Origin: a virus
Lineage: Duplodnaviria; Caudoviricetes
Virus record (IMG/VR): IMGVR_UViG_3300032087_000824
Span: 1-61,944 of that record
Reading direction: 5' to 3' (one strand)
Length of the DNA stretch: 61,944 bases
Position numbers and translations under genes: made by a program. The notes beneath the pieces were generated by a model that did not search any database, had not been told where the DNA came from, and saw only the letters and a list, made by a program, of their open reading frames with translations. Of the stretch, positions 1-61,944 are shown one piece after another (position 1 is the stretch's first letter; the number at the start of each line of letters is the position of its first letter).

Positions 1-424
1 AATATTGTTCTGTTCCTGTAAATGTTAGACCACTAACTGGAACACTATCCAATGTTTGCCCACTAGCTGCCATAGTATATAGTAAATGAACGTGGTAAGA
101 ACTTTCTTCTCCACCATGAAAAGGGTCAACACCTTTACTATCAAAAAATCTTGATACATCATTTGTTTTATTGTTTCTTCTGTGTGCTGAATCTAAACCT
201 TGTCCACCGCTAAAATCTGACCTAGAAAATATTTGACCTATGTTAGTTGTAATATCTTCAGGGTTTTGTTTTAGGTTTATTTCTTGAGCAGGGAACTCTG
301 CAGTAGATATAGTCATCTGTCTGTTAGGTGCAATAGCAGCTCTAAATAATAAATCGTCTAAAGCTAAATCATAACCTTTTCTTTTAGGGTTAGTTACTTC
401 AGAGGTTAAAGGTACTCTAGGCAT
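1..424 (-). CDS. Tail (nozzle/tubular-B-like) protein, module A, truncated at window edge
   Basis: Not in ORF track. ATG at 424 overlaps the upstream TAA (TAATG). Translates MPRVPLTSEVTNPKRKGYDLALDDLLFRAAIAPNRQMTIST...FSGGQGLDSAHR..., clearly paralogous to 38094-40064 (MPRIPST...FTGGQGLDTAHR). Confidence 0.75.
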   Translation of the reverse strand, partial: MPRVPLTSEVTNPKRKGYDLALDDLLFRAAIAPNRQMTISTAEFPAQEINLKQNPEDITTNIGQIFSRSDFSGGQGLDSAHRRNNKTNDVSRFFDSKGVDPFHGGEESSYHVHLLYTMAASGQTLDSVPVSGLTFTGTEQY

Positions 425-1437
425 TAGGTATATGAAATCTTGTTAATACTTACTGGTTCTGGATACCTAGCTCTTAAATCCTTTCGTGCTTGTTGTATCA
501 ATGCTCTTTGATATTGTATTAAAGAGTTTCTAATTGACGATGCAGAGTTAACAGGAAAACTTTGTGCTTGCATAGATTGTGTAATATTCTCTGCAGTTGC
601 AGCAGGTATATCTCTACCTGCAATCATTTGTGCCGCTACACCTGCCATAACAATAGGTTCATATTCTGTTTCTAGTCCTATCTGTGCAAGTGTTGTATCT
701 TCTACATCTCCATCACCATCGTAATCTCTTACATCTAAAAACTTTTTCTTAAAAGTTATATACACTGTATGACCAGAAGCTACATTGTAGACCTGTACTG
801 CATTAACTTTATCTGGTCCATTTGTATATGTAATAGTTTGTGATACACCATCTGCATCATTGTAAGTAAATGGATTTGGTAAATCTATCAACTCTACTGC
901 TACTCCTTGAAAAGTAGTTCCTGTTTCATCTGAACCTGCAGAAAAGTCTGTGTACTGTGATATTGCTTTTATAGGTGCTATTAAGTAGTTATCATATGTA
1001 CCACTTAATGGTACGTATCCTACTTTAGCTGATACACTTTTAGTTTCTGTTGCAAACAATGTAGGATATAAATTATGTATTTGGTCTGATACTGCATCAA
1101 ATACAGTATTTCTTGGAAAGACAGGATTAATTCTCATCACGTCATTTACTAAGTGAGCAGCTAATGTTGTTCCTCTAAATGCACGTTTAACTGTTAATTG
1201 TTCTGCTGAAGTATTTAAAGCAGTAACTAACATCAACTCTCTGTTTACTTCTACTACAGCACCTGGTTCTAATAAATCTTCTTCTTCTGAAGTTAGATAG
1301 TCTGATTCGTATTCTACTGTTACATCAGTATCATCAGCATCCATACCACCTCTTAAAATAGAAAAAGATTGTATGTCGTCATTTGGCTCTAGGTACTCTC
1401 TGTAAACTCTATCTACTAAATTACCTATTGTACTCAT
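424..1437 (-). CDS. Putative head-tail adaptor / tail protein, module A
   Basis: 337 aa. Lies between major capsid and tail gene. Paralog of 40064-41059 (shared IGLETEYEPIVMAGVAAQ and QQARKDLRARYPEPV). Confidence 0.65.
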   Translation of the reverse strand: MSTIGNLVDRVYREYLEPNDDIQSFSILRGGMDADDTDVTVEYESDYLTSEEEDLLEPGAVVEVNRELMLVTALNTSAEQLTVKRAFRGTTLAAHLVNDVMRINPVFPRNTVFDAVSDQIHNLYPTLFATETKSVSAKVGYVPLSGTYDNYLIAPIKAISQYTDFSAGSDETGTTFQGVAVELIDLPNPFTYNDADGVSQTITYTNGPDKVNAVQVYNVASGHTVYITFKKKFLDVRDYDGDGDVEDTTLAQIGLETEYEPIVMAGVAAQMIAGRDIPAATAENITQSMQAQSFPVNSASSIRNSLIQYQRALIQQARKDLRARYPEPVSINKISYT

Positions 1438-1462
1438 ATCTCACCTATGATAGCACAAGAAA

Positions 1463-1486
1463 AGGGTGGAGGTGGAGTTCCACCCT
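1463..1486 (-). terminator. Hairpin after major capsid A (terminator/attenuator), followed by an extended -10 (TGCTATCAT)
   Basis: Stem AGGGTGGA/TCCACCCT, 8-nt loop, U-run on the minus strand. Counterpart at 41433-41456. Confidence 0.7.
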
Positions 1487-1501
1487 AATCTTGTAATTAA
1501 A

Positions 1502-2629
1502 TTAAGATACTGCTTGAATCTTGCAGTGATATGAAGGAGGTCCGAACTCGAATCCCATCTCCATATAAATTGCTTTACCAATTCTAGCGTTAGCATCTTG
1601 GTCTATGTCACGAACAAACACTGTTCCATATCCTGGGATATTTGTGAACACTGGTTGAATGTAAGCTAAGTCTAAGATGAATGAAGTATTGGCAGGCAAG
1701 ATATCAGGGTCAACAACCATCATTCCGATTGAACCGAATGGGGTTACGACTGTATCAATATCAAGACCTGCAACATTTCTATCTCTAGGAATGATTGCAC
1801 CTGTAATACCAACGTTACCTGCTATCAATTCTGTGTTAAGGTCCAATAATTGTTTTGGACTAACACATAATACAGGGTTACTCATTGGTGCGTGGTTGTC
1901 ATACATTCTCTTCAAAGCACCTGCTATTGCATCGAATGATAATACCTGGGTTGAACCTAAACCAGTACCAAGAGTGTCATTGTAGTAACAGTTACCACCA
2001 AGTGGATTAACTGCTGCTGCGTTGTTAGCGTTTTTGTTTAGTGAAATCCAAACATCAACACCATACATTTCTCTAGTTCCATCACCTGGGGTGACATTAG
2101 CACCGTCAGAGAAAGAACCATTGAATGCAAACCACTCAACTTCTCTTGCTACTTTTTCCATTGCTTTTTCCATTTGGAAAGCAAATTCATCTGCCACTGG
2201 ACTACCACCAAATAGTGCTAACTTGTCACCTGCTGTATTGCCGCCCTGTCCATCAGAAAAGTTAGCAATGTTTGCAGATAAGTCGAAAGGATTTTGGTTT
2301 TGTGTAGATGCTAAAGCTGTGTATGTCATTTGTACACCCTTGTGGAAAATCTGAGTCACATAAGTATATGCAGCTCTATCTCTTCCAAGATATTCTGTAG
2401 GTGTAGAACCTTCTTGTCCTTTAGTTGGTTCTGAATTAACTATTGCATTATCTTCTACTTGGACTTGCCAAAATGTAGAGTTTAATACTTTGCCGCCATT
2501 CAAACCGCCAACTGCGGATAATAAAGGTGTTCTTTGACCACCAACTTTAAACAATTCACCAGTGAAGTTATTAATTTGTTGGGCGTAGATAGTATCGCTA
2601 CCTGCACCACCAAGGCTTATGCTTGCCAT
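1502..2629 (-). CDS. Major capsid protein, module A (HK97 fold, SU10/DUF5309-like)
   Basis: 375 aa directly after scaffold, strong RBS. Motifs TQIFHKGVQMTYTA and QMEKAMEKVAREVEWFAFNG resemble this MCP family. Paralog of 41472-42560. Confidence 0.85.
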   Translation of the reverse strand: MASISLGGAGSDTIYAQQINNFTGELFKVGGQRTPLLSAVGGLNGGKVLNSTFWQVQVEDNAIVNSEPTKGQEGSTPTEYLGRDRAAYTYVTQIFHKGVQMTYTALASTQNQNPFDLSANIANFSDGQGGNTAGDKLALFGGSPVADEFAFQMEKAMEKVAREVEWFAFNGSFSDGANVTPGDGTREMYGVDVWISLNKNANNAAAVNPLGGNCYYNDTLGTGLGSTQVLSFDAIAGALKRMYDNHAPMSNPVLCVSPKQLLDLNTELIAGNVGITGAIIPRDRNVAGLDIDTVVTPFGSIGMMVVDPDILPANTSFILDLAYIQPVFTNIPGYGTVFVRDIDQDANARIGKAIYMEMGFEFGPPSYHCKIQAVS

Positions 2630-2652
2630 ATTTTATCTTCTCCTATAAATTT

Positions 2653-3132
2653 TTACTTATTTTGTTCTTTTAAAGTATCTAACATTCGCAGTTTTGCGTT
2701 GATAGAATCTTTAGTTTTTGTATTGGAATCTCTTACGAAGTTTAGAAACTCTTGACCTACGTCAACAGGTTCTGCATTTACACCAAGTTTATTAAGCTGC
2801 TCAACTCTTGATTGAGCCTCAACTACATTGTTAGTTACTTGAGAACTTGCACTCTGTTGTGTGGAACTACTAACTTCTCCAAACTCTCGAGCAACAAAAT
2901 CTTTTATAGCATCAACAGATATATCACCATCATAGAGTTTTGTAACAGCTTTACCTAATCCCTTATCTGCTTCTAGTCCTATTTGACTCAAAGCATTGGT
3001 CATAGCTTGTGCTTTGAATTGTTTATTCTCAGCTTTAAGCTTTTTATACTCTTCTCTAAGTTGTTTGATTCCATCTGTAGATTCATCTGCAACTTCTTCT
3101 GTAGTGTCTACTTGTTGTATATTTTCTTCCAT
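2653..3132 (-). CDS. Capsid scaffolding protein, module A
   Basis: Acidic, coiled-coil, immediately upstream of MCP. Start moved to MEENIQ (GGAG RBS). Paralog of 42575-43039 (LREEYKKLKAENK, GLEADKG). Confidence 0.7.
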   Translation of the reverse strand: MEENIQQVDTTEEVADESTDGIKQLREEYKKLKAENKQFKAQAMTNALSQIGLEADKGLGKAVTKLYDGDISVDAIKDFVAREFGEVSSSTQQSASSQVTNNVVEAQSRVEQLNKLGVNAEPVDVGQEFLNFVRDSNTKTKDSINAKLRMLDTLKEQNK

Positions 3133-3175
3133 TATTATCTCCATTTTCTCTAGCATATATTTATCCCATAGTATT

Positions 3176-3292
3176 AATCGCTAGGTAATTAAAGGGATTT
3201 ACACAAGGGTTTATGAATAACAGATAACACACCTTGGCAATGTTACCGAATCCCAGCCCTATATTTTGTGTGCCGAACCTGGCAGGCACTAC
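3176..3292 (-). ncRNA. Candidate structured cis-regulatory RNA in scaffold/MCP leader, copy A
   Basis: Non-coding, alignable with 43088-43210 with compensatory stems. Upstream TTGACA...TGCTATACT promoter-like sequence. Confidence 0.6.
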
Positions 3293-3308
3293 ATCTAGTA
3301 TAGCAGAA

Positions 3309-4361
3309 TTATTTTTCTGTCAAGCCAGTTACAGCACCTTCTTGTGTTTTTACTGCACCTAATTGTACTGCTGATTCTGATATATTTTGAGCTTGTATCG
3401 CTGCTAATTCTTGTGATGTTTCTAAGTTGCCTAAGTATTGTGCCTCTAGTATTTCCATTGATGTAGGAGCAGAATCTCTACGCTGCTGTCTTGCAACCCT
3501 AGCTGTGATTAAAGCTCTATCAACAGCAGCTTGAAATGTTCTCTGCGCTTCAGATACTTGTAAGCCTGCACCTACTAAACTTTCAATAGAAGTTCTACTA
3601 GCTTCAACTCCTGCAACTGTTTGATATTGATTACCAACTCTAGCTATATTTAATCTTCTATTTAAAACATTTGCATTTATTTCTGGGTCTATTATTAACG
3701 GTATTAATGCAGCTTCATCTAGCTCTATAACATCTCCTAACTCAGACGAATAGTATTCTTCATAAGCAGATAGTACACCTCTTTTTTGTTCTGGTGTTAA
3801 GTTGCTAAGTTGTTGTTCAGTAACAGAAAGTCTAGAAGCTATTTCGTCTGGTGAAACATTGTTAGATACAAGCTCAGGAAATATTGTATCAATAACTTGT
3901 GCGCCATATCCACCAATACCAAACTCATTGAAATGTATTAATACTGCTTCTTTATTCTGTAAGTATGTAGCTTCAGACATTCTAAGTGAGCCATCATCTC
4001 TTGTTATACCAGGAAATACTTTTTCATAACTATCACTAGACCTCATTCTTGCTAATGCAAATGTATCTTCACCGCTTTCTATGTATCCTGCAACATACTC
4101 GTCTATTAGTTTTTTACCTTCTACTGGTGCTAACTTAGTTAGCCAAGGCATTAATACTTGTGCTTGTTGTGGTGTAAACTGTACTGCAGTTTCATCTACA
4201 GGTTCTTGTGTACTCCAACCTTCATCTTGTGTTTTTATAGAAAGTTCAGACTTTTCTTCACCTTCTCTTCTGTAATACTGAGCAGTAGCAACAGCACCAT
4301 CTTTATATATTGTTACTTGCCTTCCGCCTTTAGGTGCATTCTTATCTACAAAAGCTGCCAT
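3309..4361 (-). CDS. Putative internal virion protein, module A
   Basis: 350 aa. Paralog of 43229-44422 (GYIES, NNVSP, IDP, C-terminal GAxxTQxGxVxGLTE). Confidence 0.55.
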   Translation of the reverse strand: MAAFVDKNAPKGGRQVTIYKDGAVATAQYYRREGEEKSELSIKTQDEGWSTQEPVDETAVQFTPQQAQVLMPWLTKLAPVEGKKLIDEYVAGYIESGEDTFALARMRSSDSYEKVFPGITRDDGSLRMSEATYLQNKEAVLIHFNEFGIGGYGAQVIDTIFPELVSNNVSPDEIASRLSVTEQQLSNLTPEQKRGVLSAYEEYYSSELGDVIELDEAALIPLIIDPEINANVLNRRLNIARVGNQYQTVAGVEASRTSIESLVGAGLQVSEAQRTFQAAVDRALITARVARQQRRDSAPTSMEILEAQYLGNLETSQELAAIQAQNISESAVQLGAVKTQEGAVTGLTEK

Positions 4362-5617
4362 TATATACCCCTTATCACATTACCACCTAAACTCCTATTC
4401 ATAGAAGAAGCAACTGTTCTTCCAAAATATTCGTTACCAGTTTCGTATGCTTTTTTTCTCATTGATTTACCTGCATCTTGAAAACCTAAACCTAATGTTT
4501 CTAAAAAATAAGTATCTGTTTCATCTGGAGAATCTCCAAATATAGAAGTATATAGTTGTTTGTATGGTCCAACCACTTGTCCATAGTTTAATCCTTTGCC
4601 AGAAAATCTTTCAAAGTATGGGTCACTATCAAACAAAGCTTGTAGCTTCATTTCAGCAGCATCTGTCTGGTCAGTAGATACTAGATAAGCTATTTCTTTT
4701 TTTGTATCTTCATCTAGTGTGTCATACTTTAGAACACCTAAATATCTTTGACCTAGTCTTTGTGCTTCTTTTGTTTTTCTAAAATCTAAAGTACCTAAGT
4801 CAAATGTTAAATTACCATCAACTTCCATTTCTATAATGTTTTTAAATGACAAGTACCTAGAATCTTCTGGTGCTAGTTCTTCTATACCTGTGTAATGTTT
4901 TACAAAGTCGTCAATATTAGCAGCATTTAAATATCCTTTTGTATATACCTCTATTAAGTTTTGATATCCATCAAAATTACTTTCACTAAAATCATCTACG
5001 TTTACACCTATCTTTGTAAGAACAGCATTTATTTCATCTGTCTTTACATCTCTAAGTTCTCTTAACCTAATGTTTGTATCGTAATCATTATTCTTTAAAC
5101 CACCAGCATTTATAAATTGTATTTGACCAACTGTCCAAGTAGATTTTAATTCTTTTAATCTTGGGTCATTCTCATCTATTGGTCTGCCCAACCACAAATG
5201 TTCTAACAATAATGACATACCTGGTGCGCCAGTTACATTACCTTCTTCATCTTTCTGTACTTCATAAAACCAAGGAGCGTAATCTTTATATAAATCTATA
5301 GTGGCTTCAAATGCTTCTGCTGGATTATATCCATCCATATCATCAAAGTTGCTAGATATGTATGTAGCACTTAAAGCTGTATGTCCTAATAAAACCCCTG
5401 GTGCTTCATATACAAACTCTGGTAGCTCTCTATCGTTGGTTAATCCGTGAGGCTTTACTGTACCTACATCATAAGATATATATACTTTTTCATCACCTTC
5501 TTCTGCTGTTAAGAAATCACCAGCATCATACAAGTAGTAATATCTTCCTGTATCTGCATCAAAGTAAATTAAATCTGGTGTAGGTTTATTAGAATATTTC
5601 CAGCTAGTTTCTGTCAT
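4361..5617 (-). CDS. Putative internal virion protein, module A
   Basis: 418 aa, acidic. C-terminus paralogous to 44423-45883 (LFDSDPxFExxSGKxLNYxQVVG, AYxTGNExF). Confidence 0.55.
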   Translation of the reverse strand: MTETSWKYSNKPTPDLIYFDADTGRYYYLYDAGDFLTAEEGDEKVYISYDVGTVKPHGLTNDRELPEFVYEAPGVLLGHTALSATYISSNFDDMDGYNPAEAFEATIDLYKDYAPWFYEVQKDEEGNVTGAPGMSLLLEHLWLGRPIDENDPRLKELKSTWTVGQIQFINAGGLKNNDYDTNIRLRELRDVKTDEINAVLTKIGVNVDDFSESNFDGYQNLIEVYTKGYLNAANIDDFVKHYTGIEELAPEDSRYLSFKNIIEMEVDGNLTFDLGTLDFRKTKEAQRLGQRYLGVLKYDTLDEDTKKEIAYLVSTDQTDAAEMKLQALFDSDPYFERFSGKGLNYGQVVGPYKQLYTSIFGDSPDETDTYFLETLGLGFQDAGKSMRKKAYETGNEYFGRTVASSMNRSLGGNVIRGI

Positions 5618-6327
5618 AGTGTGTATATCTTTTCTTTAAAATTATCTAATAACTTCATAGGTTTTCTAGGAAACCTAGTGCTTGGCACATTTGGTTCTTC
5701 TTCTTTTACAGGAGGTTCTTTGAAGTATCTACCGCTTTCTACTAATTCATCTACTGCGCTCGCATCTACTAGAGATTTGTTTCCATCTTTATCATACATA
5801 TAAGTTATTGTATCAGGTAAAGGATTCAATGTTTCCCCTTCATCTCGGTCTTTAGGACCTATAAATCCACCCATAACATTTGTCATAGCTGCTTCTTCTT
5901 TGTCTAATCTGTTCATAAACCAATCAGGAGGTGCTGTTCCCCTTTTATCTTCGTATGCTTTTTCTTGACTACTTCTAATACTTTTGATATGTCCTTCAGC
6001 TATTACATCTATAGTATCTCTTAATGCCCAAGGTCTATTAAAGTAAACCAAAGCCATATAATCAAACCTATCCTCATTTACTTTTAAATCTCTATTCTCA
6101 AGCATTTGCGATACATATTTTCTAGCTTCAGCTAAATCTTTACTTAAAATATCTATTGCTTGTTCTCTATCTATTACAGTGTCCTCATTGAATTTAAAAG
6201 TATCTGTTGCGTTTGTATGTCCAAAGCCAATAGTAAGAACACCGTTTTTGTCATAGTATGCTTTATCACTATAACCCTCAAGTTCTTCAACTACTTCTAT
6301 GATTGCTGGTGGAACTTCGTAATCCAT
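5614..6327 (-). CDS. GH24 (phage-type) lysozyme, probably virion-associated, module A
   Basis: EG-x7-D-x5-TIGFGH catalytic motif (EGYSDKAYYDKNGVLTIGFGH). Located among internal virion genes. Confidence 0.85.
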   Translation of the reverse strand: MDYEVPPAIIEVVEELEGYSDKAYYDKNGVLTIGFGHTNATDTFKFNEDTVIDREQAIDILSKDLAEARKYVSQMLENRDLKVNEDRFDYMALVYFNRPWALRDTIDVIAEGHIKSIRSSQEKAYEDKRGTAPPDWFMNRLDKEEAAMTNVMGGFIGPKDRDEGETLNPLPDTITYMYDKDGNKSLVDASAVDELVESGRYFKEPPVKEEEPNVPSTRFPRKPMKLLDNFKEKIYTL

Positions 6328-7718
6328 TATCTACTTAAACTCGCTATAGCGACACCAAGTCCTTGTTGGTACGCTTGTGCTTCTTTACCTTCATCAATAA
6401 GTGGTCTAAAATAATTATATACAAACTCATCTAGCCCTGTAGCAAATGCTGATGAAACATCATCATCTGACATTGCTGGTGGCAGTAAGTAATAATCTTG
6501 TTGTGTACCTGCAACTTGGTCTTGGTATGCCTGTGAAGCCATATCAACTCTAGCTTGTTCATAAACTCTTCTTGATTCTACATATGCAGCGCCTAATCTT
6601 TCTATTTCTCCATTAGCCCAATCTGCTATAACTTGATAATCTCTCATACTAGGATTTGCACCTATAGTTTCTCTAACTGTTTGATTAACATTAAATTTAA
6701 TAAATTCTGGATTTGCTTGTGCTATTAAAGCTGGTGCTGTAATAATAGGATTAGTATCTCTTAGTTGTACTTCTTCTATAATCTCTTCAAAATAGTTTCT
6801 CATAAATCCTAAAAATACACCTTCTTCTCCACCAGAAAGTAAATTAATTTCTCTTAAATCATTAACATCTAATCCATATTCAGGTTTAGTATTTAAATAA
6901 CTAAATGCAGATTCTAATGCTTCTACTGTTGCATCTTCTCCTGCTGTTCCTATTTCTCCAATAGTTCCTAATACATATGAGCCAGGTTGTAAGAATCCAG
7001 CTCTCATAAGTTTATCTTGTATGTTTGCTATTCTTCCTGGTTCTAATCCTGCTAAGAATGATGAAGCAATACCAAAGTTAAATACTGGTACAAGGTTTTG
7101 ATTCTTTGCGGCTTCCTTGTAATTTATTAATTGCAAATCATCTTGAAGTCCGTAATACTGCAACATACCTGATGCGTATCGTTCACCAAATGTATAACCT
7201 GGTCCTGCTGCTGTTTGGTCAGTAAAGTCTACAGTTTCTAATGCAGTAAGCAAAGCATCAGCATCACCTGTCTCTTTATATTTTTCCCAAGCTGCGTCTG
7301 CTAATCCTCTGTCTGTAACAGTAGGTTCAAACTCGTATTGTCTTTCTGTGAGATTTAATGCAGAAGCATACTCAGCATCAGCTTCTCTTTCCATATCGCT
7401 TTCATCTATATTTATAGTTATTTCACTAGGGTCTTGTCCTGTAATTCCTGATACAAATGCTGATGTAAGTGCTTTTCTTCGTTCTAAATCTTCTGATGTA
7501 GGTATAAGAACACTAACAAATTTTCTCATTGCTTTTGTGTCTGCACCTTTTTTAAGTAAAACAATTACATCTTCAACAACATTCTTAGGCATATCAGGTA
7601 ATGCTTTAAAAAACATACGTTGTAAATCTTCTAAATCAGCAATACCCTCACCAATAGCATCATAAATACTTCTTAATGTAAATCCTATTTTTTGATACTT
7701 TTGTTCTTCTCTATCCAT
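6327..7718 (-). CDS. Putative internal virion (ejection) protein, module A
   Basis: 463 aa. Paralog of 51836-53608 (YYGLxD, AGFLxPxSxVxG, TVxAxESA). Confidence 0.55.
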   Translation of the reverse strand: MDREEQKYQKIGFTLRSIYDAIGEGIADLEDLQRMFFKALPDMPKNVVEDVIVLLKKGADTKAMRKFVSVLIPTSEDLERRKALTSAFVSGITGQDPSEITINIDESDMEREADAEYASALNLTERQYEFEPTVTDRGLADAAWEKYKETGDADALLTALETVDFTDQTAAGPGYTFGERYASGMLQYYGLQDDLQLINYKEAAKNQNLVPVFNFGIASSFLAGLEPGRIANIQDKLMRAGFLQPGSYVLGTIGEIGTAGEDATVEALESAFSYLNTKPEYGLDVNDLREINLLSGGEEGVFLGFMRNYFEEIIEEVQLRDTNPIITAPALIAQANPEFIKFNVNQTVRETIGANPSMRDYQVIADWANGEIERLGAAYVESRRVYEQARVDMASQAYQDQVAGTQQDYYLLPPAMSDDDVSSAFATGLDEFVYNYFRPLIDEGKEAQAYQQGLGVAIASLSR

Positions 7719-10700
7719 TACGAGCCTCCGTATAGTGTTGTATCTACAAACTCTTCTTCAACTTCATACTTAAATAAGTCAAGATACACATAGTAAAAGT
7801 CTGGATACTCTGAGAATAATTGCTGTGCAAGTTGTCTTAGAGCTGTTCTTTGTCTTACTAATTCTTCTCTTTGTAATGATACATTACTTCCTAATACAAG
7901 TCTAGCTTCTGTTAATAACCTGTTTCTTTGTTCCATATATGCTATAGCACCTTGTACTGCAGGAAGTTGTTTTAGTTTCGTTGTTTTACCATCTGGTAAC
8001 TTTATGTTTGTTTCACCATCTTGTCTTAACATATCTTCAAATTCTCTAATCTTTGCTTCTACATTCATAGAAGTAGGTATTGTAGAACTTACACCATAAC
8101 CTGGATACTCTTGTATCAATGCATTTCTAACAGCAGTAAGCATTTCAAACTTATTCTTACTTGGAACATTAGCGTATGCAGGTGTATCAAATAACAATCT
8201 TCTTTGATATTCGTAAGCTAATCTACCTTGTGCATTTCTAATAGCTGCAACATACTCATCTTCATCTATATCTACCCTATCTCTTTCTGCAAATGCATTA
8301 GCCCAAGAAGTAAAATCAAACTCATCTAGTGGGTTATCAGGGAATATATAATATCCAATGTTAGGATATCTATCTAATACTTCTTGGTTTTCTCTAGTAA
8401 ACCTACCACCTACTTCTGTATATGAACGTTTCTGTATTTCTTTTGATTTAGAAGTTAACAATGCAGTAGGGTCTATACCAAATTGATTTACAAATTCAGT
8501 AGTAGCAGCTAACTGGTCGCCTTTATATTTAGCTAATATTCTATAATATGCGTCTGCATATATAGACATACCAAAGTAATAACCATCTGGGTCACTCTCT
8601 TGAAACTCAGCAGGGTCAAGATATAATGCACCACCAGGTGTAGTTTCTATTTCATATCTTATTACTGCACCTGTAGGAGCTGCGAATTGTACAGCAGCCC
8701 TAATCCAAGACAATCTAGTAGCAATCTCTTCTGCTTTTTTCATAGCATCTTGTTGTTTTGCTCTAGTAGAATCATCATACAAACCTGTAGTAATTAACAT
8801 TCTTAATACATCTTTGTAGGTATTAGCATAAGTTCTTTTTATTTCAGGTGTACTTGCACCAGATATAGAAAATACTTTCTTTAACCAAGAAGGTATCATT
8901 GCATCTAAATAAGTATAAGGACTTACTGGAGAGCCTTCTTCTCTACCATATGGAAAGAATATCTTATCTAGTAAAGCTGTATCTGGTAACAACTTAGCTG
9001 CAGGTATTGCAACTAATGGACCTAAACCAGGAACAGGATTACCAGCAACCATATTTAAAGAAGAAGAATATCCCTCTAGTTTTATCCTGACATCTGGTGC
9101 TTTCATAGCATCTCCAGTAATAGGATTTGTCATTAGTCTATTTTCTTCTTCTCCAAACATATAATTTGTAAGTAACTCTGTACCAGGGAAAAAGAACATT
9201 TCTTCTCCTGACATTTCATCTGTATGAAAGAAACCTTCCTCTCCTTCTTCTCCTGAACCTCTAGCACCTTGAATTACACGTTGTACTTTACGACCTGCTA
9301 ATAGTTTTTGTTGATTAATTAATCTTGACCAAGTACCTATAATCTCTTGATAAACTTCTGCGAATGGAAAAGCTAGTCTTAACATATCAGATACAACGTG
9401 TCTTTTATTTAAATCATATAGTAATCTTTTTGTTTCAGACAATGCATAGGCTTTAGCTGCGTCATCTAATTCACTAATGTTTTCTACACCAAGTATTCTT
9501 GCATCACCATCTCTGATAGGTTTTGTACCTTTAAGTATTCTTGCAGTTTCACCAGAGTTCTTTACCCACTTAGAAGCTTTCATATTAGCCATACTTATAA
9601 TTTCATTCTTCAATGCTTCGTCATAATATGCACCATTCTCTTCTATAAATCTCCAGTAATATTGTCTGAATGCTGATGACCTAGATAGTCTGTTAGTAGG
9701 AACTGCCATCAATGTTGTAAACAAATTCTCTAACACTTGGTCATACTTACTAATAGTTTGTGCATTTATATCATAAGTTGATTTCTTCATAGTATGATAA
9801 GCACCATAAATTTCTCTATCTTTATCTATTTGTCTTATGTGTCCTTTGTAAGTTCTGTGGTCATCTAGTGTTTGGTTTCTACCAAATGTAATTTCTATAG
9901 GATTGCCGTCAGGGTCAACACCTATTTTTAATCTAGTTGGTTTACCAGCAGGTATCATATCTCTAGTAGCTTGTATTCTTTTACCAAAAGCTATATGTCT
10001 TATTAATTCATCATCTCCTGGCTTTATAATATCGTGAACAATAATACTTGTAGGAGATGTTCTTGTTACAGCTTTACCAGTAGAACCATCTGACCTATGT
10101 AATACTTTAAATGTTCCATCTTCAAAAACTTCTTTTGTTTCAAAGTGTCCACCAGTTTTGTAATGTATTCTTGCAACAATACCATCAATATAAGCATCTG
10201 CAGCTTTTCTGTCTGTAAGCATTCTTATTTTTTGATATTTACCTATTTCATCTGAACCATAAGAGTAAGATGTTCTCCAATCAGATAAATCGCCATCCCA
10301 AAATCTATCTTTAATTTCTTTAATAGCATCTTCAGCAGATACAGTTTCATCAAGCACAGCTTCAGTTTGTTCTTCTTTTAACGCTTTAACTTTTCTTTGT
10401 AAGTAATTATTTATTCTTGGAGCTTTTTCTTCTAGTTGTGCTAAACCTGTACCTAAACCATCTTCAGGTAATACAACTACTTTACCAAGACCTCTTGCTT
10501 CATCTATCTTTTGAAATGCTTCATCAATAGCTTCTACAGCTACATCATAATCATCATCACTAAAAAACTTTCTAGCAGAATTTTTTGTTGGAACTCCTAT
10601 TACATTTGGCTCATCTCTAATAATTGCTTGTCCTGCTTTGCCTGTTCTAGCTAAATTATCTCCAAATACAAACATTTTGTTAGGATTGTTTTTTACAATA

Positions 10701-13700
10701 GCTGGTGTAAATCTCTTCATAGAGATTAACTCACCTCTAAATGTTCCATTAAATCCTGTAAGTTTATAAGCTATCTCAGCAGCTATAGGGTCATCACCTA
10801 ACTGTATAACTTCTCCTGCTGCACCACCATAAAAAGTATCATCTGTTTTATTAACTTCTAAAAAAGAACCTTGTCTAGAAAATGATTGATTAGGGTCAAG
10901 TACGCCTCCGTGTGATGTAGTCATTGCACCACCGTGTTCTATACCTTCTCCTATAGTATTGCCCTCTATATCGTATACGCCTTTTGCTATAAGTCTTTCT
11001 GCAAATTCATCTTCATCATAACCTCTAACTCTATAAGCTATTTTTCTTTGGTCTTTACCCATTATCCAAGCAAATGCAGATAATGGATGACTAAATACAT
11101 TGTCTAAATTATCCATCCACATACGAATTTGTTCTTCACCAACAACCCTAGAAGTCCAAGCAGCTCTTAAAAGTATTGCTGGCTTCCAAGCTTTATTCAT
11201 ATATGAATCGCCTATCATTCCTAAGTAACCTGAAGTTAACTCTCTAACTATTGCATCTTCTTCATTCTTTGTTAATTTAAATCTTTTTCTAGCATTTCTA
11301 ACCATAAGCTCTGCAGTTTCTGACACGCTTTTGTCATCTTTAATAGTAAGTTCATAAAGTCTAGATACTGGTTTAGCTAGTTCTTTTTCAAATTGAGATG
11401 CTATAACTTCATCTTCTTGTAAACCTGCAAGTCTTTGTGGTATTAATTTACCCTTACCTGCTGCTCTCATCCAAAACTCTCTTGCTGGAGAATATACTCT
11501 TAAAAATAATCTTGCATCAGGAAGTGGTATTGCGTCAGTACCTAAATACTCTGCAATAAGTTGAGCTGTAGGTCTGCCTGATATCTTTGCAATGTTTTCA
11601 ATTTGTGCTTCATTAAATAACTGTTCACTAATTCTTTCCATTGTTTCATAGTTCTGTACTTTGTTTTCAAAGAAGCTAAGTATTTGTTGTGGTGTTACCT
11701 TTGCATTCTGTATTACTTTAGAACCTTTTTCTGTTTTCTTAAATGGAGCTTTACTTTTAATAAACAATGGTTTAAGAACACTTTCTAGGACATCTCTGTC
11801 TTTAAATCCAGCAGGTCCTGCAATATTAACTGTTTTATTTCTAAGAAGCTTTTGTGCTTCTACAATAAAATCATCTGTAAGATTTGGATTTTCTAAATCA
11901 ATAAGTATCAAAGGTTTGTTAAGTGTCTTTTTAAAAACACCTGTTTCATACTTGTCTATATTTTTTGCAACTTCATCTCTCCACTCTGGTCCTACCCATC
12001 TGTTTCTAGATGCGTACAATATAGTTTTAGCAGTACCACCACCGCCTTGTGTAAGTTTGCTTTTTCTAAATGCAACTATTGTTACATCATTGTTATCTAC
12101 ATTTTGAGTAGTTCTAAATTTATAATCTCTTGGTCTAGGTTTCATAGCACCTATATCTCCACCATTTAATATATTTAATTCGTCTTGTAGTTTTATATAA
12201 TTAGCAGCATCATTGCCTTGATATAATATTTGATTGCTAATTTTTGATAATTGTTTTTTTGTATTCATTAATTTTACTTGTGCATCTGTAAGTAACTCAT
12301 CTGCATTATTTAAAAATTCTCTATATCCTCTTTCATCAAAACTTTCAAATATAATTGTTCTTTGTATTTTTATATCTCCAGTTGGTTTTGGATAAGCACC
12401 TTCTTCTATAAATTCTCTTACATTAAAATCAGGACTTAGACCAGTATCTGTTTCATTTTTACCAAATCTTTTTACTGGATATCTATAATTGGTTGTTTCA
12501 ATTTTAGTTCCGCCACCTTCTTTAGGAAGTTTTACTTTACGTTGATAAACAGCATCATATTGAATTGTTTTATTTTTTACAAACCTAAGTATTGCTGATT
12601 TAAATTGTAAGTCATCAACAATTTCTCTAACACTTCTGTCATCACCTTTTGTAACATCTTTACCTTTAACTGTAGTTTGTTTTATTCTTTTGCCTTGTTG
12701 GTCTACACCTTGATAATTCTTACCTTCTAACTCTACATTAATTCTAAATAATTCTTGTTCAGCAAGTTCAGCATTTCTTAAAGCCTGTTGCAACTGTTCG
12801 TCTGTATATTTTTCAGGAAGAATACCTTTATCTACCTTCTTTAATTTTTCTGCTTCAACTTTTTTTGTTAATGTGTTTATTTCGTTTTCTAAAACAATTT
12901 GTCTTTTAAGCAGTGAAGCATCGCCACCACCTTCAGTAACTTGTTTTATATATTCTTCTAAAGCTTTTACTGCATCTTCTCTTTTAGAAAAATTAATTAA
13001 TCCACCTTTACCTTTTATTTCTAATGCAATCCTGTCAGCTATTTCTGTTTCAGTTAAATCTCCAAATTTACCTTTATTAAGTATTTGATAATATCTTGCT
13101 TTTTCACTTGCAGTTAATCTTTCTTCTTTAAATGTATCTTTAAATTTAAGACCTTTAGTGTTTTGTGTTATTTTTTGTTCTAACCTAGCCAGGCTATTTT
13201 CAGTGCTTTTAATAGCGTCATCTACTGAATCTTGTACATTGTATTTTAATAACTGACCTGCACTGCTGTCATATCTACCATCTTTAATTGTACGTTGTGT
13301 AAGACCAGGCATACCGACACCACCAGTTTCAATACCTATATCATCTGCTATTTGTAAACCTAAAAAGTCAACACCCTCTTGACCACCACTACTTACTTTC
13401 TTTACAAGCACTTCCATTTCTGGGTCTAGCCTGTCTATAGTAGCTTCTGGTAATATTTCTTCTAGAAAATCATCTTTAAGAAAATTCATAGAAGGAACAT
13501 TTAAATCAGCAATAATATTATCTGGACCAGCTAATTCATAATCTATACGAACTGCTTCACCGTTTTTAAAATAATTTTTATTTTGAATTTGAGATTTGTA
13601 CCATTCGTATGTATATCCTTCTTTCCTAGCAATTTCTCTAGCCCTATCTTCTAATTTAGGATTTGTAAATAAATCTTTTGGGAGTGTTTCAACATTATTT

Positions 13701-15814
13701 ACACGAACTAAAACTTTTCTATTTGTATTTTGGTCAAGCATTTGCCTAATTTGACCTACTTCAGGTGCGCCATTATATCCTGCTAATGACCTAGTTGTAG
13801 ATGTTCTTTTACCCTGCATAATAAGTTCCATAGTGTTTGTGTCTTTATTTGAAAAAGGTGTATTTGTTTTTTTAACAGTAAAGTTCATTGGTATAGGTTT
13901 ACCTTCACCAACTATGTTTTCTATTTGTCCAAGTTCTGACTTAGCATCTCTAATTAATCTTCTTCTGCCACCTACTTCTACTTTTTTAACTCCAGCTCTT
14001 TCAGCAACTCTTTCTACAATCTCTAAAGCTTTTTCTAGTTCAAACTGTTGAGATAGTATTGCATTACCTTTACTATCTACAATATCTAGTTTTTGTCCTT
14101 GCCAAAACTCCTCTGACATATTTGTTCTAAAGTATTTTCTAGTTTCATCAATAGAACCCATAAACTTTTTAATACCTTTAGATAATTCTGGAGGTAAATC
14201 TAACGCATCAAACTTCTGTGCTATATGTGTAAATACTCCATCATCACCACCTATGACATCAAGTACTAAAGATAACTTAGCTAAGTTTGCAGGTCTAGGG
14301 TCATATGGTGTTTGTGCATCAAATGGTATATCTGCTAATGCAGTAATAGCAGGGTCTTCCATACCATCTGCAATTCTATCTAAAGCTTTTATAGCAATTT
14401 CATCATCTACTTTTGCAAATTTCATCCACGCTTTTAATTCAAAAAATGTTGTATTTAAATCATTAGCGTGCAATCTTGGTGCAGGAAACTCTTGAAACAA
14501 TCTACCCCATTTAGAATCTTGATTGTTTAATTTCATAGCAGTTCTAAATCCACCTGCTCCATAATCTGAACCATAGTATGCTTTGCCTGCTGCTCTAGAA
14601 AACTTACCTTTAAATATTAAAGAGTTAGAATCTAGACGTTTGTTAAATGCTAAATTGTCTTGTGTGGTTTCTATAAGTATTTTTTGTACTTCTGATGCAT
14701 TATCTGCATCTCTAAGTTGTCTGCCGATAATAGCACCATTATCTAAATTTTTAAGTTGACCTTTAGTTAATATATCTATTTCATCATATGTACTAGCTCT
14801 TACAAATAAATCTGCAATATCTCTACCTGTTTGTGATGTATAAAATTCTTTTGCGGTAGGCTGATGAACTGTTGCTCTAACAGCTTTATTTATAAGACCT
14901 GGTTTATTATTAGGTGTAAATGTTCTTACTGCTTTACCTGCTCTAGATATACCTAAACCTAAATAAGTTGAAGGGTCTGTAAATATAGTATAAGCACCAT
15001 CAATAACACCTGACATAAATTTAAATGCTTTACTTCCTGGTTCAAATATTTCTACAGCAGCTACACGACCAGGAGATAATTTAACAGTACCTTTTCTACC
15101 TTGATAGCTTAATGCTGCTTTTTCTCTATCTTGTATTGTAGGTTGTGATATAGGTGTTCCTAACTGTTCTTGTATAGATTCTCTTACAATGTTTGGGTCT
15201 GCACCTCTACCTACTAATTCTTTATAAACTTCTGTATCTTCAGCTAATGTAGAGTTTCCAAAGTAACCTTCACCTAAATTAACTTTGTTACCTTTTTTTA
15301 TTTCTCTAAAAGCTCTACCTGCTAGTGTAGGTCCTGTTTCTTCAAATGTATTTTTTAATTCTGTATGAAAGTCAGGATTAATTGCTGCTAATGCTGTACC
15401 TATACCAGAAAAAAACAATAATGGGTTTTGTTGTTTTTTAGAGTAATATCTCATACCTGCAGTACCAAATCTTTTTACAAACTGGCTAGCAGATTCCATA
15501 CCTACAAAAGCACCTCTAATTGCACCCCTACCAGATGCTTTTATACTTTCCCACCAACTTCTTTCTTTTTCCATATATGAATTTACGATAGATGTAAACT
15601 CAGGACTATCTTTAGTAAGACCAACCATAGCACTTGCAACTTGTACATCTGTAGGTAAGAACCCATATTCTTGAGATATACCTATTAAGTTTTGTGCTAT
15701 ATCGTTTTGAGAAAAATAATTTCTAAGTTCTTGTGCTTGGTTTTTTCTTTGTTTTACAAACTCTGAATCAAGAGCGTCTTGATACGGAGATGGAAAACTC
15801 CACTCCCACGCCAT
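7718..15814 (-). CDS. Giant polyvalent internal virion/ejection protein, module A (ASCH, split cpYpsA/SLOG, Macro-like/DUF7831-like domains)
   Basis: 2698 aa. ASCH GKRTSTTR..EG; SLOG SGGQEGVD...RTTQNVDNNDVT...VNIAGP; FVFGDNL..GQAIIR..PNVIGVPTK domain. Paralog of 53608-60459. Confidence 0.7.
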   Translation of the reverse strand: MAWEWSFPSPYQDALDSEFVKQRKNQAQELRNYFSQNDIAQNLIGISQEYGFLPTDVQVASAMVGLTKDSPEFTSIVNSYMEKERSWWESIKASGRGAIRGAFVGMESASQFVKRFGTAGMRYYSKKQQNPLLFFSGIGTALAAINPDFHTELKNTFEETGPTLAGRAFREIKKGNKVNLGEGYFGNSTLAEDTEVYKELVGRGADPNIVRESIQEQLGTPISQPTIQDREKAALSYQGRKGTVKLSPGRVAAVEIFEPGSKAFKFMSGVIDGAYTIFTDPSTYLGLGISRAGKAVRTFTPNNKPGLINKAVRATVHQPTAKEFYTSQTGRDIADLFVRASTYDEIDILTKGQLKNLDNGAIIGRQLRDADNASEVQKILIETTQDNLAFNKRLDSNSLIFKGKFSRAAGKAYYGSDYGAGGFRTAMKLNNQDSKWGRLFQEFPAPRLHANDLNTTFFELKAWMKFAKVDDEIAIKALDRIADGMEDPAITALADIPFDAQTPYDPRPANLAKLSLVLDVIGGDDGVFTHIAQKFDALDLPPELSKGIKKFMGSIDETRKYFRTNMSEEFWQGQKLDIVDSKGNAILSQQFELEKALEIVERVAERAGVKKVEVGGRRRLIRDAKSELGQIENIVGEGKPIPMNFTVKKTNTPFSNKDTNTMELIMQGKRTSTTRSLAGYNGAPEVGQIRQMLDQNTNRKVLVRVNNVETLPKDLFTNPKLEDRAREIARKEGYTYEWYKSQIQNKNYFKNGEAVRIDYELAGPDNIIADLNVPSMNFLKDDFLEEILPEATIDRLDPEMEVLVKKVSSGGQEGVDFLGLQIADDIGIETGGVGMPGLTQRTIKDGRYDSSAGQLLKYNVQDSVDDAIKSTENSLARLEQKITQNTKGLKFKDTFKEERLTASEKARYYQILNKGKFGDLTETEIADRIALEIKGKGGLINFSKREDAVKALEEYIKQVTEGGGDASLLKRQIVLENEINTLTKKVEAEKLKKVDKGILPEKYTDEQLQQALRNAELAEQELFRINVELEGKNYQGVDQQGKRIKQTTVKGKDVTKGDDRSVREIVDDLQFKSAILRFVKNKTIQYDAVYQRKVKLPKEGGGTKIETTNYRYPVKRFGKNETDTGLSPDFNVREFIEEGAYPKPTGDIKIQRTIIFESFDERGYREFLNNADELLTDAQVKLMNTKKQLSKISNQILYQGNDAANYIKLQDELNILNGGDIGAMKPRPRDYKFRTTQNVDNNDVTIVAFRKSKLTQGGGGTAKTILYASRNRWVGPEWRDEVAKNIDKYETGVFKKTLNKPLILIDLENPNLTDDFIVEAQKLLRNKTVNIAGPAGFKDRDVLESVLKPLFIKSKAPFKKTEKGSKVIQNAKVTPQQILSFFENKVQNYETMERISEQLFNEAQIENIAKISGRPTAQLIAEYLGTDAIPLPDARLFLRVYSPAREFWMRAAGKGKLIPQRLAGLQEDEVIASQFEKELAKPVSRLYELTIKDDKSVSETAELMVRNARKRFKLTKNEEDAIVRELTSGYLGMIGDSYMNKAWKPAILLRAAWTSRVVGEEQIRMWMDNLDNVFSHPLSAFAWIMGKDQRKIAYRVRGYDEDEFAERLIAKGVYDIEGNTIGEGIEHGGAMTTSHGGVLDPNQSFSRQGSFLEVNKTDDTFYGGAAGEVIQLGDDPIAAEIAYKLTGFNGTFRGELISMKRFTPAIVKNNPNKMFVFGDNLARTGKAGQAIIRDEPNVIGVPTKNSARKFFSDDDYDVAVEAIDEAFQKIDEARGLGKVVVLPEDGLGTGLAQLEEKAPRINNYLQRKVKALKEEQTEAVLDETVSAEDAIKEIKDRFWDGDLSDWRTSYSYGSDEIGKYQKIRMLTDRKAADAYIDGIVARIHYKTGGHFETKEVFEDGTFKVLHRSDGSTGKAVTRTSPTSIIVHDIIKPGDDELIRHIAFGKRIQATRDMIPAGKPTRLKIGVDPDGNPIEITFGRNQTLDDHRTYKGHIRQIDKDREIYGAYHTMKKSTYDINAQTISKYDQVLENLFTTLMAVPTNRLSRSSAFRQYYWRFIEENGAYYDEALKNEIISMANMKASKWVKNSGETARILKGTKPIRDGDARILGVENISELDDAAKAYALSETKRLLYDLNKRHVVSDMLRLAFPFAEVYQEIIGTWSRLINQQKLLAGRKVQRVIQGARGSGEEGEEGFFHTDEMSGEEMFFFPGTELLTNYMFGEEENRLMTNPITGDAMKAPDVRIKLEGYSSSLNMVAGNPVPGLGPLVAIPAAKLLPDTALLDKIFFPYGREEGSPVSPYTYLDAMIPSWLKKVFSISGASTPEIKRTYANTYKDVLRMLITTGLYDDSTRAKQQDAMKKAEEIATRLSWIRAAVQFAAPTGAVIRYEIETTPGGALYLDPAEFQESDPDGYYFGMSIYADAYYRILAKYKGDQLAATTEFVNQFGIDPTALLTSKSKEIQKRSYTEVGGRFTRENQEVLDRYPNIGYYIFPDNPLDEFDFTSWANAFAERDRVDIDEDEYVAAIRNAQGRLAYEYQRRLLFDTPAYANVPSKNKFEMLTAVRNALIQEYPGYGVSSTIPTSMNVEAKIREFEDMLRQDGETNIKLPDGKTTKLKQLPAVQGAIAYMEQRNRLLTEARLVLGSNVSLQREELVRQRTALRQLAQQLFSEYPDFYYVYLDLFKYEVEEEFVDTTLYGGS

Positions 15815-16141
15815 TTAAGTAACTCCATCATCCATTAGAGCTAATATATCTGAACTTGGTAGTACAGCATACATTTGCCTTAGTATAAAGTTTTTATCCA
15901 TTTGCAAACTAGAACCAAATTGATTTATATTATTTTGTGCTACTGATTCAAATGGTCTTTCGGTAGGTCTATTTAAAGGAAGTGCATCTATTCTTGGAAC
16001 AGGCACAGGTGCTTGTTCTTGCACAGGTTGTACATTAGTTTGTTCTTCTTTAAACATTTCTGCACCACCTTGTTGTTCTAGTAATTCTTTAGAATCACCA
16101 TAAGATTCAGATGCATATTTTCTTTTTGCTTGTCTAGCCAT
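15815..16141 (-). CDS. Small structural-module protein, module A
   Basis: Start moved to MARQAKRK (108 aa, RBS GGAG). Paralog of 60467-60793 (ILxxMYxVLPS). Confidence 0.6.
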   Translation of the reverse strand: MARQAKRKYASESYGDSKELLEQQGGAEMFKEEQTNVQPVQEQAPVPVPRIDALPLNRPTERPFESVAQNNINQFGSSLQMDKNFILRQMYAVLPSSDILALMDDGVT

Positions 16142-16352
16142 AATTTTCTCCATAATCAAAATCATCAGGAACAATTAAAATATCTATTCTTCCTACCATA
16201 GGAATATAAGCTACTGTCATAATGTCAATAATTTTATCTAGTTGAAACCGTTTATTATTAAGTAATTCAGAATTAGCTTCCCACATAGGTTGTTCTTCTA
16301 CTGTATAATTTTGTGCAATAATTTTTGCAAACTCTTGATTTATATCAGGCAC
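16134..16352 (-). CDS. Small protein after portal, module A
   Basis: 72 aa. Paralog of 60795-60959 (EFAxIIAxN, EQPM, GRIDI). Confidence 0.6.
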   Translation of the reverse strand: MPDINQEFAKIIAQNYTVEEQPMWEANSELLNNKRFQLDKIIDIMTVAYIPMVGRIDILIVPDDFDYGENYG

Positions 16353-18084
16353 TTACACCTCCTAATAATGCAGCTAAGTTAGGTGGACCTTGTGGTGTTT
16401 GAGCTGCTTGTCCTTGTTGTTGCGCTTGCAATAAAGCTTGTTCTTCAGGACTTGGCTCTTCTCCTTGTGCTGTAAAATATTTTTCTAGTATGCTACCCAT
16501 TTGTTTTGGATTATTATATATTTCTACAACAGCCATCATTGCTGCTTTATCTCCTTGTTGGGAATTTTGTAACAACATCTGGTATAATATATCTTCGGTT
16601 CTCTGTTTAGTAATTCTCTCATTAATTTGACTAAGATTTTCTAAACCATCCATTTCTTGCTGCATAGTTTCTTTATCTATAATTCCTGCTTGTAATAACT
16701 GTAATCCAGTAATTATTTTATTAGGTGCGTCAAAAGAAGCCATAGCACCATACTTTCTTCTAGTTACATAGTTTTTATCTATGTCAGAAGAAGGTGTATA
16801 ACTTTCAGAAAATGATGCGCCTTTATAAGTTCCTGTTATTGGTTTTCTTCTACTACTAAACAATACTTCATCTAGTTCTAATCTTTTAGAATCTATTTCT
16901 TGTAAAGCATATTCAAGTATTGTGTGATACTCACTAACCATAGCACCTACGCCAGATTCCAGTTCTTCCAGACCTCTACCTGTTACAAATGAGTTTGGTG
17001 ATATAGCATCGTCCTGAACTGGATACCCAGCAACAACTCTTAGTTGCCTTTCTAACCTACCAACAGCTTCAAATAACTGATATGGTAAATTTGTTGTAGG
17101 TTTTACTACTTGTGAACCTGGTGTCAAATAGTTTATAGCATTTCTACCTTTTCTATATTGACCTGATTCTATTTCTCCAACAATGTTTGTTTCTGTAAAT
17201 ACTGCATCTTCCATTGCTATTACAGATAAAATATTAATTTTAGCCATAGAAGCCATAAGTCCTATGACTTGGTCAAACTGACCTTGTAATCTATCAAAAC
17301 TAAATCTTTTAGCAACTACAAATGCAGGACCTGATTTTAAAGGGTTTGGTACAAAGTCTACAATTTTTTTAGAAGCAACGTGCATAACATATGTACCTTC
17401 TATATTCATATACTCTAAAACTACATCTCCACTTTCGTTTGCATTTTCCCAACTACCATCATTGCTGTAATTTAAATTCATTGTGTCGTAAGAATTGTTT
17501 TCTGAATCTTTAGATTCAAACCAAGATTTAAGTTCTGGATACATTTCTATTAAGTTTCTTACAGGTACTTTTTGTATAATGGCTAATTCATCAGGATTTT
17601 GCATATTACCCATATAACCAGGAAAGCAATCGTATGGGTTTCTTAATTCTGCACACGGATACAAATTTCCATTGGCATCTGGTTTAGAAGTAATAACCCA
17701 TACAGCAAAGCCATAACCTGGTAACCATCTAGCAACTTGTGGTAACTGTAATTCTAATTGTTGCATTTTATCGTATGCAGTAATAATTCTTTCTAGTTTA
17801 TCTTTTTTAACTTTGTTTCTTTGACTATCTCTTGCATTTGTAATATGTACATCTAAAGAAGGAACTTTACCTATTTTTTGTGAAAGTCTGTCTAATGCAG
17901 ATAGTAATAAGTTAGGAGCAGGTATTGTGTATGCTTCGTTATTACTAAGTCCTGGTCCTAATAATTCCCTAATTCCATCTTCTCCACCATTTAAAATAGC
18001 TCTAAATCTTGCTCTATCTAATAATGCATCATCGTGCATATTTTTAAGATAAGTTGCTCTCTCAATAATTGCTTCAGGTTTCAT
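16345..18084 (-). CDS. Portal protein, module A
   Basis: 579 aa directly downstream of terminase, Q-rich C-terminus typical of podoviral portals. Strongly similar to 60959->61944. Confidence 0.8.
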   Translation of the reverse strand: MKPEAIIERATYLKNMHDDALLDRARFRAILNGGEDGIRELLGPGLSNNEAYTIPAPNLLLSALDRLSQKIGKVPSLDVHITNARDSQRNKVKKDKLERIITAYDKMQQLELQLPQVARWLPGYGFAVWVITSKPDANGNLYPCAELRNPYDCFPGYMGNMQNPDELAIIQKVPVRNLIEMYPELKSWFESKDSENNSYDTMNLNYSNDGSWENANESGDVVLEYMNIEGTYVMHVASKKIVDFVPNPLKSGPAFVVAKRFSFDRLQGQFDQVIGLMASMAKINILSVIAMEDAVFTETNIVGEIESGQYRKGRNAINYLTPGSQVVKPTTNLPYQLFEAVGRLERQLRVVAGYPVQDDAISPNSFVTGRGLEELESGVGAMVSEYHTILEYALQEIDSKRLELDEVLFSSRRKPITGTYKGASFSESYTPSSDIDKNYVTRRKYGAMASFDAPNKIITGLQLLQAGIIDKETMQQEMDGLENLSQINERITKQRTEDILYQMLLQNSQQGDKAAMMAVVEIYNNPKQMGSILEKYFTAQGEEPSPEEQALLQAQQQGQAAQTPQGPPNLAALLGGVSA

Positions 18085-19998
18085 TTAACTCCAAGGTGTT
18101 TCGTTCCATTCTACACTATTATACCCATCAAAGCTAGGAGTGTAGTCAATTCCTATATCTGCATATGTAAGTTTAGATAACGTTCTAACTACTTTCATAG
18201 GAAACCAACTAGCCATAACTATATCGCTTTTATAACTTCTACTCCCACTACCTTTAGAAGCAAAGTATGTAAGTTGTTTTGTGTATTGTGTAGTTTTAGC
18301 TTGTGCATCTGCATCACCAAATGGTAATGTAATCATTTTGTCATTAAACATAGGAGCAAGTGATGTAACACCAAATCTTTCATCCCATTTGTTTTTATGA
18401 GTTTCGTGTCCTTCTAGTTTTATTCCCTGTACATTACAAAACTGTTTAATTGTTTTATCTTGTCTAATAGCTTTTTGAAATCCATTTTCTTCAATTACCC
18501 AGTGGTAACATCCGTACATATCCCACCATTTTTTAATTAATTCAAATGCTTCATCTAGACCACCACCTAAGTGGTTATCTAAATCAACCATTGTAAGTTT
18601 TATTTCACTTGTTGTAGTTTCTACTGCCCAAAGAAATCCTGCTTGATAACCTGTAGCTGCAGGGTCTAATCCTGCTACTAGATAAGAACCACTAGGTACT
18701 GTGCCTATTGGCATTGTAGGGTTATAACATTGTGCTATTTGTTCTGGATTAAATAATCTAGCAGCTTCAGAAAAAGCTTTATTTAAATAAACCATTTCAA
18801 AGTTCTTTAATCCACCAGTAGTCATAGAATCTCTTTTACGATTCATTAACCATTTAAAAGTTCTTTTGCCTTCCCATAACATACATTCGGTATGTTCTTC
18901 TTCATTTATCTCTGGTATTACACACATAGAATCGTGTGCTTCTTCAACTATTGTTTCCCACGCTTCGTTTTCTAAAATTGCAGAATATAAATCATCAGGA
19001 TGCTGTCTTGAACCAATAAGCACCATAGCAGTGTGTTCTTCTTTTCTAGAACCAAGAGTTGTTGTCCACCAGTTTTTAGTATTGTTTCTTGATGCAGGTT
19101 GCATAGTAGAACTAAAATCTTCAATGTCGTCTGCAATAATTATGTCACAGTCACGAGAAAGTATCTTACCACCTCTACCAATACCAATCATTGTAGGTGA
19201 CTTTATACCTGATACAGTTCTTGTAGATACAGTAAAACCATTTCTTGACCACATTTTACCTGCTCTAGTTGCAGGTTTAAAACTACCACCTGGTCCACAA
19301 AAATCTTCTTTAAGTTTTTCGTTTTGGTCTAACGTGTCCATAACAGACATTACAGAGTTCATAGCAATATCTTCATTACCACCAACCCACATAACTCTTA
19401 TGTTTGGATTTCTACAAATTAACCATATAACAAAGTGTATAAGCAGTTCTGTTTTTCCGTGTCGTGGTGGACTAAGTATCATTTGCTGACCACCAATTAA
19501 CAAAGCTTTGTTAATAGATTTAATCCAATTATGATGAAACTCTGCTGTTTCAAATGGAACGCCTTGTTCTGTTAAAAAATATCTGTCTCTAAAATTTTTA
19601 AAATCATCTAGTGATTGTTTTGCATCATCAGATACTTCCCAATTTTCTGCTTGTATATCTTTTTCTAAATCTTCTCTAAATGCAGCTAACATTCTAGCAA
19701 CGTGTCCTGATGTGCAACCTAAAGCATTAGCTACTTCTTGTCTTGTAATTTGGTCTTTAATTAACTCTGATGCATATCCCTGATTTCTAAACTTTTCATA
19801 CAATGAACCTCTTCTAACTGTTGCAGATTTTGGTTCATTAATTTCTTTTACAGGTAATTCGTATGTTTCACCTTTTTGTTTAGCTCTGTGTATTCTTTGA
19901 GATATTCTTTTATAGCAAGTATCACTACAATATTTTGTTTTATTTGGTGGTAGTTGTGCATCACAATCTGGTGCAATACAAACTATGTTTTTTACCAT
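18085..19998 (-). CDS. terL: Terminase large subunit with N-terminal Zn-finger/HTH extension
   Basis: Walker A PPRHGKT, Walker B IIADD, nuclease motifs GLDPA and SDIVMA. Confidence 0.92.
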   Translation of the reverse strand: MVKNIVCIAPDCDAQLPPNKTKYCSDTCYKRISQRIHRAKQKGETYELPVKEINEPKSATVRRGSLYEKFRNQGYASELIKDQITRQEVANALGCTSGHVARMLAAFREDLEKDIQAENWEVSDDAKQSLDDFKNFRDRYFLTEQGVPFETAEFHHNWIKSINKALLIGGQQMILSPPRHGKTELLIHFVIWLICRNPNIRVMWVGGNEDIAMNSVMSVMDTLDQNEKLKEDFCGPGGSFKPATRAGKMWSRNGFTVSTRTVSGIKSPTMIGIGRGGKILSRDCDIIIADDIEDFSSTMQPASRNNTKNWWTTTLGSRKEEHTAMVLIGSRQHPDDLYSAILENEAWETIVEEAHDSMCVIPEINEEEHTECMLWEGKRTFKWLMNRKRDSMTTGGLKNFEMVYLNKAFSEAARLFNPEQIAQCYNPTMPIGTVPSGSYLVAGLDPAATGYQAGFLWAVETTTSEIKLTMVDLDNHLGGGLDEAFELIKKWWDMYGCYHWVIEENGFQKAIRQDKTIKQFCNVQGIKLEGHETHKNKWDERFGVTSLAPMFNDKMITLPFGDADAQAKTTQYTKQLTYFASKGSGSRSYKSDIVMASWFPMKVVRTLSKLTYADIGIDYTPSFDGYNSVEWNETPWS

Positions 19999-20261
19999 TT
20001 TACTTTATCAGCCCAATAGGCTGCAGACATCTTACCCTTCTTTATATTTTTAGCGTGTCTAGCTTTAAAAGATTTACGTTTAGCTTTAGACTTAGCGTCT
20101 TGTTTTTTACCTGCAGTTTTAGCACCTTGTTCACCAAATCTAATCATTTTTATTTTGCTACCTTCTTTAGCTAAAACAACGTGTGATTTAGTAGCGTGCT
20201 TAGGTGTACGTTTAGGTTTATTGTAACCTGAAAAACGTTCTCCACGATATTCAATAGACAT
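19992..20261 (-). CDS. Small basic protein
   Basis: 89 aa, Lys-rich (FSGYNKPKRTP, IRFG, SAAYWA). Resembles small proteins common in marine phages. Confidence 0.7.
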   Translation of the reverse strand: MSIEYRGERFSGYNKPKRTPKHATKSHVVLAKEGSKIKMIRFGEQGAKTAGKKQDAKSKAKRKSFKARHAKNIKKGKMSAAYWADKVKW

Positions 20262-20452
20262 TACTTTTTCTTCCTAACTGCTCTACTTTTTTGTACAGCT
20301 TTTAAGTTAATGTATTTACCTTCTTTATAAAGTTTAGCAGTTCTTTTAATCTCTGATGCTACTTTAGATTTAGAGTTCTTTTTATTTTTTAGATACTTAG
20401 CAGGAACTCCTTTTTCATAAGGAACTTTACGTTTACTTTTTTTTCTTGGCAC
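20261..20452 (-). CDS. Small basic protein
   Basis: 63 aa, Lys-rich, coupled to neighbours. Confidence 0.55.
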   Translation of the reverse strand: MPRKKSKRKVPYEKGVPAKYLKNKKNSKSKVASEIKRTAKLYKEGKYINLKAVQKSRAVRKKK

Positions 20453-20702
20453 TAGACTTCTTACCTTTTTTCTTTAAATCATTATCTTGAGAGTGTCCAC
20501 CTTTTATGAAAGAGTTAACTCTGCCCATTGCCCAAGCAGCCATACTAGCAGACTTACTACCACTAGATAGATAAGCGCCTTGTCCTCTGCGGTAAACTTG
20601 CGCCAACTGTGTATAAGTATATTTAGAGTTAGAAGCCTTCTTTTGTAAAGTTGCTTTAGTTTTTGCATTAATAGGTTTTTTAGCTGGTTTTTTCTTTGAC
20701 AT
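20433..20702 (-). CDS. Small basic protein (DUF5824-like)
   Basis: LAQVYRRGQGAY...WAMGRVNSF motif recalled from DUF5824-type proteins. Confidence 0.6.
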   Translation of the reverse strand: MSKKKPAKKPINAKTKATLQKKASNSKYTYTQLAQVYRRGQGAYLSSGSKSASMAAWAMGRVNSFIKGGHSQDNDLKKKGKKSSAKKKK

Positions 20703-20883
20703 TTATTTTCTCCATATTCTCATTGTAATCAATTACAAATTTTTCTACTAAGGTATCTATTTTAGACACATTAGGTTTTTTGTTTATAAGAATACTTCCA
20801 CAAGCCTCAGATAAATCTATTGACCATTCTTTTAATAGTTCTGGACTACTAAAAATATTCCTCCCTTTTTTTATTTTAGCCAT
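20680..20883 (-). CDS. Hypothetical protein
   Basis: 67 aa, in the operon upstream of terminase. Confidence 0.5.
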   Translation of the reverse strand: MAKIKKGRNIFSSPELLKEWSIDLSEACGSILINKKPNVSKIDTLVEKFVIDYNENMEKINVKEKTS

Positions 20884-21091
20884 GAGATATTTACTTTCCC
20901 ATATTTTTACTCTTCCTCTTGGATGAGTATCTCTTCTTTTTGCCTTTTTTGTCTATAGGCATAATTTCTCCTAACGATATTGTTGTAATTTATACAACCA
21001 AGATTACCACAATATTTTATTTTTTTCTTAATCACAGGTGGTTTATTGCAATATTTGCAAGTTATTTTTTCAACCATTATATAATTTTACT

Positions 21092-21319
21092 ATGGCAAAA
21101 GTTACAGACAAAGTTATAGATACAAAAGCTAGAGAGGTTGCTTTACAAATAGAACAACTTATGGCAGTAGTAGATTTTAAATACAACAGACACCAAAGGT
21201 GTTTAGTGTGTAATCATAAATACAGACACCACTTAGACGGACTACCTTGTCTATCTGATAATAATAAAAAGAAAATTATTAATAAAGATAGATGGGGTAA
21301 TATAAAAACTAAGGGGTAG
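21092..21319 (+). CDS. Small Cys/His metal-binding protein, probably leaderless
   Basis: MAKVTDK... with CLVCNHKYRHHLDGLPC. TATAAT at 21080-21085 lies 6 nt before ATG, no SD. Confidence 0.6.
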   Translation: MAKVTDKVIDTKAREVALQIEQLMAVVDFKYNRHQRCLVCNHKYRHHLDGLPCLSDNNKKKIINKDRWGNIKTKG

Positions 21320-21374
21320 TTTAGGATTTCCTCCTTTACCTAAACAAGGATGGCGGAAACGCCATCTACCCCTT
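21311..21374 (+). other. Three-way RNA junction with anti-SD loop and GAAA tetraloop between convergent genes
   Basis: AAGGGGTAG/CTACCCCTT encloses GTTTAGG-[ATTTCCTCCTTTA]-CCTAAAC and GATGGCG-GAAA-CGCCATC. Confidence 0.6.
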
Positions 21375-21888
21375 GTAATACTTTATCTACGCTACTCCAA
21401 TCTAAATTAAGCGTATGGACTACCCCAGTTGCCAGCACTACGCTTTGCGGTACTATTAAGGTGCGTGAAAAAAAATTTTTATTTTCTGCTTCTACAATTC
21501 TGTACTCTGTCATCCAATCTATTAAATAAGGATTTATCTCAGTAGGATTCCAGTAAAGGATGCGTGTAGTTGGGTAAATCCAGTAGAAAAGAAAGTCAGG
21601 AAATGTTTTCATAGCTGCACCTATAGTTTTTTTATCTTTATGTACTATCTGTATTTCAAATGCTACATTCTCTGTATCTAACGCTTGTGTGTCAGTTTTT
21701 ACTTCTATATATCTACAATTTAAATTTCCATCTACAACAAATAAATCTGCACCTTTCATCTGTTCTTCTAATGATGCTGGTCTGCATATATATAAATTCT
21801 TTTTATTATCTTTCTTAGAATGATAGTAATCTTTTATTAATGTTTCTCCTAGCTCACCAATAGCTAGTTGTTTTTCAAAATCAAACAT
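21340..21888 (-). CDS. PD-(D/E)xK nuclease-like protein
   Basis: GELGE...GADL...IEVKTD motif. Start moved to MFDFEK, with GGAGG RBS and upstream TGCTATAAT extended -10. Confidence 0.65.
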   Translation of the reverse strand: MFDFEKQLAIGELGETLIKDYYHSKKDNKKNLYICRPASLEEQMKGADLFVVDGNLNCRYIEVKTDTQALDTENVAFEIQIVHKDKKTIGAAMKTFPDFLFYWIYPTTRILYWNPTEINPYLIDWMTEYRIVEAENKNFFSRTLIVPQSVVLATGVVHTLNLDWSSVDKVLQGVDGVSAILV

Positions 21889-22193
21889 TTTACCTCCTGT
21901 AACTTGTAATAAAATTATTATAGCACTATAGTGATTTACACAAATAGTTTTTAACAACTATAGTGTTACAGGTAAGCGCTATCGGTACGGCAAAAAGCTA
22001 ACTGCATCTAAAAGATGGACTGGGATTACCACAAAGTTAGTACCCAAGGACACTAGAAAGTTTTAAACTCAAATTCTTTTTTTATGCGTAGCATATATGT
22101 CCGCTAATGCGCAGAAAGACCCCCCATATTCGTACTATAAAAAAGAGTTTTTTGACTTCTTTTTTACCAGTAAGTATGCTAAAATACTACATT

Positions 22194-22297
22194 AGGTAGT
22201 TAGTTAACTTATGGGATATTTCTTACTGTAACCTGTAACTTACTCTAGCAATAGAGTTTCATTAATAACTTATAGGATGACTAGCTACCTTTTTTTT
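22194..22297 (+). ncRNA. Candidate small RNA (~100 nt)
   Basis: TGCTAAAAT extended -10 just upstream; 5' AGGTAGTTAGTTA pairs with 3' TGACTAGCTACCT then a T-run; internal CTCTA-GCAA-TAGAG hairpin. Confidence 0.5.
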
Positions 22298-22848
22298 ATG
22301 TAGAAGAATTGCCAGTAATTTCTGAATATCTTACATAATAGCACACCCCCCCACCCAGATTAACACTCGCCGTGAACGCGTTGTACACTAGCTTCCACCT
22401 TCTAGTTTGCCCAACGTTGTATACACCCAATGCATAGAGCATTGTGTGGCGCAGAGCGTTCTATACTATCATATGTCGTTTAATGTCGTACAAACACACC
22501 CCTTTGCATTAGAACGATACATAATCCTAAGTAGTTCGGCATAAATACCATTACTCTAGTTTGAAGTGCCGAACAATCTATTCCCACCCACCACCCTTCC
22601 CTTCTTATAATGAACAGTACCTGCGCTATCTTATTCATTATCTTAATTATGTCTGCGCAGGATTTAAGAGTTCTCTTTTTCGTTATAGCACATTAGTAAA
22701 ATCAAAATCCTTTAGACGCTGTGTTCGTTCCTCACTACGCTTAGATTAAAGGCGGTTTGATTTGACAAACGCGCTTGACTTTTCTTTTGATAACTCTTTG
22801 AATTTTTGTTTTTAGAGTTATTTCGCTTATTTACAGAAAGGATATCTT

Positions 22849-23268
22849 ATGAGTGATACTTGGGTTAAACAACCTAAATTCTACACAGGACAGAGCTTTT
22901 TCGGTACTGTTTGGTGTGGTGCTAAATTAATTGATAGTAAAACAGGTAAATTTACATACCATATAGGTAGAGTAGATGAATTTGGATTACCTATATCAAA
23001 AACAATGCAGAAGTTACCTTCGGGTAGTTATCAAGCCATTGTGCAATTTATGGATATATTGGATAATTGTCCATCAATTCTCAAAAAAGGTAAGTTTGCA
23101 TTGAATAAAAATGGTACATTACCACAATCCCTAGTGGAAATCTTAGGTACAGACAAAATCAACAAAGAAACTAAAGGTAAAGTTCGTACTTTAGCCGAAG
23201 TTCGTGAAATGATGAATTCTTGGAGTGCTAAGAAAGGTAAAGCCAAATCAACTTATCGTAAAAAATAA
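22849..23268 (+). CDS. Early hypothetical protein
   Basis: 139 aa, SD AGAAAGGA. Confidence 0.7.
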   Translation: MSDTWVKQPKFYTGQSFFGTVWCGAKLIDSKTGKFTYHIGRVDEFGLPISKTMQKLPSGSYQAIVQFMDILDNCPSILKKGKFALNKNGTLPQSLVEILGTDKINKETKGKVRTLAEVREMMNSWSAKKGKAKSTYRKK

Positions 23269-23280
23269 GCAATATAAAAT

Positions 23281-23302
23281 TGCGCGCGCGCAAGCGCGCG
23301 CA
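23281..23302. repeat. Alternating CG palindrome/hairpin
   Basis: TGCGCGCGC-GCAA-GCGCGCGCA, perfect 9-bp stem. Confidence 0.7.
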
Positions 23303-23330
23303 GTTCGCTTTGCGAACAAGAAAGGAAACT

Positions 23331-23576
23331 ATGATAATAGAATTCTATGTATATGAAACAAGTAAGTATTCCTTATATCCAATATTTAAGGAAACAACAT
23401 ACACACTTCAAGGTACATTAAAAGAAATCAATGATAAAGTAAACGCACTAAGAAATGAAAATGTTTACTTTGAGCCAAAAACTCTACAATGGAAAGGTAT
23501 TACTGCAAATGTAAATGATGACCTAGCAGAATTAATATCCATTATAGAAAATATGCCAGACTTCAGTAAAGTCTAA
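23331..23576 (+). CDS. Early hypothetical protein
   Basis: Start moved to MIIEFYV, preceded by SD GAACAAGAAAGGA. Confidence 0.65.
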   Translation: MIIEFYVYETSKYSLYPIFKETTYTLQGTLKEINDKVNALRNENVYFEPKTLQWKGITANVNDDLAELISIIENMPDFSKV

Positions 23577-23579
23577 ACG

Positions 23580-23960
23580 AAGTAGTTGGGTAGGTGTCCC
23601 CCTTACATCTACCTTACTACATAAAAAAATTTGTCGCCCCACCCCGCGACACCCCACCCCACCACCAATTACCCAACCCATCACGAGAATAAAGAACGAT
23701 GGTCTGATACCCCAAGAGCTGTCTTGCAATCTCAACAAATACTAATAACAAATCTCAAACACTAATAACTAAAAACTAATATAAAAATACTATGTATATA
23801 TATACGAAAAAAAAAATTTATAATCTACTATGTATAAATTTATGCATCAAAGAATTACGAAAATGTCAAGTCATTCTGTAATAACAAACAAAATTGCAAA
23901 AAATTTTGGTGGCGCAAAAATAAATTTGCGACAAAAATTCTATATGTTGTGTATGCATTT
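23580..23960. other. Non-coding C-rich tract plus A/T-rich short repeats (possible origin or genome-end region)
   Basis: Four C4 runs at 23637-23670, then ACTAATA/ACTATGTATA repeats and an A10 run. Confidence 0.35.
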
Positions 23961-23989
23961 TTATGTATATTGTAGAAAGGACAAAAGTT

Positions 23990-24514
23990 ATGGGTAAAAG
24001 ACATAGAAATCCAAGTGTTCCTAGAACAAAGCGAACACTCGTTGGTTACGACAAGCTCAATGATGTGCCTGTTGTAATTGACACAAGAGTACCAGACTTA
24101 AATGGTAGTAGAGAGCCACAACTTCCAGTAGAAGACGGTGATAAGTACAAGTGGACTTGTCGCTTATGTGAAGCTACTACGAAGGTAGGACAAAAGCTCT
24201 GCTCTTTATGTAGCAGAGATGCAGATAAAGTCATTGATACTGTTGACAATACAGAAGCTATTGAACAGCATATCAAGAACTGCGATTGTTGTATCTGTGA
24301 ACTAGATGAACTAGATGATTGCGAGTGCCTTTGCAACTACGCAGTTAATCCTGACAAACCTAATGTTATTGATGGTCAATGGAAACCTAATTCAAGATAC
24401 GATTACATTATCGTAGACAAACCAGTTGTTCAATGCATTGAGTGTTTCATTGTACTACCTGTTAAGTTTGCTAAAAATGGTTTGCGTAAATGCGAACATT
24501 GCAGAAAAGTTTAA
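23990..24514 (+). CDS. Cys-rich (multi Zn-finger) early protein
   Basis: Several CxxC pairs. Likely start MGKRHR after SD AGAAAGGAC. Confidence 0.65.
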   Translation: MGKRHRNPSVPRTKRTLVGYDKLNDVPVVIDTRVPDLNGSREPQLPVEDGDKYKWTCRLCEATTKVGQKLCSLCSRDADKVIDTVDNTEAIEQHIKNCDCCICELDELDDCECLCNYAVNPDKPNVIDGQWKPNSRYDYIIVDKPVVQCIECFIVLPVKFAKNGLRKCEHCRKV

Positions 24515-24526
24515 TATAAATAAGCG

Positions 24527-25062
24527 AAGCTATCTACACAAGTAAGACATTTTCCTTCCCTGTTTAATGTACCGAAAGTGTAGGTAGCTTGTAGCACATA
24601 GGAACGCATAAGGTAGGAAACTCTAGCTTAGAACTAGAGGTAAGAACAACCATATAAACAATGTAATTCCTGTTTGGTTCGCTAACTGTGTGTTACAAGC
24701 TATCTATAAGATAGAACTACAAGTACTTCCTGCTTAGGCTATAGCTAAGTAGATAGGTATGCCGAGTACAAAGTATCTCAGACTTGTAGATAGCGTGGTG
24801 TGTATAATTTGCAATTTAACATTGCAGTCCTTTCTTGTTCAGCTGTACACACCACGCTATCTATATAGCACATAACACATTAATGAGTTAGGTACAAGAC
24901 TACAATCGTGCAAAACATATTTAAAGATATGTACTTTTGGCTATAACAAAAGTTACCTAAGCTAGATTGTAGGTTAGTGTGTTATAAGCTATTTATATAG
25001 CACATAGACTTAGGCAACTCGTTCTAAAAATCATAATTCCTAGAGTTGCCTAGCTATGTAAT
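24527..25062 (+). ncRNA. Array of six interlocked long hairpins (candidate polycistronic sRNA precursor)
   Basis: Consecutive inverted repeats joined by GCTATCTA/TAGCACATA motifs. Mismatches are G-U on the plus strand. Confidence 0.6.
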
Positions 25063-25078
25063 AAAAGAAAGAGAGTAT

Positions 25079-25219
25079 ATGTTATGTGATATGTGCCGTG
25101 AAGGTAAATATTCAAAGCTAATGATAGAAGCTAATGTCAAATCCTCTGTGTATCACAGAGTTATTTGTTATTTATGTGGATATCAAACTGTTAAAAGACT
25201 AAATGTAAAGAGAATATAA
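25079..25219 (+). CDS. Small Zn-ribbon protein (46 aa)
   Basis: MLCDMCREG...ICYLCGY; below the ORF-track cutoff. Confidence 0.55.
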   Translation: MLCDMCREGKYSKLMIEANVKSSVYHRVICYLCGYQTVKRLNVKRI

Positions 25220-25237
25220 AGGAGAGAAATAGAAATT

Positions 25238-25777
25238 ATGGATATACATAATGACGAAACTAAGAGAGAAGAGTATATTAAGCAAATTAGAGAAGAATAC
25301 AATATGGAACATATTGCAAACTTCTATCCGTTAGCTGTAGAAACAATCTTTGGTATTAACTCAATCGTAGTTGATAATGAGAAAGAAACCATAAACCAGA
25401 AACGCGCTTTTGTACCAGCACAAACCCCTGTTATAGCAATGGCTATGTATTGGGAAAGTATGTGGCAACAGATGTTAGCACAAACTGTAACAAGTATGGG
25501 GCAAATGATTATGGAAGTAATCAAAACCAGTGAACTTGAAGAAGTACCTGTGGGTATGATTGAAGGTTTGCTTGATGCTTTCACTAGCGAACAAGGTGTA
25601 AAAGCTGCTTTAGAAGCGTTCTATGAAAGTATACCAGACATACTAAGTATTGGTAATCCTATGTTGATAGGTAATGTAATTGCTAAAACAGCAGAAGAAG
25701 TAGGTATGCCTGATGCAGTAGAAGATTTACTTGCAGATATATTCAAAAATGTAGAACTTAAAACTGAGGAGGAATAG
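25238..25777 (+). CDS. Hypothetical protein
   Basis: 179 aa, SD AAAGGAG. Confidence 0.7.
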   Translation: MDIHNDETKREEYIKQIREEYNMEHIANFYPLAVETIFGINSIVVDNEKETINQKRAFVPAQTPVIAMAMYWESMWQQMLAQTVTSMGQMIMEVIKTSELEEVPVGMIEGLLDAFTSEQGVKAALEAFYESIPDILSIGNPMLIGNVIAKTAEEVGMPDAVEDLLADIFKNVELKTEEE

Positions 25778-25980
25778 TGAATAAAGAACTTGTTAATAAA
25801 ATTTGGCAAGACGCAAGAACAAGCGTGTTACAGTGTCCTAAATGTAATGAAGATATTTGTTACGAGTGGGAACAACACACAATTAATGATTACGATTGCG
25901 AGGAATGTGCATTATTTCAACCTAACGACATAGTAGAATACGGAACTTGTTTCAGATGTTCTCTAGATGAGGAAGAATAA
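25777..25980 (+). CDS. Small Cys-rich protein
   Basis: Three CxxC pairs, coupled start. Confidence 0.6.
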   Translation: MNKELVNKIWQDARTSVLQCPKCNEDICYEWEQHTINDYDCEECALFQPNDIVEYGTCFRCSLDEEE

Positions 25981-26105
25981 TGGAAAAAATAAAACTTTGG
26001 TGGATATTTAATATTTATCAACCATTTTTAGATACATTTTGTTATGGATTAAAAATAAGAACATTTATTAGGTGGAAGTTTAAAGGAATAATTTGAGGAG
26101 AAATA

Positions 26106-26381
26106 ATGGATATTAGAAAATTGTTTAATAAGTTGCGTGCGTTAGCAGAGAACATAGACAGGAGAGTAAAAATACTTTCAAGAACTCAATTAGTTATTGT
26201 AAAACATATGGGTATTCTTAGTAAAGATTTTCAAGATGATTATGTAAAAGCAATGCTGTCTATAAAAGAAATTAGAGAAGGCTTTAGTAAAGACATATTA
26301 CAAGATGATAGCTCTAGTGATTTTCTTAAGACACAAGTAATGGAGATAAATGAAATCTTCAATGAAACAGAGGAGGAATAA
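26106..26381 (+). CDS. Hypothetical protein
   Basis: 91 aa, SD GAGGAG. Confidence 0.65.
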   Translation: MDIRKLFNKLRALAENIDRRVKILSRTQLVIVKHMGILSKDFQDDYVKAMLSIKEIREGFSKDILQDDSSSDFLKTQVMEINEIFNETEEE

Positions 26382-26677
26382 TGCCGTTAAGTGATAAGTT
26401 CAAAGATGAATTAAAAAAGTCTATTGAATTAGATAACAAAAACAATAAGAAATCGTTTGACCAATATGTACATTGTAAACTCTGCGTACAAGAAACAGGT
26501 GGTGTTAAAGGTCGTAGATATACACAACTACTTGAAGTAGGAGTATTCTTTGAGGATAACAAAACTTGGGTAGGAGTTAATTGTAATAGACATAATGAAA
26601 AGGTTGCTAGGTGGGAAATAAATACATTAAACACTAATCAATCTTCAACAGATAATGAGTGTGATTGTTGTGAGTGA
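26381..26677 (+). CDS. Hypothetical Cys/His protein
   Basis: HCKLC...CNRH motif, TAATG coupling. Confidence 0.65.
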   Translation: MPLSDKFKDELKKSIELDNKNNKKSFDQYVHCKLCVQETGGVKGRRYTQLLEVGVFFEDNKTWVGVNCNRHNEKVARWEINTLNTNQSSTDNECDCCE

Positions 26678-26891
26678 AGTGTATGAATTAATTAACACAG
26701 GTAATGATGATATAAATAAATTAACTGTGGACTTTTCTTTTATGTCAAGGATTAAAAAGAAAAGTGCTATTGAACAAATAGATAAGTTAGTTTCATTAGC
26801 AGATGACAACAATGAGATACAACTTATAAACCACAAACCTACCTTTTGGGAAAAGAGTAGATGGTCTGATGTAGAAAGAGAGGAGGAATAA
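26655..26891 (+). CDS. Hypothetical protein
   Basis: ~75 aa, ends EEE into the next RBS. Confidence 0.55.
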   Translation: MSVIVVSEVYELINTGNDDINKLTVDFSFMSRIKKKSAIEQIDKLVSLADDNNEIQLINHKPTFWEKSRWSDVEREEE

Positions 26892-27217
26892 TGTATGGCG
26901 TGGTGAACACCATAGTCAAAAACCCTATATTACATAGGGCTAAAGATAGATTATTTAGAGAAGAGTATTACAAAAAAACAGGTCGTGATGATTTTATGTT
27001 TGATACATTATTAGACACTGGTATTGGAGATGACGATTGGATTTGCGACTTTTGTAATGTAAGTATGGAAGTAGGAACAAAGGATAACCCTCAAAGTATT
27101 TTAATACACGGCTCTTATGCTTTGTGTTCTACTTGTGTTAAAGAGTACAAGACTAAATATCCTGAAGAATTTATTAATCAACAGGATTGTAAGTGTTGTA
27201 TAGAAGAGGAGGAATAA
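26891..27217 (+). CDS. Zn-finger protein
   Basis: WICDFC...ALCSTC. Confidence 0.65.
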   Translation: MYGVVNTIVKNPILHRAKDRLFREEYYKKTGRDDFMFDTLLDTGIGDDDWICDFCNVSMEVGTKDNPQSILIHGSYALCSTCVKEYKTKYPEEFINQQDCKCCIEEEE

Positions 27218-27768
27218 TGCCTAGTGGTATTGAAGGGTTTCCTAAAGATGTAGAGGAAGCCACAGCAAGACTAAAAAACTGTGCTATTACTATCCCTATT
27301 CTTAAAATGCTAAATGATATGGCTATTGAGAATGGATATAACAGACAGATACGAGAAGGTTTCTTAGATGAAACTATTGAGGATAGTAAAGACTATCCTG
27401 ATGACCACGACCATAGAGCAGATGATAGGTTTCCTGCTATTGTGATGTTGGCTATGCCACATTATCACAAGCACGGAGTACCAACAGAACTACATTATCG
27501 CTTAATGCTAGAGGTTATCGTTAAAAGTAAATCTGGTAAAACACTTGATGAGAAATACGCCACATTATTTGTGGATATTCCAGCAGAAGCATTTGACTTA
27601 TTACCAAATGTTCCTGATATACAGTGGATAAAACCAGAAGCCACCACTGATGAGAAAGATGCTTTCTTAAAAGCGTGGCAAGAAGCTGATACAGAAGAAA
27701 TGTATGATGACTTCATTGAAAATATAGAGAGAATGTTGGGTAAAGACCCAATTAGAGAGGAAGAATAA
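27217..27768 (+). CDS. Hypothetical protein
   Basis: Start moved to MPSGIEG (TAATG coupling). Confidence 0.65.
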   Translation: MPSGIEGFPKDVEEATARLKNCAITIPILKMLNDMAIENGYNRQIREGFLDETIEDSKDYPDDHDHRADDRFPAIVMLAMPHYHKHGVPTELHYRLMLEVIVKSKSGKTLDEKYATLFVDIPAEAFDLLPNVPDIQWIKPEATTDEKDAFLKAWQEADTEEMYDDFIENIERMLGKDPIREEE

Positions 27769-27771
27769 ACA

Positions 27772-28464
27772 ATGGCAGAGAGTAATTGTTGGAAATTGTT
27801 TGATGCAATTATTGGTGCAACACCAAGAATATTGCTGTATGGTGTACCTGGTACAGGGAAAACATATCAAGCAAACACAACTAATTTAGAAGGTAGAAAT
27901 ACTTACAATGTTACCTTAACACAAGACAGTAGTGCTAGTGAATTGCTAGGACATTATGTTCTAAATGAAACTGGTGGTATGGATTGGTTAGATGGTATTG
28001 GTGTACAAGCTTGGAAAGATGGTGCAAGACTTGTGGTTAATGAGATTGACCACGCAGGTGTAGATGTTATGTCATTTCTACACGCCCTTCTTGACGACCC
28101 TGAGTTTGCAAAGTTCACACTACCAAACAAGAGAAAAGAAACTGTAAGACCACAACCTAGCTTTCAAGTGATAGCTACTATGAATGGTGTTCCAGAGGAT
28201 TTACCTGAAGCATTAATTGACAGGTTTCCTGTAAAGATAAACATTGATACTGTACACCCAAGTGCATTGGAGAGTTTACCTGAGAAGTTCCGTAGTGTAT
28301 ACGCTGACTACAACCAAGGTGCTTTCTCTATTCGTAGATGGATTGCACTAGGCGAACTGCTTGACAAAGAAGTCAACTTAGAGTACGCAGTACAAACTAT
28401 ATTCCCTAATGAGTATGAAGAAATTACTGATGCTTTGGTAGTTGCTTTGAATAGTGATGAGTAA
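27772..28464 (+). CDS. MoxR/CobS-like AAA+ ATPase
   Basis: Walker A GVPGTGKT, Walker B VVNEID, ATMN, ALIDRF. Confidence 0.85.
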   Translation: MAESNCWKLFDAIIGATPRILLYGVPGTGKTYQANTTNLEGRNTYNVTLTQDSSASELLGHYVLNETGGMDWLDGIGVQAWKDGARLVVNEIDHAGVDVMSFLHALLDDPEFAKFTLPNKRKETVRPQPSFQVIATMNGVPEDLPEALIDRFPVKINIDTVHPSALESLPEKFRSVYADYNQGAFSIRRWIALGELLDKEVNLEYAVQTIFPNEYEEITDALVVALNSDE

Positions 28465-30257
28465 TGTTATTTGTTAAAAGAGAACAGAAAGCTAGTGCAA
28501 AAGATTATCCTAATCTTGCACTTGGTACAGATAACAAGTTTATTCGTAGAGTACCAACACCTGCTGCTGTAAGAAAAACAGTTAAGAAAAATGCTGTTCC
28601 AGTTGTAGAAACACAGGAAAGATATTCATCTAGAGAAAAACTTATTGCTCTTGCGCAATCAAAGTTGTTCTCTGATAAGAAGTATATGAAATTGAGTGAG
28701 TTTGATTACTCAACCAATGTACCTGTTGCAGAGAGAATAGTATCTAACTATGAAGCTGATACTTGGGTTAGGAAAGCTATGAGTAATAAAACTACTAGGT
28801 CAATTACAAATAGTGATAAGTATTACAACAGTATGAATACATTACCATATCCAACATTTGGACAAGCTAAAAAGCATATACAAGAGTTTGTGAGTATATT
28901 TTATAGAAAGAATACTAACGATAAAGATATATACAAATTCTTTATGCAGACACTAGCTAACTATGGTACTACATATGCTTCAAGCTATTGGACTTATTCT
29001 TTGTCAATATCTGATGAACTTTTAGAATATGTAGTAGGTAAAGAAGATAACTTTGAATTTGTAGAAGCTAAGTTATTTGCTATGAAGCCAAATGATATTC
29101 ATCAACTTAAACAAGAAGAATGGCAAGTTCTTTTATACAAAGCTGTGATGTTAGAGATGCCTGAGGCAACTCGTAATCAAGTATTTGAGGACACTAAATT
29201 CATTTTGTTAAAATTAAATTCGTTAGCTCAAATAAAAAATCGTGCTTCCAGAGTTCTTAATAGAAAGAGGAATAGAAAAATTTCTCCTAAGAATATCAAA
29301 GATGTTATTGCAAGTATGTCTTATAACAAATACTTTGAACACGTTCAATTTATGTTAGACAGACATCAAAAGATGTACAAAGAAGTGTATCAAGGTACAC
29401 CTACTACTAATAACTTAGTAGAAGCAATAGATGATATGAGTGAATTTAAGGTAGATTACTATGGAAATGTTAAACCTAAAGATGAAGGAAATGATATATT
29501 AGATGACACACCATCAAATGTATTACCTGATTGGCTAACAAAGGACTTGTCTGAGAATATATTAGATGAAGCAAATAAAAATTATAATAGTAATTTTAAA
29601 GTTGAAGGTTATGGTAGAGGTGTACACGGTAGAGGATTACTTCACAAGTTTGTTCCTAACAGAAGGGATAAGGTTGTTGAGGAAAAACTACATAGGCAAC
29701 TAAGTGATGCTGGTGTTAAGCCAAGAAATATACACAGAATACTTACTGATAGGAAAGTATTTGCTCGTAGGAAAAAAATAGCAGGTGGCTCTGTAATGAT
29801 AGATTGTAGTGGCTCAATGGCTTGGTCAATAGAACAACTAAGAGAGATTTGCAGAATACTACCAGCTTCTAAGATTGCTGGATATACTGGATATTCCGCG
29901 AGTGATAAGCGAGATGGTGTTATGTATCAAGGTGATATTCGTATTATTGCAGACAAAGGCAAATATGATGACAACTCACTTATTGAACTTTATAAGCACG
30001 GAAACAACAATGTTGATTTAGATGCTATTAAATGGCTTGCACAACAAGAAGAGCCTAGAATATGGGTTACTGACTTGCAAGTTGTTGGTGTTTCTACTGA
30101 TAGCTACAAGTATATAGGAAAACATTGTCCAGAAACCTTAAACAATGAAGGCAGGGTTGAGATATCGCGCTTTATGAAAAAGCACAATATCATACCTATT
30201 GAAAAGTTTGAGTATGTTAAAGAGTTTGCAACTCAATACGCTAACTTTATAGGTTAA
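28464..30257 (+). CDS. VWA-domain (CobT-like) partner protein
   Basis: MIDAS motif IDCSGSM and later VTD; adjacent to the MoxR ATPase. Confidence 0.75.
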   Translation: MLFVKREQKASAKDYPNLALGTDNKFIRRVPTPAAVRKTVKKNAVPVVETQERYSSREKLIALAQSKLFSDKKYMKLSEFDYSTNVPVAERIVSNYEADTWVRKAMSNKTTRSITNSDKYYNSMNTLPYPTFGQAKKHIQEFVSIFYRKNTNDKDIYKFFMQTLANYGTTYASSYWTYSLSISDELLEYVVGKEDNFEFVEAKLFAMKPNDIHQLKQEEWQVLLYKAVMLEMPEATRNQVFEDTKFILLKLNSLAQIKNRASRVLNRKRNRKISPKNIKDVIASMSYNKYFEHVQFMLDRHQKMYKEVYQGTPTTNNLVEAIDDMSEFKVDYYGNVKPKDEGNDILDDTPSNVLPDWLTKDLSENILDEANKNYNSNFKVEGYGRGVHGRGLLHKFVPNRRDKVVEEKLHRQLSDAGVKPRNIHRILTDRKVFARRKKIAGGSVMIDCSGSMAWSIEQLREICRILPASKIAGYTGYSASDKRDGVMYQGDIRIIADKGKYDDNSLIELYKHGNNNVDLDAIKWLAQQEEPRIWVTDLQVVGVSTDSYKYIGKHCPETLNNEGRVEISRFMKKHNIIPIEKFEYVKEFATQYANFIG

Positions 30258-30306
30258 TGTACATTAATCTATAGACAAGCTAGGTTGCTCTCTCTTAGCT
30301 ATGTCT

Positions 30307-30345
30307 AAAATAAGGCGCAGGATAAAACCTGCGCCTTATTTTTTT
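30307..30345 (+). terminator. Intrinsic terminator
   Basis: TAAGGCGCAGG-ATAAAA-CCTGCGCCTTA followed by a T-run. Confidence 0.85.
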
Positions 30346-30424
30346 ATCTTTACTTATGCATATGCATAGATAATTTTTTTATTTTTATGTGTGCATATGC
30401 AAATGCTTATGGTATGATTATCGT

Positions 30425-30700
30425 ATGATAGATAACACAAATAAAAATGTAGATGATTTACTTGCTAAAGCAACTACACATACAGTAGGTGGAGTGACTA
30501 ACTGGTATTTAAGATTACCAGAAGATGCAAAACCTTTTATAGATGAACTATCCAATAGGGTTGCTAATGAAGGCGCTAAGGCAAATGCTAGAGTTATAAG
30601 CGAAATACTCTCTAACGAATTTGACTTTGAAGTATCTTATAGCAGAGTAAGACATTGGTTAGTTAAATTAGAGAAACAATATGCCGAAAAAAAATCATAA
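30425..30700 (+). CDS. Small putative HTH protein, probably leaderless
   Basis: TGGTATGAT extended -10 ends 6 nt before ATG (MIDNTNK); C-terminal VSYSRVRHWL helix. Confidence 0.55.
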   Translation: MIDNTNKNVDDLLAKATTHTVGGVTNWYLRLPEDAKPFIDELSNRVANEGAKANARVISEILSNEFDFEVSYSRVRHWLVKLEKQYAEKKS

Positions 30701-31745
30701 CAAAGAGTTAGCAGGGCTAATTGCTGAAGCTGAAAGTGATAAGTTAAAAGAACTAAAGCGCACTAATGAAAGATTATTAAAGCAGATTGACAAACTCAAA
30801 GACAAGAAAGCAGATATGATACAGGCAGTTTATCAAGGTGCTAGAGATGGTATGTCTACTCTAACACTTCCTAAGATAACAAAACCTAATCTAAAGAAAA
30901 ACCATAAAGACAAAGAGATATGCGTACCTTTGCTCTCTGATATACAACTCGCCAAGAGAACCACAGACTATGGCACTGAAGTTGCAGAGAAGAGAGTCAT
31001 TGAATACGCACACCGCATTGTCAAACTTACTAATATACAAAGACAATCACATAATGTTGATAAATGTGTGGTGCTTGCATTGGGAGACATAGTGGAAGGA
31101 GAACTTATATTTCCAGGGCAGGCACATTTAATTGACAGTTCTTTGTATAGACAAGTTACAGTAGATGGACCAAGAATACTGCACACTTTCTTTACTATAT
31201 TGTTAGAAGCATTTGATGAAGTAGAGTGTGTATGGGTTATTGGTAATCACGGTGCATTAGGTGGTAGGTCTAGGCGTGATTATAATCCTGAAACTAATGC
31301 AGATAGAATGCTAGGTAAAATTTTACAAACTATGTTTGCTGGAGAAAAGCGAATTAAGTTTACAATTCCTGAAGGTGTTGATAACCATTGGTATGCAGTT
31401 GCTAACTTAGGAAGAAAAGCAAAGTTCCTATGTTTTCACGGAGATAATATTCGTGGAAGTATGGGCTTACCATTTTATGGTTACAATAAAAAAATACTTG
31501 GGTGGAAAGCGTTAGCTTCACAAGGGCTAATGGAGGATTTCACCCACGCAGTATGTGGTCATTACCACACACCAACATCACTGTACATTAATGATGTTCG
31601 TGTATGGGTTAATGGCTCTACTGAAAGTTATAACAGTTACGCACAAGAACAACTTGCAAGTATGGGTAGACCATCACAATATTGTTTGTTTGTAAAACCC
31701 AACAAAGGAGTTACTGCTGAGTATCTTGTTAACCTAGAGGAGTAA
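30681..31745 (+). CDS. Calcineurin-like metallophosphoesterase
   Basis: SDIQ, LGDIVEG, IGNHG, FHGD, GHYH motifs. Confidence 0.85.
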   Translation: MPKKNHNKELAGLIAEAESDKLKELKRTNERLLKQIDKLKDKKADMIQAVYQGARDGMSTLTLPKITKPNLKKNHKDKEICVPLLSDIQLAKRTTDYGTEVAEKRVIEYAHRIVKLTNIQRQSHNVDKCVVLALGDIVEGELIFPGQAHLIDSSLYRQVTVDGPRILHTFFTILLEAFDEVECVWVIGNHGALGGRSRRDYNPETNADRMLGKILQTMFAGEKRIKFTIPEGVDNHWYAVANLGRKAKFLCFHGDNIRGSMGLPFYGYNKKILGWKALASQGLMEDFTHAVCGHYHTPTSLYINDVRVWVNGSTESYNSYAQEQLASMGRPSQYCLFVKPNKGVTAEYLVNLEE

Positions 31746-31781
31746 AAAGAACAAGCAATATAATTTATAAAAAGGAGAATA

Positions 31782-32549
31782 ATGGCGAAGTTCAATTTAG
31801 ACAGTTATGAAACTGTAGAAGATAGGCTCAAAAAGTTTTGGGCAGATAATCCTAACGGTAGGATTGAAACAAATGTAGTACACATTACTGATGATGGTAC
31901 TTGTGTAACTATAAAAGCAGAAATATTTACAGATAGTAAAGTAGTTCTACCTGTATCAACAGGAATAGCACAGGAAACAAAAGGGCAAGGTGGCTTTGCC
32001 AATGCTGATGCTTGGATGGAGAACTGTGAAACTTCCGCAATAGGTCGTGGATTAGCTAACTGGAAGTATCAAGGTTCTGATAAAGCAAGACCGAGTAAAG
32101 AAGAGATGAGTAAGGTTTCATCTTCGTCATCAGTACCAGCCAAGGAGAGTAAACCAGTAGAGGTTGTTAAAGAGTCAGGAGCTTCTTCTACTGGCTCTCC
32201 TATTAAGCAAATAGCTGAAGCAGGATATGGTGATGTTAAATTTGACAAGCACCCAAGCGGTGAACCTGCAATAAACGAGAACGGTTTGTTATGCCCTTGC
32301 GGTGCTTTAGTTAAATGGTATAAAGATAGTGAAAAAACAAAGCCAACAAGTCCAGACTTTAGGTGTACAGCTATGGGTAAATGTACTGCTGGAGATACTG
32401 TAGATGGTAAAGTGTTTGCTAAGTCTTGGTGGATGGACAACAAAGCCACACCAAATAGTTGGCAAGACTTTGCAGCAGTTTCAAATGGTATGACTATACC
32501 TGAAGCTAAATCACTAGATGATATTAATGAAGGGGAAGCACCTTTCTAA
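31782..32549 (+). CDS. Putative Rad52/Sak-like ssDNA-annealing protein with C-terminal Zn finger
   Basis: YETVEDRL...ENCETSAIGRGLAN motif; CPCG...PDFRC...C tail. Confidence 0.55.
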   Translation: MAKFNLDSYETVEDRLKKFWADNPNGRIETNVVHITDDGTCVTIKAEIFTDSKVVLPVSTGIAQETKGQGGFANADAWMENCETSAIGRGLANWKYQGSDKARPSKEEMSKVSSSSSVPAKESKPVEVVKESGASSTGSPIKQIAEAGYGDVKFDKHPSGEPAINENGLLCPCGALVKWYKDSEKTKPTSPDFRCTAMGKCTAGDTVDGKVFAKSWWMDNKATPNSWQDFAAVSNGMTIPEAKSLDDINEGEAPF

Positions 32550-32637
32550 TGTCACATCCAATACCAGGATATAGTTATCATTGTGAGGATTGTGGAGAAC
32601 ATTTAACAGAACAAAAACATATCTGCGATTAAGCAAG

Positions 32638-32668
32638 AGCCGAGGTAGAAAGGATAACACCCTCGGCT
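32638..32668. terminator. Hairpin between convergent early and late transcripts
   Basis: AGCCGAGG/CCTCGGCT stem with a 15-nt loop. Confidence 0.65.
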
Positions 32669-32678
32669 TTGCTATTAT

Positions 32679-32867
32679 TTATTTAGATATTTTTTTCTTT
32701 GCGAACTCTTTAACAACTACCATAGCAGATGATGCACCTGCGATAGCTGCTAATTGGATAGCATCAGCATCAACACCAACTATTGGAGCAACTGTCAATG
32801 CTCCAATAAATGCTTCCACAAATGTCCAAATAGTTTTTTCAAGAATTACTTTATATTCTTCACTCAT
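32679..32867 (-). CDS. Holin (r1t-like)
   Basis: 62 aa, two hydrophobic segments, EKTIWTFVEAF motif, basic C-terminus, adjacent to amidase. Confidence 0.7.
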   Translation of the reverse strand: MSEEYKVILEKTIWTFVEAFIGALTVAPIVGVDADAIQLAAIAGASSAMVVVKEFAKKKISK

Positions 32868-33466
32868 TTTATTAAGTTTCCTAACTTTAGTTTATTATCT
32901 ATGTTTTCTAGTTTAGCAATAATGATATCTAGTTTTTTATCTGTAGTCATTTTATTCTTTACTTGACTTGATTTTTGTGGAGATTTGTGTTCAATAATCC
33001 ATTGTCGCCAAGCATCACCTGGACAATCTGTTTGTTTAAAAAAACTGTGAGGTTTAAGTTCACCACCTACTTGTTCGTAGAGCCACTCAATAGATTTAAT
33101 AGCTTTATCTGAAGGCTTGTCGGTAGGATTGCTACCACCCAACCAGCACACAGCAACATAATGCTTGTTATTATAGTTAATCTCTTCCCTACTGTTGCCA
33201 CCTTGTGCTGCACTTCTGTTTCCAAATCCTCTGCCTTCATATATTTGTCCTGTATCTCCTACTAAAAAGTTATATGCTACATCATTCCAACCTCTGTCTA
33301 CTTGATGCAGTCTTTGTATTGTCTTACACTGGTCCATCTCTGCTTGATTTCCTATTGCAGTAGGATAAGCAGACCAGTGTATAACTAATCCTTTTACTTC
33401 TCCTAGTTTACTAAATTTTGTTTTGTTAGGTTTAGCACCCCAACTATCTCTACTTATTATTTTCAC
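32864..33466 (-). CDS. Endolysin, N-acetylmuramoyl-L-alanine amidase (PGRP/Amidase_2)
   Basis: IISRDSWGA, VIHWSA, WNDVAYNFLV, IYEGRG, PH...TDCPG. Start moved to GTG with GGAG RBS. Confidence 0.9.
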   Translation of the reverse strand: MKIISRDSWGAKPNKTKFSKLGEVKGLVIHWSAYPTAIGNQAEMDQCKTIQRLHQVDRGWNDVAYNFLVGDTGQIYEGRGFGNRSAAQGGNSREEINYNNKHYVAVCWLGGSNPTDKPSDKAIKSIEWLYEQVGGELKPHSFFKQTDCPGDAWRQWIIEHKSPQKSSQVKNKMTTDKKLDIIIAKLENIDNKLKLGNLIK

Positions 33467-33540
33467 AGTTATTACTCCCATTCTTACAGTTACATATCTG
33501 TACAAAAGAACCATCTTCTTTTACTTCTACCATACACATA

Positions 33541-34014
33541 TTATCTATTACTTTCTAACCAAGCAATTCTATTTCCATAGTCATCTAGCTTCCATAAATC
33601 ATTTGTTAAAGATTGTAACTGTGTTTCTAATCTAATTACTTGGTCGCCAAGATTATCCCATTCCCATTTCTCAGGAAGATATTTGTTTTCTATATCCCAA
33701 CCACTATCTAAAACATCTTGTCTTAGGTTATTAACATCAGCTTGTAGATAAGCAATCTGTTCTCCTAAGTATTCTGCATTAACAAGTTGTTGTTCTAAAT
33801 CAAATATCTTTTCGTAAAGAACTGCAATATCAGAAGCTACCATAGTTTCTTCTTTTAACCTACCAAAGTCTTGTTCAATAAAATCCATACGCTCATCAAT
33901 ACCTTGAAGTGTATTGACTATCTCAGCAGCAGTACCTAAACCTGCACCAACAGAACCCATAAGAGCTACTGCTGTTGCAACTAAACCTATGTTATCTTTT
34001 ATTTTTTTTATCAT
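33541..34014 (-). CDS. Membrane-anchored coiled-coil protein
   Basis: N-terminal hydrophobic segment then coiled coil; start MIKKIKD (ATGA overlap). Confidence 0.6.
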   Translation of the reverse strand: MIKKIKDNIGLVATAVALMGSVGAGLGTAAEIVNTLQGIDERMDFIEQDFGRLKEETMVASDIAVLYEKIFDLEQQLVNAEYLGEQIAYLQADVNNLRQDVLDSGWDIENKYLPEKWEWDNLGDQVIRLETQLQSLTNDLWKLDDYGNRIAWLESNR

Positions 34015-34121
34015 ATCTTGCAAGCATCTCCACAATCATCATCAAACTCTTGTGATGTATCTACGAATACAGGATTATCTGTGAACATATCTTGCGGTAG
34101 TGTAAAATCTTCTTCCATTGT

Positions 34122-34298
34122 TTACATTAAGTAAGCACTAATAACTATTGCTACTGTGCCTACTAATCCTAATATTTTATGAAACTCTGATTTGTCTAAT
34201 TTAGTATCAAGCTGTTCTTCTATTTTATCTAGCTTTTCTAATATCATTATATTTAACTCCTTCTGTGTAAATCCGTTTTGATATTTTTCGCTAGACAC
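34122..34298 (-). CDS. Small coiled-coil protein with C-terminal TM segment (58 aa)
   Basis: MSSEKYQNGFTQKELNIMILEKLDKIEEQLDTKLDKSEFHKILGLVGTVAIVISAYLM. Confidence 0.55.
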   Translation of the reverse strand: MSSEKYQNGFTQKELNIMILEKLDKIEEQLDTKLDKSEFHKILGLVGTVAIVISAYLM

Positions 34299-34447
34299 TA
34301 TGGTAGGTCATCCTTACTCCACTCATTATCTAAATCAATAATAGTTTTAAACTCTTTATTAAAATTAATATCATTTACTAATTGTTTAAGGTAAGATGTA
34401 AAATCTTTAAAACAATAACCTAAAGCAAAAACAATAATAAATTCCAT
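34298..34447 (-). CDS. Small membrane protein (49 aa)
   Basis: MEFIIVFALGYCFK...; TGATACAAT -10 ends 8 nt upstream. Confidence 0.45.
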   Translation of the reverse strand: MEFIIVFALGYCFKDFTSYLKQLVNDINFNKEFKTIIDLDNEWSKDDLP

Positions 34448-34466
34448 ACTTTGGAATTGTATCACA

Positions 34467-35174
34467 TTATTTATAATCTTCTAGTTTAATAATTTTTCTA
34501 TAGTTACCACGAAAGGAAGTCATTAATCTTAGGTGCCTTCTTTTAATATCTTCTAGTATTTTCTTAGGTGCTTGACCTTTACCATATACTTCAAAGTCTA
34601 ACTTCTTTCTTTCAAAAGGAACTATACGAAAAAAAGGTACACCTGATTTAATGTTTATTAATTCTTTATCACCATACAAAGCTACTTGTGGATTAACTTC
34701 GTGGTGAACATCAGTGTGTATAACACCTGGTAATACTTCCCAATCAGTGTTGTAGTCATAGTAAACAGGCAATTGTAGTATGCTCCAACCTGGTGGTGTA
34801 ATAATAGTCCAAGGACATATAGCTTTATATATTGCATTGACACCTGCTTCTTCAGGTATCCAATCTACAAACTGTTTATTGTCGTGAAAATCCCATTCAA
34901 ATCCCTCAACAGAAGTTGTCCATCTCCAGTTAATACCATTGTTAGCTAGTATTACATCACACCAATTAGGTATTATAAACCCATTAGAAAACCAATCCTT
35001 ATAACTAGGGCATCTTCTTACAGTTCCACCTGGTTCAAATGGTTGTTGTCCTTCAAATAGTCTAGGAACTTTCTTATACCAACTAGGCATATGCATAGCA
35101 CTAGGGTATGGTTTTAATTCAGGTACTAATTCTAGTCCATCGTATTTTGATACAAAGATTACTTTGTCTTTCAT
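34467..35174 (-). CDS. DUF6065-like protein common beside marine phage tail genes
   Basis: RCPSYKD..GFIIPNWCD, PWTIITPPGWS, LPGVIHTD motifs. Confidence 0.55.
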   Translation of the reverse strand: MKDKVIFVSKYDGLELVPELKPYPSAMHMPSWYKKVPRLFEGQQPFEPGGTVRRCPSYKDWFSNGFIIPNWCDVILANNGINWRWTTSVEGFEWDFHDNKQFVDWIPEEAGVNAIYKAICPWTIITPPGWSILQLPVYYDYNTDWEVLPGVIHTDVHHEVNPQVALYGDKELINIKSGVPFFRIVPFERKKLDFEVYGKGQAPKKILEDIKRRHLRLMTSFRGNYRKIIKLEDYK

Positions 35175-35192
35175 TACTCCACCTTTCTATTG

Positions 35193-35432
35193 TTAAAGTA
35201 AATCTAAATCTCTAAGTTCTGTTATGTCTTGTTTACTTATTCCTGCTTCTTGTATTGTCATATTTTGAAACCTGCTGCAGTTATCTACTTGTTTAATAAA
35301 CATTTCAGCCAAGGCTTCTGCTGTTATTGTAGCGTGTCCATCATAATGTGCTAAGTAATCAAAGTGATGTATAGGTTGCCAATCTTCTAATCCTACAAAT
35401 GGTTCTATTAGTGTATCGTAATCCATTACCAA
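35193..35432 (-). CDS. Hypothetical protein
   Basis: ~78 aa in the tail operon. Confidence 0.55.
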   Translation of the reverse strand: MVMDYDTLIEPFVGLEDWQPIHHFDYLAHYDGHATITAEALAEMFIKQVDNCSRFQNMTIQEAGISKQDITELRDLDLL

Positions 35433-35641
35433 TCCCTTACCATAGGTGCATTTGTTTCAGGGTCACAAGTTGTTTGTTTAAGTAATTCATAGTACCACTC
35501 TAAATCAGTAGCAGGTTTTGTTACAGTGTCTTGACATACTGCCATATCATCTCTGTTACTAGTAATAGAAAAACATCTTCTTACATCATCTACTACTACA
35601 CATACTATGTCTAAATCATATGGTTCTGTGTTAGCTGCCAT
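35426..35641 (-). CDS. Hypothetical protein (possible fibre-associated)
   Basis: 71 aa, coupled to the Gly-rich gene. Confidence 0.55.
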   Translation of the reverse strand: MAANTEPYDLDIVCVVVDDVRRCFSITSNRDDMAVCQDTVTKPATDLEWYYELLKQTTCDPETNAPMVRDW

Positions 35642-36567
35642 TATGCTCCTATACTAGATACTTTCTGTGTAGTTCCGTGAGCTCCACGACTACCATTTAT
35701 CCTAAGGTTTTTAGCACCTGAGTTACCTGAACCACCATTACCACCATTTACATTTGTAGTTATTGAACCTGATACTGTTCCACCTGCTAAAAGAATAATT
35801 CTACCTCCACCTGAGCCACCACCACCGTAAGAGTATAAAGGTTCTGAACCACCCCAACCTGCACTACCACCATTTCCACCAGGACAGGATATTGTTCCTG
35901 AGCCATTAATGTTACCTCTAGCTACCATTACGAATAATCCTCCTGAATAACTAGCACCTGAAAACGGAGAACCTGAAGGGTTTCCTGCACCTGAACCCAT
36001 TGGATATGCACCACCTGTTTGACCATTACCTCCACGACCACCATATCTTTGTTCGCTGTCTCCTGCTCCAATATCACCGTTTCCACCTGCTCCACCTGCA
36101 TAAGGTGAACCTTGGTTCTTGCTATCTTGTGGGTTGTTTCCTGCTGCACCACCATAGCCTGTTCCACCTGAACCATCTCCTGTGTTAGAACCTGAGAATA
36201 CATTAAAAGAGTTACCTGAAGTTGCAGGCATTTTAGAAAATATATCTGTTAAGTCAGGGTGTATGCCATTAGCATCTGTACTACCATTTCCCCATTGTGA
36301 TGTAGAGTTTGTAAATGAACCTGTTTGACCTGATTTAATCCAATGCATATTCCAAGAAGTATCAGCAGGAGTACCACCATAACCACCGTATACAGTGATA
36401 GTTCCATTAATAGTTGCATCTCCATCTACAAATATCATAACACCTCTACACCTATTAGCAGGTGTAAGTGTATTACCACTACTTAAATTAAAAGATGAAT
36501 ATTGTCTTACCACCATATCGCCATCATATCCATTTGGATTTGTTACTGACCAAGTATATGCTGCCAT
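35641..36567 (-). CDS. Glycine-rich tail fibre/receptor-binding domain protein
   Basis: GGGGSGGGRIIL and repeated GGxGG motifs. Confidence 0.7.
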   Translation of the reverse strand: MAAYTWSVTNPNGYDGDMVVRQYSSFNLSSGNTLTPANRCRGVMIFVDGDATINGTITVYGGYGGTPADTSWNMHWIKSGQTGSFTNSTSQWGNGSTDANGIHPDLTDIFSKMPATSGNSFNVFSGSNTGDGSGGTGYGGAAGNNPQDSKNQGSPYAGGAGGNGDIGAGDSEQRYGGRGGNGQTGGAYPMGSGAGNPSGSPFSGASYSGGLFVMVARGNINGSGTISCPGGNGGSAGWGGSEPLYSYGGGGSGGGRIILLAGGTVSGSITTNVNGGNGGSGNSGAKNLRINGSRGAHGTTQKVSSIGA

Positions 36568-36576
36568 TATTTACTC

Positions 36577-36981
36577 CTAATCGTTACCGTCATTGAATGC
36601 ACCATCACTACTGTCACCAAAGTAGTTAGGTTCTATTACTATATTAAATTCTCTTGGACTTTCATTACCAAGGTCATCACTAGCAGTTACTGTAAAAGTA
36701 CTTGTAGTGCTACTTGTAACTTGTCCTGGTGTTCCACTAATTGTAGCAGTTCCATTACCATTATCTACCATTGACAATCCTGAAGGTAATGAACCTGAAG
36801 TGATTGCAAAGCTTTCTCCGTTACCTGCTTCGTCTGCAGCTTGTAAAGTTATGTTGCTATCTTGTGATGATATAGCAACACCAGGTCTAAATGTACCTAC
36901 ATTACCTGCAGCAGTTGTCCATACAGGACCATCAGCATCTCCTACTGATATGAAAGCAAATTTATATGCACCTACAGGCAT
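36577..36981 (-). CDS. Ig-like (He_PIG) virion protein
   Basis: FAITSGSLPSGLSM...ISGTP...FTVTASD motif. Confidence 0.75.
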   Translation of the reverse strand: MPVGAYKFAFISVGDADGPVWTTAAGNVGTFRPGVAISSQDSNITLQAADEAGNGESFAITSGSLPSGLSMVDNGNGTATISGTPGQVTSSTTSTFTVTASDDLGNESPREFNIVIEPNYFGDSSDGAFNDGND

Positions 36982-36987
36982 AGCACC

Positions 36988-37890
36988 CTAGGAGTTTCTC
37001 ATATCCTGAAGGAATGTGACGTGAGGAGTACCACCGTTTACAAATAAGAATGAAACAATATCTACTGTACTTAATGTAGTACTCATAGCAAATCCTCCAT
37101 TACCACTTGTATTAGCAGTAACTGCACTAGCACCATTTACGGTTACAGATAATGTAACTCCATAAGCTGTTGCTGCGTCTTGTGTAATAATTAATTGTGC
37201 TACTGCAACACCTGATGTAGGAACATTTGTAAAGTCTATTGAGGTAATTGCTTCTGTTAATGTAATTGTTGCGACATTTCCTGATGCTAAATCTACATCT
37301 ACATTTCCACTAGAACTTGTTACAGCTTGTACTGTTTCAGTTACGTCTGTTAATGTACCACCAGTATGGTCTAACTTAGCATCTAATTGTGTTTGTGCAT
37401 TAGAACTTAATGTATTTATATATTGAAACTCTGTGCTTGTTACAGAGCCATCTGCAATCTTAGTAGCATCTATACCACTAGCTAATGTTGTAGCTATATC
37501 TTGTGTAGCTGATGCTATTGTACCTGTTACTTCACCTGTTAAAGCTACGTCATTAATTCTATCGTGTACATCCTCTATCATTTCTTTTACAACAGACATA
37601 CGAATGGTTACACCATCATCGTGACTTGGGTCTGCTGCGTGTCTATTCTCAATATCTCTGTTAGATGTGGTTACTAAATCACATACTAAACCTGATATGG
37701 TTTCTACATAAACTACTTCTCTTTTAGTTAAACTATCAGGGTCTATTACTAAATAGAATGGTCCTGCTATAGGGTTAGTACCATCTGATGTAGGTGCTGC
37801 ATCTAATGTAATAGTTGTATCAGATGCACCAATATTTCCATTTGCTGTTGTTTCAAAAAAGTTAGCTAAGTTTACTTCTCTTGCTGGCAT
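36988..37890 (-). CDS. Tail fibre/structural protein
   Basis: 300 aa, T/S/A-rich, IDATKIADGSV segment. Confidence 0.65.
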   Translation of the reverse strand: MPAREVNLANFFETTANGNIGASDTTITLDAAPTSDGTNPIAGPFYLVIDPDSLTKREVVYVETISGLVCDLVTTSNRDIENRHAADPSHDDGVTIRMSVVKEMIEDVHDRINDVALTGEVTGTIASATQDIATTLASGIDATKIADGSVTSTEFQYINTLSSNAQTQLDAKLDHTGGTLTDVTETVQAVTSSSGNVDVDLASGNVATITLTEAITSIDFTNVPTSGVAVAQLIITQDAATAYGVTLSVTVNGASAVTANTSGNGGFAMSTTLSTVDIVSFLFVNGGTPHVTFLQDMRNS

Positions 37891-38069
37891 TATGTTTTCT
37901 TCTCCGTATTAACTGTATCGCCAAGTCTTGATAGTCCAAAACTTGCTAGACCTATTATAGCAGAATAACTTACATCGTCAGTAAAATCAATATCTTCATC
38001 AATAGGTAAGTTACCAATAGTATCTATTTGAAGGCTACCACCTTCTTTCATAATAGTTAGCATTGACAT
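37890..38069 (-). CDS. Small protein (59 aa), probably leaderless
   Basis: MSMLTIMKEGGSLQIDTIGNLPIDEDIDF...; TGTTAGGAT ends 7 nt before ATG; TAATG coupled to 36988-37890. Confidence 0.55.
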   Translation of the reverse strand: MSMLTIMKEGGSLQIDTIGNLPIDEDIDFTDDVSYSAIIGLASFGLSRLGDTVNTEKKT

Positions 38070-38093
38070 AGTAATAATCCTAACATAATATTT

Positions 38094-40064
38094 TTAACCT
38101 CCAAATCTCATTACACCTAATGTTTCTATACCAAATACAACTCTTGATGATACATCAGAAACAATAGGAACTCTTGTTCCACGCACTGTAAGTACAGCAT
38201 ATGTAGTAACAGAACCTCTTTCAGTATTAACTGTTATAGGATAACTTAAATTTTCTACTACACCTTTGACAACTTCAGCAGGGTCAAATAGTTCTAATGT
38301 TATACTGTCACCTTCTTTTCCTCTAAGTTCATTGTATAAACTATCACCTAAACCTTTTACAATTAATGGTTTTCTATTAGGTCTTTCTACTCTATCTGAA
38401 ATATTTATAGGTACCCTTACAACTACAAGTTCAGGTCTAGCTAATGCACGAAACTGAAATGATTTAACTTTAGGTGTGTCTTGTTGTAAGTGACTATTTA
38501 GTACTAGCTTACCAATAATGTATCTAGCTACAGGTGTAATCTGTTTCTCAGCATCACCTGCACCGTGGTTTTGTTTTAGTCCAAGCTTATATCCAGTACT
38601 ATCAGGATTGTCTAAATCTTCAAATTTATTAGAAAATCTAAGTTCTACATCTGTATCACTAGGTAGTTCTAGTGTAGATACTGCTGCACCTACAAACTGT
38701 TTTCTTTCTGCTGTGTAAAAATCTGCTGCAGAACTTATGATATAACCTGTACTTTCGTATGTAGTCTGCTCTTTAAATACATTATGACCTGATACTGATA
38801 TAAGAAACATACCATCTGATTGTGTGATACCTCTGCATTTACCTGTACCTACTGTTAATAAATCTCTAGCCAAACCACCTGTTGGTAAGTAGTATCGCCA
38901 CAGATTTAATTCATTAGAAGCTTCACAAACTCCCATATACACACTATCTCTAGATACAAACATACTATATGGTGTAGTATCTACACCATCTGCAAACCAT
39001 TCTTTTATAAGTTGTCTATTAGCTAGTACATATAAATCATCAGCTACAACAAGCTGTGCTCTATATAATCTGCCTACTGTTCTAGTAGCTTCTTGTGTTC
39101 CTAAAAATATTATTCCTTCTGTTGCAGCAATTGTAAATATTTTTTCAAATGATACTTTACTTTGACCTTTAACTTGTGGTGTACCACCATTGTCTTTAAT
39201 AGAATAAACTTTACCATTCTCATTACTTACAAGTACAACTGCACCTGCATCAGCAGCACTAGTAAACTTAGCTTCAGCAGTTACAACTAAATCAGATGAA
39301 GCAGTTGTAAATTTATTATTAAAGTTCCTTGCTATTGGGTCTGCGTGCCATAAGTAGTGTGTACCATTAGATACACCAGCTACAAACACAAAACCTTTTT
39401 CTACAAATATGTTATTCAAATATCCTGATATAACACTGCCTAAACTTTCATTAGTCCAAGATGAACCATCATAGTGTTGCAACTCTGTATTAGTTCCACT
39501 TCCAGCAGTAATAAACAAAGTACCACCAAAAGGTGCCATACCAGTTATGTCATAACCAGCAGTTAAAGAAAGTGTCCAAGTAGTTCCACCATTACTACTT
39601 GCATAAATATTTGCACCACTAGCTAACCATAATGTTTCTCCACTATCACCATTTGTTCTAACTAAGAAACTATTGTCTGATAAATTTGAGCCAGTAACTT
39701 CTAGTGATGTAGTGTTATGTAGTAAGTGTATGTTGTATGATACTTCATCTTCTCCGTGAAAAACATCTATACCTCTACTATCCCAAAATCTTGTACTATC
39801 ATTAGGCTGTCCATTAGCTCTGTGTGCAGTATCTAAACCTTGACCACCTGTAAAATTATTTCTTGAATATATACGACCTAAGTTAGATGTAAAGTCCTCA
39901 GCGTTTTGTTTAACATTAATACCTTGTTCTTGTACATCTGATGATTGTATTGTCATTTCTCTGCCAGGTCCTATAGCAGTTCTTAGAAGCATAGTATCAA
40001 GCCTTGCATCATATCCATAACTTTTAGGTTTACCAATAAAATTAGTAGAAGGTATTCTAGGCAT
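38094..40064 (-). CDS. Tail (nozzle/tubular-B-like) protein, module B
   Basis: 656 aa, beta-rich, follows adaptor. Paralog of <1-424. Confidence 0.65.
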   Translation of the reverse strand: MPRIPSTNFIGKPKSYGYDARLDTMLLRTAIGPGREMTIQSSDVQEQGINVKQNAEDFTSNLGRIYSRNNFTGGQGLDTAHRANGQPNDSTRFWDSRGIDVFHGEDEVSYNIHLLHNTTSLEVTGSNLSDNSFLVRTNGDSGETLWLASGANIYASSNGGTTWTLSLTAGYDITGMAPFGGTLFITAGSGTNTELQHYDGSSWTNESLGSVISGYLNNIFVEKGFVFVAGVSNGTHYLWHADPIARNFNNKFTTASSDLVVTAEAKFTSAADAGAVVLVSNENGKVYSIKDNGGTPQVKGQSKVSFEKIFTIAATEGIIFLGTQEATRTVGRLYRAQLVVADDLYVLANRQLIKEWFADGVDTTPYSMFVSRDSVYMGVCEASNELNLWRYYLPTGGLARDLLTVGTGKCRGITQSDGMFLISVSGHNVFKEQTTYESTGYIISSAADFYTAERKQFVGAAVSTLELPSDTDVELRFSNKFEDLDNPDSTGYKLGLKQNHGAGDAEKQITPVARYIIGKLVLNSHLQQDTPKVKSFQFRALARPELVVVRVPINISDRVERPNRKPLIVKGLGDSLYNELRGKEGDSITLELFDPAEVVKGVVENLSYPITVNTERGSVTTYAVLTVRGTRVPIVSDVSSRVVFGIETLGVMRFGG

Positions 40065-41059
40065 TAGTTAGTGTAATTTATGCTGTTAATAGTAACAGGC
40101 TCAGGATATCTAGCTCTTAGGTCCTTTCGTGCTTGTTGAAGTAAAACTCTTTGATATTGTAATAATGAATTACGAAGTCTAGTTGCACTATCAACAGGAA
40201 AATTTTGTACTTGCATTTGGTCTGTAATGTAATCAGCAGTAGCTGTTGGTATATCTCTACCTGATACTAACTGTGCTGCTACACCAGCCATAACAATAGG
40301 TTCATATTCTGTTTCTAAACCAATAGTTGATAAACTTGTTTCTTCTGTTGTAGGTTCTATAAACTTCTTTTTAAAAGTAACATAAACTTCTTGACCTGCA
40401 CTAATACCATAAACTTGCAGTGCATTAACTTTATTAGGTCCATTGTTTGAGTATGTAAGAGTTTGTTCTGTACCTGTAGCGTCAGTATATGTAAAAGGAT
40501 TAGGCAAATCTATTAGCTCACAACTTACTCCTGTATATCCTATACCTGTTTCATCAGAACCTGCAGACCAATCAGTATATTGTGATATTGCTTTGAGTGG
40601 TGTAATTAAGTAGTTATCATTTGCACCATCTAAAATAATATATCCTGATTTAGCTGTTACAGATTTAGTTTCTGTAGCAAATAAAGTAGGATACATATTT
40701 TTTATTTGGTCACATACAGCATCAAAAACATTTTGTCTAGGAAATGGAGGTGATATCTTAATTATATCTCCAGCATCGTGTATAGCTGCAGTAGTACCTC
40801 TTGCACCTCTAGTAACTGTAATAGTATTAGTAGTAGTATTTAAGTCAGTACATACTAGAAGTTCTCTATCTATTTCAATAATAGTTCCAGCATTTAAAGC
40901 ATCTTCTTCTTCAACACTAAGTAAATTATTATTGAATACAACTGTAGTATCAGATGCACTAATACCAGTTTCTAATGTTGTATAACTAACAACATCATCC
41001 ATTGGTTCTAAATATTCTCTGTAAGTCCTATCAACTAGGTCGCCAATGTTACTACTCAT
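40064..41059 (-). CDS. Putative head-tail adaptor, module B
   Basis: 331 aa; paralog of 424-1437. Confidence 0.65.
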   Translation of the reverse strand: MSSNIGDLVDRTYREYLEPMDDVVSYTTLETGISASDTTVVFNNNLLSVEEEDALNAGTIIEIDRELLVCTDLNTTTNTITVTRGARGTTAAIHDAGDIIKISPPFPRQNVFDAVCDQIKNMYPTLFATETKSVTAKSGYIILDGANDNYLITPLKAISQYTDWSAGSDETGIGYTGVSCELIDLPNPFTYTDATGTEQTLTYSNNGPNKVNALQVYGISAGQEVYVTFKKKFIEPTTEETSLSTIGLETEYEPIVMAGVAAQLVSGRDIPTATADYITDQMQVQNFPVDSATRLRNSLLQYQRVLLQQARKDLRARYPEPVTINSINYTN

Positions 41060-41067
41060 TGTACCTC

Positions 41068-41406
41068 CTAGCTAGTTCTAAATAATAATGTTATAGCTCT
41101 ATCGGCTGCTTCTGTTCCGTTGCTTGTAATTCTAATATATCCTGCTGATGCAAAAGCCCAACCACTAGGGTCTACTCTTACTGCATCTCCAGCAGTTACT
41201 GTATAAGATACTTCACTACCATCTGTTTCTACAACATCGTGCCAAGTAGTTCCGTTTAAAGAAAAATCAAAAGTAACCTTTGTTCCTGTAAAGCTAGCAG
41301 GAAATATAATTCCTGACAACAACATACCATCTGTCTTTACAGTTAATGAATTACTTGCATCTGCAGATACATCAATTAAAGCTTCTTTGCCTATTGTTCT
41401 AATCAT
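41068..41406 (-). CDS. Small beta-rich virion protein (possible decoration), module B only
   Basis: 112 aa between MCP and adaptor; no counterpart at this position in module A. Confidence 0.55.
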   Translation of the reverse strand: MIRTIGKEALIDVSADASNSLTVKTDGMLLSGIIFPASFTGTKVTFDFSLNGTTWHDVVETDGSEVSYTVTAGDAVRVDPSGWAFASAGYIRITSNGTEAADRAITLLFRTS

Positions 41407-41432
41407 ATCGTTCCTTATCTTAGCAGACTTAA

Positions 41433-41456
41433 AGGGGAGAGGTGGAGTTCTCCCCT
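41433..41456 (-). terminator. Hairpin after major capsid B, followed by extended -10 (TGCTAAGAT)
   Basis: AGGGGAGA/TCTCCCCT stem, loop identical to that at 1471-1478. Confidence 0.7.
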
Positions 41457-41471
41457 AAAAGTCATAAGCTA

Positions 41472-42560
41472 TTATGCAGGTGTTACACCTGTAATTTTAC
41501 AATGGTTCTGTGGAGGACCGAAGTCAAATCCCATTTCCATATAAATTGCTTTTGCAACTCGTGCATAGTCATCTTGGTCTATGTCACGAACAAATACAGT
41601 TCCCTTACCAGGAATGTTTGTAAACACAGGGCTTACGAAGGCAAGGTCCACGATATAACACTTGTTATCAGGTAATATATCAGGGTCCAATACCATAAGA
41701 CCAATGTTTCCAAATGGTGTGATAACTGTATCAATATCAACACCACCAACATTTCTATCTCTAGGTAAGATAGCAGGTGTAATAACACCTGAAACGGTAG
41801 GGTTTATTAATTCTTTGTTTAAAGAAAGTAATTGTGCTGGGTTAATCAAAAGCACTGGTTGCTTCATTGCAGACTTAGCGTCATACATAGCTTTCAATGC
41901 TCCTGCGATTGTGTCCCAATGTAGTACTTGGTCTACACCACCTGATTGGTTATCGTAAGATACGCCACCTGTTAATCCTAGGTGAGCATCTAAACCTCTC
42001 ATACCTCTGTCTCCAGTACCAGCAAAGTCTGCACCAGTACCATCATTATAGACACCGTTAATTGCAAACCATTCTACCTCTTTGGCTAGTTTGTCAAGTG
42101 CTAGTTCCATTTGCTCTGCAAACTCATCTTGAATTGGGGAACCACCAAATAGTGCTAGTTTATCACCAGCAGTGTTTCCTGCATTTCCGTCTGAGATATT
42201 GAAAGCGTTGTTACTAACATCAAATACATTTTGGTTGCCAGTAGATGCCAAAGCTGTGTATGACATCTTTACACCTTTTTGGAAGATTTGTGTTACAGCA
42301 GTATATGATACTCTGTCCCTTCCAAGATACTCTGTAGGTTGTCCACCTTCAGTTCCAACAGTTGGAGCTGAAGTAATGGATGCTGTATCAGCAGTTTGGA
42401 ATTGCCAAAAAGTGGAGTTTAAAACTTTTCCACCTCCTGTCATTCCGCCTACAGCAGCAGTAAAAGGAGTTCTCTGACCACCAACTCTAAACAATTCACC
42501 AGCAAAGTTATTAATTTGCTTAGCGTAAATTGTATTATTGGTTAGCGATATTTCCGCCAT
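41472..42560 (-). CDS. Major capsid protein, module B
   Basis: 362 aa; paralog of 1502-2629 (AGDKLALFGGSP, GTVFVRDIDQD, KAIYMEMGF). Confidence 0.85.
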   Translation of the reverse strand: MAEISLTNNTIYAKQINNFAGELFRVGGQRTPFTAAVGGMTGGGKVLNSTFWQFQTADTASITSAPTVGTEGGQPTEYLGRDRVSYTAVTQIFQKGVKMSYTALASTGNQNVFDVSNNAFNISDGNAGNTAGDKLALFGGSPIQDEFAEQMELALDKLAKEVEWFAINGVYNDGTGADFAGTGDRGMRGLDAHLGLTGGVSYDNQSGGVDQVLHWDTIAGALKAMYDAKSAMKQPVLLINPAQLLSLNKELINPTVSGVITPAILPRDRNVGGVDIDTVITPFGNIGLMVLDPDILPDNKCYIVDLAFVSPVFTNIPGKGTVFVRDIDQDDYARVAKAIYMEMGFDFGPPQNHCKITGVTPA

Positions 42561-42574
42561 TTAATTCTCCTAAC

Positions 42575-43039
42575 TTAATTGTCTTGTTGTTTTAGTCCTT
42601 CCATCATCTGCAATTTTGCAGTGATAGATTTTCTTACATTTCCGTCAGCTTCTTTAAGAACTTCTTGGAATGTATGGAAGATATCTTTAGCATCTTCTGA
42701 CACTCCTAAACTTTGTAAGTTCTGCACACGCTGTTGTGCAGCTACTGTATTGTCTACGACAGTATCATCTGAACTTGGTTGGGCTGCAACTTCACTGTCG
42801 CCTAATCCAAATTCTTCTGAAGCATATGCTTTAATAGCATCTACACTAATTGGACCATCATACATTTTAGATACAGCTTTACCTATACCTTTATCTGCTT
42901 CTAGTCCTAATGATGATAAAGCAGTACCCATAGCATCTGACCTAAGTTCCTTGTTTTCAGCTTTAAGCTTCTTGTACTCAGCTCTTAGTTCTGCTAATCC
43001 ACCGCTAAATTCATCTGCGTTTGTTTTATCTTCTGACAT
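42575..43039 (-). CDS. Capsid scaffolding protein, module B
   Basis: 154 aa; paralog of 2653-3132. Confidence 0.7.
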   Translation of the reverse strand: MSEDKTNADEFSGGLAELRAEYKKLKAENKELRSDAMGTALSSLGLEADKGIGKAVSKMYDGPISVDAIKAYASEEFGLGDSEVAAQPSSDDTVVDNTVAAQQRVQNLQSLGVSEDAKDIFHTFQEVLKEADGNVRKSITAKLQMMEGLKQQDN

Positions 43040-43087
43040 AATTTATCTCTCCTAATGTTCTCAAGCATACTTTTAACCCTATATATA

Positions 43088-43210
43088 AATCGCTTGGTAA
43101 TTTAAAGGGGTGTTTTACGACAAGGATTTAGAACAACAGACAGACTACCTTGGAAGGTCTGCCGAATTTTGTGACCCTATTTATAACCTGCGGAACTCAC
43201 CACGCAGTAC
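43088..43210 (-). ncRNA. Candidate structured cis-regulatory RNA in scaffold/MCP leader, copy B
   Basis: Covaries with 3176-3292; upstream TTGACA-16-TACCAT. Confidence 0.6.
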
Positions 43211-43228
43211 TATATATGGTACTACCTT

Positions 43229-44422
43229 TTAATTTTCTGTCAAGCCTATAACTTGACCACCTTGTGTTTGTGCTGCACCAATACCAGGTGAGCTTTCAGA
43301 CAATGCTTGTGCTGCTATAGACTTAATTTGTCCTGATACTAATTCATCACCAAACAATTGTTCTTCTAAGATACTAGATACTTTTCCTAGGTTAGTATTT
43401 CTACCATACTTTCTAGACAATCTACCATACATTCTAGCGGTGACACTAGCATCAAGAAAAGTTTTACTGGCATCTCGTGTATTTACACCTGCACCAATAT
43501 ATCTTTCTATACTAGCTAAATCAATCTTTTCACCTACAGTGCCTGAATATATGGCACCTAGTTCTGAAGCATTTAATCTTCCTTGAATAATATCTGCACT
43601 AGCATTAGGGTCAATAGCTAAAGCTAATATACTACTATCATCCATAAATACTGGTTGCCCTGTTTCTCTTGCAAAGTATTCATTGTATTGATTTATAATA
43701 CTATTCTTTAAATCAACATCTGTTTCTTTAAGTAAGTCATATGCTACTGCTACTCTAGTTCTATATATTTCAGGAGATACATTGTTTTTAACTAATGTAG
43801 CCCATACTTCTTTACCTTTAGCACTAGCATATCCACCTAAGTTATACTCAGTTAATGTAGTCAAAGTAGTTTCTAACCCTGCAATGTATGATGTTTCTGT
43901 CATTTTTAATGAGCCTGTATCTTCATCTATAATGCCTGCAAACACTCTACTATAAGCATCTGCACCTTCACCAAATCTTAATTCATTCAATGCTACTGTA
44001 ACATTACCATCACTTTCTATATATCCATTTATGTATGCTTCTACAAGTTTATCTGCATCAGCACCAGCAAATCTTCTAAGCCAAGGTAGAAGTTGATACA
44101 CTTCATTCTTAGTCATACTTACACCATCTTTTGTTACTGCAGCACCACCTTGTCCGTCACCAGTTGTGTAATCAAACCCACTATTAGGGTCACCATCATT
44201 CAAAGGATTTCTACTTTCAGGTGTACCAGTTACACCATACATTTCAGTACGATGTAAGTTTTCAGATATTGCAATACCACCTGCTTCCATAGCTGCAATA
44301 AAATCTGCATCATTATTAATTGGTTCTAAATAATCACCATTATTGTAAATATAAATTAATCCTTTTTTTCTTAAACTTCTATTTACTGAGTATCTTGTTA
44401 AGACTTCATTTGATACTGCCAT
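43229..44422 (-). CDS. Putative internal virion protein, module B
   Basis: 397 aa; paralog of 3309-4361. Confidence 0.55.
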   Translation of the reverse strand: MAVSNEVLTRYSVNRSLRKKGLIYIYNNGDYLEPINNDADFIAAMEAGGIAISENLHRTEMYGVTGTPESRNPLNDGDPNSGFDYTTGDGQGGAAVTKDGVSMTKNEVYQLLPWLRRFAGADADKLVEAYINGYIESDGNVTVALNELRFGEGADAYSRVFAGIIDEDTGSLKMTETSYIAGLETTLTTLTEYNLGGYASAKGKEVWATLVKNNVSPEIYRTRVAVAYDLLKETDVDLKNSIINQYNEYFARETGQPVFMDDSSILALAIDPNASADIIQGRLNASELGAIYSGTVGEKIDLASIERYIGAGVNTRDASKTFLDASVTARMYGRLSRKYGRNTNLGKVSSILEEQLFGDELVSGQIKSIAAQALSESSPGIGAAQTQGGQVIGLTEN

Positions 44423-45883
44423 TTATATCACTACTCCTCCTAAGCTGTTCCTAATGTTTACAGCCATATCTCTCATAAATTTTTCATTACCTGTTTTATA
44501 TGCGTGTGTTCTAAAAGATTTATTAGTATCTGCAATACTCATACCTAGTGTATCTAAGAATACTGGGTCTTCTTCATCTGCATCTTCACCAAATATATTT
44601 CTATAACTACTCTTATAGTTACCTACTACTTGAACATAGTTTAGATTTTTACCTGAATACTTTTCAAATCTAGGGTCACTATCAAATAACTTTTGATACT
44701 CTGTTAATGCAGCATTCTGATTAGTAGAATACAATCCTATTAATCTAGTCTTTTCTTCTTCAGGTAGTGCATTATATGCAGCAATACCTATGTACTGTAT
44801 CAATGTATCTTTTGCAGTTTCAGAACTTCTAAATGTATCATAATCTACAAATGCATTAAACTGTCCAGGTGCATTAACTTTAGCATCAACACCTGCATAT
44901 AGTGTATATATAGCACTGTCTTTTTCTACCTTGTAACCTTGTATACCTAGTTTATATCCTAGATATTTTTCAAACTGTGAAGTATCTCCAGTAGCAAAAT
45001 CGTATTCTATATCTCCCATACTTAAAGCAGTAAGAAGTGATTTGTATAATTCAGGATTGTCTTTTTTAAATACATCAACATCTATACCTAATTTAATTAA
45101 TGCATTATTCATACCTGTTTCTACTTTTTGTTCTAATGCTAAATACTCTTGATTTACTCCAGTAACTAATTTACCATCTTTATCTATTAGATTATATGTA
45201 CTAGGGTCACCATCAACAGCAGCAATAATAGCATTTAAGTAGGCTAACTTTAATTTAGTAAATCCTTTACCTACACCTGCTAGTGTCATTTGTTCTTGTG
45301 TAATACCTTTACCACTTATAATAGAGTTAAATACTAAAGCTAAAGCAGGTAATCTACCTTCAACTTGTTCATATAAAAATGGATAGATTTCGTGTAATCC
45401 ATCCATTGTCATACCTATCCAATCACCTAGGTTTGTTCCTTCTGCTGTTTTAGTTATTTGAAAGTTATGCATTGTAAGTGGAGTACCTGTAGTACCTTCA
45501 CTTGTTATTACATTCCATTCTTCAGGTAACACATAAGATTTTTGAGGTCCATATCTTTCATTACCTAAACTATCGTTATCCCATCTTGTGTTGTAGTCAC
45601 CTTCAGATAAACCAGTAGCTTCATACATAATGTATGTTGGGTCACCTGTTACTGATGTTATGTTATATAAGAAAAAGACTTTACCATTGCTATCTACATA
45701 AACATAGTCTGCAACCATTCTATCTGAGAAAGTCCAACCAGTAGGTTCAGTACCAATTTGTTGATTACCTTTACTTGTTTTAACAACAAAGCCCCCTCTA
45801 GAAAGATTAATTTCTTCTTCAGGACTATTTGCTATTTGTTCTTCACCTGTTTGTGGATTAATATATTCAATTGGATACGACAT
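44423..45883 (-). CDS. Putative internal virion protein, module B
   Basis: Start moved to MSYPIE (TAATG); paralog of 4361-5617. Confidence 0.55.
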   Translation of the reverse strand: MSYPIEYINPQTGEEQIANSPEEEINLSRGGFVVKTSKGNQQIGTEPTGWTFSDRMVADYVYVDSNGKVFFLYNITSVTGDPTYIMYEATGLSEGDYNTRWDNDSLGNERYGPQKSYVLPEEWNVITSEGTTGTPLTMHNFQITKTAEGTNLGDWIGMTMDGLHEIYPFLYEQVEGRLPALALVFNSIISGKGITQEQMTLAGVGKGFTKLKLAYLNAIIAAVDGDPSTYNLIDKDGKLVTGVNQEYLALEQKVETGMNNALIKLGIDVDVFKKDNPELYKSLLTALSMGDIEYDFATGDTSQFEKYLGYKLGIQGYKVEKDSAIYTLYAGVDAKVNAPGQFNAFVDYDTFRSSETAKDTLIQYIGIAAYNALPEEEKTRLIGLYSTNQNAALTEYQKLFDSDPRFEKYSGKNLNYVQVVGNYKSSYRNIFGEDADEEDPVFLDTLGMSIADTNKSFRTHAYKTGNEKFMRDMAVNIRNSLGGVVI

Positions 45884-48800
45884 TAGTAATCCCTCCTCCA
45901 ATAATCACTGTTATTATCAGTACTATATAAATTAGTGGTAAACATATCAGTTTCAAAGTTGTCTTGTTTTTTATCATTGTTTCTATTATAGAACTGTTTA
46001 TTGTTAGAAAACCTTTGATAATCAAAATATCTAGACCACCAAGTACCAACACCTTTACCTTGACTTATAGTTCCATCACTATATATATCATTAGGTCCTG
46101 TACCTTTACCTGTTACATAAACTTCTGTATTTCCTAGTTGTACAGGTGCAAGAACTTCTGTAGGTTCTACATCATTTAAGGCACCTAATGTATCTATTAC
46201 TTGTCTATTATCATCATCATCATTACCACGACCAGGACTATTAGCATACTTAACACCTTTATAGTCATCTATAATAGGACCAAGTACCCATTCAGTAGGC
46301 GATGCTTTTTCTGCAAACAGTAAAGTATTATTAAGTTTTTCATAATCTATTTCACCAGGTGTTTCCATTGTGTATGCTGTACCAAAAACTTTGTTACTTA
46401 CACCTTTAACTATATTTTCAAACTCTGCTGACCAAGCATCACTAGTACCGTAAGCTAACGCACCACCCCATAAAGCTATTTCATATAGGTCTAATAGTAT
46501 TAAACCAGTAGGTGCTGCTCCTCTTAGTCCTGCTGAGTATGCTAATTTATTTCTAGCACCTTGTAGTAATTTCCATTTAGCACTGTCATCTATAAGACCA
46601 GGTGTAATCTTACTTAAAGCTTCATCTACTTGTGCTTGTACACTTTGTTGTACTACACTTCTAGGTGCTCCTCCTGGACCTGATGCATCTTTAACTACGG
46701 CTTTAGCATCTTTGTCTAGTATTCCTCTAACAGTGTGATATTCTACTTCAGTTAAAGCTGTGACGTTAGCAAGGTTATTGTATGCATTTTCGTGCAATGT
46801 AAACAAATCTATTGTAGTACCTGCAGATGTAAGTAATGGTGTTGCTTCAGGTGCTGTAATAATAGCTTCTCCTACTTCTATAAGTTTTCTAGCATCATCA
46901 TCACTAAGTACACTGTTAGCTACAAATTCAGGTAAGTCTCCTTTAAGACCTAATGCTTCTGTTTCAGCAGTATTAAATCCACTTTCAAAATTAATCCTTA
47001 TGTCATATGCTTCATCTAATGAAGTTTGTTTTATATTCTTATCTATATCTTCATAGTTTCTAAGCGGATTGTTTTCTACTTCTGATTGTGAAATAAGTTT
47101 GTAACTATCTCTATTTAAATTATAAGTTTCTTCATCTATATCTATTATATCTATAGCTTTACCTATACCTGCTTGGTCATTAGGGTCTAACAACATAAGT
47201 TCTTCAAAGTTACCAAAATACATATTTGGATTTTCAACCAATGCTTCAATACCTCCACCTCTCATTAGTCTTGTAATATCTAAAGCTGTAACCGTTGGAT
47301 TGATTTGGTCAGTTTTATAACTTAATATGTTTTTTGCAGCTTCTTTAAATTTATAATAAAATTGTCTAACACCATCAGAGTTATGTGCTTTAATCATAAA
47401 GCCATCAACAAGTCTACGGTTAGACGGCATTATAAGGTTGGCATTTTCAAAAGCTTCAATAACTACACTAGGTGGTACATCCATAGCTTTAGCAGCATCA
47501 CTAATAGAAAACTTGTTAATCCAATTAAATCTTATGTCATCTAAAGTATACAAATTGTCTGTATTCAATCTAACTGTAAAATAATTCTTTGCAGGATTAC
47601 CAATACTTTTACCTGTTATAGAACTGTATTTATTAAAAATAATGTCATCTTCAAATGATGTACTCAATCCTACAAGGTATTCTTGATTTCTACTATCAGG
47701 TGTAGGCATAAATTTAACCTCTCCTGTTGTTCTATCTACTACAGGTACCATAGGGTCATAACCACCTTGTACGTCATTGATGCTTATCTTGTGATGTGGA
47801 GAAGCGTGTGTAATATTAAACTCTAATGTTGTATCAGGTCTACTAATTAATTCTTTAAATTCATCACTAAGCCTACCTTCATCGTAAAACTGTTTTCCCT
47901 TTAATAAAGGACCACCTGCTTCTAAAGAGATTATTCTGTCTATATTAAATTTACTTTCAAATTCACCTAATCTATTATTAGGAACCCAAGCTAATTCATA
48001 GTTACTAAAGTATCCTATATTATCTTTCATTCCTGCTTCATCTATTACAGGTACCTTTTTATTATTAAAAGGTGTTATTGAACTAAAATCATTTTGGTCA
48101 ATCATTAGCATTCTTTTTTTGACCTGTCCATTTTTATCTACATAGTATTCGTGTATAAATGAATTTTTGTGGTTAAATCCTTCTGATATAATATCTGTAA
48201 TAGACTTGTATGTTTCAGTTCTAGGGTCCCATATACCCATTGTCTCATATCTAACAACAGTAGAAACATCTCTATACTGTACTCCCTTTTGAATTTGTTC
48301 AATAGTTGCATATTTATAACCACCATTTTCATTCATAACAGCTTGAATATTTCTTCTTAATGTATTAACTTGTTCTAGTAGTTCTAAGTTTGCTAGTCTT
48401 ATTTCATCAGGTCTATTGCTTAACTCTAAATCTAAGGTACGATATATATCTTGCATTCTTGATACTACACTTACAGCACCACCTTCACCTTTTAAATCAG
48501 GTGTATTAAAATCTTCAAAAGCTCTGTTAATTAATTTTTGAACTACTTTTTGTAATGGTTCAATTGGTTCAGTTTTTGGTACACCAAAACCTATTTCTGT
48601 AACTTTACCTACAATCTTAACTTTGTCTGTCAGAGTTTTTGTATCTATAAATATAATTTCATCTACTGGCATAGGTGCACCTTCTGCCCACTGAGGATGT
48701 ATACTAGTCTGTTCAACAAAACCTGTAGCATCTAGGTAGGATTTAATTATACCCTGACCAGGACCAGTATGCATATTAACAATAACTTGATAATCAAAAA

Positions 48801-50904
48801 AATCTTTTAATAGTTTAACTAGGTCATTTAGTCTTGCATCAGATGTGCTAGCATCCGATAAGTTGTTATTAAACCATACTTCCTCAATAGTCTTTTTTCT
48901 ATCAACTTTATCATTAATATTTATTATTTCACTTTCTGCTATTTCATTAAATTCAAAGATAAGTTCAGGGTACAATCCTATAGGATGTTGCAGGTTTATA
49001 ATAGAACCAGCACCTATTTCTAAATCATTAATATTAATTTGAGCTTCATATATTTCACCACCAACATAATTCGTTCTACCTTTGTATGCATTTGCATAAT
49101 TAGCACTAGATGTAAAATAACTAGACCTACCAAAACCTTTAGCAGAAAGTCCACCACCTGTTACGTTTGTTTCTCTTAAACCAAGTGATGCGTCTATATC
49201 ATTCATAGCTCTATAAATAGTCATCATTCCATTTTCATTAGCTGTCATACTTAAAGGTGCATTACTGTTCATATCATTATTTATAACGATACCTGTAAAT
49301 GGATTATTGTATGTTATTAGGTTTCTTGCATCGTTATCATAAATCTGTTCGTGTATATATTTTGCTAATCCTTCACTAATACCTGCGTCAAGGTCAGATG
49401 CATATTGATTGTGAATAGAATTTAAATCTACTTCTATTGCTCTGCCTGCATTGTATTGTTTATTAACATTATCATCTACTGTATAATTAATCATTTCAGA
49501 TATTTCTTTGCTTATGCCTTCACGCAAACTCTCTACATCGTGAATTGTATCAGGAGCATTATTAAATCTTGCTATTAAACTAAGAACAAATCTTTGTCCA
49601 GCTATTGTATTTGTAAGCCATTTGTCCATAGGAGTTGAAGCAACATTTGTTAGATTGCCATATACTTCATAAAATGGAGTTCCAATATCTCCTCTTGGTG
49701 GTAAAGCAGACACACTAGCACCAGGAGCAGGAGGTGCATTCATAACATTAACTAAACCTAATCCACCTGTATTTTCTACATAAGTGAGTAAAGCTGATGG
49801 ATTATCTATTTCTCCACCTCTAATTTTTGTAACTAATACTCCGTCTTTCTCACCGCTAGCTTCTACTAAAGCATTAAACATTTCATCATCTAACGCTAAT
49901 ATATCTCTTATATAATTATTCATTTCTGTAACAACTTGAGGATGAGATGCAACAAATCTTTCTTTGGCTAGTTCTATTACTTCGTCTTTTTTCCAACCAA
50001 AATAATGATATCCTAAAAGGTCTATATATTGTCCTCCATACTTTTCCATAGCATCTTGAACTCTACCACTTACAGGTGTAGCAATAACGTGCATATCGTT
50101 TTCGTCTGCCCACCTAACAAGTTCACCAACAATTAAACTACCAGCACCTGAGCTTTGTTTAGATGGGTCTATAGTAAGTAAATCAAGTAACAAGAACTTT
50201 TCATCTGAGCCTGGTAGTAAAGATATTTCAAAAGATGGACGACCTGTACCTTTTAAAATAGAAAATGGTTCTGTATCACCAGGGTCTTTTGCTATAAATT
50301 CTTTATACCTTTCACCAAGTAGTGTTTCTATTTCTTCTACTTTTTTCTCTTTTTCTGAAAGTACTTTAGGAACAAAACCTAAATCATCTACAGATGTATT
50401 ACCTTCGTCTAGCATAGTACGTTCTACATTATCTAATGCATCATCTAAGTCAGGACTAGGTTCAGTAAGACGTTCACCTGTTAATTCTCTTTCTGAAGGT
50501 GTGTTAGGGTCATCTGCTTCTGAAGTTAGCATATTCATAATATCATCTGCTTCAAATTTTAATTCTGCAATCTTACTTGATGCTATAGCTATTTCTTCTT
50601 CAGACATAGTTACATCTTTACTGACAAGTTCTAATGCAGCTATTTCTTCATCTATTTCTTTTAAACGGTCTTGTTTACTTACAGGACGTGATATTAAACC
50701 TTCAGGAGGATTTTCTCCTGTTAAATCTAAATGTTCCTTGTATAGTTTTATTAAATCATTTTTGAGAGTATTAATTTTTGAATTAATAAATGCTAATTTA
50801 TCACCAGTTGCATCCTTTGCTACGTCTTCAAAAAAAGATATTACATCATCTAATGTCCTCATCTCATTGCGAAGTTCTTCTATTCTTTTATTTTCTTCAC
50901 TCAT
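45883..50904 (-). CDS. Large polyvalent protein with GNAT-like and ADP-ribosyltransferase-like domains, module B only
   Basis: 1673 aa. IDPSKQSSGAGSLIV (GNAT motif A); IYRA...GFGRSSYFTSSANYANAY (ART-like). Confidence 0.6.
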   Translation of the reverse strand: MSEENKRIEELRNEMRTLDDVISFFEDVAKDATGDKLAFINSKINTLKNDLIKLYKEHLDLTGENPPEGLISRPVSKQDRLKEIDEEIAALELVSKDVTMSEEEIAIASSKIAELKFEADDIMNMLTSEADDPNTPSERELTGERLTEPSPDLDDALDNVERTMLDEGNTSVDDLGFVPKVLSEKEKKVEEIETLLGERYKEFIAKDPGDTEPFSILKGTGRPSFEISLLPGSDEKFLLLDLLTIDPSKQSSGAGSLIVGELVRWADENDMHVIATPVSGRVQDAMEKYGGQYIDLLGYHYFGWKKDEVIELAKERFVASHPQVVTEMNNYIRDILALDDEMFNALVEASGEKDGVLVTKIRGGEIDNPSALLTYVENTGGLGLVNVMNAPPAPGASVSALPPRGDIGTPFYEVYGNLTNVASTPMDKWLTNTIAGQRFVLSLIARFNNAPDTIHDVESLREGISKEISEMINYTVDDNVNKQYNAGRAIEVDLNSIHNQYASDLDAGISEGLAKYIHEQIYDNDARNLITYNNPFTGIVINNDMNSNAPLSMTANENGMMTIYRAMNDIDASLGLRETNVTGGGLSAKGFGRSSYFTSSANYANAYKGRTNYVGGEIYEAQININDLEIGAGSIINLQHPIGLYPELIFEFNEIAESEIININDKVDRKKTIEEVWFNNNLSDASTSDARLNDLVKLLKDFFDYQVIVNMHTGPGQGIIKSYLDATGFVEQTSIHPQWAEGAPMPVDEIIFIDTKTLTDKVKIVGKVTEIGFGVPKTEPIEPLQKVVQKLINRAFEDFNTPDLKGEGGAVSVVSRMQDIYRTLDLELSNRPDEIRLANLELLEQVNTLRRNIQAVMNENGGYKYATIEQIQKGVQYRDVSTVVRYETMGIWDPRTETYKSITDIISEGFNHKNSFIHEYYVDKNGQVKKRMLMIDQNDFSSITPFNNKKVPVIDEAGMKDNIGYFSNYELAWVPNNRLGEFESKFNIDRIISLEAGGPLLKGKQFYDEGRLSDEFKELISRPDTTLEFNITHASPHHKISINDVQGGYDPMVPVVDRTTGEVKFMPTPDSRNQEYLVGLSTSFEDDIIFNKYSSITGKSIGNPAKNYFTVRLNTDNLYTLDDIRFNWINKFSISDAAKAMDVPPSVVIEAFENANLIMPSNRRLVDGFMIKAHNSDGVRQFYYKFKEAAKNILSYKTDQINPTVTALDITRLMRGGGIEALVENPNMYFGNFEELMLLDPNDQAGIGKAIDIIDIDEETYNLNRDSYKLISQSEVENNPLRNYEDIDKNIKQTSLDEAYDIRINFESGFNTAETEALGLKGDLPEFVANSVLSDDDARKLIEVGEAIITAPEATPLLTSAGTTIDLFTLHENAYNNLANVTALTEVEYHTVRGILDKDAKAVVKDASGPGGAPRSVVQQSVQAQVDEALSKITPGLIDDSAKWKLLQGARNKLAYSAGLRGAAPTGLILLDLYEIALWGGALAYGTSDAWSAEFENIVKGVSNKVFGTAYTMETPGEIDYEKLNNTLLFAEKASPTEWVLGPIIDDYKGVKYANSPGRGNDDDDNRQVIDTLGALNDVEPTEVLAPVQLGNTEVYVTGKGTGPNDIYSDGTISQGKGVGTWWSRYFDYQRFSNNKQFYNRNNDKKQDNFETDMFTTNLYSTDNNSDYWRRDY

Positions 50905-50979
50905 TTTTTATAATTTTTCTGTACTTCACGCAATCTTCTTCTAAGTCTTGCAATTGCAACAGCACTGTCTATATTTTTT

Positions 50980-51834
50980 TTAATAATCTTGGGGTCCACG
51001 CAAATTCTCCAAACTATCTTTAAAGTTATCACCTAATAAATCTAAAAAAGCAAAGTAAGGCTTTGTAACTTTTTTAACTTTATTAGATGCTTCCATTACT
51101 TTATCTGCACCTTTTTGTATTAATTCTTCAAATGCACTAGCATTTTCTGTTGTTATTGTAATTGTTGGTTCTGTAGGTACATCTTGTAACTTATAAGTAT
51201 TATCTTCAGCATCAGGGTCATATACATATCTAGGAATATCTAAACTTTCTAACACTCTTTCTTCTAATCTTTCTGCACTAAATGCTTCTACCTTGTTATG
51301 TATATCTAATTTATTTTTTGCTTCTTGATGATATACGCTATCTTCTCCTATAAGAGAACTAGTAGACCAATTGTTTATACCTTGTGAATTTTCAGGACCA
51401 ACAGTTAGCTGTGACAAAGCTATTGCAGCCATAGCATTATAGTAAGGGTTGTACATCATTTCTTTGATTTCAGTTCTAGTCTTACCTTTGAATGCAGGTA
51501 TATTAGAATTTACACCATCTTTACCTTGTGTACTATTTAGATAACTAAGATTGCTGTAATTTAAATTAATTTGCCAAAGACCGTGGTCATATGTTCCATT
51601 AGCATTTTTAGCACCTCTTACATTACGAGCATAACCATCAGTAGAATTATCTCCTGTTCTATGCTCAGCTAGAGCTAATGATATTAATGTAACCATACCA
51701 TTTTCATCATATGGGTCAGGGTTTACATCTGTATTTTTAAGAACAAATCCATTTGTTTTTAAATAATAAGCAGCACCATAAATAATATACATCAAATCTT
51801 CTGTGTCGTAATTATCGTGGTAAGAACTATGCAC
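50980..51834 (-). CDS. SLT/lysozyme-like muralytic protein, module B
   Basis: ALAEH...NANGTYDHGLWQIN...YNPYYNAMAA. Likely GTG start at 51834, since the longer ORF overlaps the upstream gene. Confidence 0.7.
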   Translation of the reverse strand: MHSSYHDNYDTEDLMYIIYGAAYYLKTNGFVLKNTDVNPDPYDENGMVTLISLALAEHRTGDNSTDGYARNVRGAKNANGTYDHGLWQINLNYSNLSYLNSTQGKDGVNSNIPAFKGKTRTEIKEMMYNPYYNAMAAIALSQLTVGPENSQGINNWSTSSLIGEDSVYHQEAKNKLDIHNKVEAFSAERLEERVLESLDIPRYVYDPDAEDNTYKLQDVPTEPTITITTENASAFEELIQKGADKVMEASNKVKKVTKPYFAFLDLLGDNFKDSLENLRGPQDY

Positions 51835-51835
51835 G

Positions 51836-53608
51836 CTATCTACCTTTAATGTAGTTGCCGAGGTTTGCAATGTTGGTAAGAACATTAGCGTAAGTGTCAT
51901 TATAAAGAGCAGAAGCCCTTTGACCCTGTAACATATCTCCATATCTATCCTGTATAAATTTATCAAATTCGTTACCAACTGCTGAAGCTAAAGCTTCACC
52001 TGATAGTGGTTGTTCTAATGTAACTTCAGGATTGTAATCAATTCCACTTCCAGCTAGTTGTGCTCTAGTTCTTTCTGCATCTAATGTTTTTTGTATATTA
52101 GCATTATTAATATCGTAATTCTTTTTCTGTAAGTCATACGAAGTTCTATTAATAAAACTAACATAAGCATCTATTTCATCTTGTGATGCAGGTCTACCTA
52201 ATCCTTTTTGTATAGCATTTTCTATTGTTCCTTTAGCATTATAGAAATTAGGTTTAATGTATGTAAATACACTATTGTAATTAACTCCATAGCTGTCAGA
52301 AGTTTCAAAGTTATCAGTACCAAATGCATAATCTTCTAGTGTATCTTTGTAAAACTCTTTAATAAATACTGTTAAGTTTTGTGGACTAGCACCAGGTAAT
52401 GACATTATGCTTAATAAATCTTCTCTTGTTACAGCTTCTCCATTAATATTAAATCTTGACATAGCACTTTCTATAGCTTGTACAGTTCCACCATCATTGT
52501 TATCAAGAACACCATAAACAAAACTAAATGGTTTTAGAAACCCTGCTTCTACTAATAAAAGCTGTACTTCCATAATTTCTTCAGCAGATGCATTGGCAAA
52601 TAATTGTCTACCTAATCCATACTCATACAGTGGTATTTCATCTGTATTAGAATATACAGGTCCTTTAAGGTCTACATCTCCTAATCCGTAGTAATTACTA
52701 GAACCTAAATTAAAAGCACTTACTTGTAAGAAAGGGTCATCAATTACTTCATTGAAAGGCATTTGTGCTGGACCCATCATACCAGGACCTAATTCACCAG
52801 CATCTTGTGCTGTAAGATATGCTTCTATATCTATGTCTAAATCTCTTAATCTTTTATCTATATTATCTAAATACTGTTGAGGAGTAATAATACCTTCTTC
52901 TAACTGTGCTCTTTGTCCTGTCATAAAAGCTTCGTCTGTTAATGTCAATACTGTATCTCTGTATCCATTTTCTTTAGCTTCTTTTTCTAGATAAGCTTTG
53001 TATGACAAGTCTGCTTCTGATGAATACTCAGCAAGTATTTCCATATTTGCATCATCTACAGTAATAACAATATCTCTAGGGTCTTTACCTGCAAGAATTG
53101 CATCAATAAAAGCATCGTGATGTTGTCCAGCTAGACTTGATATTTCGTCTAAACTAGAAGGGTCTACTGTGTTATATATTAAATCTAATCCTTCTCTTAC
53201 TTCAGGTTCTAAATCTTCGTATCTTCTACCTAAGGAATAAGAAATCATATTAGTCCATTTAACATAACTCATACCTTGTTCTCTTTGTCTATCAGGAGCA
53301 GGGTCATCTATCTGAGCTTGACCTACATCTGTAATTGCTTCTTGTGCAGGTTTTAATATAGATTTATATACTATATTATTCCAAACCATATTTGGTACCC
53401 AACCAAATACTTTCCAAAACTCTGCAAACTTATCATCGTTAAACTCAGCTTCTTCTACACCTGTTTGTAATTGTTCTTTGATATCTTTAGCTACATCAAG
53501 AATAGAAGTTCTAGCATCTTGATAAGGAACATTTTTTCTATTGTTTAATACATCTTCTAATAATTGTATTTCTTCTTCAGTAAGTTGTGGTTTTACTTCT
53601 TCACTCAT
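51836..53608 (-). CDS. Putative internal virion protein, module B
   Basis: 590 aa; paralog of 6327-7718. Confidence 0.55.
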   Translation of the reverse strand: MSEEVKPQLTEEEIQLLEDVLNNRKNVPYQDARTSILDVAKDIKEQLQTGVEEAEFNDDKFAEFWKVFGWVPNMVWNNIVYKSILKPAQEAITDVGQAQIDDPAPDRQREQGMSYVKWTNMISYSLGRRYEDLEPEVREGLDLIYNTVDPSSLDEISSLAGQHHDAFIDAILAGKDPRDIVITVDDANMEILAEYSSEADLSYKAYLEKEAKENGYRDTVLTLTDEAFMTGQRAQLEEGIITPQQYLDNIDKRLRDLDIDIEAYLTAQDAGELGPGMMGPAQMPFNEVIDDPFLQVSAFNLGSSNYYGLGDVDLKGPVYSNTDEIPLYEYGLGRQLFANASAEEIMEVQLLLVEAGFLKPFSFVYGVLDNNDGGTVQAIESAMSRFNINGEAVTREDLLSIMSLPGASPQNLTVFIKEFYKDTLEDYAFGTDNFETSDSYGVNYNSVFTYIKPNFYNAKGTIENAIQKGLGRPASQDEIDAYVSFINRTSYDLQKKNYDINNANIQKTLDAERTRAQLAGSGIDYNPEVTLEQPLSGEALASAVGNEFDKFIQDRYGDMLQGQRASALYNDTYANVLTNIANLGNYIKGR

Positions 53609-56600
53609 TAGTTATATGCTCCAAAAGTAGTTTGTTCTTCAATCTCTCTACGGAATATATCATACCATATATAGTAGAAATCAGGGTGCTGCATCATTAA
53701 CTGTTTAGCTAACAAACTTAAATATTGTCTTTGTTGAGTAGCTTCTGCTCTATACAAAGTAGCATTAGCACCGTATTGATATTTTAGTCCTTGAAGTAGT
53801 TTTTCTCTAGCCATTATGTATTTCATTGCACCCTGAACAACATCTAATTCTCCTATAAGTTTTGTTTCACCATTAGGTAGTTTTACACTTGTACCTGCTT
53901 CTGTTGTTAGTAACGAATTAAAAGCTTTAATTTTAGCATCTGTATCTAAAGGAGTAGGTGTAGTAGAAGTAGTACCATAACCAGGGAATTGTTGTTGTAA
54001 ATTGAGTTTATACATATACAATGCTTCAAACTTTTTATCTATAGAAAATCCTTGATAGTATGGAGTGTCTAATATTAATCTTCTAAAGTTTTCATAAGCT
54101 AATGAACCTTGTGCTTGTCTTACACTTCTTTGAAATTCTTCAGGTGTTAAATCTATTCTCTTACCTTCTGTAAAAGCATCAGCCCAAGCTTGATAATCAA
54201 ACTCATCTAAAGGACTATCAGGAAACAAATAGTAAGATACATCAGGGTGTCTATCCATAAGGTCTTTATTTTGCTTATAAAAATATCCACCTTCAGTTGT
54301 ATAAGTAGTAGGTTGTATAGCTTTAGATTTAGAAGTAGTTAATGCTGTAGGGTCAAATCCAAACATCTTTATAAAGTCTGCTATTGCTGCAACTCTATCA
54401 CCACCTCTTTTAGCTAACATTTGATAATATGCATCTGCAAATAAAGTATCTGCAAAAAACTTATGCTCAGGGTCATTTTCTTTAGCTTTGAATGGGTCTA
54501 AGAATGCAGCACCTTCAGGTCCAACTTCATATTCATATTTAACTGTTGCACCTGTAGGCATAACAAATTGTATAAATGCTTGATACTTCAGCATTGAATT
54601 AGCTAATGTCTTAGCTCTTTCTAAACTTTCTTGTTCTGCTTCAGGAGTACTATCGTCATAGATACCAGTAGTAAACATAGCTCTTTGTATTTCTTTTACT
54701 CTATTAGCATAAGCTCTTTGTAATTCAGGACTACTTGTACTTCCATTAGCAGCACGTAGTTTATTAATCCAAGAAGGTAATGTAGCATCTACCCAATATG
54801 ATGGGTCAGTAACTTTATAAGCAGGTCTGCCATATGGAAATATAGCTTGGTCAATAGCAGCAGTAGAAGGTAATATAGCTGATGCAGGTAATTGAACTAT
54901 AGGACCAACACCAGGAATAATAGAACCAGCAACCATATTCAAACCGCTAGCATATCCTTCTATTCTTGCATTTATTTGTGGTGCTTCTAAATCATCTTTA
55001 CCTGTTACAGGATTAGTTACAGTAGCATCTTCAGTGTCAGGGTTAAGTGCTCTATCAAGTTTATTATTCAAACCAAAACCAGCTATGTTATACATTTCTT
55101 CACCTGTTCTAGGGTCAGTAGTAAAGAAACCTTCATCTTCATTTTCACCAAAGATACTTACATCTCTAGCACCTTCAACTGCACGCTGTACTTTTCTACC
55201 AAATAATGTTTTTTGGTTTTTAAGTAATCTAGTCCAAGTACCAGCTATCTCAATATATACTTCTGCGAATGGAAACATAAGTCTTAACATATCTGAAATG
55301 ACGTGCCTGTTATTTAAATCATATAGCAAACTCTTAGTTTCATTTAATGCATAAGCTTTTGCTAAATCATCTACACTTTCTAAATCATCAATTCCTATCA
55401 TTTTAGTAACATCTGCTTTACCCATATTTTCTAAACTATCAATATATTGTTTAGCTCTAGAACCAGGTGTAAGTCTATTATTTTTTCCTATACCCATAGT
55501 TTTTCTAGCTTGTTTAAGTATTACAGCTCTAGATGCATCATCCATATTTGCATACATACTTTCAATAAATCTCCAGTAATATTGTCTAAATGCAGTAGAC
55601 CTAGATAGTTCATTAGTTGATGCACCCATCAAAGTGCTAAAGAAAGTTTCAAGAACTCTATCGTATTCAGATATTTTATCTCTACCTAATTCAAATCTTG
55701 ATGCTTTAAATTTAATAAGACTTCCATCTAATACATCTGTTTTAAAATTTTTAAGCCAACTAGAATAAACTCTAAATTCACTTCTAGTCATATTTCTACT
55801 TAAATTAATTTCTGTATAATCATTTTTCTTTTTACTAAATATATTTACTACATTAGGTTTTTCAGTACCACCTCCTGCTATGTGTGCTAGTAATTCTTTA
55901 TCACCACTACTTTTAATTTCATATTTAATTGGATTTTTAATATCAGATACTGCAGGTAATACTCTTGCGTCATCTCTAGATGATATTAATTTAGGTGTAC
56001 CACCAGGTACAATTTCATATGCTTCATATGTACCACCAGTTTTAACGTGTAATCTAGCAACAATACTGTCTATATAACTATCAGCGTGTGCTCTGTTTTC
56101 TAGTATAAGTTTTTTAGATGCTCTACCCATATCATCTGCATTACCTACAAAAGCCATTCTCCATTCTTTTAATTCTCCATCCCAAAAACTTTGTTTTATA
56201 TCATCTAATGCAACTTTATACTTTTGACCATCTTGTACAGGGTCTATAGTTATAGCAGCTATTTTAGATGCTAATGGGTCATCTACTAGTTGTAGTAATT
56301 CTGAAGCCCAGTGTGTATTCCAACCTTTACCACCAACTCCTACTAATGTAAACCCTCTAGCTCTTTTTGGATTTATGCCAAATAAAACACCATTATGTGT
56401 ATTAGACATAGCTGATTGATGATAAAAACTATTTTCTAAACTTTCATCAAGTATATCTGTACCACCACGACCCCATTGTTCTGATAAATAATCACGAGAT
56501 TTTTCTCTAGTCTTTAGTAATAATTGTCTATTTCTTTGTGGTGACCTACCAAGTATCCAGGAAATAGATGATAATGGGTGTGCAAATACATTATCTAAAT

Positions 56601-59600
56601 CAGCTGCCCACATACGAACTTGTTCTTCACCTACAACTCTTGTTACCCAAGCAGGTCTAAGAAGTACAGATGGTTTCCATATTCTCTGCATATAACCATC
56701 ACCTATCATAGTAAGCATACCTTCTGATATATTTGCTACACTATCAGCATCTGCATCTACCTTTATACTTACTCTTGTTTTACCAACTAATCTTCTAATT
56801 TCTTCTACAAAAGTTCTATCAGTAGATAATTCTATTTTTGCTAAATCTGCAACAGGTCTTGCTAGTAATCTTTCATATTCATCAGTTGATATATTTCTAT
56901 GTCGTCCTGTAAGTCTTAAACCTAAATCTCTCATAGGTCTAAATATTCTTAAAAATAATCTAGCATCAGGCATAGGAATATAACCTTCGTCCCAATACTC
57001 AGATAGTAAGTGTGCTGTAGCTCTAGGTTCGTATGCAGTATCTACAGATTTACCTGCACTAGTATTCTTAAATTCTTCTAATACTTCATTAAGAATATCT
57101 TCAGGTTCAGCATCATTTAAATCTATTTTTCTTAATTGGTCAATGTTTTCTTCTATTACATTTAGTAATTTATTTACAGTAATAGCAGTACCTTTAGTTC
57201 TATAAAACATTAATCTATTAAATACATCATATAGTTCATCATTAGTAATTAACTTGTCACCAACTATGTTTACTTTTTTAGCTTTATTTTTAAATAAGAA
57301 GTCTTGGTACTTAACAATATCTTGTTTTCCTAATTTACCATCAGCTCCTATTTCAATGACTACATATGGCTTATAACCTTGGTAAACACCAGCATCTAAT
57401 TTTGAACCTCCTACAGGTTGTTCCCATTTACCATTGTCTAAATAGTTTTGTATTTTTTGTAAATTCTGTGATTTAGGTATTTTACTTTTACCATCTTGTC
57501 TTTTACGAAATATAATTGTTGCATCACTTTCATCAATGTTATATTTAACTGCTTGACCCATATTGTCACCTTTAGGATTAATAATTCCAAAATCTTGGTT
57601 CCAGTAATCAGGGTCATAAATATCTTTTGATGCAGACAAATCATCTACTTTACGATAGTTAGGTACTAGTTGATAAAGTTCTTCTCTGTCTTTTACAAAA
57701 AGCAATCTTAATTGTTCTTCATCTTTATAAAGTTTTGATAAAACAGGTTCATATTCATCAACATCTTTTAATGCTTTATCAGGAGTTTGTAATATTTGAT
57801 TTTCTAAATCTGCTTTAGCACTTGATATTTTTTGTAATGCTTTATCAGTTTCTTCTATTGAATTAATAAGAAACTCTGCTCTTTTTCTATCTTTACGAGA
57901 TAAAGTTTTTAAGTCATTACTTAAATCAACAGCTAATCCATCTTTAGCTTTGTTTAAAGATACTTGTGCATTGTATTCATCTACACCTCTAAAGTCAGAT
58001 AAATTTAAGTTTTTCATTCTTGGAGATAAACTATCGTATCTAGAACCTTCATTAATTAAATATTCAACACGAATAGCCTTACCGCTTTCTATTCTGTTTC
58101 TAAGACGAGATGCATACTCTATTTCTGTCCAACCTTCTGTTTGTAATATATCGTCTAACAATGGTCTATGTTCAGGACTTGTAAGTAAGTTACGAGGTAA
58201 TGTTTGTACTTTTGTAACTGTTACACCAACTACATCATCTTCAAAGTTTTTAAAATATATCTTTTCTCCAATTTTTGGTACTCCACCTTCTTTTACCCAA
58301 CCACCTTGATGTCTTGTAGTAGAAGTTCTTTTACCTGATAAAACTCTTGCAAATGTAGAACCTTCTTGACCTAAGTCAATTGTTTCTTCAGGTTTCATTT
58401 TGTAACCCATACTGTATATTCTTGAACCACTAGTTCTTAATTCTTCTGATAAAAAGTCTTGGTCTATTTTTGCATCTACAGCAGTATGACCATAAGGAAC
58501 TCTACCACTTGTTCTTATTCCTATTTCATCTGCTATCTCTAATGCTTCTCTTTCGGCACCTGGATAGTAAGAACTAGTAACTTCATCTACTAAAGTTTTA
58601 GTAACTTGTTCTTTAGGACTATCTGCTATATCTCTAAGTTGATTTACTAAGTCTTGTACTTCATCATCAACAACATTGCTATCTTTTTTATATTTAGCTA
58701 TAACTCTAGATATTATGTTATAAGCATCAGCTTCATCTAATTCTTCACCAAAGTATTTACGCATATTTGTATTAATACTGTCAAATTTAGAACCAGGGAA
58801 CCATTCACTTTGACCTAATTCATTAATAAAATATTTATGTGTTTCATCTACACTAGCCATCCATCTTTTAATTCCTTTAACTAATTGGTCAGGTAAGTCT
58901 ATTCTATTAAACTTTTCTCCAATGTGTGTTAGTACATCATTCCAAATATCTAAGATGTCTCCCATATTTTGCATAGATTGTGCTTTACTTGGATTAAGAA
59001 CTCTACTTTCTGCTAAGTCTGCTAATTTATCTAATGCAGGTTCAGCTATATCATCATCTACTTTTGCCCAACGCATCCAATCTTTTAAATCAAAGAAAGA
59101 TGCATTCAAATCTTTAACATTTAATTTAGGAACAGGAAAGCTTTGAAACATTCTACCAACTGCTGTTTCTGCTTGTGATTTTCTAATAGCACCAGCAAAT
59201 CCAACTGCTTGTCCATAATCACCACCAATAAGCTGTCCTAATCCTCTAGATACATTACCTCTTAGTAATAGTGATGTAGGGTCTAATCTTTGTGTAACTT
59301 CTAATCCTTCTATAGCAGGTATTAATGCGTCATACACATCTTGTCTAGTTTGTGCATTTTTTAATTTTTTATGTAATACTGCATCTCCTTGACCTTTCAT
59401 TAATCTACTTACAGTATCAAAATTATCAGCTTTAATTAATTGGTCTACGATAAATTGACCACCTTTAGAATTAGCTAAATAATCTGTAGCACTTGGTATA
59501 TGTACTGTTTTTCTTACAGCCTTGTCAATAATACCTGCACCTTTTAATGCATCTGCTTGACTTAAACTTCTAACAGCTTTACCTGATTTAGCTAAATAGC

Positions 59601-60459
59601 TACCTACTAATATTGATGGGTCAGCTAATAATGTAAAAGCACCATCAATTACACCTGATACTATGTTGTATGATTTAGTTCCAGGTTCAATAATATTACT
59701 TACTAAACCTGCAGCAGGTGTTAATTTAGTTGTACCAAATCTATTTTGTATTGTTAAACCTTCATCACGCATTCTTTCAGTATTTGTAATATCTTCTCCG
59801 TAATAAGTTTGTACAATTTTTTTAACTTCTTCAGGGTCTGCACCTCTACCAACTAATTCTTTATATACATCTGTATCTTCTGCAAGTGTAGAGTTTGCAA
59901 AGTAGCCTTCACCTAAATTTACTTTTTCACCTTTAATTGCAGCACTAATAGCTTCTCTACCTACTGAAGGACCAAGTTCTTGTCTAATATCTTGTAGTTC
60001 ATTTCTTGCATCACGACTTGTAAGCAGTTGTAAAGTAGCACCTGCTAAACCTACGCCATCATTCCACTTTTTATCATTTAAGAATTTTTGATATGCAAGT
60101 GTTGGTTTCTTAACAATTTCATCTTGTAAACTATCAAATGCAGTAAAAGCAGTTCTAATAACTCCTCTACCAACAGATTTAGTTCTATCCCACCAAGTCT
60201 TTTCAACATCTAACCATCTTTCTATAATGGTAGATAATTCAGGACTATCAGCAGTTAAATCCATTAATGCAGAACCTACTAGAACATCTTTAGGTAAATA
60301 AAAATGTTGGTCTATTAAGTCTTTTAAATTATTTGATTTATCAGGTACAGAAGATATAGCATTTCTAATTAATTTAGATTGCTCTAATCTTTCTTCTTGT
60401 TTTTGGTTTTCATACTCATCTGTGACAGGAGATGTCCACCACCATCTTATTTCAGCCAT
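53608..60459 (-). CDS. Giant polyvalent internal virion/ejection protein, module B (ASCH, degenerate SLOG)
   Basis: 2283 aa. Shares KVNLGEGYF, STLAEDT, RLFLR, VVGEEQ and LSRSxAFRQYYWRFIE with 7718-15814. Confidence 0.7.
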   Translation of the reverse strand: MAEIRWWWTSPVTDEYENQKQEERLEQSKLIRNAISSVPDKSNNLKDLIDQHFYLPKDVLVGSALMDLTADSPELSTIIERWLDVEKTWWDRTKSVGRGVIRTAFTAFDSLQDEIVKKPTLAYQKFLNDKKWNDGVGLAGATLQLLTSRDARNELQDIRQELGPSVGREAISAAIKGEKVNLGEGYFANSTLAEDTDVYKELVGRGADPEEVKKIVQTYYGEDITNTERMRDEGLTIQNRFGTTKLTPAAGLVSNIIEPGTKSYNIVSGVIDGAFTLLADPSILVGSYLAKSGKAVRSLSQADALKGAGIIDKAVRKTVHIPSATDYLANSKGGQFIVDQLIKADNFDTVSRLMKGQGDAVLHKKLKNAQTRQDVYDALIPAIEGLEVTQRLDPTSLLLRGNVSRGLGQLIGGDYGQAVGFAGAIRKSQAETAVGRMFQSFPVPKLNVKDLNASFFDLKDWMRWAKVDDDIAEPALDKLADLAESRVLNPSKAQSMQNMGDILDIWNDVLTHIGEKFNRIDLPDQLVKGIKRWMASVDETHKYFINELGQSEWFPGSKFDSINTNMRKYFGEELDEADAYNIISRVIAKYKKDSNVVDDEVQDLVNQLRDIADSPKEQVTKTLVDEVTSSYYPGAEREALEIADEIGIRTSGRVPYGHTAVDAKIDQDFLSEELRTSGSRIYSMGYKMKPEETIDLGQEGSTFARVLSGKRTSTTRHQGGWVKEGGVPKIGEKIYFKNFEDDVVGVTVTKVQTLPRNLLTSPEHRPLLDDILQTEGWTEIEYASRLRNRIESGKAIRVEYLINEGSRYDSLSPRMKNLNLSDFRGVDEYNAQVSLNKAKDGLAVDLSNDLKTLSRKDRKRAEFLINSIEETDKALQKISSAKADLENQILQTPDKALKDVDEYEPVLSKLYKDEEQLRLLFVKDREELYQLVPNYRKVDDLSASKDIYDPDYWNQDFGIINPKGDNMGQAVKYNIDESDATIIFRKRQDGKSKIPKSQNLQKIQNYLDNGKWEQPVGGSKLDAGVYQGYKPYVVIEIGADGKLGKQDIVKYQDFLFKNKAKKVNIVGDKLITNDELYDVFNRLMFYRTKGTAITVNKLLNVIEENIDQLRKIDLNDAEPEDILNEVLEEFKNTSAGKSVDTAYEPRATAHLLSEYWDEGYIPMPDARLFLRIFRPMRDLGLRLTGRHRNISTDEYERLLARPVADLAKIELSTDRTFVEEIRRLVGKTRVSIKVDADADSVANISEGMLTMIGDGYMQRIWKPSVLLRPAWVTRVVGEEQVRMWAADLDNVFAHPLSSISWILGRSPQRNRQLLLKTREKSRDYLSEQWGRGGTDILDESLENSFYHQSAMSNTHNGVLFGINPKRARGFTLVGVGGKGWNTHWASELLQLVDDPLASKIAAITIDPVQDGQKYKVALDDIKQSFWDGELKEWRMAFVGNADDMGRASKKLILENRAHADSYIDSIVARLHVKTGGTYEAYEIVPGGTPKLISSRDDARVLPAVSDIKNPIKYEIKSSGDKELLAHIAGGGTEKPNVVNIFSKKKNDYTEINLSRNMTRSEFRVYSSWLKNFKTDVLDGSLIKFKASRFELGRDKISEYDRVLETFFSTLMGASTNELSRSTAFRQYYWRFIESMYANMDDASRAVILKQARKTMGIGKNNRLTPGSRAKQYIDSLENMGKADVTKMIGIDDLESVDDLAKAYALNETKSLLYDLNNRHVISDMLRLMFPFAEVYIEIAGTWTRLLKNQKTLFGRKVQRAVEGARDVSIFGENEDEGFFTTDPRTGEEMYNIAGFGLNNKLDRALNPDTEDATVTNPVTGKDDLEAPQINARIEGYASGLNMVAGSIIPGVGPIVQLPASAILPSTAAIDQAIFPYGRPAYKVTDPSYWVDATLPSWINKLRAANGSTSSPELQRAYANRVKEIQRAMFTTGIYDDSTPEAEQESLERAKTLANSMLKYQAFIQFVMPTGATVKYEYEVGPEGAAFLDPFKAKENDPEHKFFADTLFADAYYQMLAKRGGDRVAAIADFIKMFGFDPTALTTSKSKAIQPTTYTTEGGYFYKQNKDLMDRHPDVSYYLFPDSPLDEFDYQAWADAFTEGKRIDLTPEEFQRSVRQAQGSLAYENFRRLILDTPYYQGFSIDKKFEALYMYKLNLQQQFPGYGTTSTTPTPLDTDAKIKAFNSLLTTEAGTSVKLPNGETKLIGELDVVQGAMKYIMAREKLLQGLKYQYGANATLYRAEATQQRQYLSLLAKQLMMQHPDFYYIWYDIFRREIEEQTTFGAYN

Positions 60460-60466
60460 AAATCTC

Positions 60467-60793
60467 CTACATCTGTTTTAATAACGCTGCTATTTCTTTA
60501 CTTGGTAATACCCTATACATTTCTTGCAAAATCATATCTACATCAGGTGTCTGTTCAAATCTACCTTGATTTAATCCAGCTAATGGGTCAGCCAAAGCAT
60601 CAGGGTTTGGTGCTGTAGCATCTCCTACAATATTATTTATATTTTGTCTAGGCACTGGCATTGCAGAAGGTGCAGGAACTTGTGGTTCTTCTGCTACTTC
60701 TACAGGTGCAGCGTCTTGTAAAGTTTCTAACTCTTTAGCTTGACCTTTATATTCTTCTGCTTTGTAATCTGCTTTATTTCTTTTTCTACTCAT
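60467..60793 (-). CDS. Small structural-module protein, module B
   Basis: 108 aa; paralog of 15815-16141. Confidence 0.6.
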   Translation of the reverse strand: MSRKRNKADYKAEEYKGQAKELETLQDAAPVEVAEEPQVPAPSAMPVPRQNINNIVGDATAPNPDALADPLAGLNQGRFEQTPDVDMILQEMYRVLPSKEIAALLKQM

Positions 60794-60794
60794 A

Positions 60795-60959
60795 TTAAAA
60801 ATCAGGTGTAAATGTTATGTCTATTCTTCCAATACCAGGTGCATAAAACACTGTGTATGTTTCTTCTTGTCCAGTTAGTTCATACATTTCAGGTTTAAAC
60901 ATTGGTTGTTCAGGAAAGTTTCTAGCTATTATTCTTGCAAATTCTTCAGCGTGTTCCAT
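60795..60959 (-). CDS. Small protein after portal, module B (54 aa)
   Basis: MEHAEEFARIIARNFPEQPM...GIGRIDITFTPDF; paralog of 16134-16352. Confidence 0.6.
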   Translation of the reverse strand: MEHAEEFARIIARNFPEQPMFKPEMYELTGQEETYTVFYAPGIGRIDITFTPDF

Positions 60960-61944
60960 TATTGACCTCCTAACATTTGTGCTAAATTAGGAGGACCTTG
61001 CTGTTGTTGCATTTGTGCTTGTTGTAATAATGCTTGTTCTTCAGGACTTGGCTGTTCTCCTTGTGCTGTAAAATACTTTTCTAATATCTCACCTTTATTT
61101 TTTGGATTATTGTAAATTTCTACAATAGCCATCAAAGCACTATTGTCACCTTGTTGTGAACGTTGAATAAGCATTTGGTCCATAATATTCTCTGATTTTT
61201 CTTTAGTAATTCTTTCATTAATTACAGATATATTTTCTAAGCCGTCCATTTCTTGTTGCATAGTTTCTCTATCAATAATTCCAGCTTGTAATAACTGTAA
61301 CCCAGTAATAATTTTGTTAGGTGCATCAAAAGAAGCCATAGCTCCATATTTACGTCTTGTTATATAGTTATGGTCAATATCATTTTTAGGTGTATAAAAT
61401 TCTGCAAAGGCAGCACCTTTGTAAGTTCCTGACAATGGTTTTCTTTTTTTACCAAGTAAATGTTCATCTAGTTCTAATCTTTTTGCATCTACTTCTTGTA
61501 AAGCTTTAGATAATATTGTGTGATACTCAGTAACCATTTGACCAACACCAGCAGTAAGTTCTTCTAAACCTCTACCAGTTACAAATGAATTAGGTGAGAT
61601 AGCATCATCTTGTACAGGATATCCTGCTACAACTCTAAGTTGTCTTTCTAATCTACCTACACTTTCAAACAATTGATAAGGTAAATTAGTTGCAGGTCTT
61701 ATAACTTGTGAACCAGGTGATAAATAGTTAATAGCATTTCTGCCTTTTCTATATTGACCACTTTCAATTTCACCTACAATATTTGTTTCAGTAAATACTG
61801 CATCTTCCATAGCAATAGCAGATAATATATTTATCTTTGCCATTTGTGCCATTAATCCAATAACTTGGTCAAACTGTCCTTGTAATTGGTCAAAGCTATA
61901 TCTTTTAGCTATAACAAAAGAAGGACCTGACTTTAATGGATTAG
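60959..61944 (-). CDS. Portal protein, module B (N-terminus beyond window)
   Basis: Frame open to the window edge (NPLKSGPSFVIAKRYSFDQLQGQFDQVIGLM...), matching portal A. Confidence 0.8.
   Translation of the reverse strand, partial: NPLKSGPSFVIAKRYSFDQLQGQFDQVIGLMAQMAKINILSAIAMEDAVFTETNIVGEIESGQYRKGRNAINYLSPGSQVIRPATNLPYQLFESVGRLERQLRVVAGYPVQDDAISPNSFVTGRGLEELTAGVGQMVTEYHTILSKALQEVDAKRLELDEHLLGKKRKPLSGTYKGAAFAEFYTPKNDIDHNYITRRKYGAMASFDAPNKIITGLQLLQAGIIDRETMQQEMDGLENISVINERITKEKSENIMDQMLIQRSQQGDNSALMAIVEIYNNPKNKGEILEKYFTAQGEQPSPEEQALLQQAQMQQQQGPPNLAQMLGGQ

Follow-up and report, generated by a model that had tools for sequence, protein, structure and literature searches.

Consecutive pseudoknots predicted in the mRNA leader of scaffold-like and capsid genes in uncultured tailed phages

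Genome organization

Here we describe a structured mRNA leader ahead of the head genes of an uncultured phage (Duplodnaviria: Caudoviricetes). The window analysed is the entire IMG/VR virus record IMGVR_UViG_3300032087_000824 (61,944 bp), which carries two homologous modules, A and B, about 40 kb apart, with all genes near the leaders on the minus strand. In module A, an upstream gene is followed by a gap of 176 nt, a scaffold-like gene, the major capsid gene and a tail-like gene, and module B has the same gene order (Table 1). Protein identity between the modules is 66% for the capsid protein, 49% for the scaffold-like protein and 33% for the product of the upstream gene. An all-against-all comparison found the modules to be collinear (portal, 80%; capsid, 62%; tail, 62%; a giant protein, 30-43% in three blocks). 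The two leader gaps can be aligned end to end and share many invariant blocks, and a profile search recovered these two copies only from the window.

The product of the small gene in front of the capsid gene is probably a scaffold, judging from its position, size and acidic composition. It matched no Pfam family above the curated cut-off, no RNA- or nucleic-acid-binding domain was found in it, and a search for solved relatives found none (best E 0.21).

Plus-strand early genes sit between the modules, and the layout is exactly what would be expected from one and a half turns around a circular map of about 40 kb that pass through two distinct relatives. The same two-module layout occurs in two other IMG/VR contigs (52.6 and 52.9 kb), and the contigs of most relatives listed are at most 47 kb long. 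Among the matches listed, the class-1 motif defined below occurs twice in the 52.6 kb contig and once in every other contig. The window is most simply understood as two related genomes of about 40 kb joined in one record. A switch choosing between the two modules, one function offered in the original prediction, is unlikely because the modules look like collinear homologues from two genomes and nearly all listed relatives have a single motif.

A search for host markers, WhiB included, found none among 19 further proteins of the window. The best match of the capsid protein among 50,697 phage records was to mycobacteriophages (29.5% identity); matches of the capsid gene include the phages Mendokysei and Doucette, and a DNA search found no cultured relatives.

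Table 1. Coordinates of genes and predicted features of the two modules in the window (PK, pseudoknot; SD, Shine-Dalgarno sequence).
Module	Feature	Positions	Strand	Details
A	Upstream gene	3309-4361	-	350 aa
A	Promoter-like site	3297-3323	-	TTGACA 3318-3323, 15-nt spacer, TGnTATACT, TATACT 3297-3302
A	Predicted pseudoknotted leader	3148-3289	-	
A	PK0	3253-3289	-	P1 GUGCC/GGCAC, 3285-3289 with 3270-3274; loop CCAG 3279-3282 pairs with CUGG 3253-3256; invariant AUAGGG 3257-3262
A	PK1	3204-3248	-	Stem CGGUAACAU/GUGUUAUC.G, 3240-3248 with 3221-3230; loop CAAGG 3232-3236 pairs with CCUUG 3204-3208
A	PK2	3148-3198	-	Stem AUCCC/GGGAU, 3194-3198 with 3163-3167; loop CCUAGC 3180-3185 pairs with GCUAG.G 3148-3154; ends 5 nt before SD
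A	SD and start codon	3130-3142	-	GGAG 3139-3142; ATG 3130-3132, scaffold-like gene
A	Scaffold-like gene	2653-3132	-	159 aa; phrog_7813 (function not annotated)
A	Major capsid gene	1502-2629	-	Pfam SU10_MCP, E 5.7e-39
A	Terminator-like hairpin	1463-1486	-	Directly after capsid stop; covarying stem, conserved loop CUCCACC
B	Upstream gene	43229-44422	-	Followed by gap
B	Promoter-like site	43216-43243	-	TTGACA 43238-43243, 16-nt spacer, TACCAT; 10/12 matches
B	Predicted pseudoknotted leader	43060-43207	-	
B	PK0	43171-43207	-	P1 CUGCG/CGCAG, 43203-43207 with 43188-43192; loop GUGA 43197-43200 pairs with UCAC 43171-43174
B	PK1	43121-43164	-	Stem 43156-43164 with 43137-43146; loop CAAGG 43148-43152 pairs with CCUUG 43121-43125
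B	PK2	43060-43111	-	Stem ACCC/GGGU, 43108-43111 with 43076-43079; loop CCAAGC 43092-43097 pairs with GCUUG.G 43060-43066
B	SD and start codon	43037-43053	-	AGGAG 43049-43053; start codon 43037-43039
B	Scaffold-like gene	42575-43039	-	
B	Capsid gene	41472-42560	-	
B	Terminator-like hairpin	41433-41456	-	After capsid stop; AGGGGAGA...UCUCCCCU

Relatives and leader classes

A scan of IMG/VR with the capsid protein yielded 77 loci, 75 of which have a scaffold-like open reading frame directly before the capsid gene; the other two have no room for one. Together with A and B, the gaps in front of these reading frames comprised 69 distinct sequences, which fell into two classes of 33 and 34 members and two outliers. 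Two scans with short core patterns, followed by profile searches, enlarged the sets of full-length leaders to 122 for class 1 and 118 for class 2 (59 and 65 distinct sequences, respectively). The short patterns also matched elsewhere: 59 of 216 matches with sufficient room had no scaffold homologue downstream. Those with full flanks (36) sit in unrelated coding contexts and were rejected as chance matches to a pattern of 15-16 nt, and the remainder have flanks that are too short to judge. Profile searches took the place of these pattern scans.

A third class was found with the capsid protein of one of the outliers, and 48 of its distinct leaders were aligned. A fourth type is represented by a single locus (L057), for whose scaffold type no other relative was found in IMG/VR; by eye, its leader is compatible with pseudoknots, and as a single sequence it was left out of all counts.

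The classes are connected by profile searches to different degrees. A covariance model of class 1 recovered 18 of 25 class-3 loci at E <=0.1 (best 1.8e-5), in register from the -10 hexamer through the second pseudoknot, PK1. The same model found two of 18 class-2 loci, with non-significant E values of 0.57-0.97, and plain profile searches found no connection between classes 1 and 2. The profiles of classes 2 and 3 match mutually and in register over promoter, PK0 and PK1, that is, over approximately the first 110 positions (best E 1.3e-5). Almost no nucleotide outside the helix ends is conserved across the three classes, and almost no loop sequence is common to them. By their predicted fold, the three sequence classes share one architecture and form one family.

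Predicted expression signals

The TTGACA noted in the original prediction within the last codons of the upstream gene is present in both modules, where it forms part of a promoter-like site (Table 1). A -10-like hexamer occupies the same alignment columns in all 115 aligned leaders. A perfect TTGACA is found in 23 of 33 class-1 leaders and weaker versions elsewhere, with a spacer of mostly 14-15 nt. The site would thus resemble a host-type, sigma-70-like promoter, from which we infer a transcript and its start; the first helix of the leader (P1) begins 7-10 nt past the -10 hexamer, at or beside the expected start site.

At the other end of the leader, the start codon of the scaffold-like gene is conserved and aligns across A, B and their relatives. 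The last helix is separated from the SD by 5-7 nt in class 1, 3 nt in class 2 and 1 nt in class 3. The SD is largely unpaired in the pseudoknot model. For class 1, RNAalifold proposes a weak helix (CUUUA/UGGAG) that would cover the SD and shows almost no double changes, so that the freedom of the SD is not certain in this class.

Neither leader contains a terminator-like site (a G+C-rich hairpin followed by a U run), nor was an intrinsic attenuator found in either. The sole terminator-like site of each module is the hairpin behind the capsid gene, which, with a T-rich tail, is present in 50 of the 56 relatives whose capsid gene is complete and followed by 90 nt of sequence. Promoter, leader, scaffold-like gene, capsid gene and terminator-like hairpin thus appear to form a self-contained cassette from which the two main head proteins are expressed.

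RNA libraries contain contigs that match the capsid gene, the scaffold gene and the leader (a contig of 117 nt covers positions 3175-3277). These matches are contigs, mostly of relatives, from libraries that can also hold DNA, and they indicate presence, not transcription. The upstream gene (3319-4400) had zero cover in three marine metatranscriptome runs and was covered at low depth in an RNA-labelled run described as 'viral metagenome'; the missing cover is uninformative, since this gene also diverges the most.

Architecture of the leader

On comparative evidence, the leader is a row of consecutive H-type pseudoknots between the -10 hexamer and the SD, extending from approximately the predicted transcript start to 1-7 nt ahead of the SD. 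Classes 1 and 2 have three pseudoknots (PK0, PK1 and PK2) and class 3 has four, with a leader length of 140-190 nt across the classes. In each pseudoknot, the loop of a hairpin pairs with bases a few to about a dozen nucleotides 3' of the stem. The units have a common design: the stem carries CGG at its foot, which YCUG closes with a single bulged base, and is followed by a short first loop with GC at its end, a second helix of 5-6 bp and a third loop of 10-13 nt that becomes A-rich.

The P1 hairpin of PK0 has a loop of 10 nt, the middle of which pairs with bases that follow directly on the 3' side of an A-rich linker. PK1 has a stem of 9 bp, and the class-1 PK2 stem encloses the conserved AAUUACCxAGCGAUU. 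The additional middle pseudoknot of class 3 (PKm) consists of a stem GACUUAU/AUAAGUC and a loop helix of GCUACC with GGUAGC (variants include GUUACCC/GGGUAAC). PK2 of class 3 (CUAUG/CAUAG, CACAG/CUGUG, CACGG/CCGUG) ends one base before GGAGG.

All sequence elements named in the original prediction are present on the minus (mRNA) strand of both copies, including P1 loops that both end in GUUC and the stem UAACA/UGUUA (A) or CAGAC/GUCUG (B), which is part of the covarying PK1 stem. The predicted interval (3176-3292 in A, 43088-43210 in B) did cover a structured leader and was too short, since the fold extends further 3' to the ends of PK2 given in Table 1. Similarly, the list of pairings correctly contained P1, the PK1 stem and the PK1 loop helix and missed the pseudoknots formed by the P1 loop and by the AAUUACCxAGCGAUU loop.

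Comparative evidence for the fold

Covariation was assessed separately for each class, in alignments of leaders from distinct loci (33, 34 and 48 for classes 1, 2 and 3, respectively), with two controls. In one, the partners of the proposed pairs were slid along the alignment; in the other, the covariation score was compared with those of 500 shuffles. In class 1 (34 pairs, 1004 cells), 96.7% of cells were paired, against 30.4-47.2% with slid partners, and 18 pairs had changed on both sides (covariation score 0.352, shuffle mean 0.177). The corresponding values were 93.0% against 33.4-46.2% with 12 pairs changed on both sides for class 2 (39 pairs, 1200 cells; score 0.245, shuffle mean 0.110), and 97.5% against 30.6-39.2% with 18 pairs changed on both sides for class 3 (50 pairs, 2358 cells; score 0.151, shuffle mean 0.076). 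The observed covariation score was reached by none of the 500 shuffles in any class, and the number of pairs changed on both sides in class 2 was reached by 10 of 500. The shuffle control ignores the relatedness of the sequences, which makes the slid-partner control the fairer of the two, and its outcome is clear-cut. The claim of a covarying, pseudoknotted RNA in the scaffold-capsid leader, first made from two copies, thus holds in larger alignments of three classes.

The helices between a loop and its downstream partner, which define the pseudoknots, were paired in 76.6-100% of cells, and each shows double changes in at least one class. By this measure, PK0, PK1 and PK2 qualify as H-type pseudoknots in all three classes, as does PKm in class 3. 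In the class-1 PK0 loop helix, 97.5% of cells are paired and each of the four pairs shows changes on both sides; its variants are GCAG/CUGC, ACGA/UCGU, GUGA/UCAC, CCAG/CUGG, ACAG/CUGU and GCGA/UCGC. The class-1 PK1 stem changes on both sides in eight of its nine pairs and occurs in 28 variants, nearly all of them fully paired. The pairing of CAAGG with CCUUG, originally proposed as a possible pseudoknot, is present in both copies and covaries within class 1 (CGAGG/CCUUG and UAAGG/CCUUA, with a double change in only two rows) and between classes (CUACU/AGUAG in class 2; CUACG/CGUAG and CUGCG/CGCAG in class 3). PK1 does not vary at all across 74 distinct class-2 rows.

PK2 is variable in sequence. 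In class 1, its stem has the variant AUCCU/AGGAU, and its loop pairing the variants CCUGGC/GCCAGG and CCAAGC/GCUUGG, the latter in module B. The class-2 stems AGAGG/CCUCU, AGUGG/CCACU, AGAGA/UCUCU, AGGGG/CCCCU and AAGGG/CCCUU all retain 5 of 5 bp, and the loop UCAUAC pairs with GUAUGA or GUGUGA. PK2 of one class-2 subgroup is off register by one alignment column.

Among the paired cells, 45, 59 and 141 in classes 1, 2 and 3 (summed from per-pair tables) are G-U pairs, which would be mismatches on the other strand; the folded strand is therefore the mRNA strand. RNAalifold, which cannot draw pseudoknots, recovered P1, the PK1 stem and the PK2 loop helix CCUAGC/GCUAG.G, and with A and B alone, eight of its 31 pairs had changed on both sides. 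The nested minimum free energies of the single sequences A and B were no better than those of shuffles (z +1.42 and +0.45, respectively), so that the evidence for the fold is comparative, not thermodynamic.

Two further pairings were considered. The AGGG...CCCU helix of the original prediction, for which CCCU can be taken from the 3' strand of PK1 or the 5' strand of PK2, fits 98-100% of cells, has no double changes and does equally well when slid by one column. Several conserved 7-mers of the leader loops have complements in the scaffold or capsid coding region in 55-100% of sequences. None of these long-range pairings covaries, and they were treated as chance because both sides are simply conserved among related sequences.

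Coupling of leader class and scaffold type

Protein identities were compared among 52 phages with complete capsid and scaffold genes. Scaffold-like proteins of one leader class share a mean identity of 67-69% and never less than 39.9%, and those of different classes reach 36.9% at most. The capsid proteins of classes 1 and 2, in contrast, have a mean identity of 85.6% (maximum 96.8%), with values down to 60% inside class 1, and the identity of the upstream gene ranges from 23 to 99% within one class. The leader class thus tracks the scaffold type and neither the capsid nor the upstream gene, which indicates that leader and scaffold gene have been exchanged as one block against both neighbours. 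Such an exchange fits a functional tie between the two, although adjacency or plain linkage alone may have produced it.

Possible functions

We favour, with moderate confidence, a cis-acting role in which the leader protects the 5' end and hence the stability of the message and sets the translation of the scaffold gene. PK0 would tie up the mRNA 5' end, and the compact array would shield a very highly expressed late message from decay that depends on the 5' end. PK2, directly 5' of the ribosome-binding site and thus on the platform side of the SD, would tune 30S initiation on the scaffold gene, and feedback tied to that gene is possible. The inheritance of the leader class with the scaffold type makes some class-specific partner likely; candidates are the scaffold gene product, its mRNA, or tertiary contacts of the fold itself. 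The class-1 loop UUUAAUUACC.AGCGAUU is invariant, and a generic stabilizer would need neither such invariant loops nor the invariant PK1 of class 2, so that a specific partner is probably missing from this account.

The most attractive rival supplies such a partner: unassembled scaffold would bind the array of its own class and repress translation or destabilize the scaffold-capsid mRNA, which would couple head-protein synthesis to assembly. For this autogenous operator speak the class-specific invariant loops, the position of PK2 next to the SD in every class, and the association of the leader with the scaffold type uncoupled from capsid and upstream gene. There is also a precedent, as the scaffold of phage P22 is reportedly autoregulated post-transcriptionally. 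However, the scaffold identity is itself a prediction and adjacency suffices to explain co-inheritance. Moreover, all 71 scaffold-like proteins examined are acidic (pI 4.39-5.02) and lack a strongly basic patch, the most basic window of 25 residues having a net charge of only +2 to +5. Acidic proteins in which no RNA-binding part can be recognized argue against simple direct binding, and we consider this operator a possible but rather doubtful explanation.

A wider form of the same idea is equally tentative. The leader might represent a novel kind of phage mRNA operator, matched to the type of its own scaffold gene, that senses free scaffold or contacts the scaffold message, thereby coupling head-protein synthesis to capsid assembly, and its knotted 5' end might be a bacterial counterpart of exonuclease-resistant viral RNAs. 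An assembly RNA, as suggested in the original prediction, may also be considered.

The compact multi-pseudoknot fold would also suit a stable, nuclease-resistant RNA, released from the message by cleavage or accumulating as such, that acts in trans on a host factor or an assembly cofactor by serving as its sponge or decoy, and the contig of 117 nt mentioned above would be consistent with such an RNA, although it documents presence only. We regard this as quite unlikely because neither a terminator nor a processing signal was found between PK2 and the SD, and each genome has a single copy of the element, which is invariably joined to the scaffold start.

Slightly less probable still is processive antitermination, in which the RNA would act on RNA polymerase in the manner of the HK022 put RNAs and allow it to read through downstream terminators. 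Its promoter-proximal position, structure, conservation and place at the start of a late unit would all fit. However, a conserved terminator-like hairpin is found only right behind the capsid gene, as if to end the unit, and an array that reaches the SD at a fixed short distance is better suited to translation. The put RNAs themselves are two plain stem-loops that modify RNA polymerase, whereas the architecture of the present leader consists of pseudoknots.

H-type pseudoknots adjoining an SD are reminiscent of metabolite riboswitches such as preQ1, SAM-II and guanidine-III, and the SAM-II model gave a sub-threshold match on the opposite strand (15.5 bits, gathering score 44). A riboswitch is nevertheless very improbable: no Rfam riboswitch matched at threshold, the last covarying helix ends 1-7 nt ahead of the SD, which is not clearly masked as it is in preQ1 and SAM-II, head genes have no obvious link to a metabolite, and the near absence of conservation across classes outside helix ends makes a common ligand pocket unlikely. 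Least probable of all is a signal at the DNA level (operator, packaging site or origin). Class 1 and part of class 2 do have a semi-palindrome (ACTAnATATAGT and ATAGCTTTAGCTAT, respectively) overlapping the -10/start region, but it spans only the first 15 nt or so. The pseudoknot pairings, moreover, covary, and in a DNA cruciform or on the opposite strand many of the conserved G-U pairs would turn into A-C mismatches.

The preferred reading, a cis-acting leader that stabilizes the message and sets scaffold translation, and the operator reading would both bear on how phages control the output of their most abundant proteins. Head proteins are needed in fixed ratios, and structured leaders of phage head genes have barely been described. 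The present family is unusually well supported, with a defined multi-pseudoknot fold, three classes that amount to a natural series of compensatory mutations, and a clear genetic association with the type of scaffold gene. If the leader is a feedback operator or a 5'-end shield, it would help to explain head-protein output in widespread uncultured marine phages and provide compact, portable RNA parts for the control of mRNA stability and translation. Should the scaffold-matched operator prove true, the long-known post-transcriptional autoregulation of scaffolds would gain a defined RNA element.

Comparison with known systems

The whole window and 11 loci of classes 1-4 gave no match to Rfam 15 at gathering score, in agreement with the earlier impression that the motif was unfamiliar. 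Permissive Rfam scans of both leaders of the window, one class-2 leader and one class-3 leader yielded only 12-16 bits against thresholds of 41-80, and several of these matches were on the opposite strand. ARAGORN found no tRNA or tmRNA genes in the window.

Several H-type pseudoknots head to tail are known from the upstream pseudoknot domain of the TMV 3' UTR and from PK2-PK4 of tmRNA. The likeness is one of arrangement, as the position (3' UTR or stable RNA), the organisms and the roles differ. The gene 10 unit of phage T7, with its own phage-polymerase promoter, a simple 5' hairpin, the capsid gene and a terminator, is similarly a dedicated high-expression head cassette with a structure at the 5' terminus and a terminator just behind the capsid gene; the present unit has instead a host-type promoter, as predicted, and a pseudoknot leader of 140-190 nt.

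In Escherichia coli, the pseudoknots of the rpsO and alpha-operon mRNAs include the SD or the start codon and are bound by ribosomal proteins (S15 and S4, respectively). They share with the phage leader a pseudoknot at the ribosome-binding region and offer a model for the tuning or trapping of initiation on the 30S platform, but in the phage leader the last helix ends 1-7 nt short of the SD, and the array is far longer.

A phage counterpart in position is the T4 gene 32 leader, an autogenous translational operator in which an A/U-rich stretch without structure follows a single small pseudoknot and the regulator is the single-stranded DNA-binding protein. Both are H-type pseudoknots in a phage mRNA 5' leader, ahead of the ribosome-binding site of a protein needed in stoichiometric amounts. 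In the present case, however, three or four pseudoknots fill the leader, and the downstream gene encodes an acidic, scaffold-like protein in which no nucleic-acid-binding domain was found, so that the leader would not qualify as an operator of the gene 32 type. The T4 pseudoknot, too, is stated to be without an Rfam model (PMC10690425).

The same study, published in 2023, lists 8495 candidate RNA motifs of 29-151 nt from IMG/VR and names motifs upstream of capsid and GP32 genes (PMC10690425). The leader is not described in its text, and the tables searched hold none of four core motif strings; pieces of the leader may already be numbered in that catalogue. No description of the leader emerged from searches of the literature. 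Structured mRNA leaders as such are already known, and what is unusual here is the chain of three to four pseudoknots.

Among the 77 IMG/VR loci collected by a capsid-based scan (L001-L077), phages that share as much as 96.8% identity in their capsid proteins have scaffold-like proteins with only about 27% identity, and their leaders fall into different classes. The leader and the scaffold-like gene are a single block in exchange between phages (mosaicism).

The structural modules at positions 1-20000 and 38000-61944 of the window lie about 40 kb from each other and are homologous and collinear, with identities of 80% for the portal, 62% for the capsid, 62% for the tail and 30-43% for the giant protein. 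The record looks like two related phage genomes of about 40 kb joined head to tail, and two other IMG/VR contigs (52.6 and 52.9 kb) have the same two-module layout. The modules contain three giant ORFs (see table); the 2698-aa and 2283-aa products share homology in three blocks, and searches with all three yielded no family assignment.

Positions of additional features of the leaders and structural modules (window coordinates unless stated otherwise)
Feature	Position	Strand	Location
Semi-palindrome overlapping the -10 hexamer and predicted start	3288-3302; columns 1-15 of the class-1 alignment (A6); columns 7-20 of the class-2 alignment (A7)	-	
Small hairpin with GAAA loop	columns 120-146 of the class-2 alignment (A7)		between PK1 and PK2; part of class 2, e.g. 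L021, L023
Terminator-like hairpin, module A	1463-1486	-	directly 3' of capsid stop
Terminator-like hairpin, module B	41433-41456	-	directly 3' of capsid stop
Giant ORF, 2698 aa	7718-15814	-	within structural module
Giant ORF, 1673 aa	45883-50904	-	within structural module
Giant ORF, 2283 aa	53608-60459	-	within structural module

The sequence of the semi-palindrome is ACTAnATATAGT in class 1; part of class 2 has ATAGCTTTAGCTAT. It may serve as an operator bound by a dimeric regulator, or represent a second -10 hexamer in inverted orientation. The extra hairpin of class 2 occurs as GAGUG-GAAA-CACUC or GGGUG-GAAA-CACUC and is missing from the remaining members of the class.

The terminator-like hairpin behind the capsid gene was found in 50 of the 56 relatives with a complete capsid gene and 90 nt behind it. 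Its stem covaries in the window and L001-L077 (variants AGGGUGGA/UCCACCCU, UGGGAGUAG/CUGCUCCCA and AGGGGAGA/UCUCCCCU) around a conserved CUCCACC loop. This loop is complementary to the Shine-Dalgarno-like motifs GGUGGAG or UGGAG.

There are weak hints of an actinobacterial host. A search of 185,579 species genomes matched solely two contigs of 54 and 58 kb (L306 and L307), which fall in the bin of a single MAG labelled Actinomycetota bacterium; one has a class-3 and the other a class-1 leader. WhiB was looked for in 19 further window proteins and not found. Among 50,697 phage records, the nearest cultured relatives of the capsid protein are from actinophages (identity at most 29.5%). Propionibacterium phage Doucette (L309), a cultured, distant relative, has a 258-nt gap (positions 1588-1845) upstream of the gene that immediately precedes its major head gene.

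Follow-up and report, generated by a model that had tools for sequence, protein, structure and literature searches.

The virus record analysed here, 61,944 bp in length and referred to in its entirety as the window, carries a chain of six abutting hairpins in a noncoding gap between two genes of the same strand. Pairing in arrays of this kind is selected on one strand, the sense strand, their cassettes turn over at the stem arms, and the arm sequence outlasts protein divergence. On balance, we read the array as a set of co-transcribed, recombination-shuffled, clamp-embedded small structured RNAs that are probably released by host RNase III.

The window is complete (100% by CheckV) and encodes a terminase, SU10-type capsid genes and an AAA ATPase, with the majority of its ORFs having no family match. 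The array is housed in a noncoding plus-strand gap of about 570 nt (24515-25078), within which the hairpins span 24527-25062. Upstream lies a plus-strand gene (23963..24514) for a Cys-rich protein of 183 aa without a family match, whose relatives share 57-95% identity and whose stop codon is 12 nt 5' of the first hairpin. Downstream, also on the plus strand, lies a gene of 46 aa (25079..25219), likewise without a family match, with a CxxC...CxxC pattern that appears zinc-ribbon-like when judged from the translation. The last hairpin ends 16 nt short of the start codon of this gene. A scan of the plus strand from 24515 to 25083 found neither promoter-like nor terminator-like sites, and a sigma-70 promoter reading of the junction was dropped when that scan gave no match. 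A fixed partnership between the array and the zinc-ribbon-like gene was also discarded, as only 30 of 208 loci showed a homologue close by, each time co-oriented with the array. Within the window, complementarity exists between an array arm, the b arm (AUAGCACAUAACACAU), and the sequence around the start codon of the zinc-ribbon-like gene (24865-24880 versus 25077-25092, 16 nt at 88%), and a second complementarity to the same start region covers 24868-24880 versus 25084-25096 (13 nt at 92%). This complementarity could reflect cis regulation or chance, the latter because the codons there encode CDMC. Further upstream, a G+C-rich palindrome, TGCGCGCGCTTGCGCGCGCGCA, stands at 23281-23302 in a genome otherwise of 34% G+C; it has a terminator-like score on both strands and sits at the start of an ORF (23280-23576).

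Six abutting hairpins had been claimed for 24527-25062 in an earlier note made from the letters of the window, and all six were recovered at their coordinates, each on the plus strand. H1 (24527..24590), a unit of the type that we call alpha, has a 13-bp closing stem, AAGCUAUCUACAC / GUGUAGGUAGCUU, with 12 Watson-Crick pairs and one G-U pair. Its interior, hereafter the H1 motif, consists of AGUAAG, a 5-bp inner stem with CCCUGUU in the loop, and then CCGAAAG. H2 (24581..24706), a beta unit, encloses an 84-nt structured cargo in a 21-bp clamp, UAGGUAGCUUGUAGCACAUAG / CUGUGUGUUACAAGCUAUCUA; its stem can be drawn with 17 bp and extended to 21 bp (18 Watson-Crick, 3 G-U). H3 (24699..24794), again an alpha unit, has a 12-bp stem, GCUAUCUAUAAG / CUUGUAGAUAGC, with one G-U pair and a 72-nt cargo that has homologues in 7 loci. 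H4 (24787..24863) is beta-like, with a variant 20-bp clamp, UAGAUAGCGUGGUGUGUAUA / UGUACACACCACGCUAUCUA, that includes one G-U pair. A small hairpin and, after it, CAGUCCUUUCUU make up its cargo, and a compensatory change in the inner hairpin can be read directly from the versions at two related loci (L005 and L012). H5 (24856..25001), also beta-like, has core arms at 24866-24883 / 24974-24991 and a 90-nt cargo; its stem can be drawn as 18 bp with 2 mismatches or, if lengthened, as 28 bp with 4. H6 (24998..25062), the last hairpin, has a perfect 10-bp core (25011-25020 / 25043-25052) and an outer pairing of ACAUAG with CUAUGU, and has homologues in L005 and in L012/L076. The mismatches of H1 to H4 proved to be G-U on the plus strand, as the note had said, with no other mismatch type in these four stems.

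Neighbouring hairpins do share the 8-mers GCTATCTA / TAGRTAGC, and the threefold recurrence of TAGCACATA is real, with all window copies falling inside the array region. The count of three taken alone is not unusual, being reached in 15 of 100 shuffles. For the 19-mer junction GCTATCTATATAGCACATA, two occurrences were found when up to 3 mismatches were allowed, versus 0.06 expected. The pseudoknot that had been proposed in H5 was found to have two perfect and crossing helices, 24888-24894 / 24954-24960 (7 bp) and 24900-24907 / 24965-24972 (8 bp). When the interior was dinucleotide-shuffled 5000 times, such a crossing arose in only 34 cases, which makes the predicted pseudoknot arms unlikely to be a product of chance. 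No homologue of the H5 cargo was found among the related loci examined.

Folding of the region was compared with that of shuffled controls. The plus-strand array region reached -174 kcal/mol versus -126.5 +/- 5.7 in the shuffles (z -8.38), and none of 100 shuffles folded as well, while the minus strand of the same region gave a z of -4.49. Folded singly, H1 to H6 yielded z values of -4.8, -6.2, -2.7, -7.7, -5.0 and -6.0, respectively, H3 being the weakest fold of the six.

Comparison with related arrays reveals a simple grammar. An alpha unit reads GCUAUCUA, cargo, UAGRUAGC; a beta unit reads UAGGUAGC plus about 13 nt, cargo, and about 13 nt plus GCUAUCUA. The two clamp types alternate, the units abut without linkers and the 8-mers are common to neighbours, so each 8-mer can pair leftward or rightward, which is the interlocking described in the earlier note. 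In the window the ambiguity is confined to the shared 8-mers; two complete registers are possible only for a unit bounded by long arms of identical sequence. Across 225 interiors the beta helix has a fixed length of 21-22 bp (8 plus 13-14 bp), with the paired fraction beyond the 8-mer being 0.93-1.00 for 12 positions, 0.83 at position 13 and 0.62 at position 14 before it falls to background. The alpha stem, evaluated in 183 interiors, is the 8-mer plus about one pair, or about 9 bp. Cargos measure about 30-110 nt and whole units 60-130 nt, and up to ten arms occur within one gap.

The inference of selection on RNA that the note had drawn from the G-U mismatches was evaluated in a sample anchored on the H1 motif, in which beta units were taken for standing next to H1 and were not picked on beta arms. 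This sample was used for the pairing test because loci fished with the arms are biased. All 25 distinct beta clamps of the sample, representing 19 different arm sequences, formed at least 11 of 13 pairs, while non-cognate pairings of beta arms averaged 8.7 of 13. The same clamps contain 46 G-U pairs and 0 A-C pairs. These results uphold selection on a single sense strand in a sample that was not selected on beta arms. Since G-T pairs stabilise hairpins of single-stranded DNA too, a DNA form of the sense strand would, strictly speaking, also fit the strand asymmetry. Neighbouring genes use the sense strand as their coding strand: among nearest ORFs of 60 aa or more, 74 of 83 upstream and 63 of 82 downstream have the orientation of the array, and none of 84 arrays lies inside an ORF. 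Occurrences of the H1 motif number 116 in sense and 0 in antisense. Sense folding is better than antisense folding in 140 of 141 arrays, an energy gap that is partly built in because many of these arrays were fished with arms carrying three G-U pairs.

The arms were detected in at least about 180 uncultured marine phage contigs, as counted by hand over three scans of IMG/VR contigs. Scans with 20-mer and 18-mer arm motifs matched at least 123 stretches each, and the third, anchored on the H1 motif, matched 48 stretches. Sequencing runs that contain the window come from seawater and marine sediment metagenomes. Among 50,697 GenBank phage records nothing similar was found by nucleotide searches with 851-nt and 30-nt queries in distant mode and a 10-kb query in near mode, and the 20-mer of the beta arm was not found in 185,579 prokaryote species represented by one genome each. 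The H1 pattern gave 18 matches in the prokaryote genome collection, of which 16 are chance matches without arms or outer stem. The two true matches (L339 and L346) are identical copies located 43.9 kb apart on one contig of an Actinomycetota MAG (PBPX01000045.1, 58,316 bp, GC 0.34), with 8 arm motifs nearby. This contig looks like a phage genome that was redundantly assembled and binned into the MAG. Its placement is a weak hint of an actinomycetotal host, and this hint fits the nearest cultured relatives of the terminase, which are actinophages at 25% identity.

In five nearly complete motif-bearing genomes of 40-44 kb, whose terminases are only 50-53% identical to the window's, the array keeps its place, 2-4 kb into the operon running divergently from the terminase gene; overall the site is syntenic, 2-7 kb into the terminase-divergent operon, with one or two sites per genome. 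In a sample anchored on the terminase only (17 loci with at least 7 kb upstream), units with strict arms were present in 13 of 17 loci at 3-6.7 kb, and 2 further loci carry the H1 motif in other outer stems. The flanking ORFs are diverse, forming about 40 clusters on each side, and exact 18- to 20-mer arms persist where the terminase is only 50-53% identical to that of the window. A search for related phages having the junction motif with swapped cargo, which the earlier note had recommended, was successful. Relatives found via the two flanking proteins carry other numbers and kinds of units in the same gap, and unit sets differ even between relatives whose flanking protein is 94-95% identical. 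At L005, where the upstream protein is 94% identical, H1, H4 and H6 are kept, the H2 cargo is swapped, and H3 and H5 are missing. In metagenome contigs, likewise, different letters stand in place of the H2 cargo, with the exchange confined precisely to the stretch between the arms.

The inserts are folded modules and not filler, because the inner stem of H1 covaries and the H2 family has compensatory changes across three clamps. BLAST sorted the 288 distinct cargos into at least 161 clusters, a count that results from loose clustering of an input that includes near-duplicates of the same contigs, and the same family can be seen in alpha and beta frames. The commonest family is that of the window's H1, in which AGUA.G, CCCUGU and GAA are invariant over 55 sequences. 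Pairing in the inner stem of these sequences runs at 80-96%, versus 36-41% after register shifts, and each position shows 4-6 types of pair; the outer stem is 95-98% paired and covarying. The AGUA and GAA strands may resemble a sarcin-ricin-type internal loop. Members of the H2 cargo family sit in the beta clamp, in the alpha clamp and in a third, purine-rich clamp, with compensatory changes in 14 of 27 predicted pairs.

H1 occurs once per array or is absent; its presence in 37 of 84 complete arrays at any position, and its absence from the other 47, removed it as a candidate universal leader. A hammerhead or other known ribozyme was likewise rejected for H1 in view of the absent Rfam match and a core that misfits by eye. 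A kissing partner for the H1 loop was sought among the other cargos and none was indicated, ACAGGG occurring there 0 times versus 1.3 expected. In six loci (L025, L037, L048, L058, L071 and L074) a U-run comes after an H1-type hairpin that has a different outer stem, and some H1 copies may terminate transcription because of these U-runs. The claim of an anti-SD loop in H1 holds in part only, since the loop element conserved across 55 relatives is CCCUGU and not CCUCC. Over the cargos as a whole, pyrimidine-rich anti-SD-like motifs are indeed enriched: 31 of 161 families have them, while ten shuffles gave 2-7 and the reverse complement gave 11; the enriched motifs that are unpaired in the cargos are CCUUUC, CCCUU and similar. 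Hairpins resembling tRNA T-arms were counted 13 times in sense cargos and 0 times in antisense.

The earlier note had also described the array as CRISPR-like in logic, and this part was not supported. A conserved repeat does alternate with variable inserts, and the content varies among relatives, as it does in CRISPR arrays. However, the arms here are inverted and not direct, and spacing in the window is irregular (41-125 nt). The cargos are not spacer-like; they are folded, covarying families that are shared between phages and recur in different clamps. No CRISPR repeat match was found within the array, and no Cas families were found among 40 window ORFs scanned with Pfam (28 + 12).

Clusters of phage tRNA genes and Y RNAs offer another comparison. 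Y RNA and YrlA combine a conserved stem with a tRNA-like module. The resemblance lies in the clustering of small stable RNA genes, in the T-arm-like hairpins of some cargos and in a mini tmRNA-like gene that relatives carry beside the array. The differences are that ARAGORN predicted 0 genes, that TROVE/Ro60 (PF05731) was found in 0 of 5 phage genomes, a Ro60 supplied by the host being still conceivable, and that no Rfam Y RNA matched. The ARAGORN result for tRNA and tmRNA genes covers the window, 6 genomes and 259 loci. Searches with Rfam 15 gave no match to the array interior in window 23500-26000 at E<=10, a single sub-threshold match, outside the array, in the whole window at E<=0.1, and, for twenty related loci at E<=1, a sole tmRNA-like match beside an array. 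The mini tmRNA-like gene stands just past the array at L054 (79-158, minus strand), and similar 3' ends occur in L040, L116, L286 and L311. Its features are an acceptor stem bearing G3-U, a T-arm and the ending ...CCACCUCCAC; an mRNA-like part is missing. It scores 52.4 bits against Rfam tmRNA (gathering score 47) and may imitate the tRNA-like domain of that RNA.

A mechanism can be proposed for the reading that we favor. The hairpin chain would be transcribed with early genes as part of a polycistronic transcript, in which the clamps would let each cargo fold on its own. The one RNA run examined yielded contigs over coding parts of a relative and none over the array, a result that weighs on neither side. 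Host RNase III could then cut the two-turn clamps of 21-22 bp and free small RNAs capped by a stem. We infer this cleavage from helix length only: the clamps have the two-helical-turn stem of RNase III hairpins, at 21-22 bp in general and at 21 bp for H2 and 20 bp for H4 in the window. The enzyme would have to be that of the host because none of five genomes tested, the window's included, encodes an RNase III. The freed cargos may act in trans on host or phage factors, with one subset of cargos predicted to expose pyrimidine-rich, anti-SD-like loops and another resembling tRNA T-arms. The conserved arms could double as homology for recombination, which would explain the whole-cassette differences between close relatives.

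A more specific version of this proposal is that the phages, a clade of abundant marine viruses, devote one locus to an exchangeable library of more than 150 different small aptamer-like, decoy or SD-targeting RNAs, with the universal clamp serving as folding insulator, RNase III signal and recombination site; we put this forward only tentatively. If it is true, co-infecting phages could trade single RNA cassettes, the library would amount to an RNA-based arsenal for host takeover or counter-defence with a role comparable to that of protein anti-defence islands, and its tRNA-like and mini-tmRNA-like members would mimic host RNAs.

Among the other explanations, the one that survives best is that the array acts only in cis, as intercistronic RNase III or stability hairpins, as a control of translation or as terminators, with cargos that have no function in trans. 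Intercistronic RNase III hairpins are present in T7 early mRNA, and RNase III processing stems bracket 16S and 23S rRNA. Those stems resemble the present ones in being long and double-stranded within a polycistronic transcript, and the rRNA stem encloses a functional RNA that is excised. They differ in that they are single, are not chained through 8-mers and lack hypervariable cargos, and cleavage here is only predicted. Action in cis agrees with an array that sits between co-transcribed genes with no spacer, with the U-runs after H1-type hairpins in six loci, with the occurrence of H1 directly 5' of the zinc-ribbon-like gene in L010, L372 and L409, and with the window's complementarity between the b arm and the start region of this gene. 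It leaves unexplained the 161 or more cargo families, the covariation inside the cargos, the appearance of one cargo in three clamps beside unrelated genes, and the presence of up to ten arms per gap. We regard it as unlikely, if still worth weighing.

Less probable again is a mobile or recombination element acting at the level of DNA, similar to MITEs and REPINs, to attC sites or to PeSLs, for which RNA folding would be incidental. Such an element would be expected to show conserved inverted arms around variable interiors, whole cassettes gained, lost or replaced exactly at the arms, and arms far more conserved than proteins, all of which are seen here. The 46 G-U versus 0 A-C pairs and the covariation of the arms are, however, unexpected for terminal repeats of duplex DNA. 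In addition, orientation relative to genes is fixed, the cargos covary, and the one or two sites per genome are syntenic and undispersed. Tyrosine integrase (PF00589) was found in 0 of 5 genomes, with controls positive in 14 of 14. Recombination at the arms is, moreover, already contained in the explanation by clamp-embedded RNAs as a side effect. Imperfect inverted repeats, a variable centre and hairpin folding are shared with attC sites, REPINs and MITEs; the array differs from them in lacking an integrase match, in occupying one syntenic locus, in having the coding strand as its sense strand and in its covarying interiors. The core-site consensus of attC is GTTRRRY, and the arms GTTACAAGC and GTTATAAGC misfit it. 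PeSLs of T4-type phages, in the accessible descriptions, are stem-loops combining a terminator and an early promoter that flank protein-coding ORFs, and they resemble the present arms as conserved intergenic motifs in variable early regions with proposed modular shuffling (PMC2839356, PMC4122927). The cassettes here are, by comparison with those descriptions, noncoding, with no ORF of at least 60 aa, and the window array is without a promoter-like site.

It is very improbable that the array acts as the template of a reverse transcriptase that makes short cDNA hairpins, in the manner of UG27 or of retron msr/msd. Variable hairpin ncRNA units that are gained and lost have been described in phage arrays: as presented in the accessible part of the preprint, UG27 RT phage arrays consist of tandem hairpin ncRNA units of one fold and about 135-167 nt, located beside an RT and two accessory genes, and relatives differ by whole units (bioRxiv 10.64898/2026.09.22.753630). 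With that description the present arrays share the tandem organization of hairpin ncRNAs in phages, the diversity of sequences and the whole-unit differences among relatives. They differ from it in having no RT, in their unlike folds and in having the closing stem as the conserved part. A search for the reverse transcriptase family RVT_1 (PF00078) at E<=1 gave no match in the window or in five related genomes, with controls positive in 4 of 14 genomes, and the units are 60-130 nt with unlike folds instead of about 150 nt with a common fold. As that text defines UG27, the present arrays do not belong to it, since UG27 depends on an RT and its units all share a fold. A replication origin or single-strand initiation site, with DNA hairpins near a switch of gene strand and GC skew, is equally hard to credit: cumulative GC skew does turn at about 22-24 kb and DNA hairpins tolerate G-T pairs, but the skew here tracks gene orientation, hundreds of different covarying interiors would be needless for an origin, and U-run terminators end some units.

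A description of this architecture was not found in the full-text literature searched, where the UG27 arrays came closest; the other systems compared each share one trait with the array and differ in others. If the RNAs work, one uncultured marine phage clade would hold well over a hundred unknown structured RNA families and a new class of phage gene, with modular evolution by the swapping of RNA cassettes rather than ORFs, and the clamp would offer RNA engineers a natural scaffold with which a single transcript could yield many folded RNAs. As an exact sequence tag, the conserved arms in any case allow loci of this kind to be collected, cargos included, from any metagenome.

Two further features of the window were recorded. 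An AAA_5 (MoxR/CobS-like) ATPase gene is followed by that of a 597-aa protein (27772-30257), and the ATPase is kept in 6 of 6 genomes compared; the 597-aa neighbour was considered as a possible Ro60-like protein and set aside, having no Pfam or PDB match. The record also holds two paralogous structural blocks (424-15814 and 40064-60459), which arose either through genuine tandem duplication or through the assembly of two related phages into a chimera. The SU10-type capsid gene pair of these blocks (1502-2629 and 41472-42560) is 62% identical, two giant ORFs of 2698 and 2283 aa are 34-43% identical, and relatives of about 41 kb have a single structural block.
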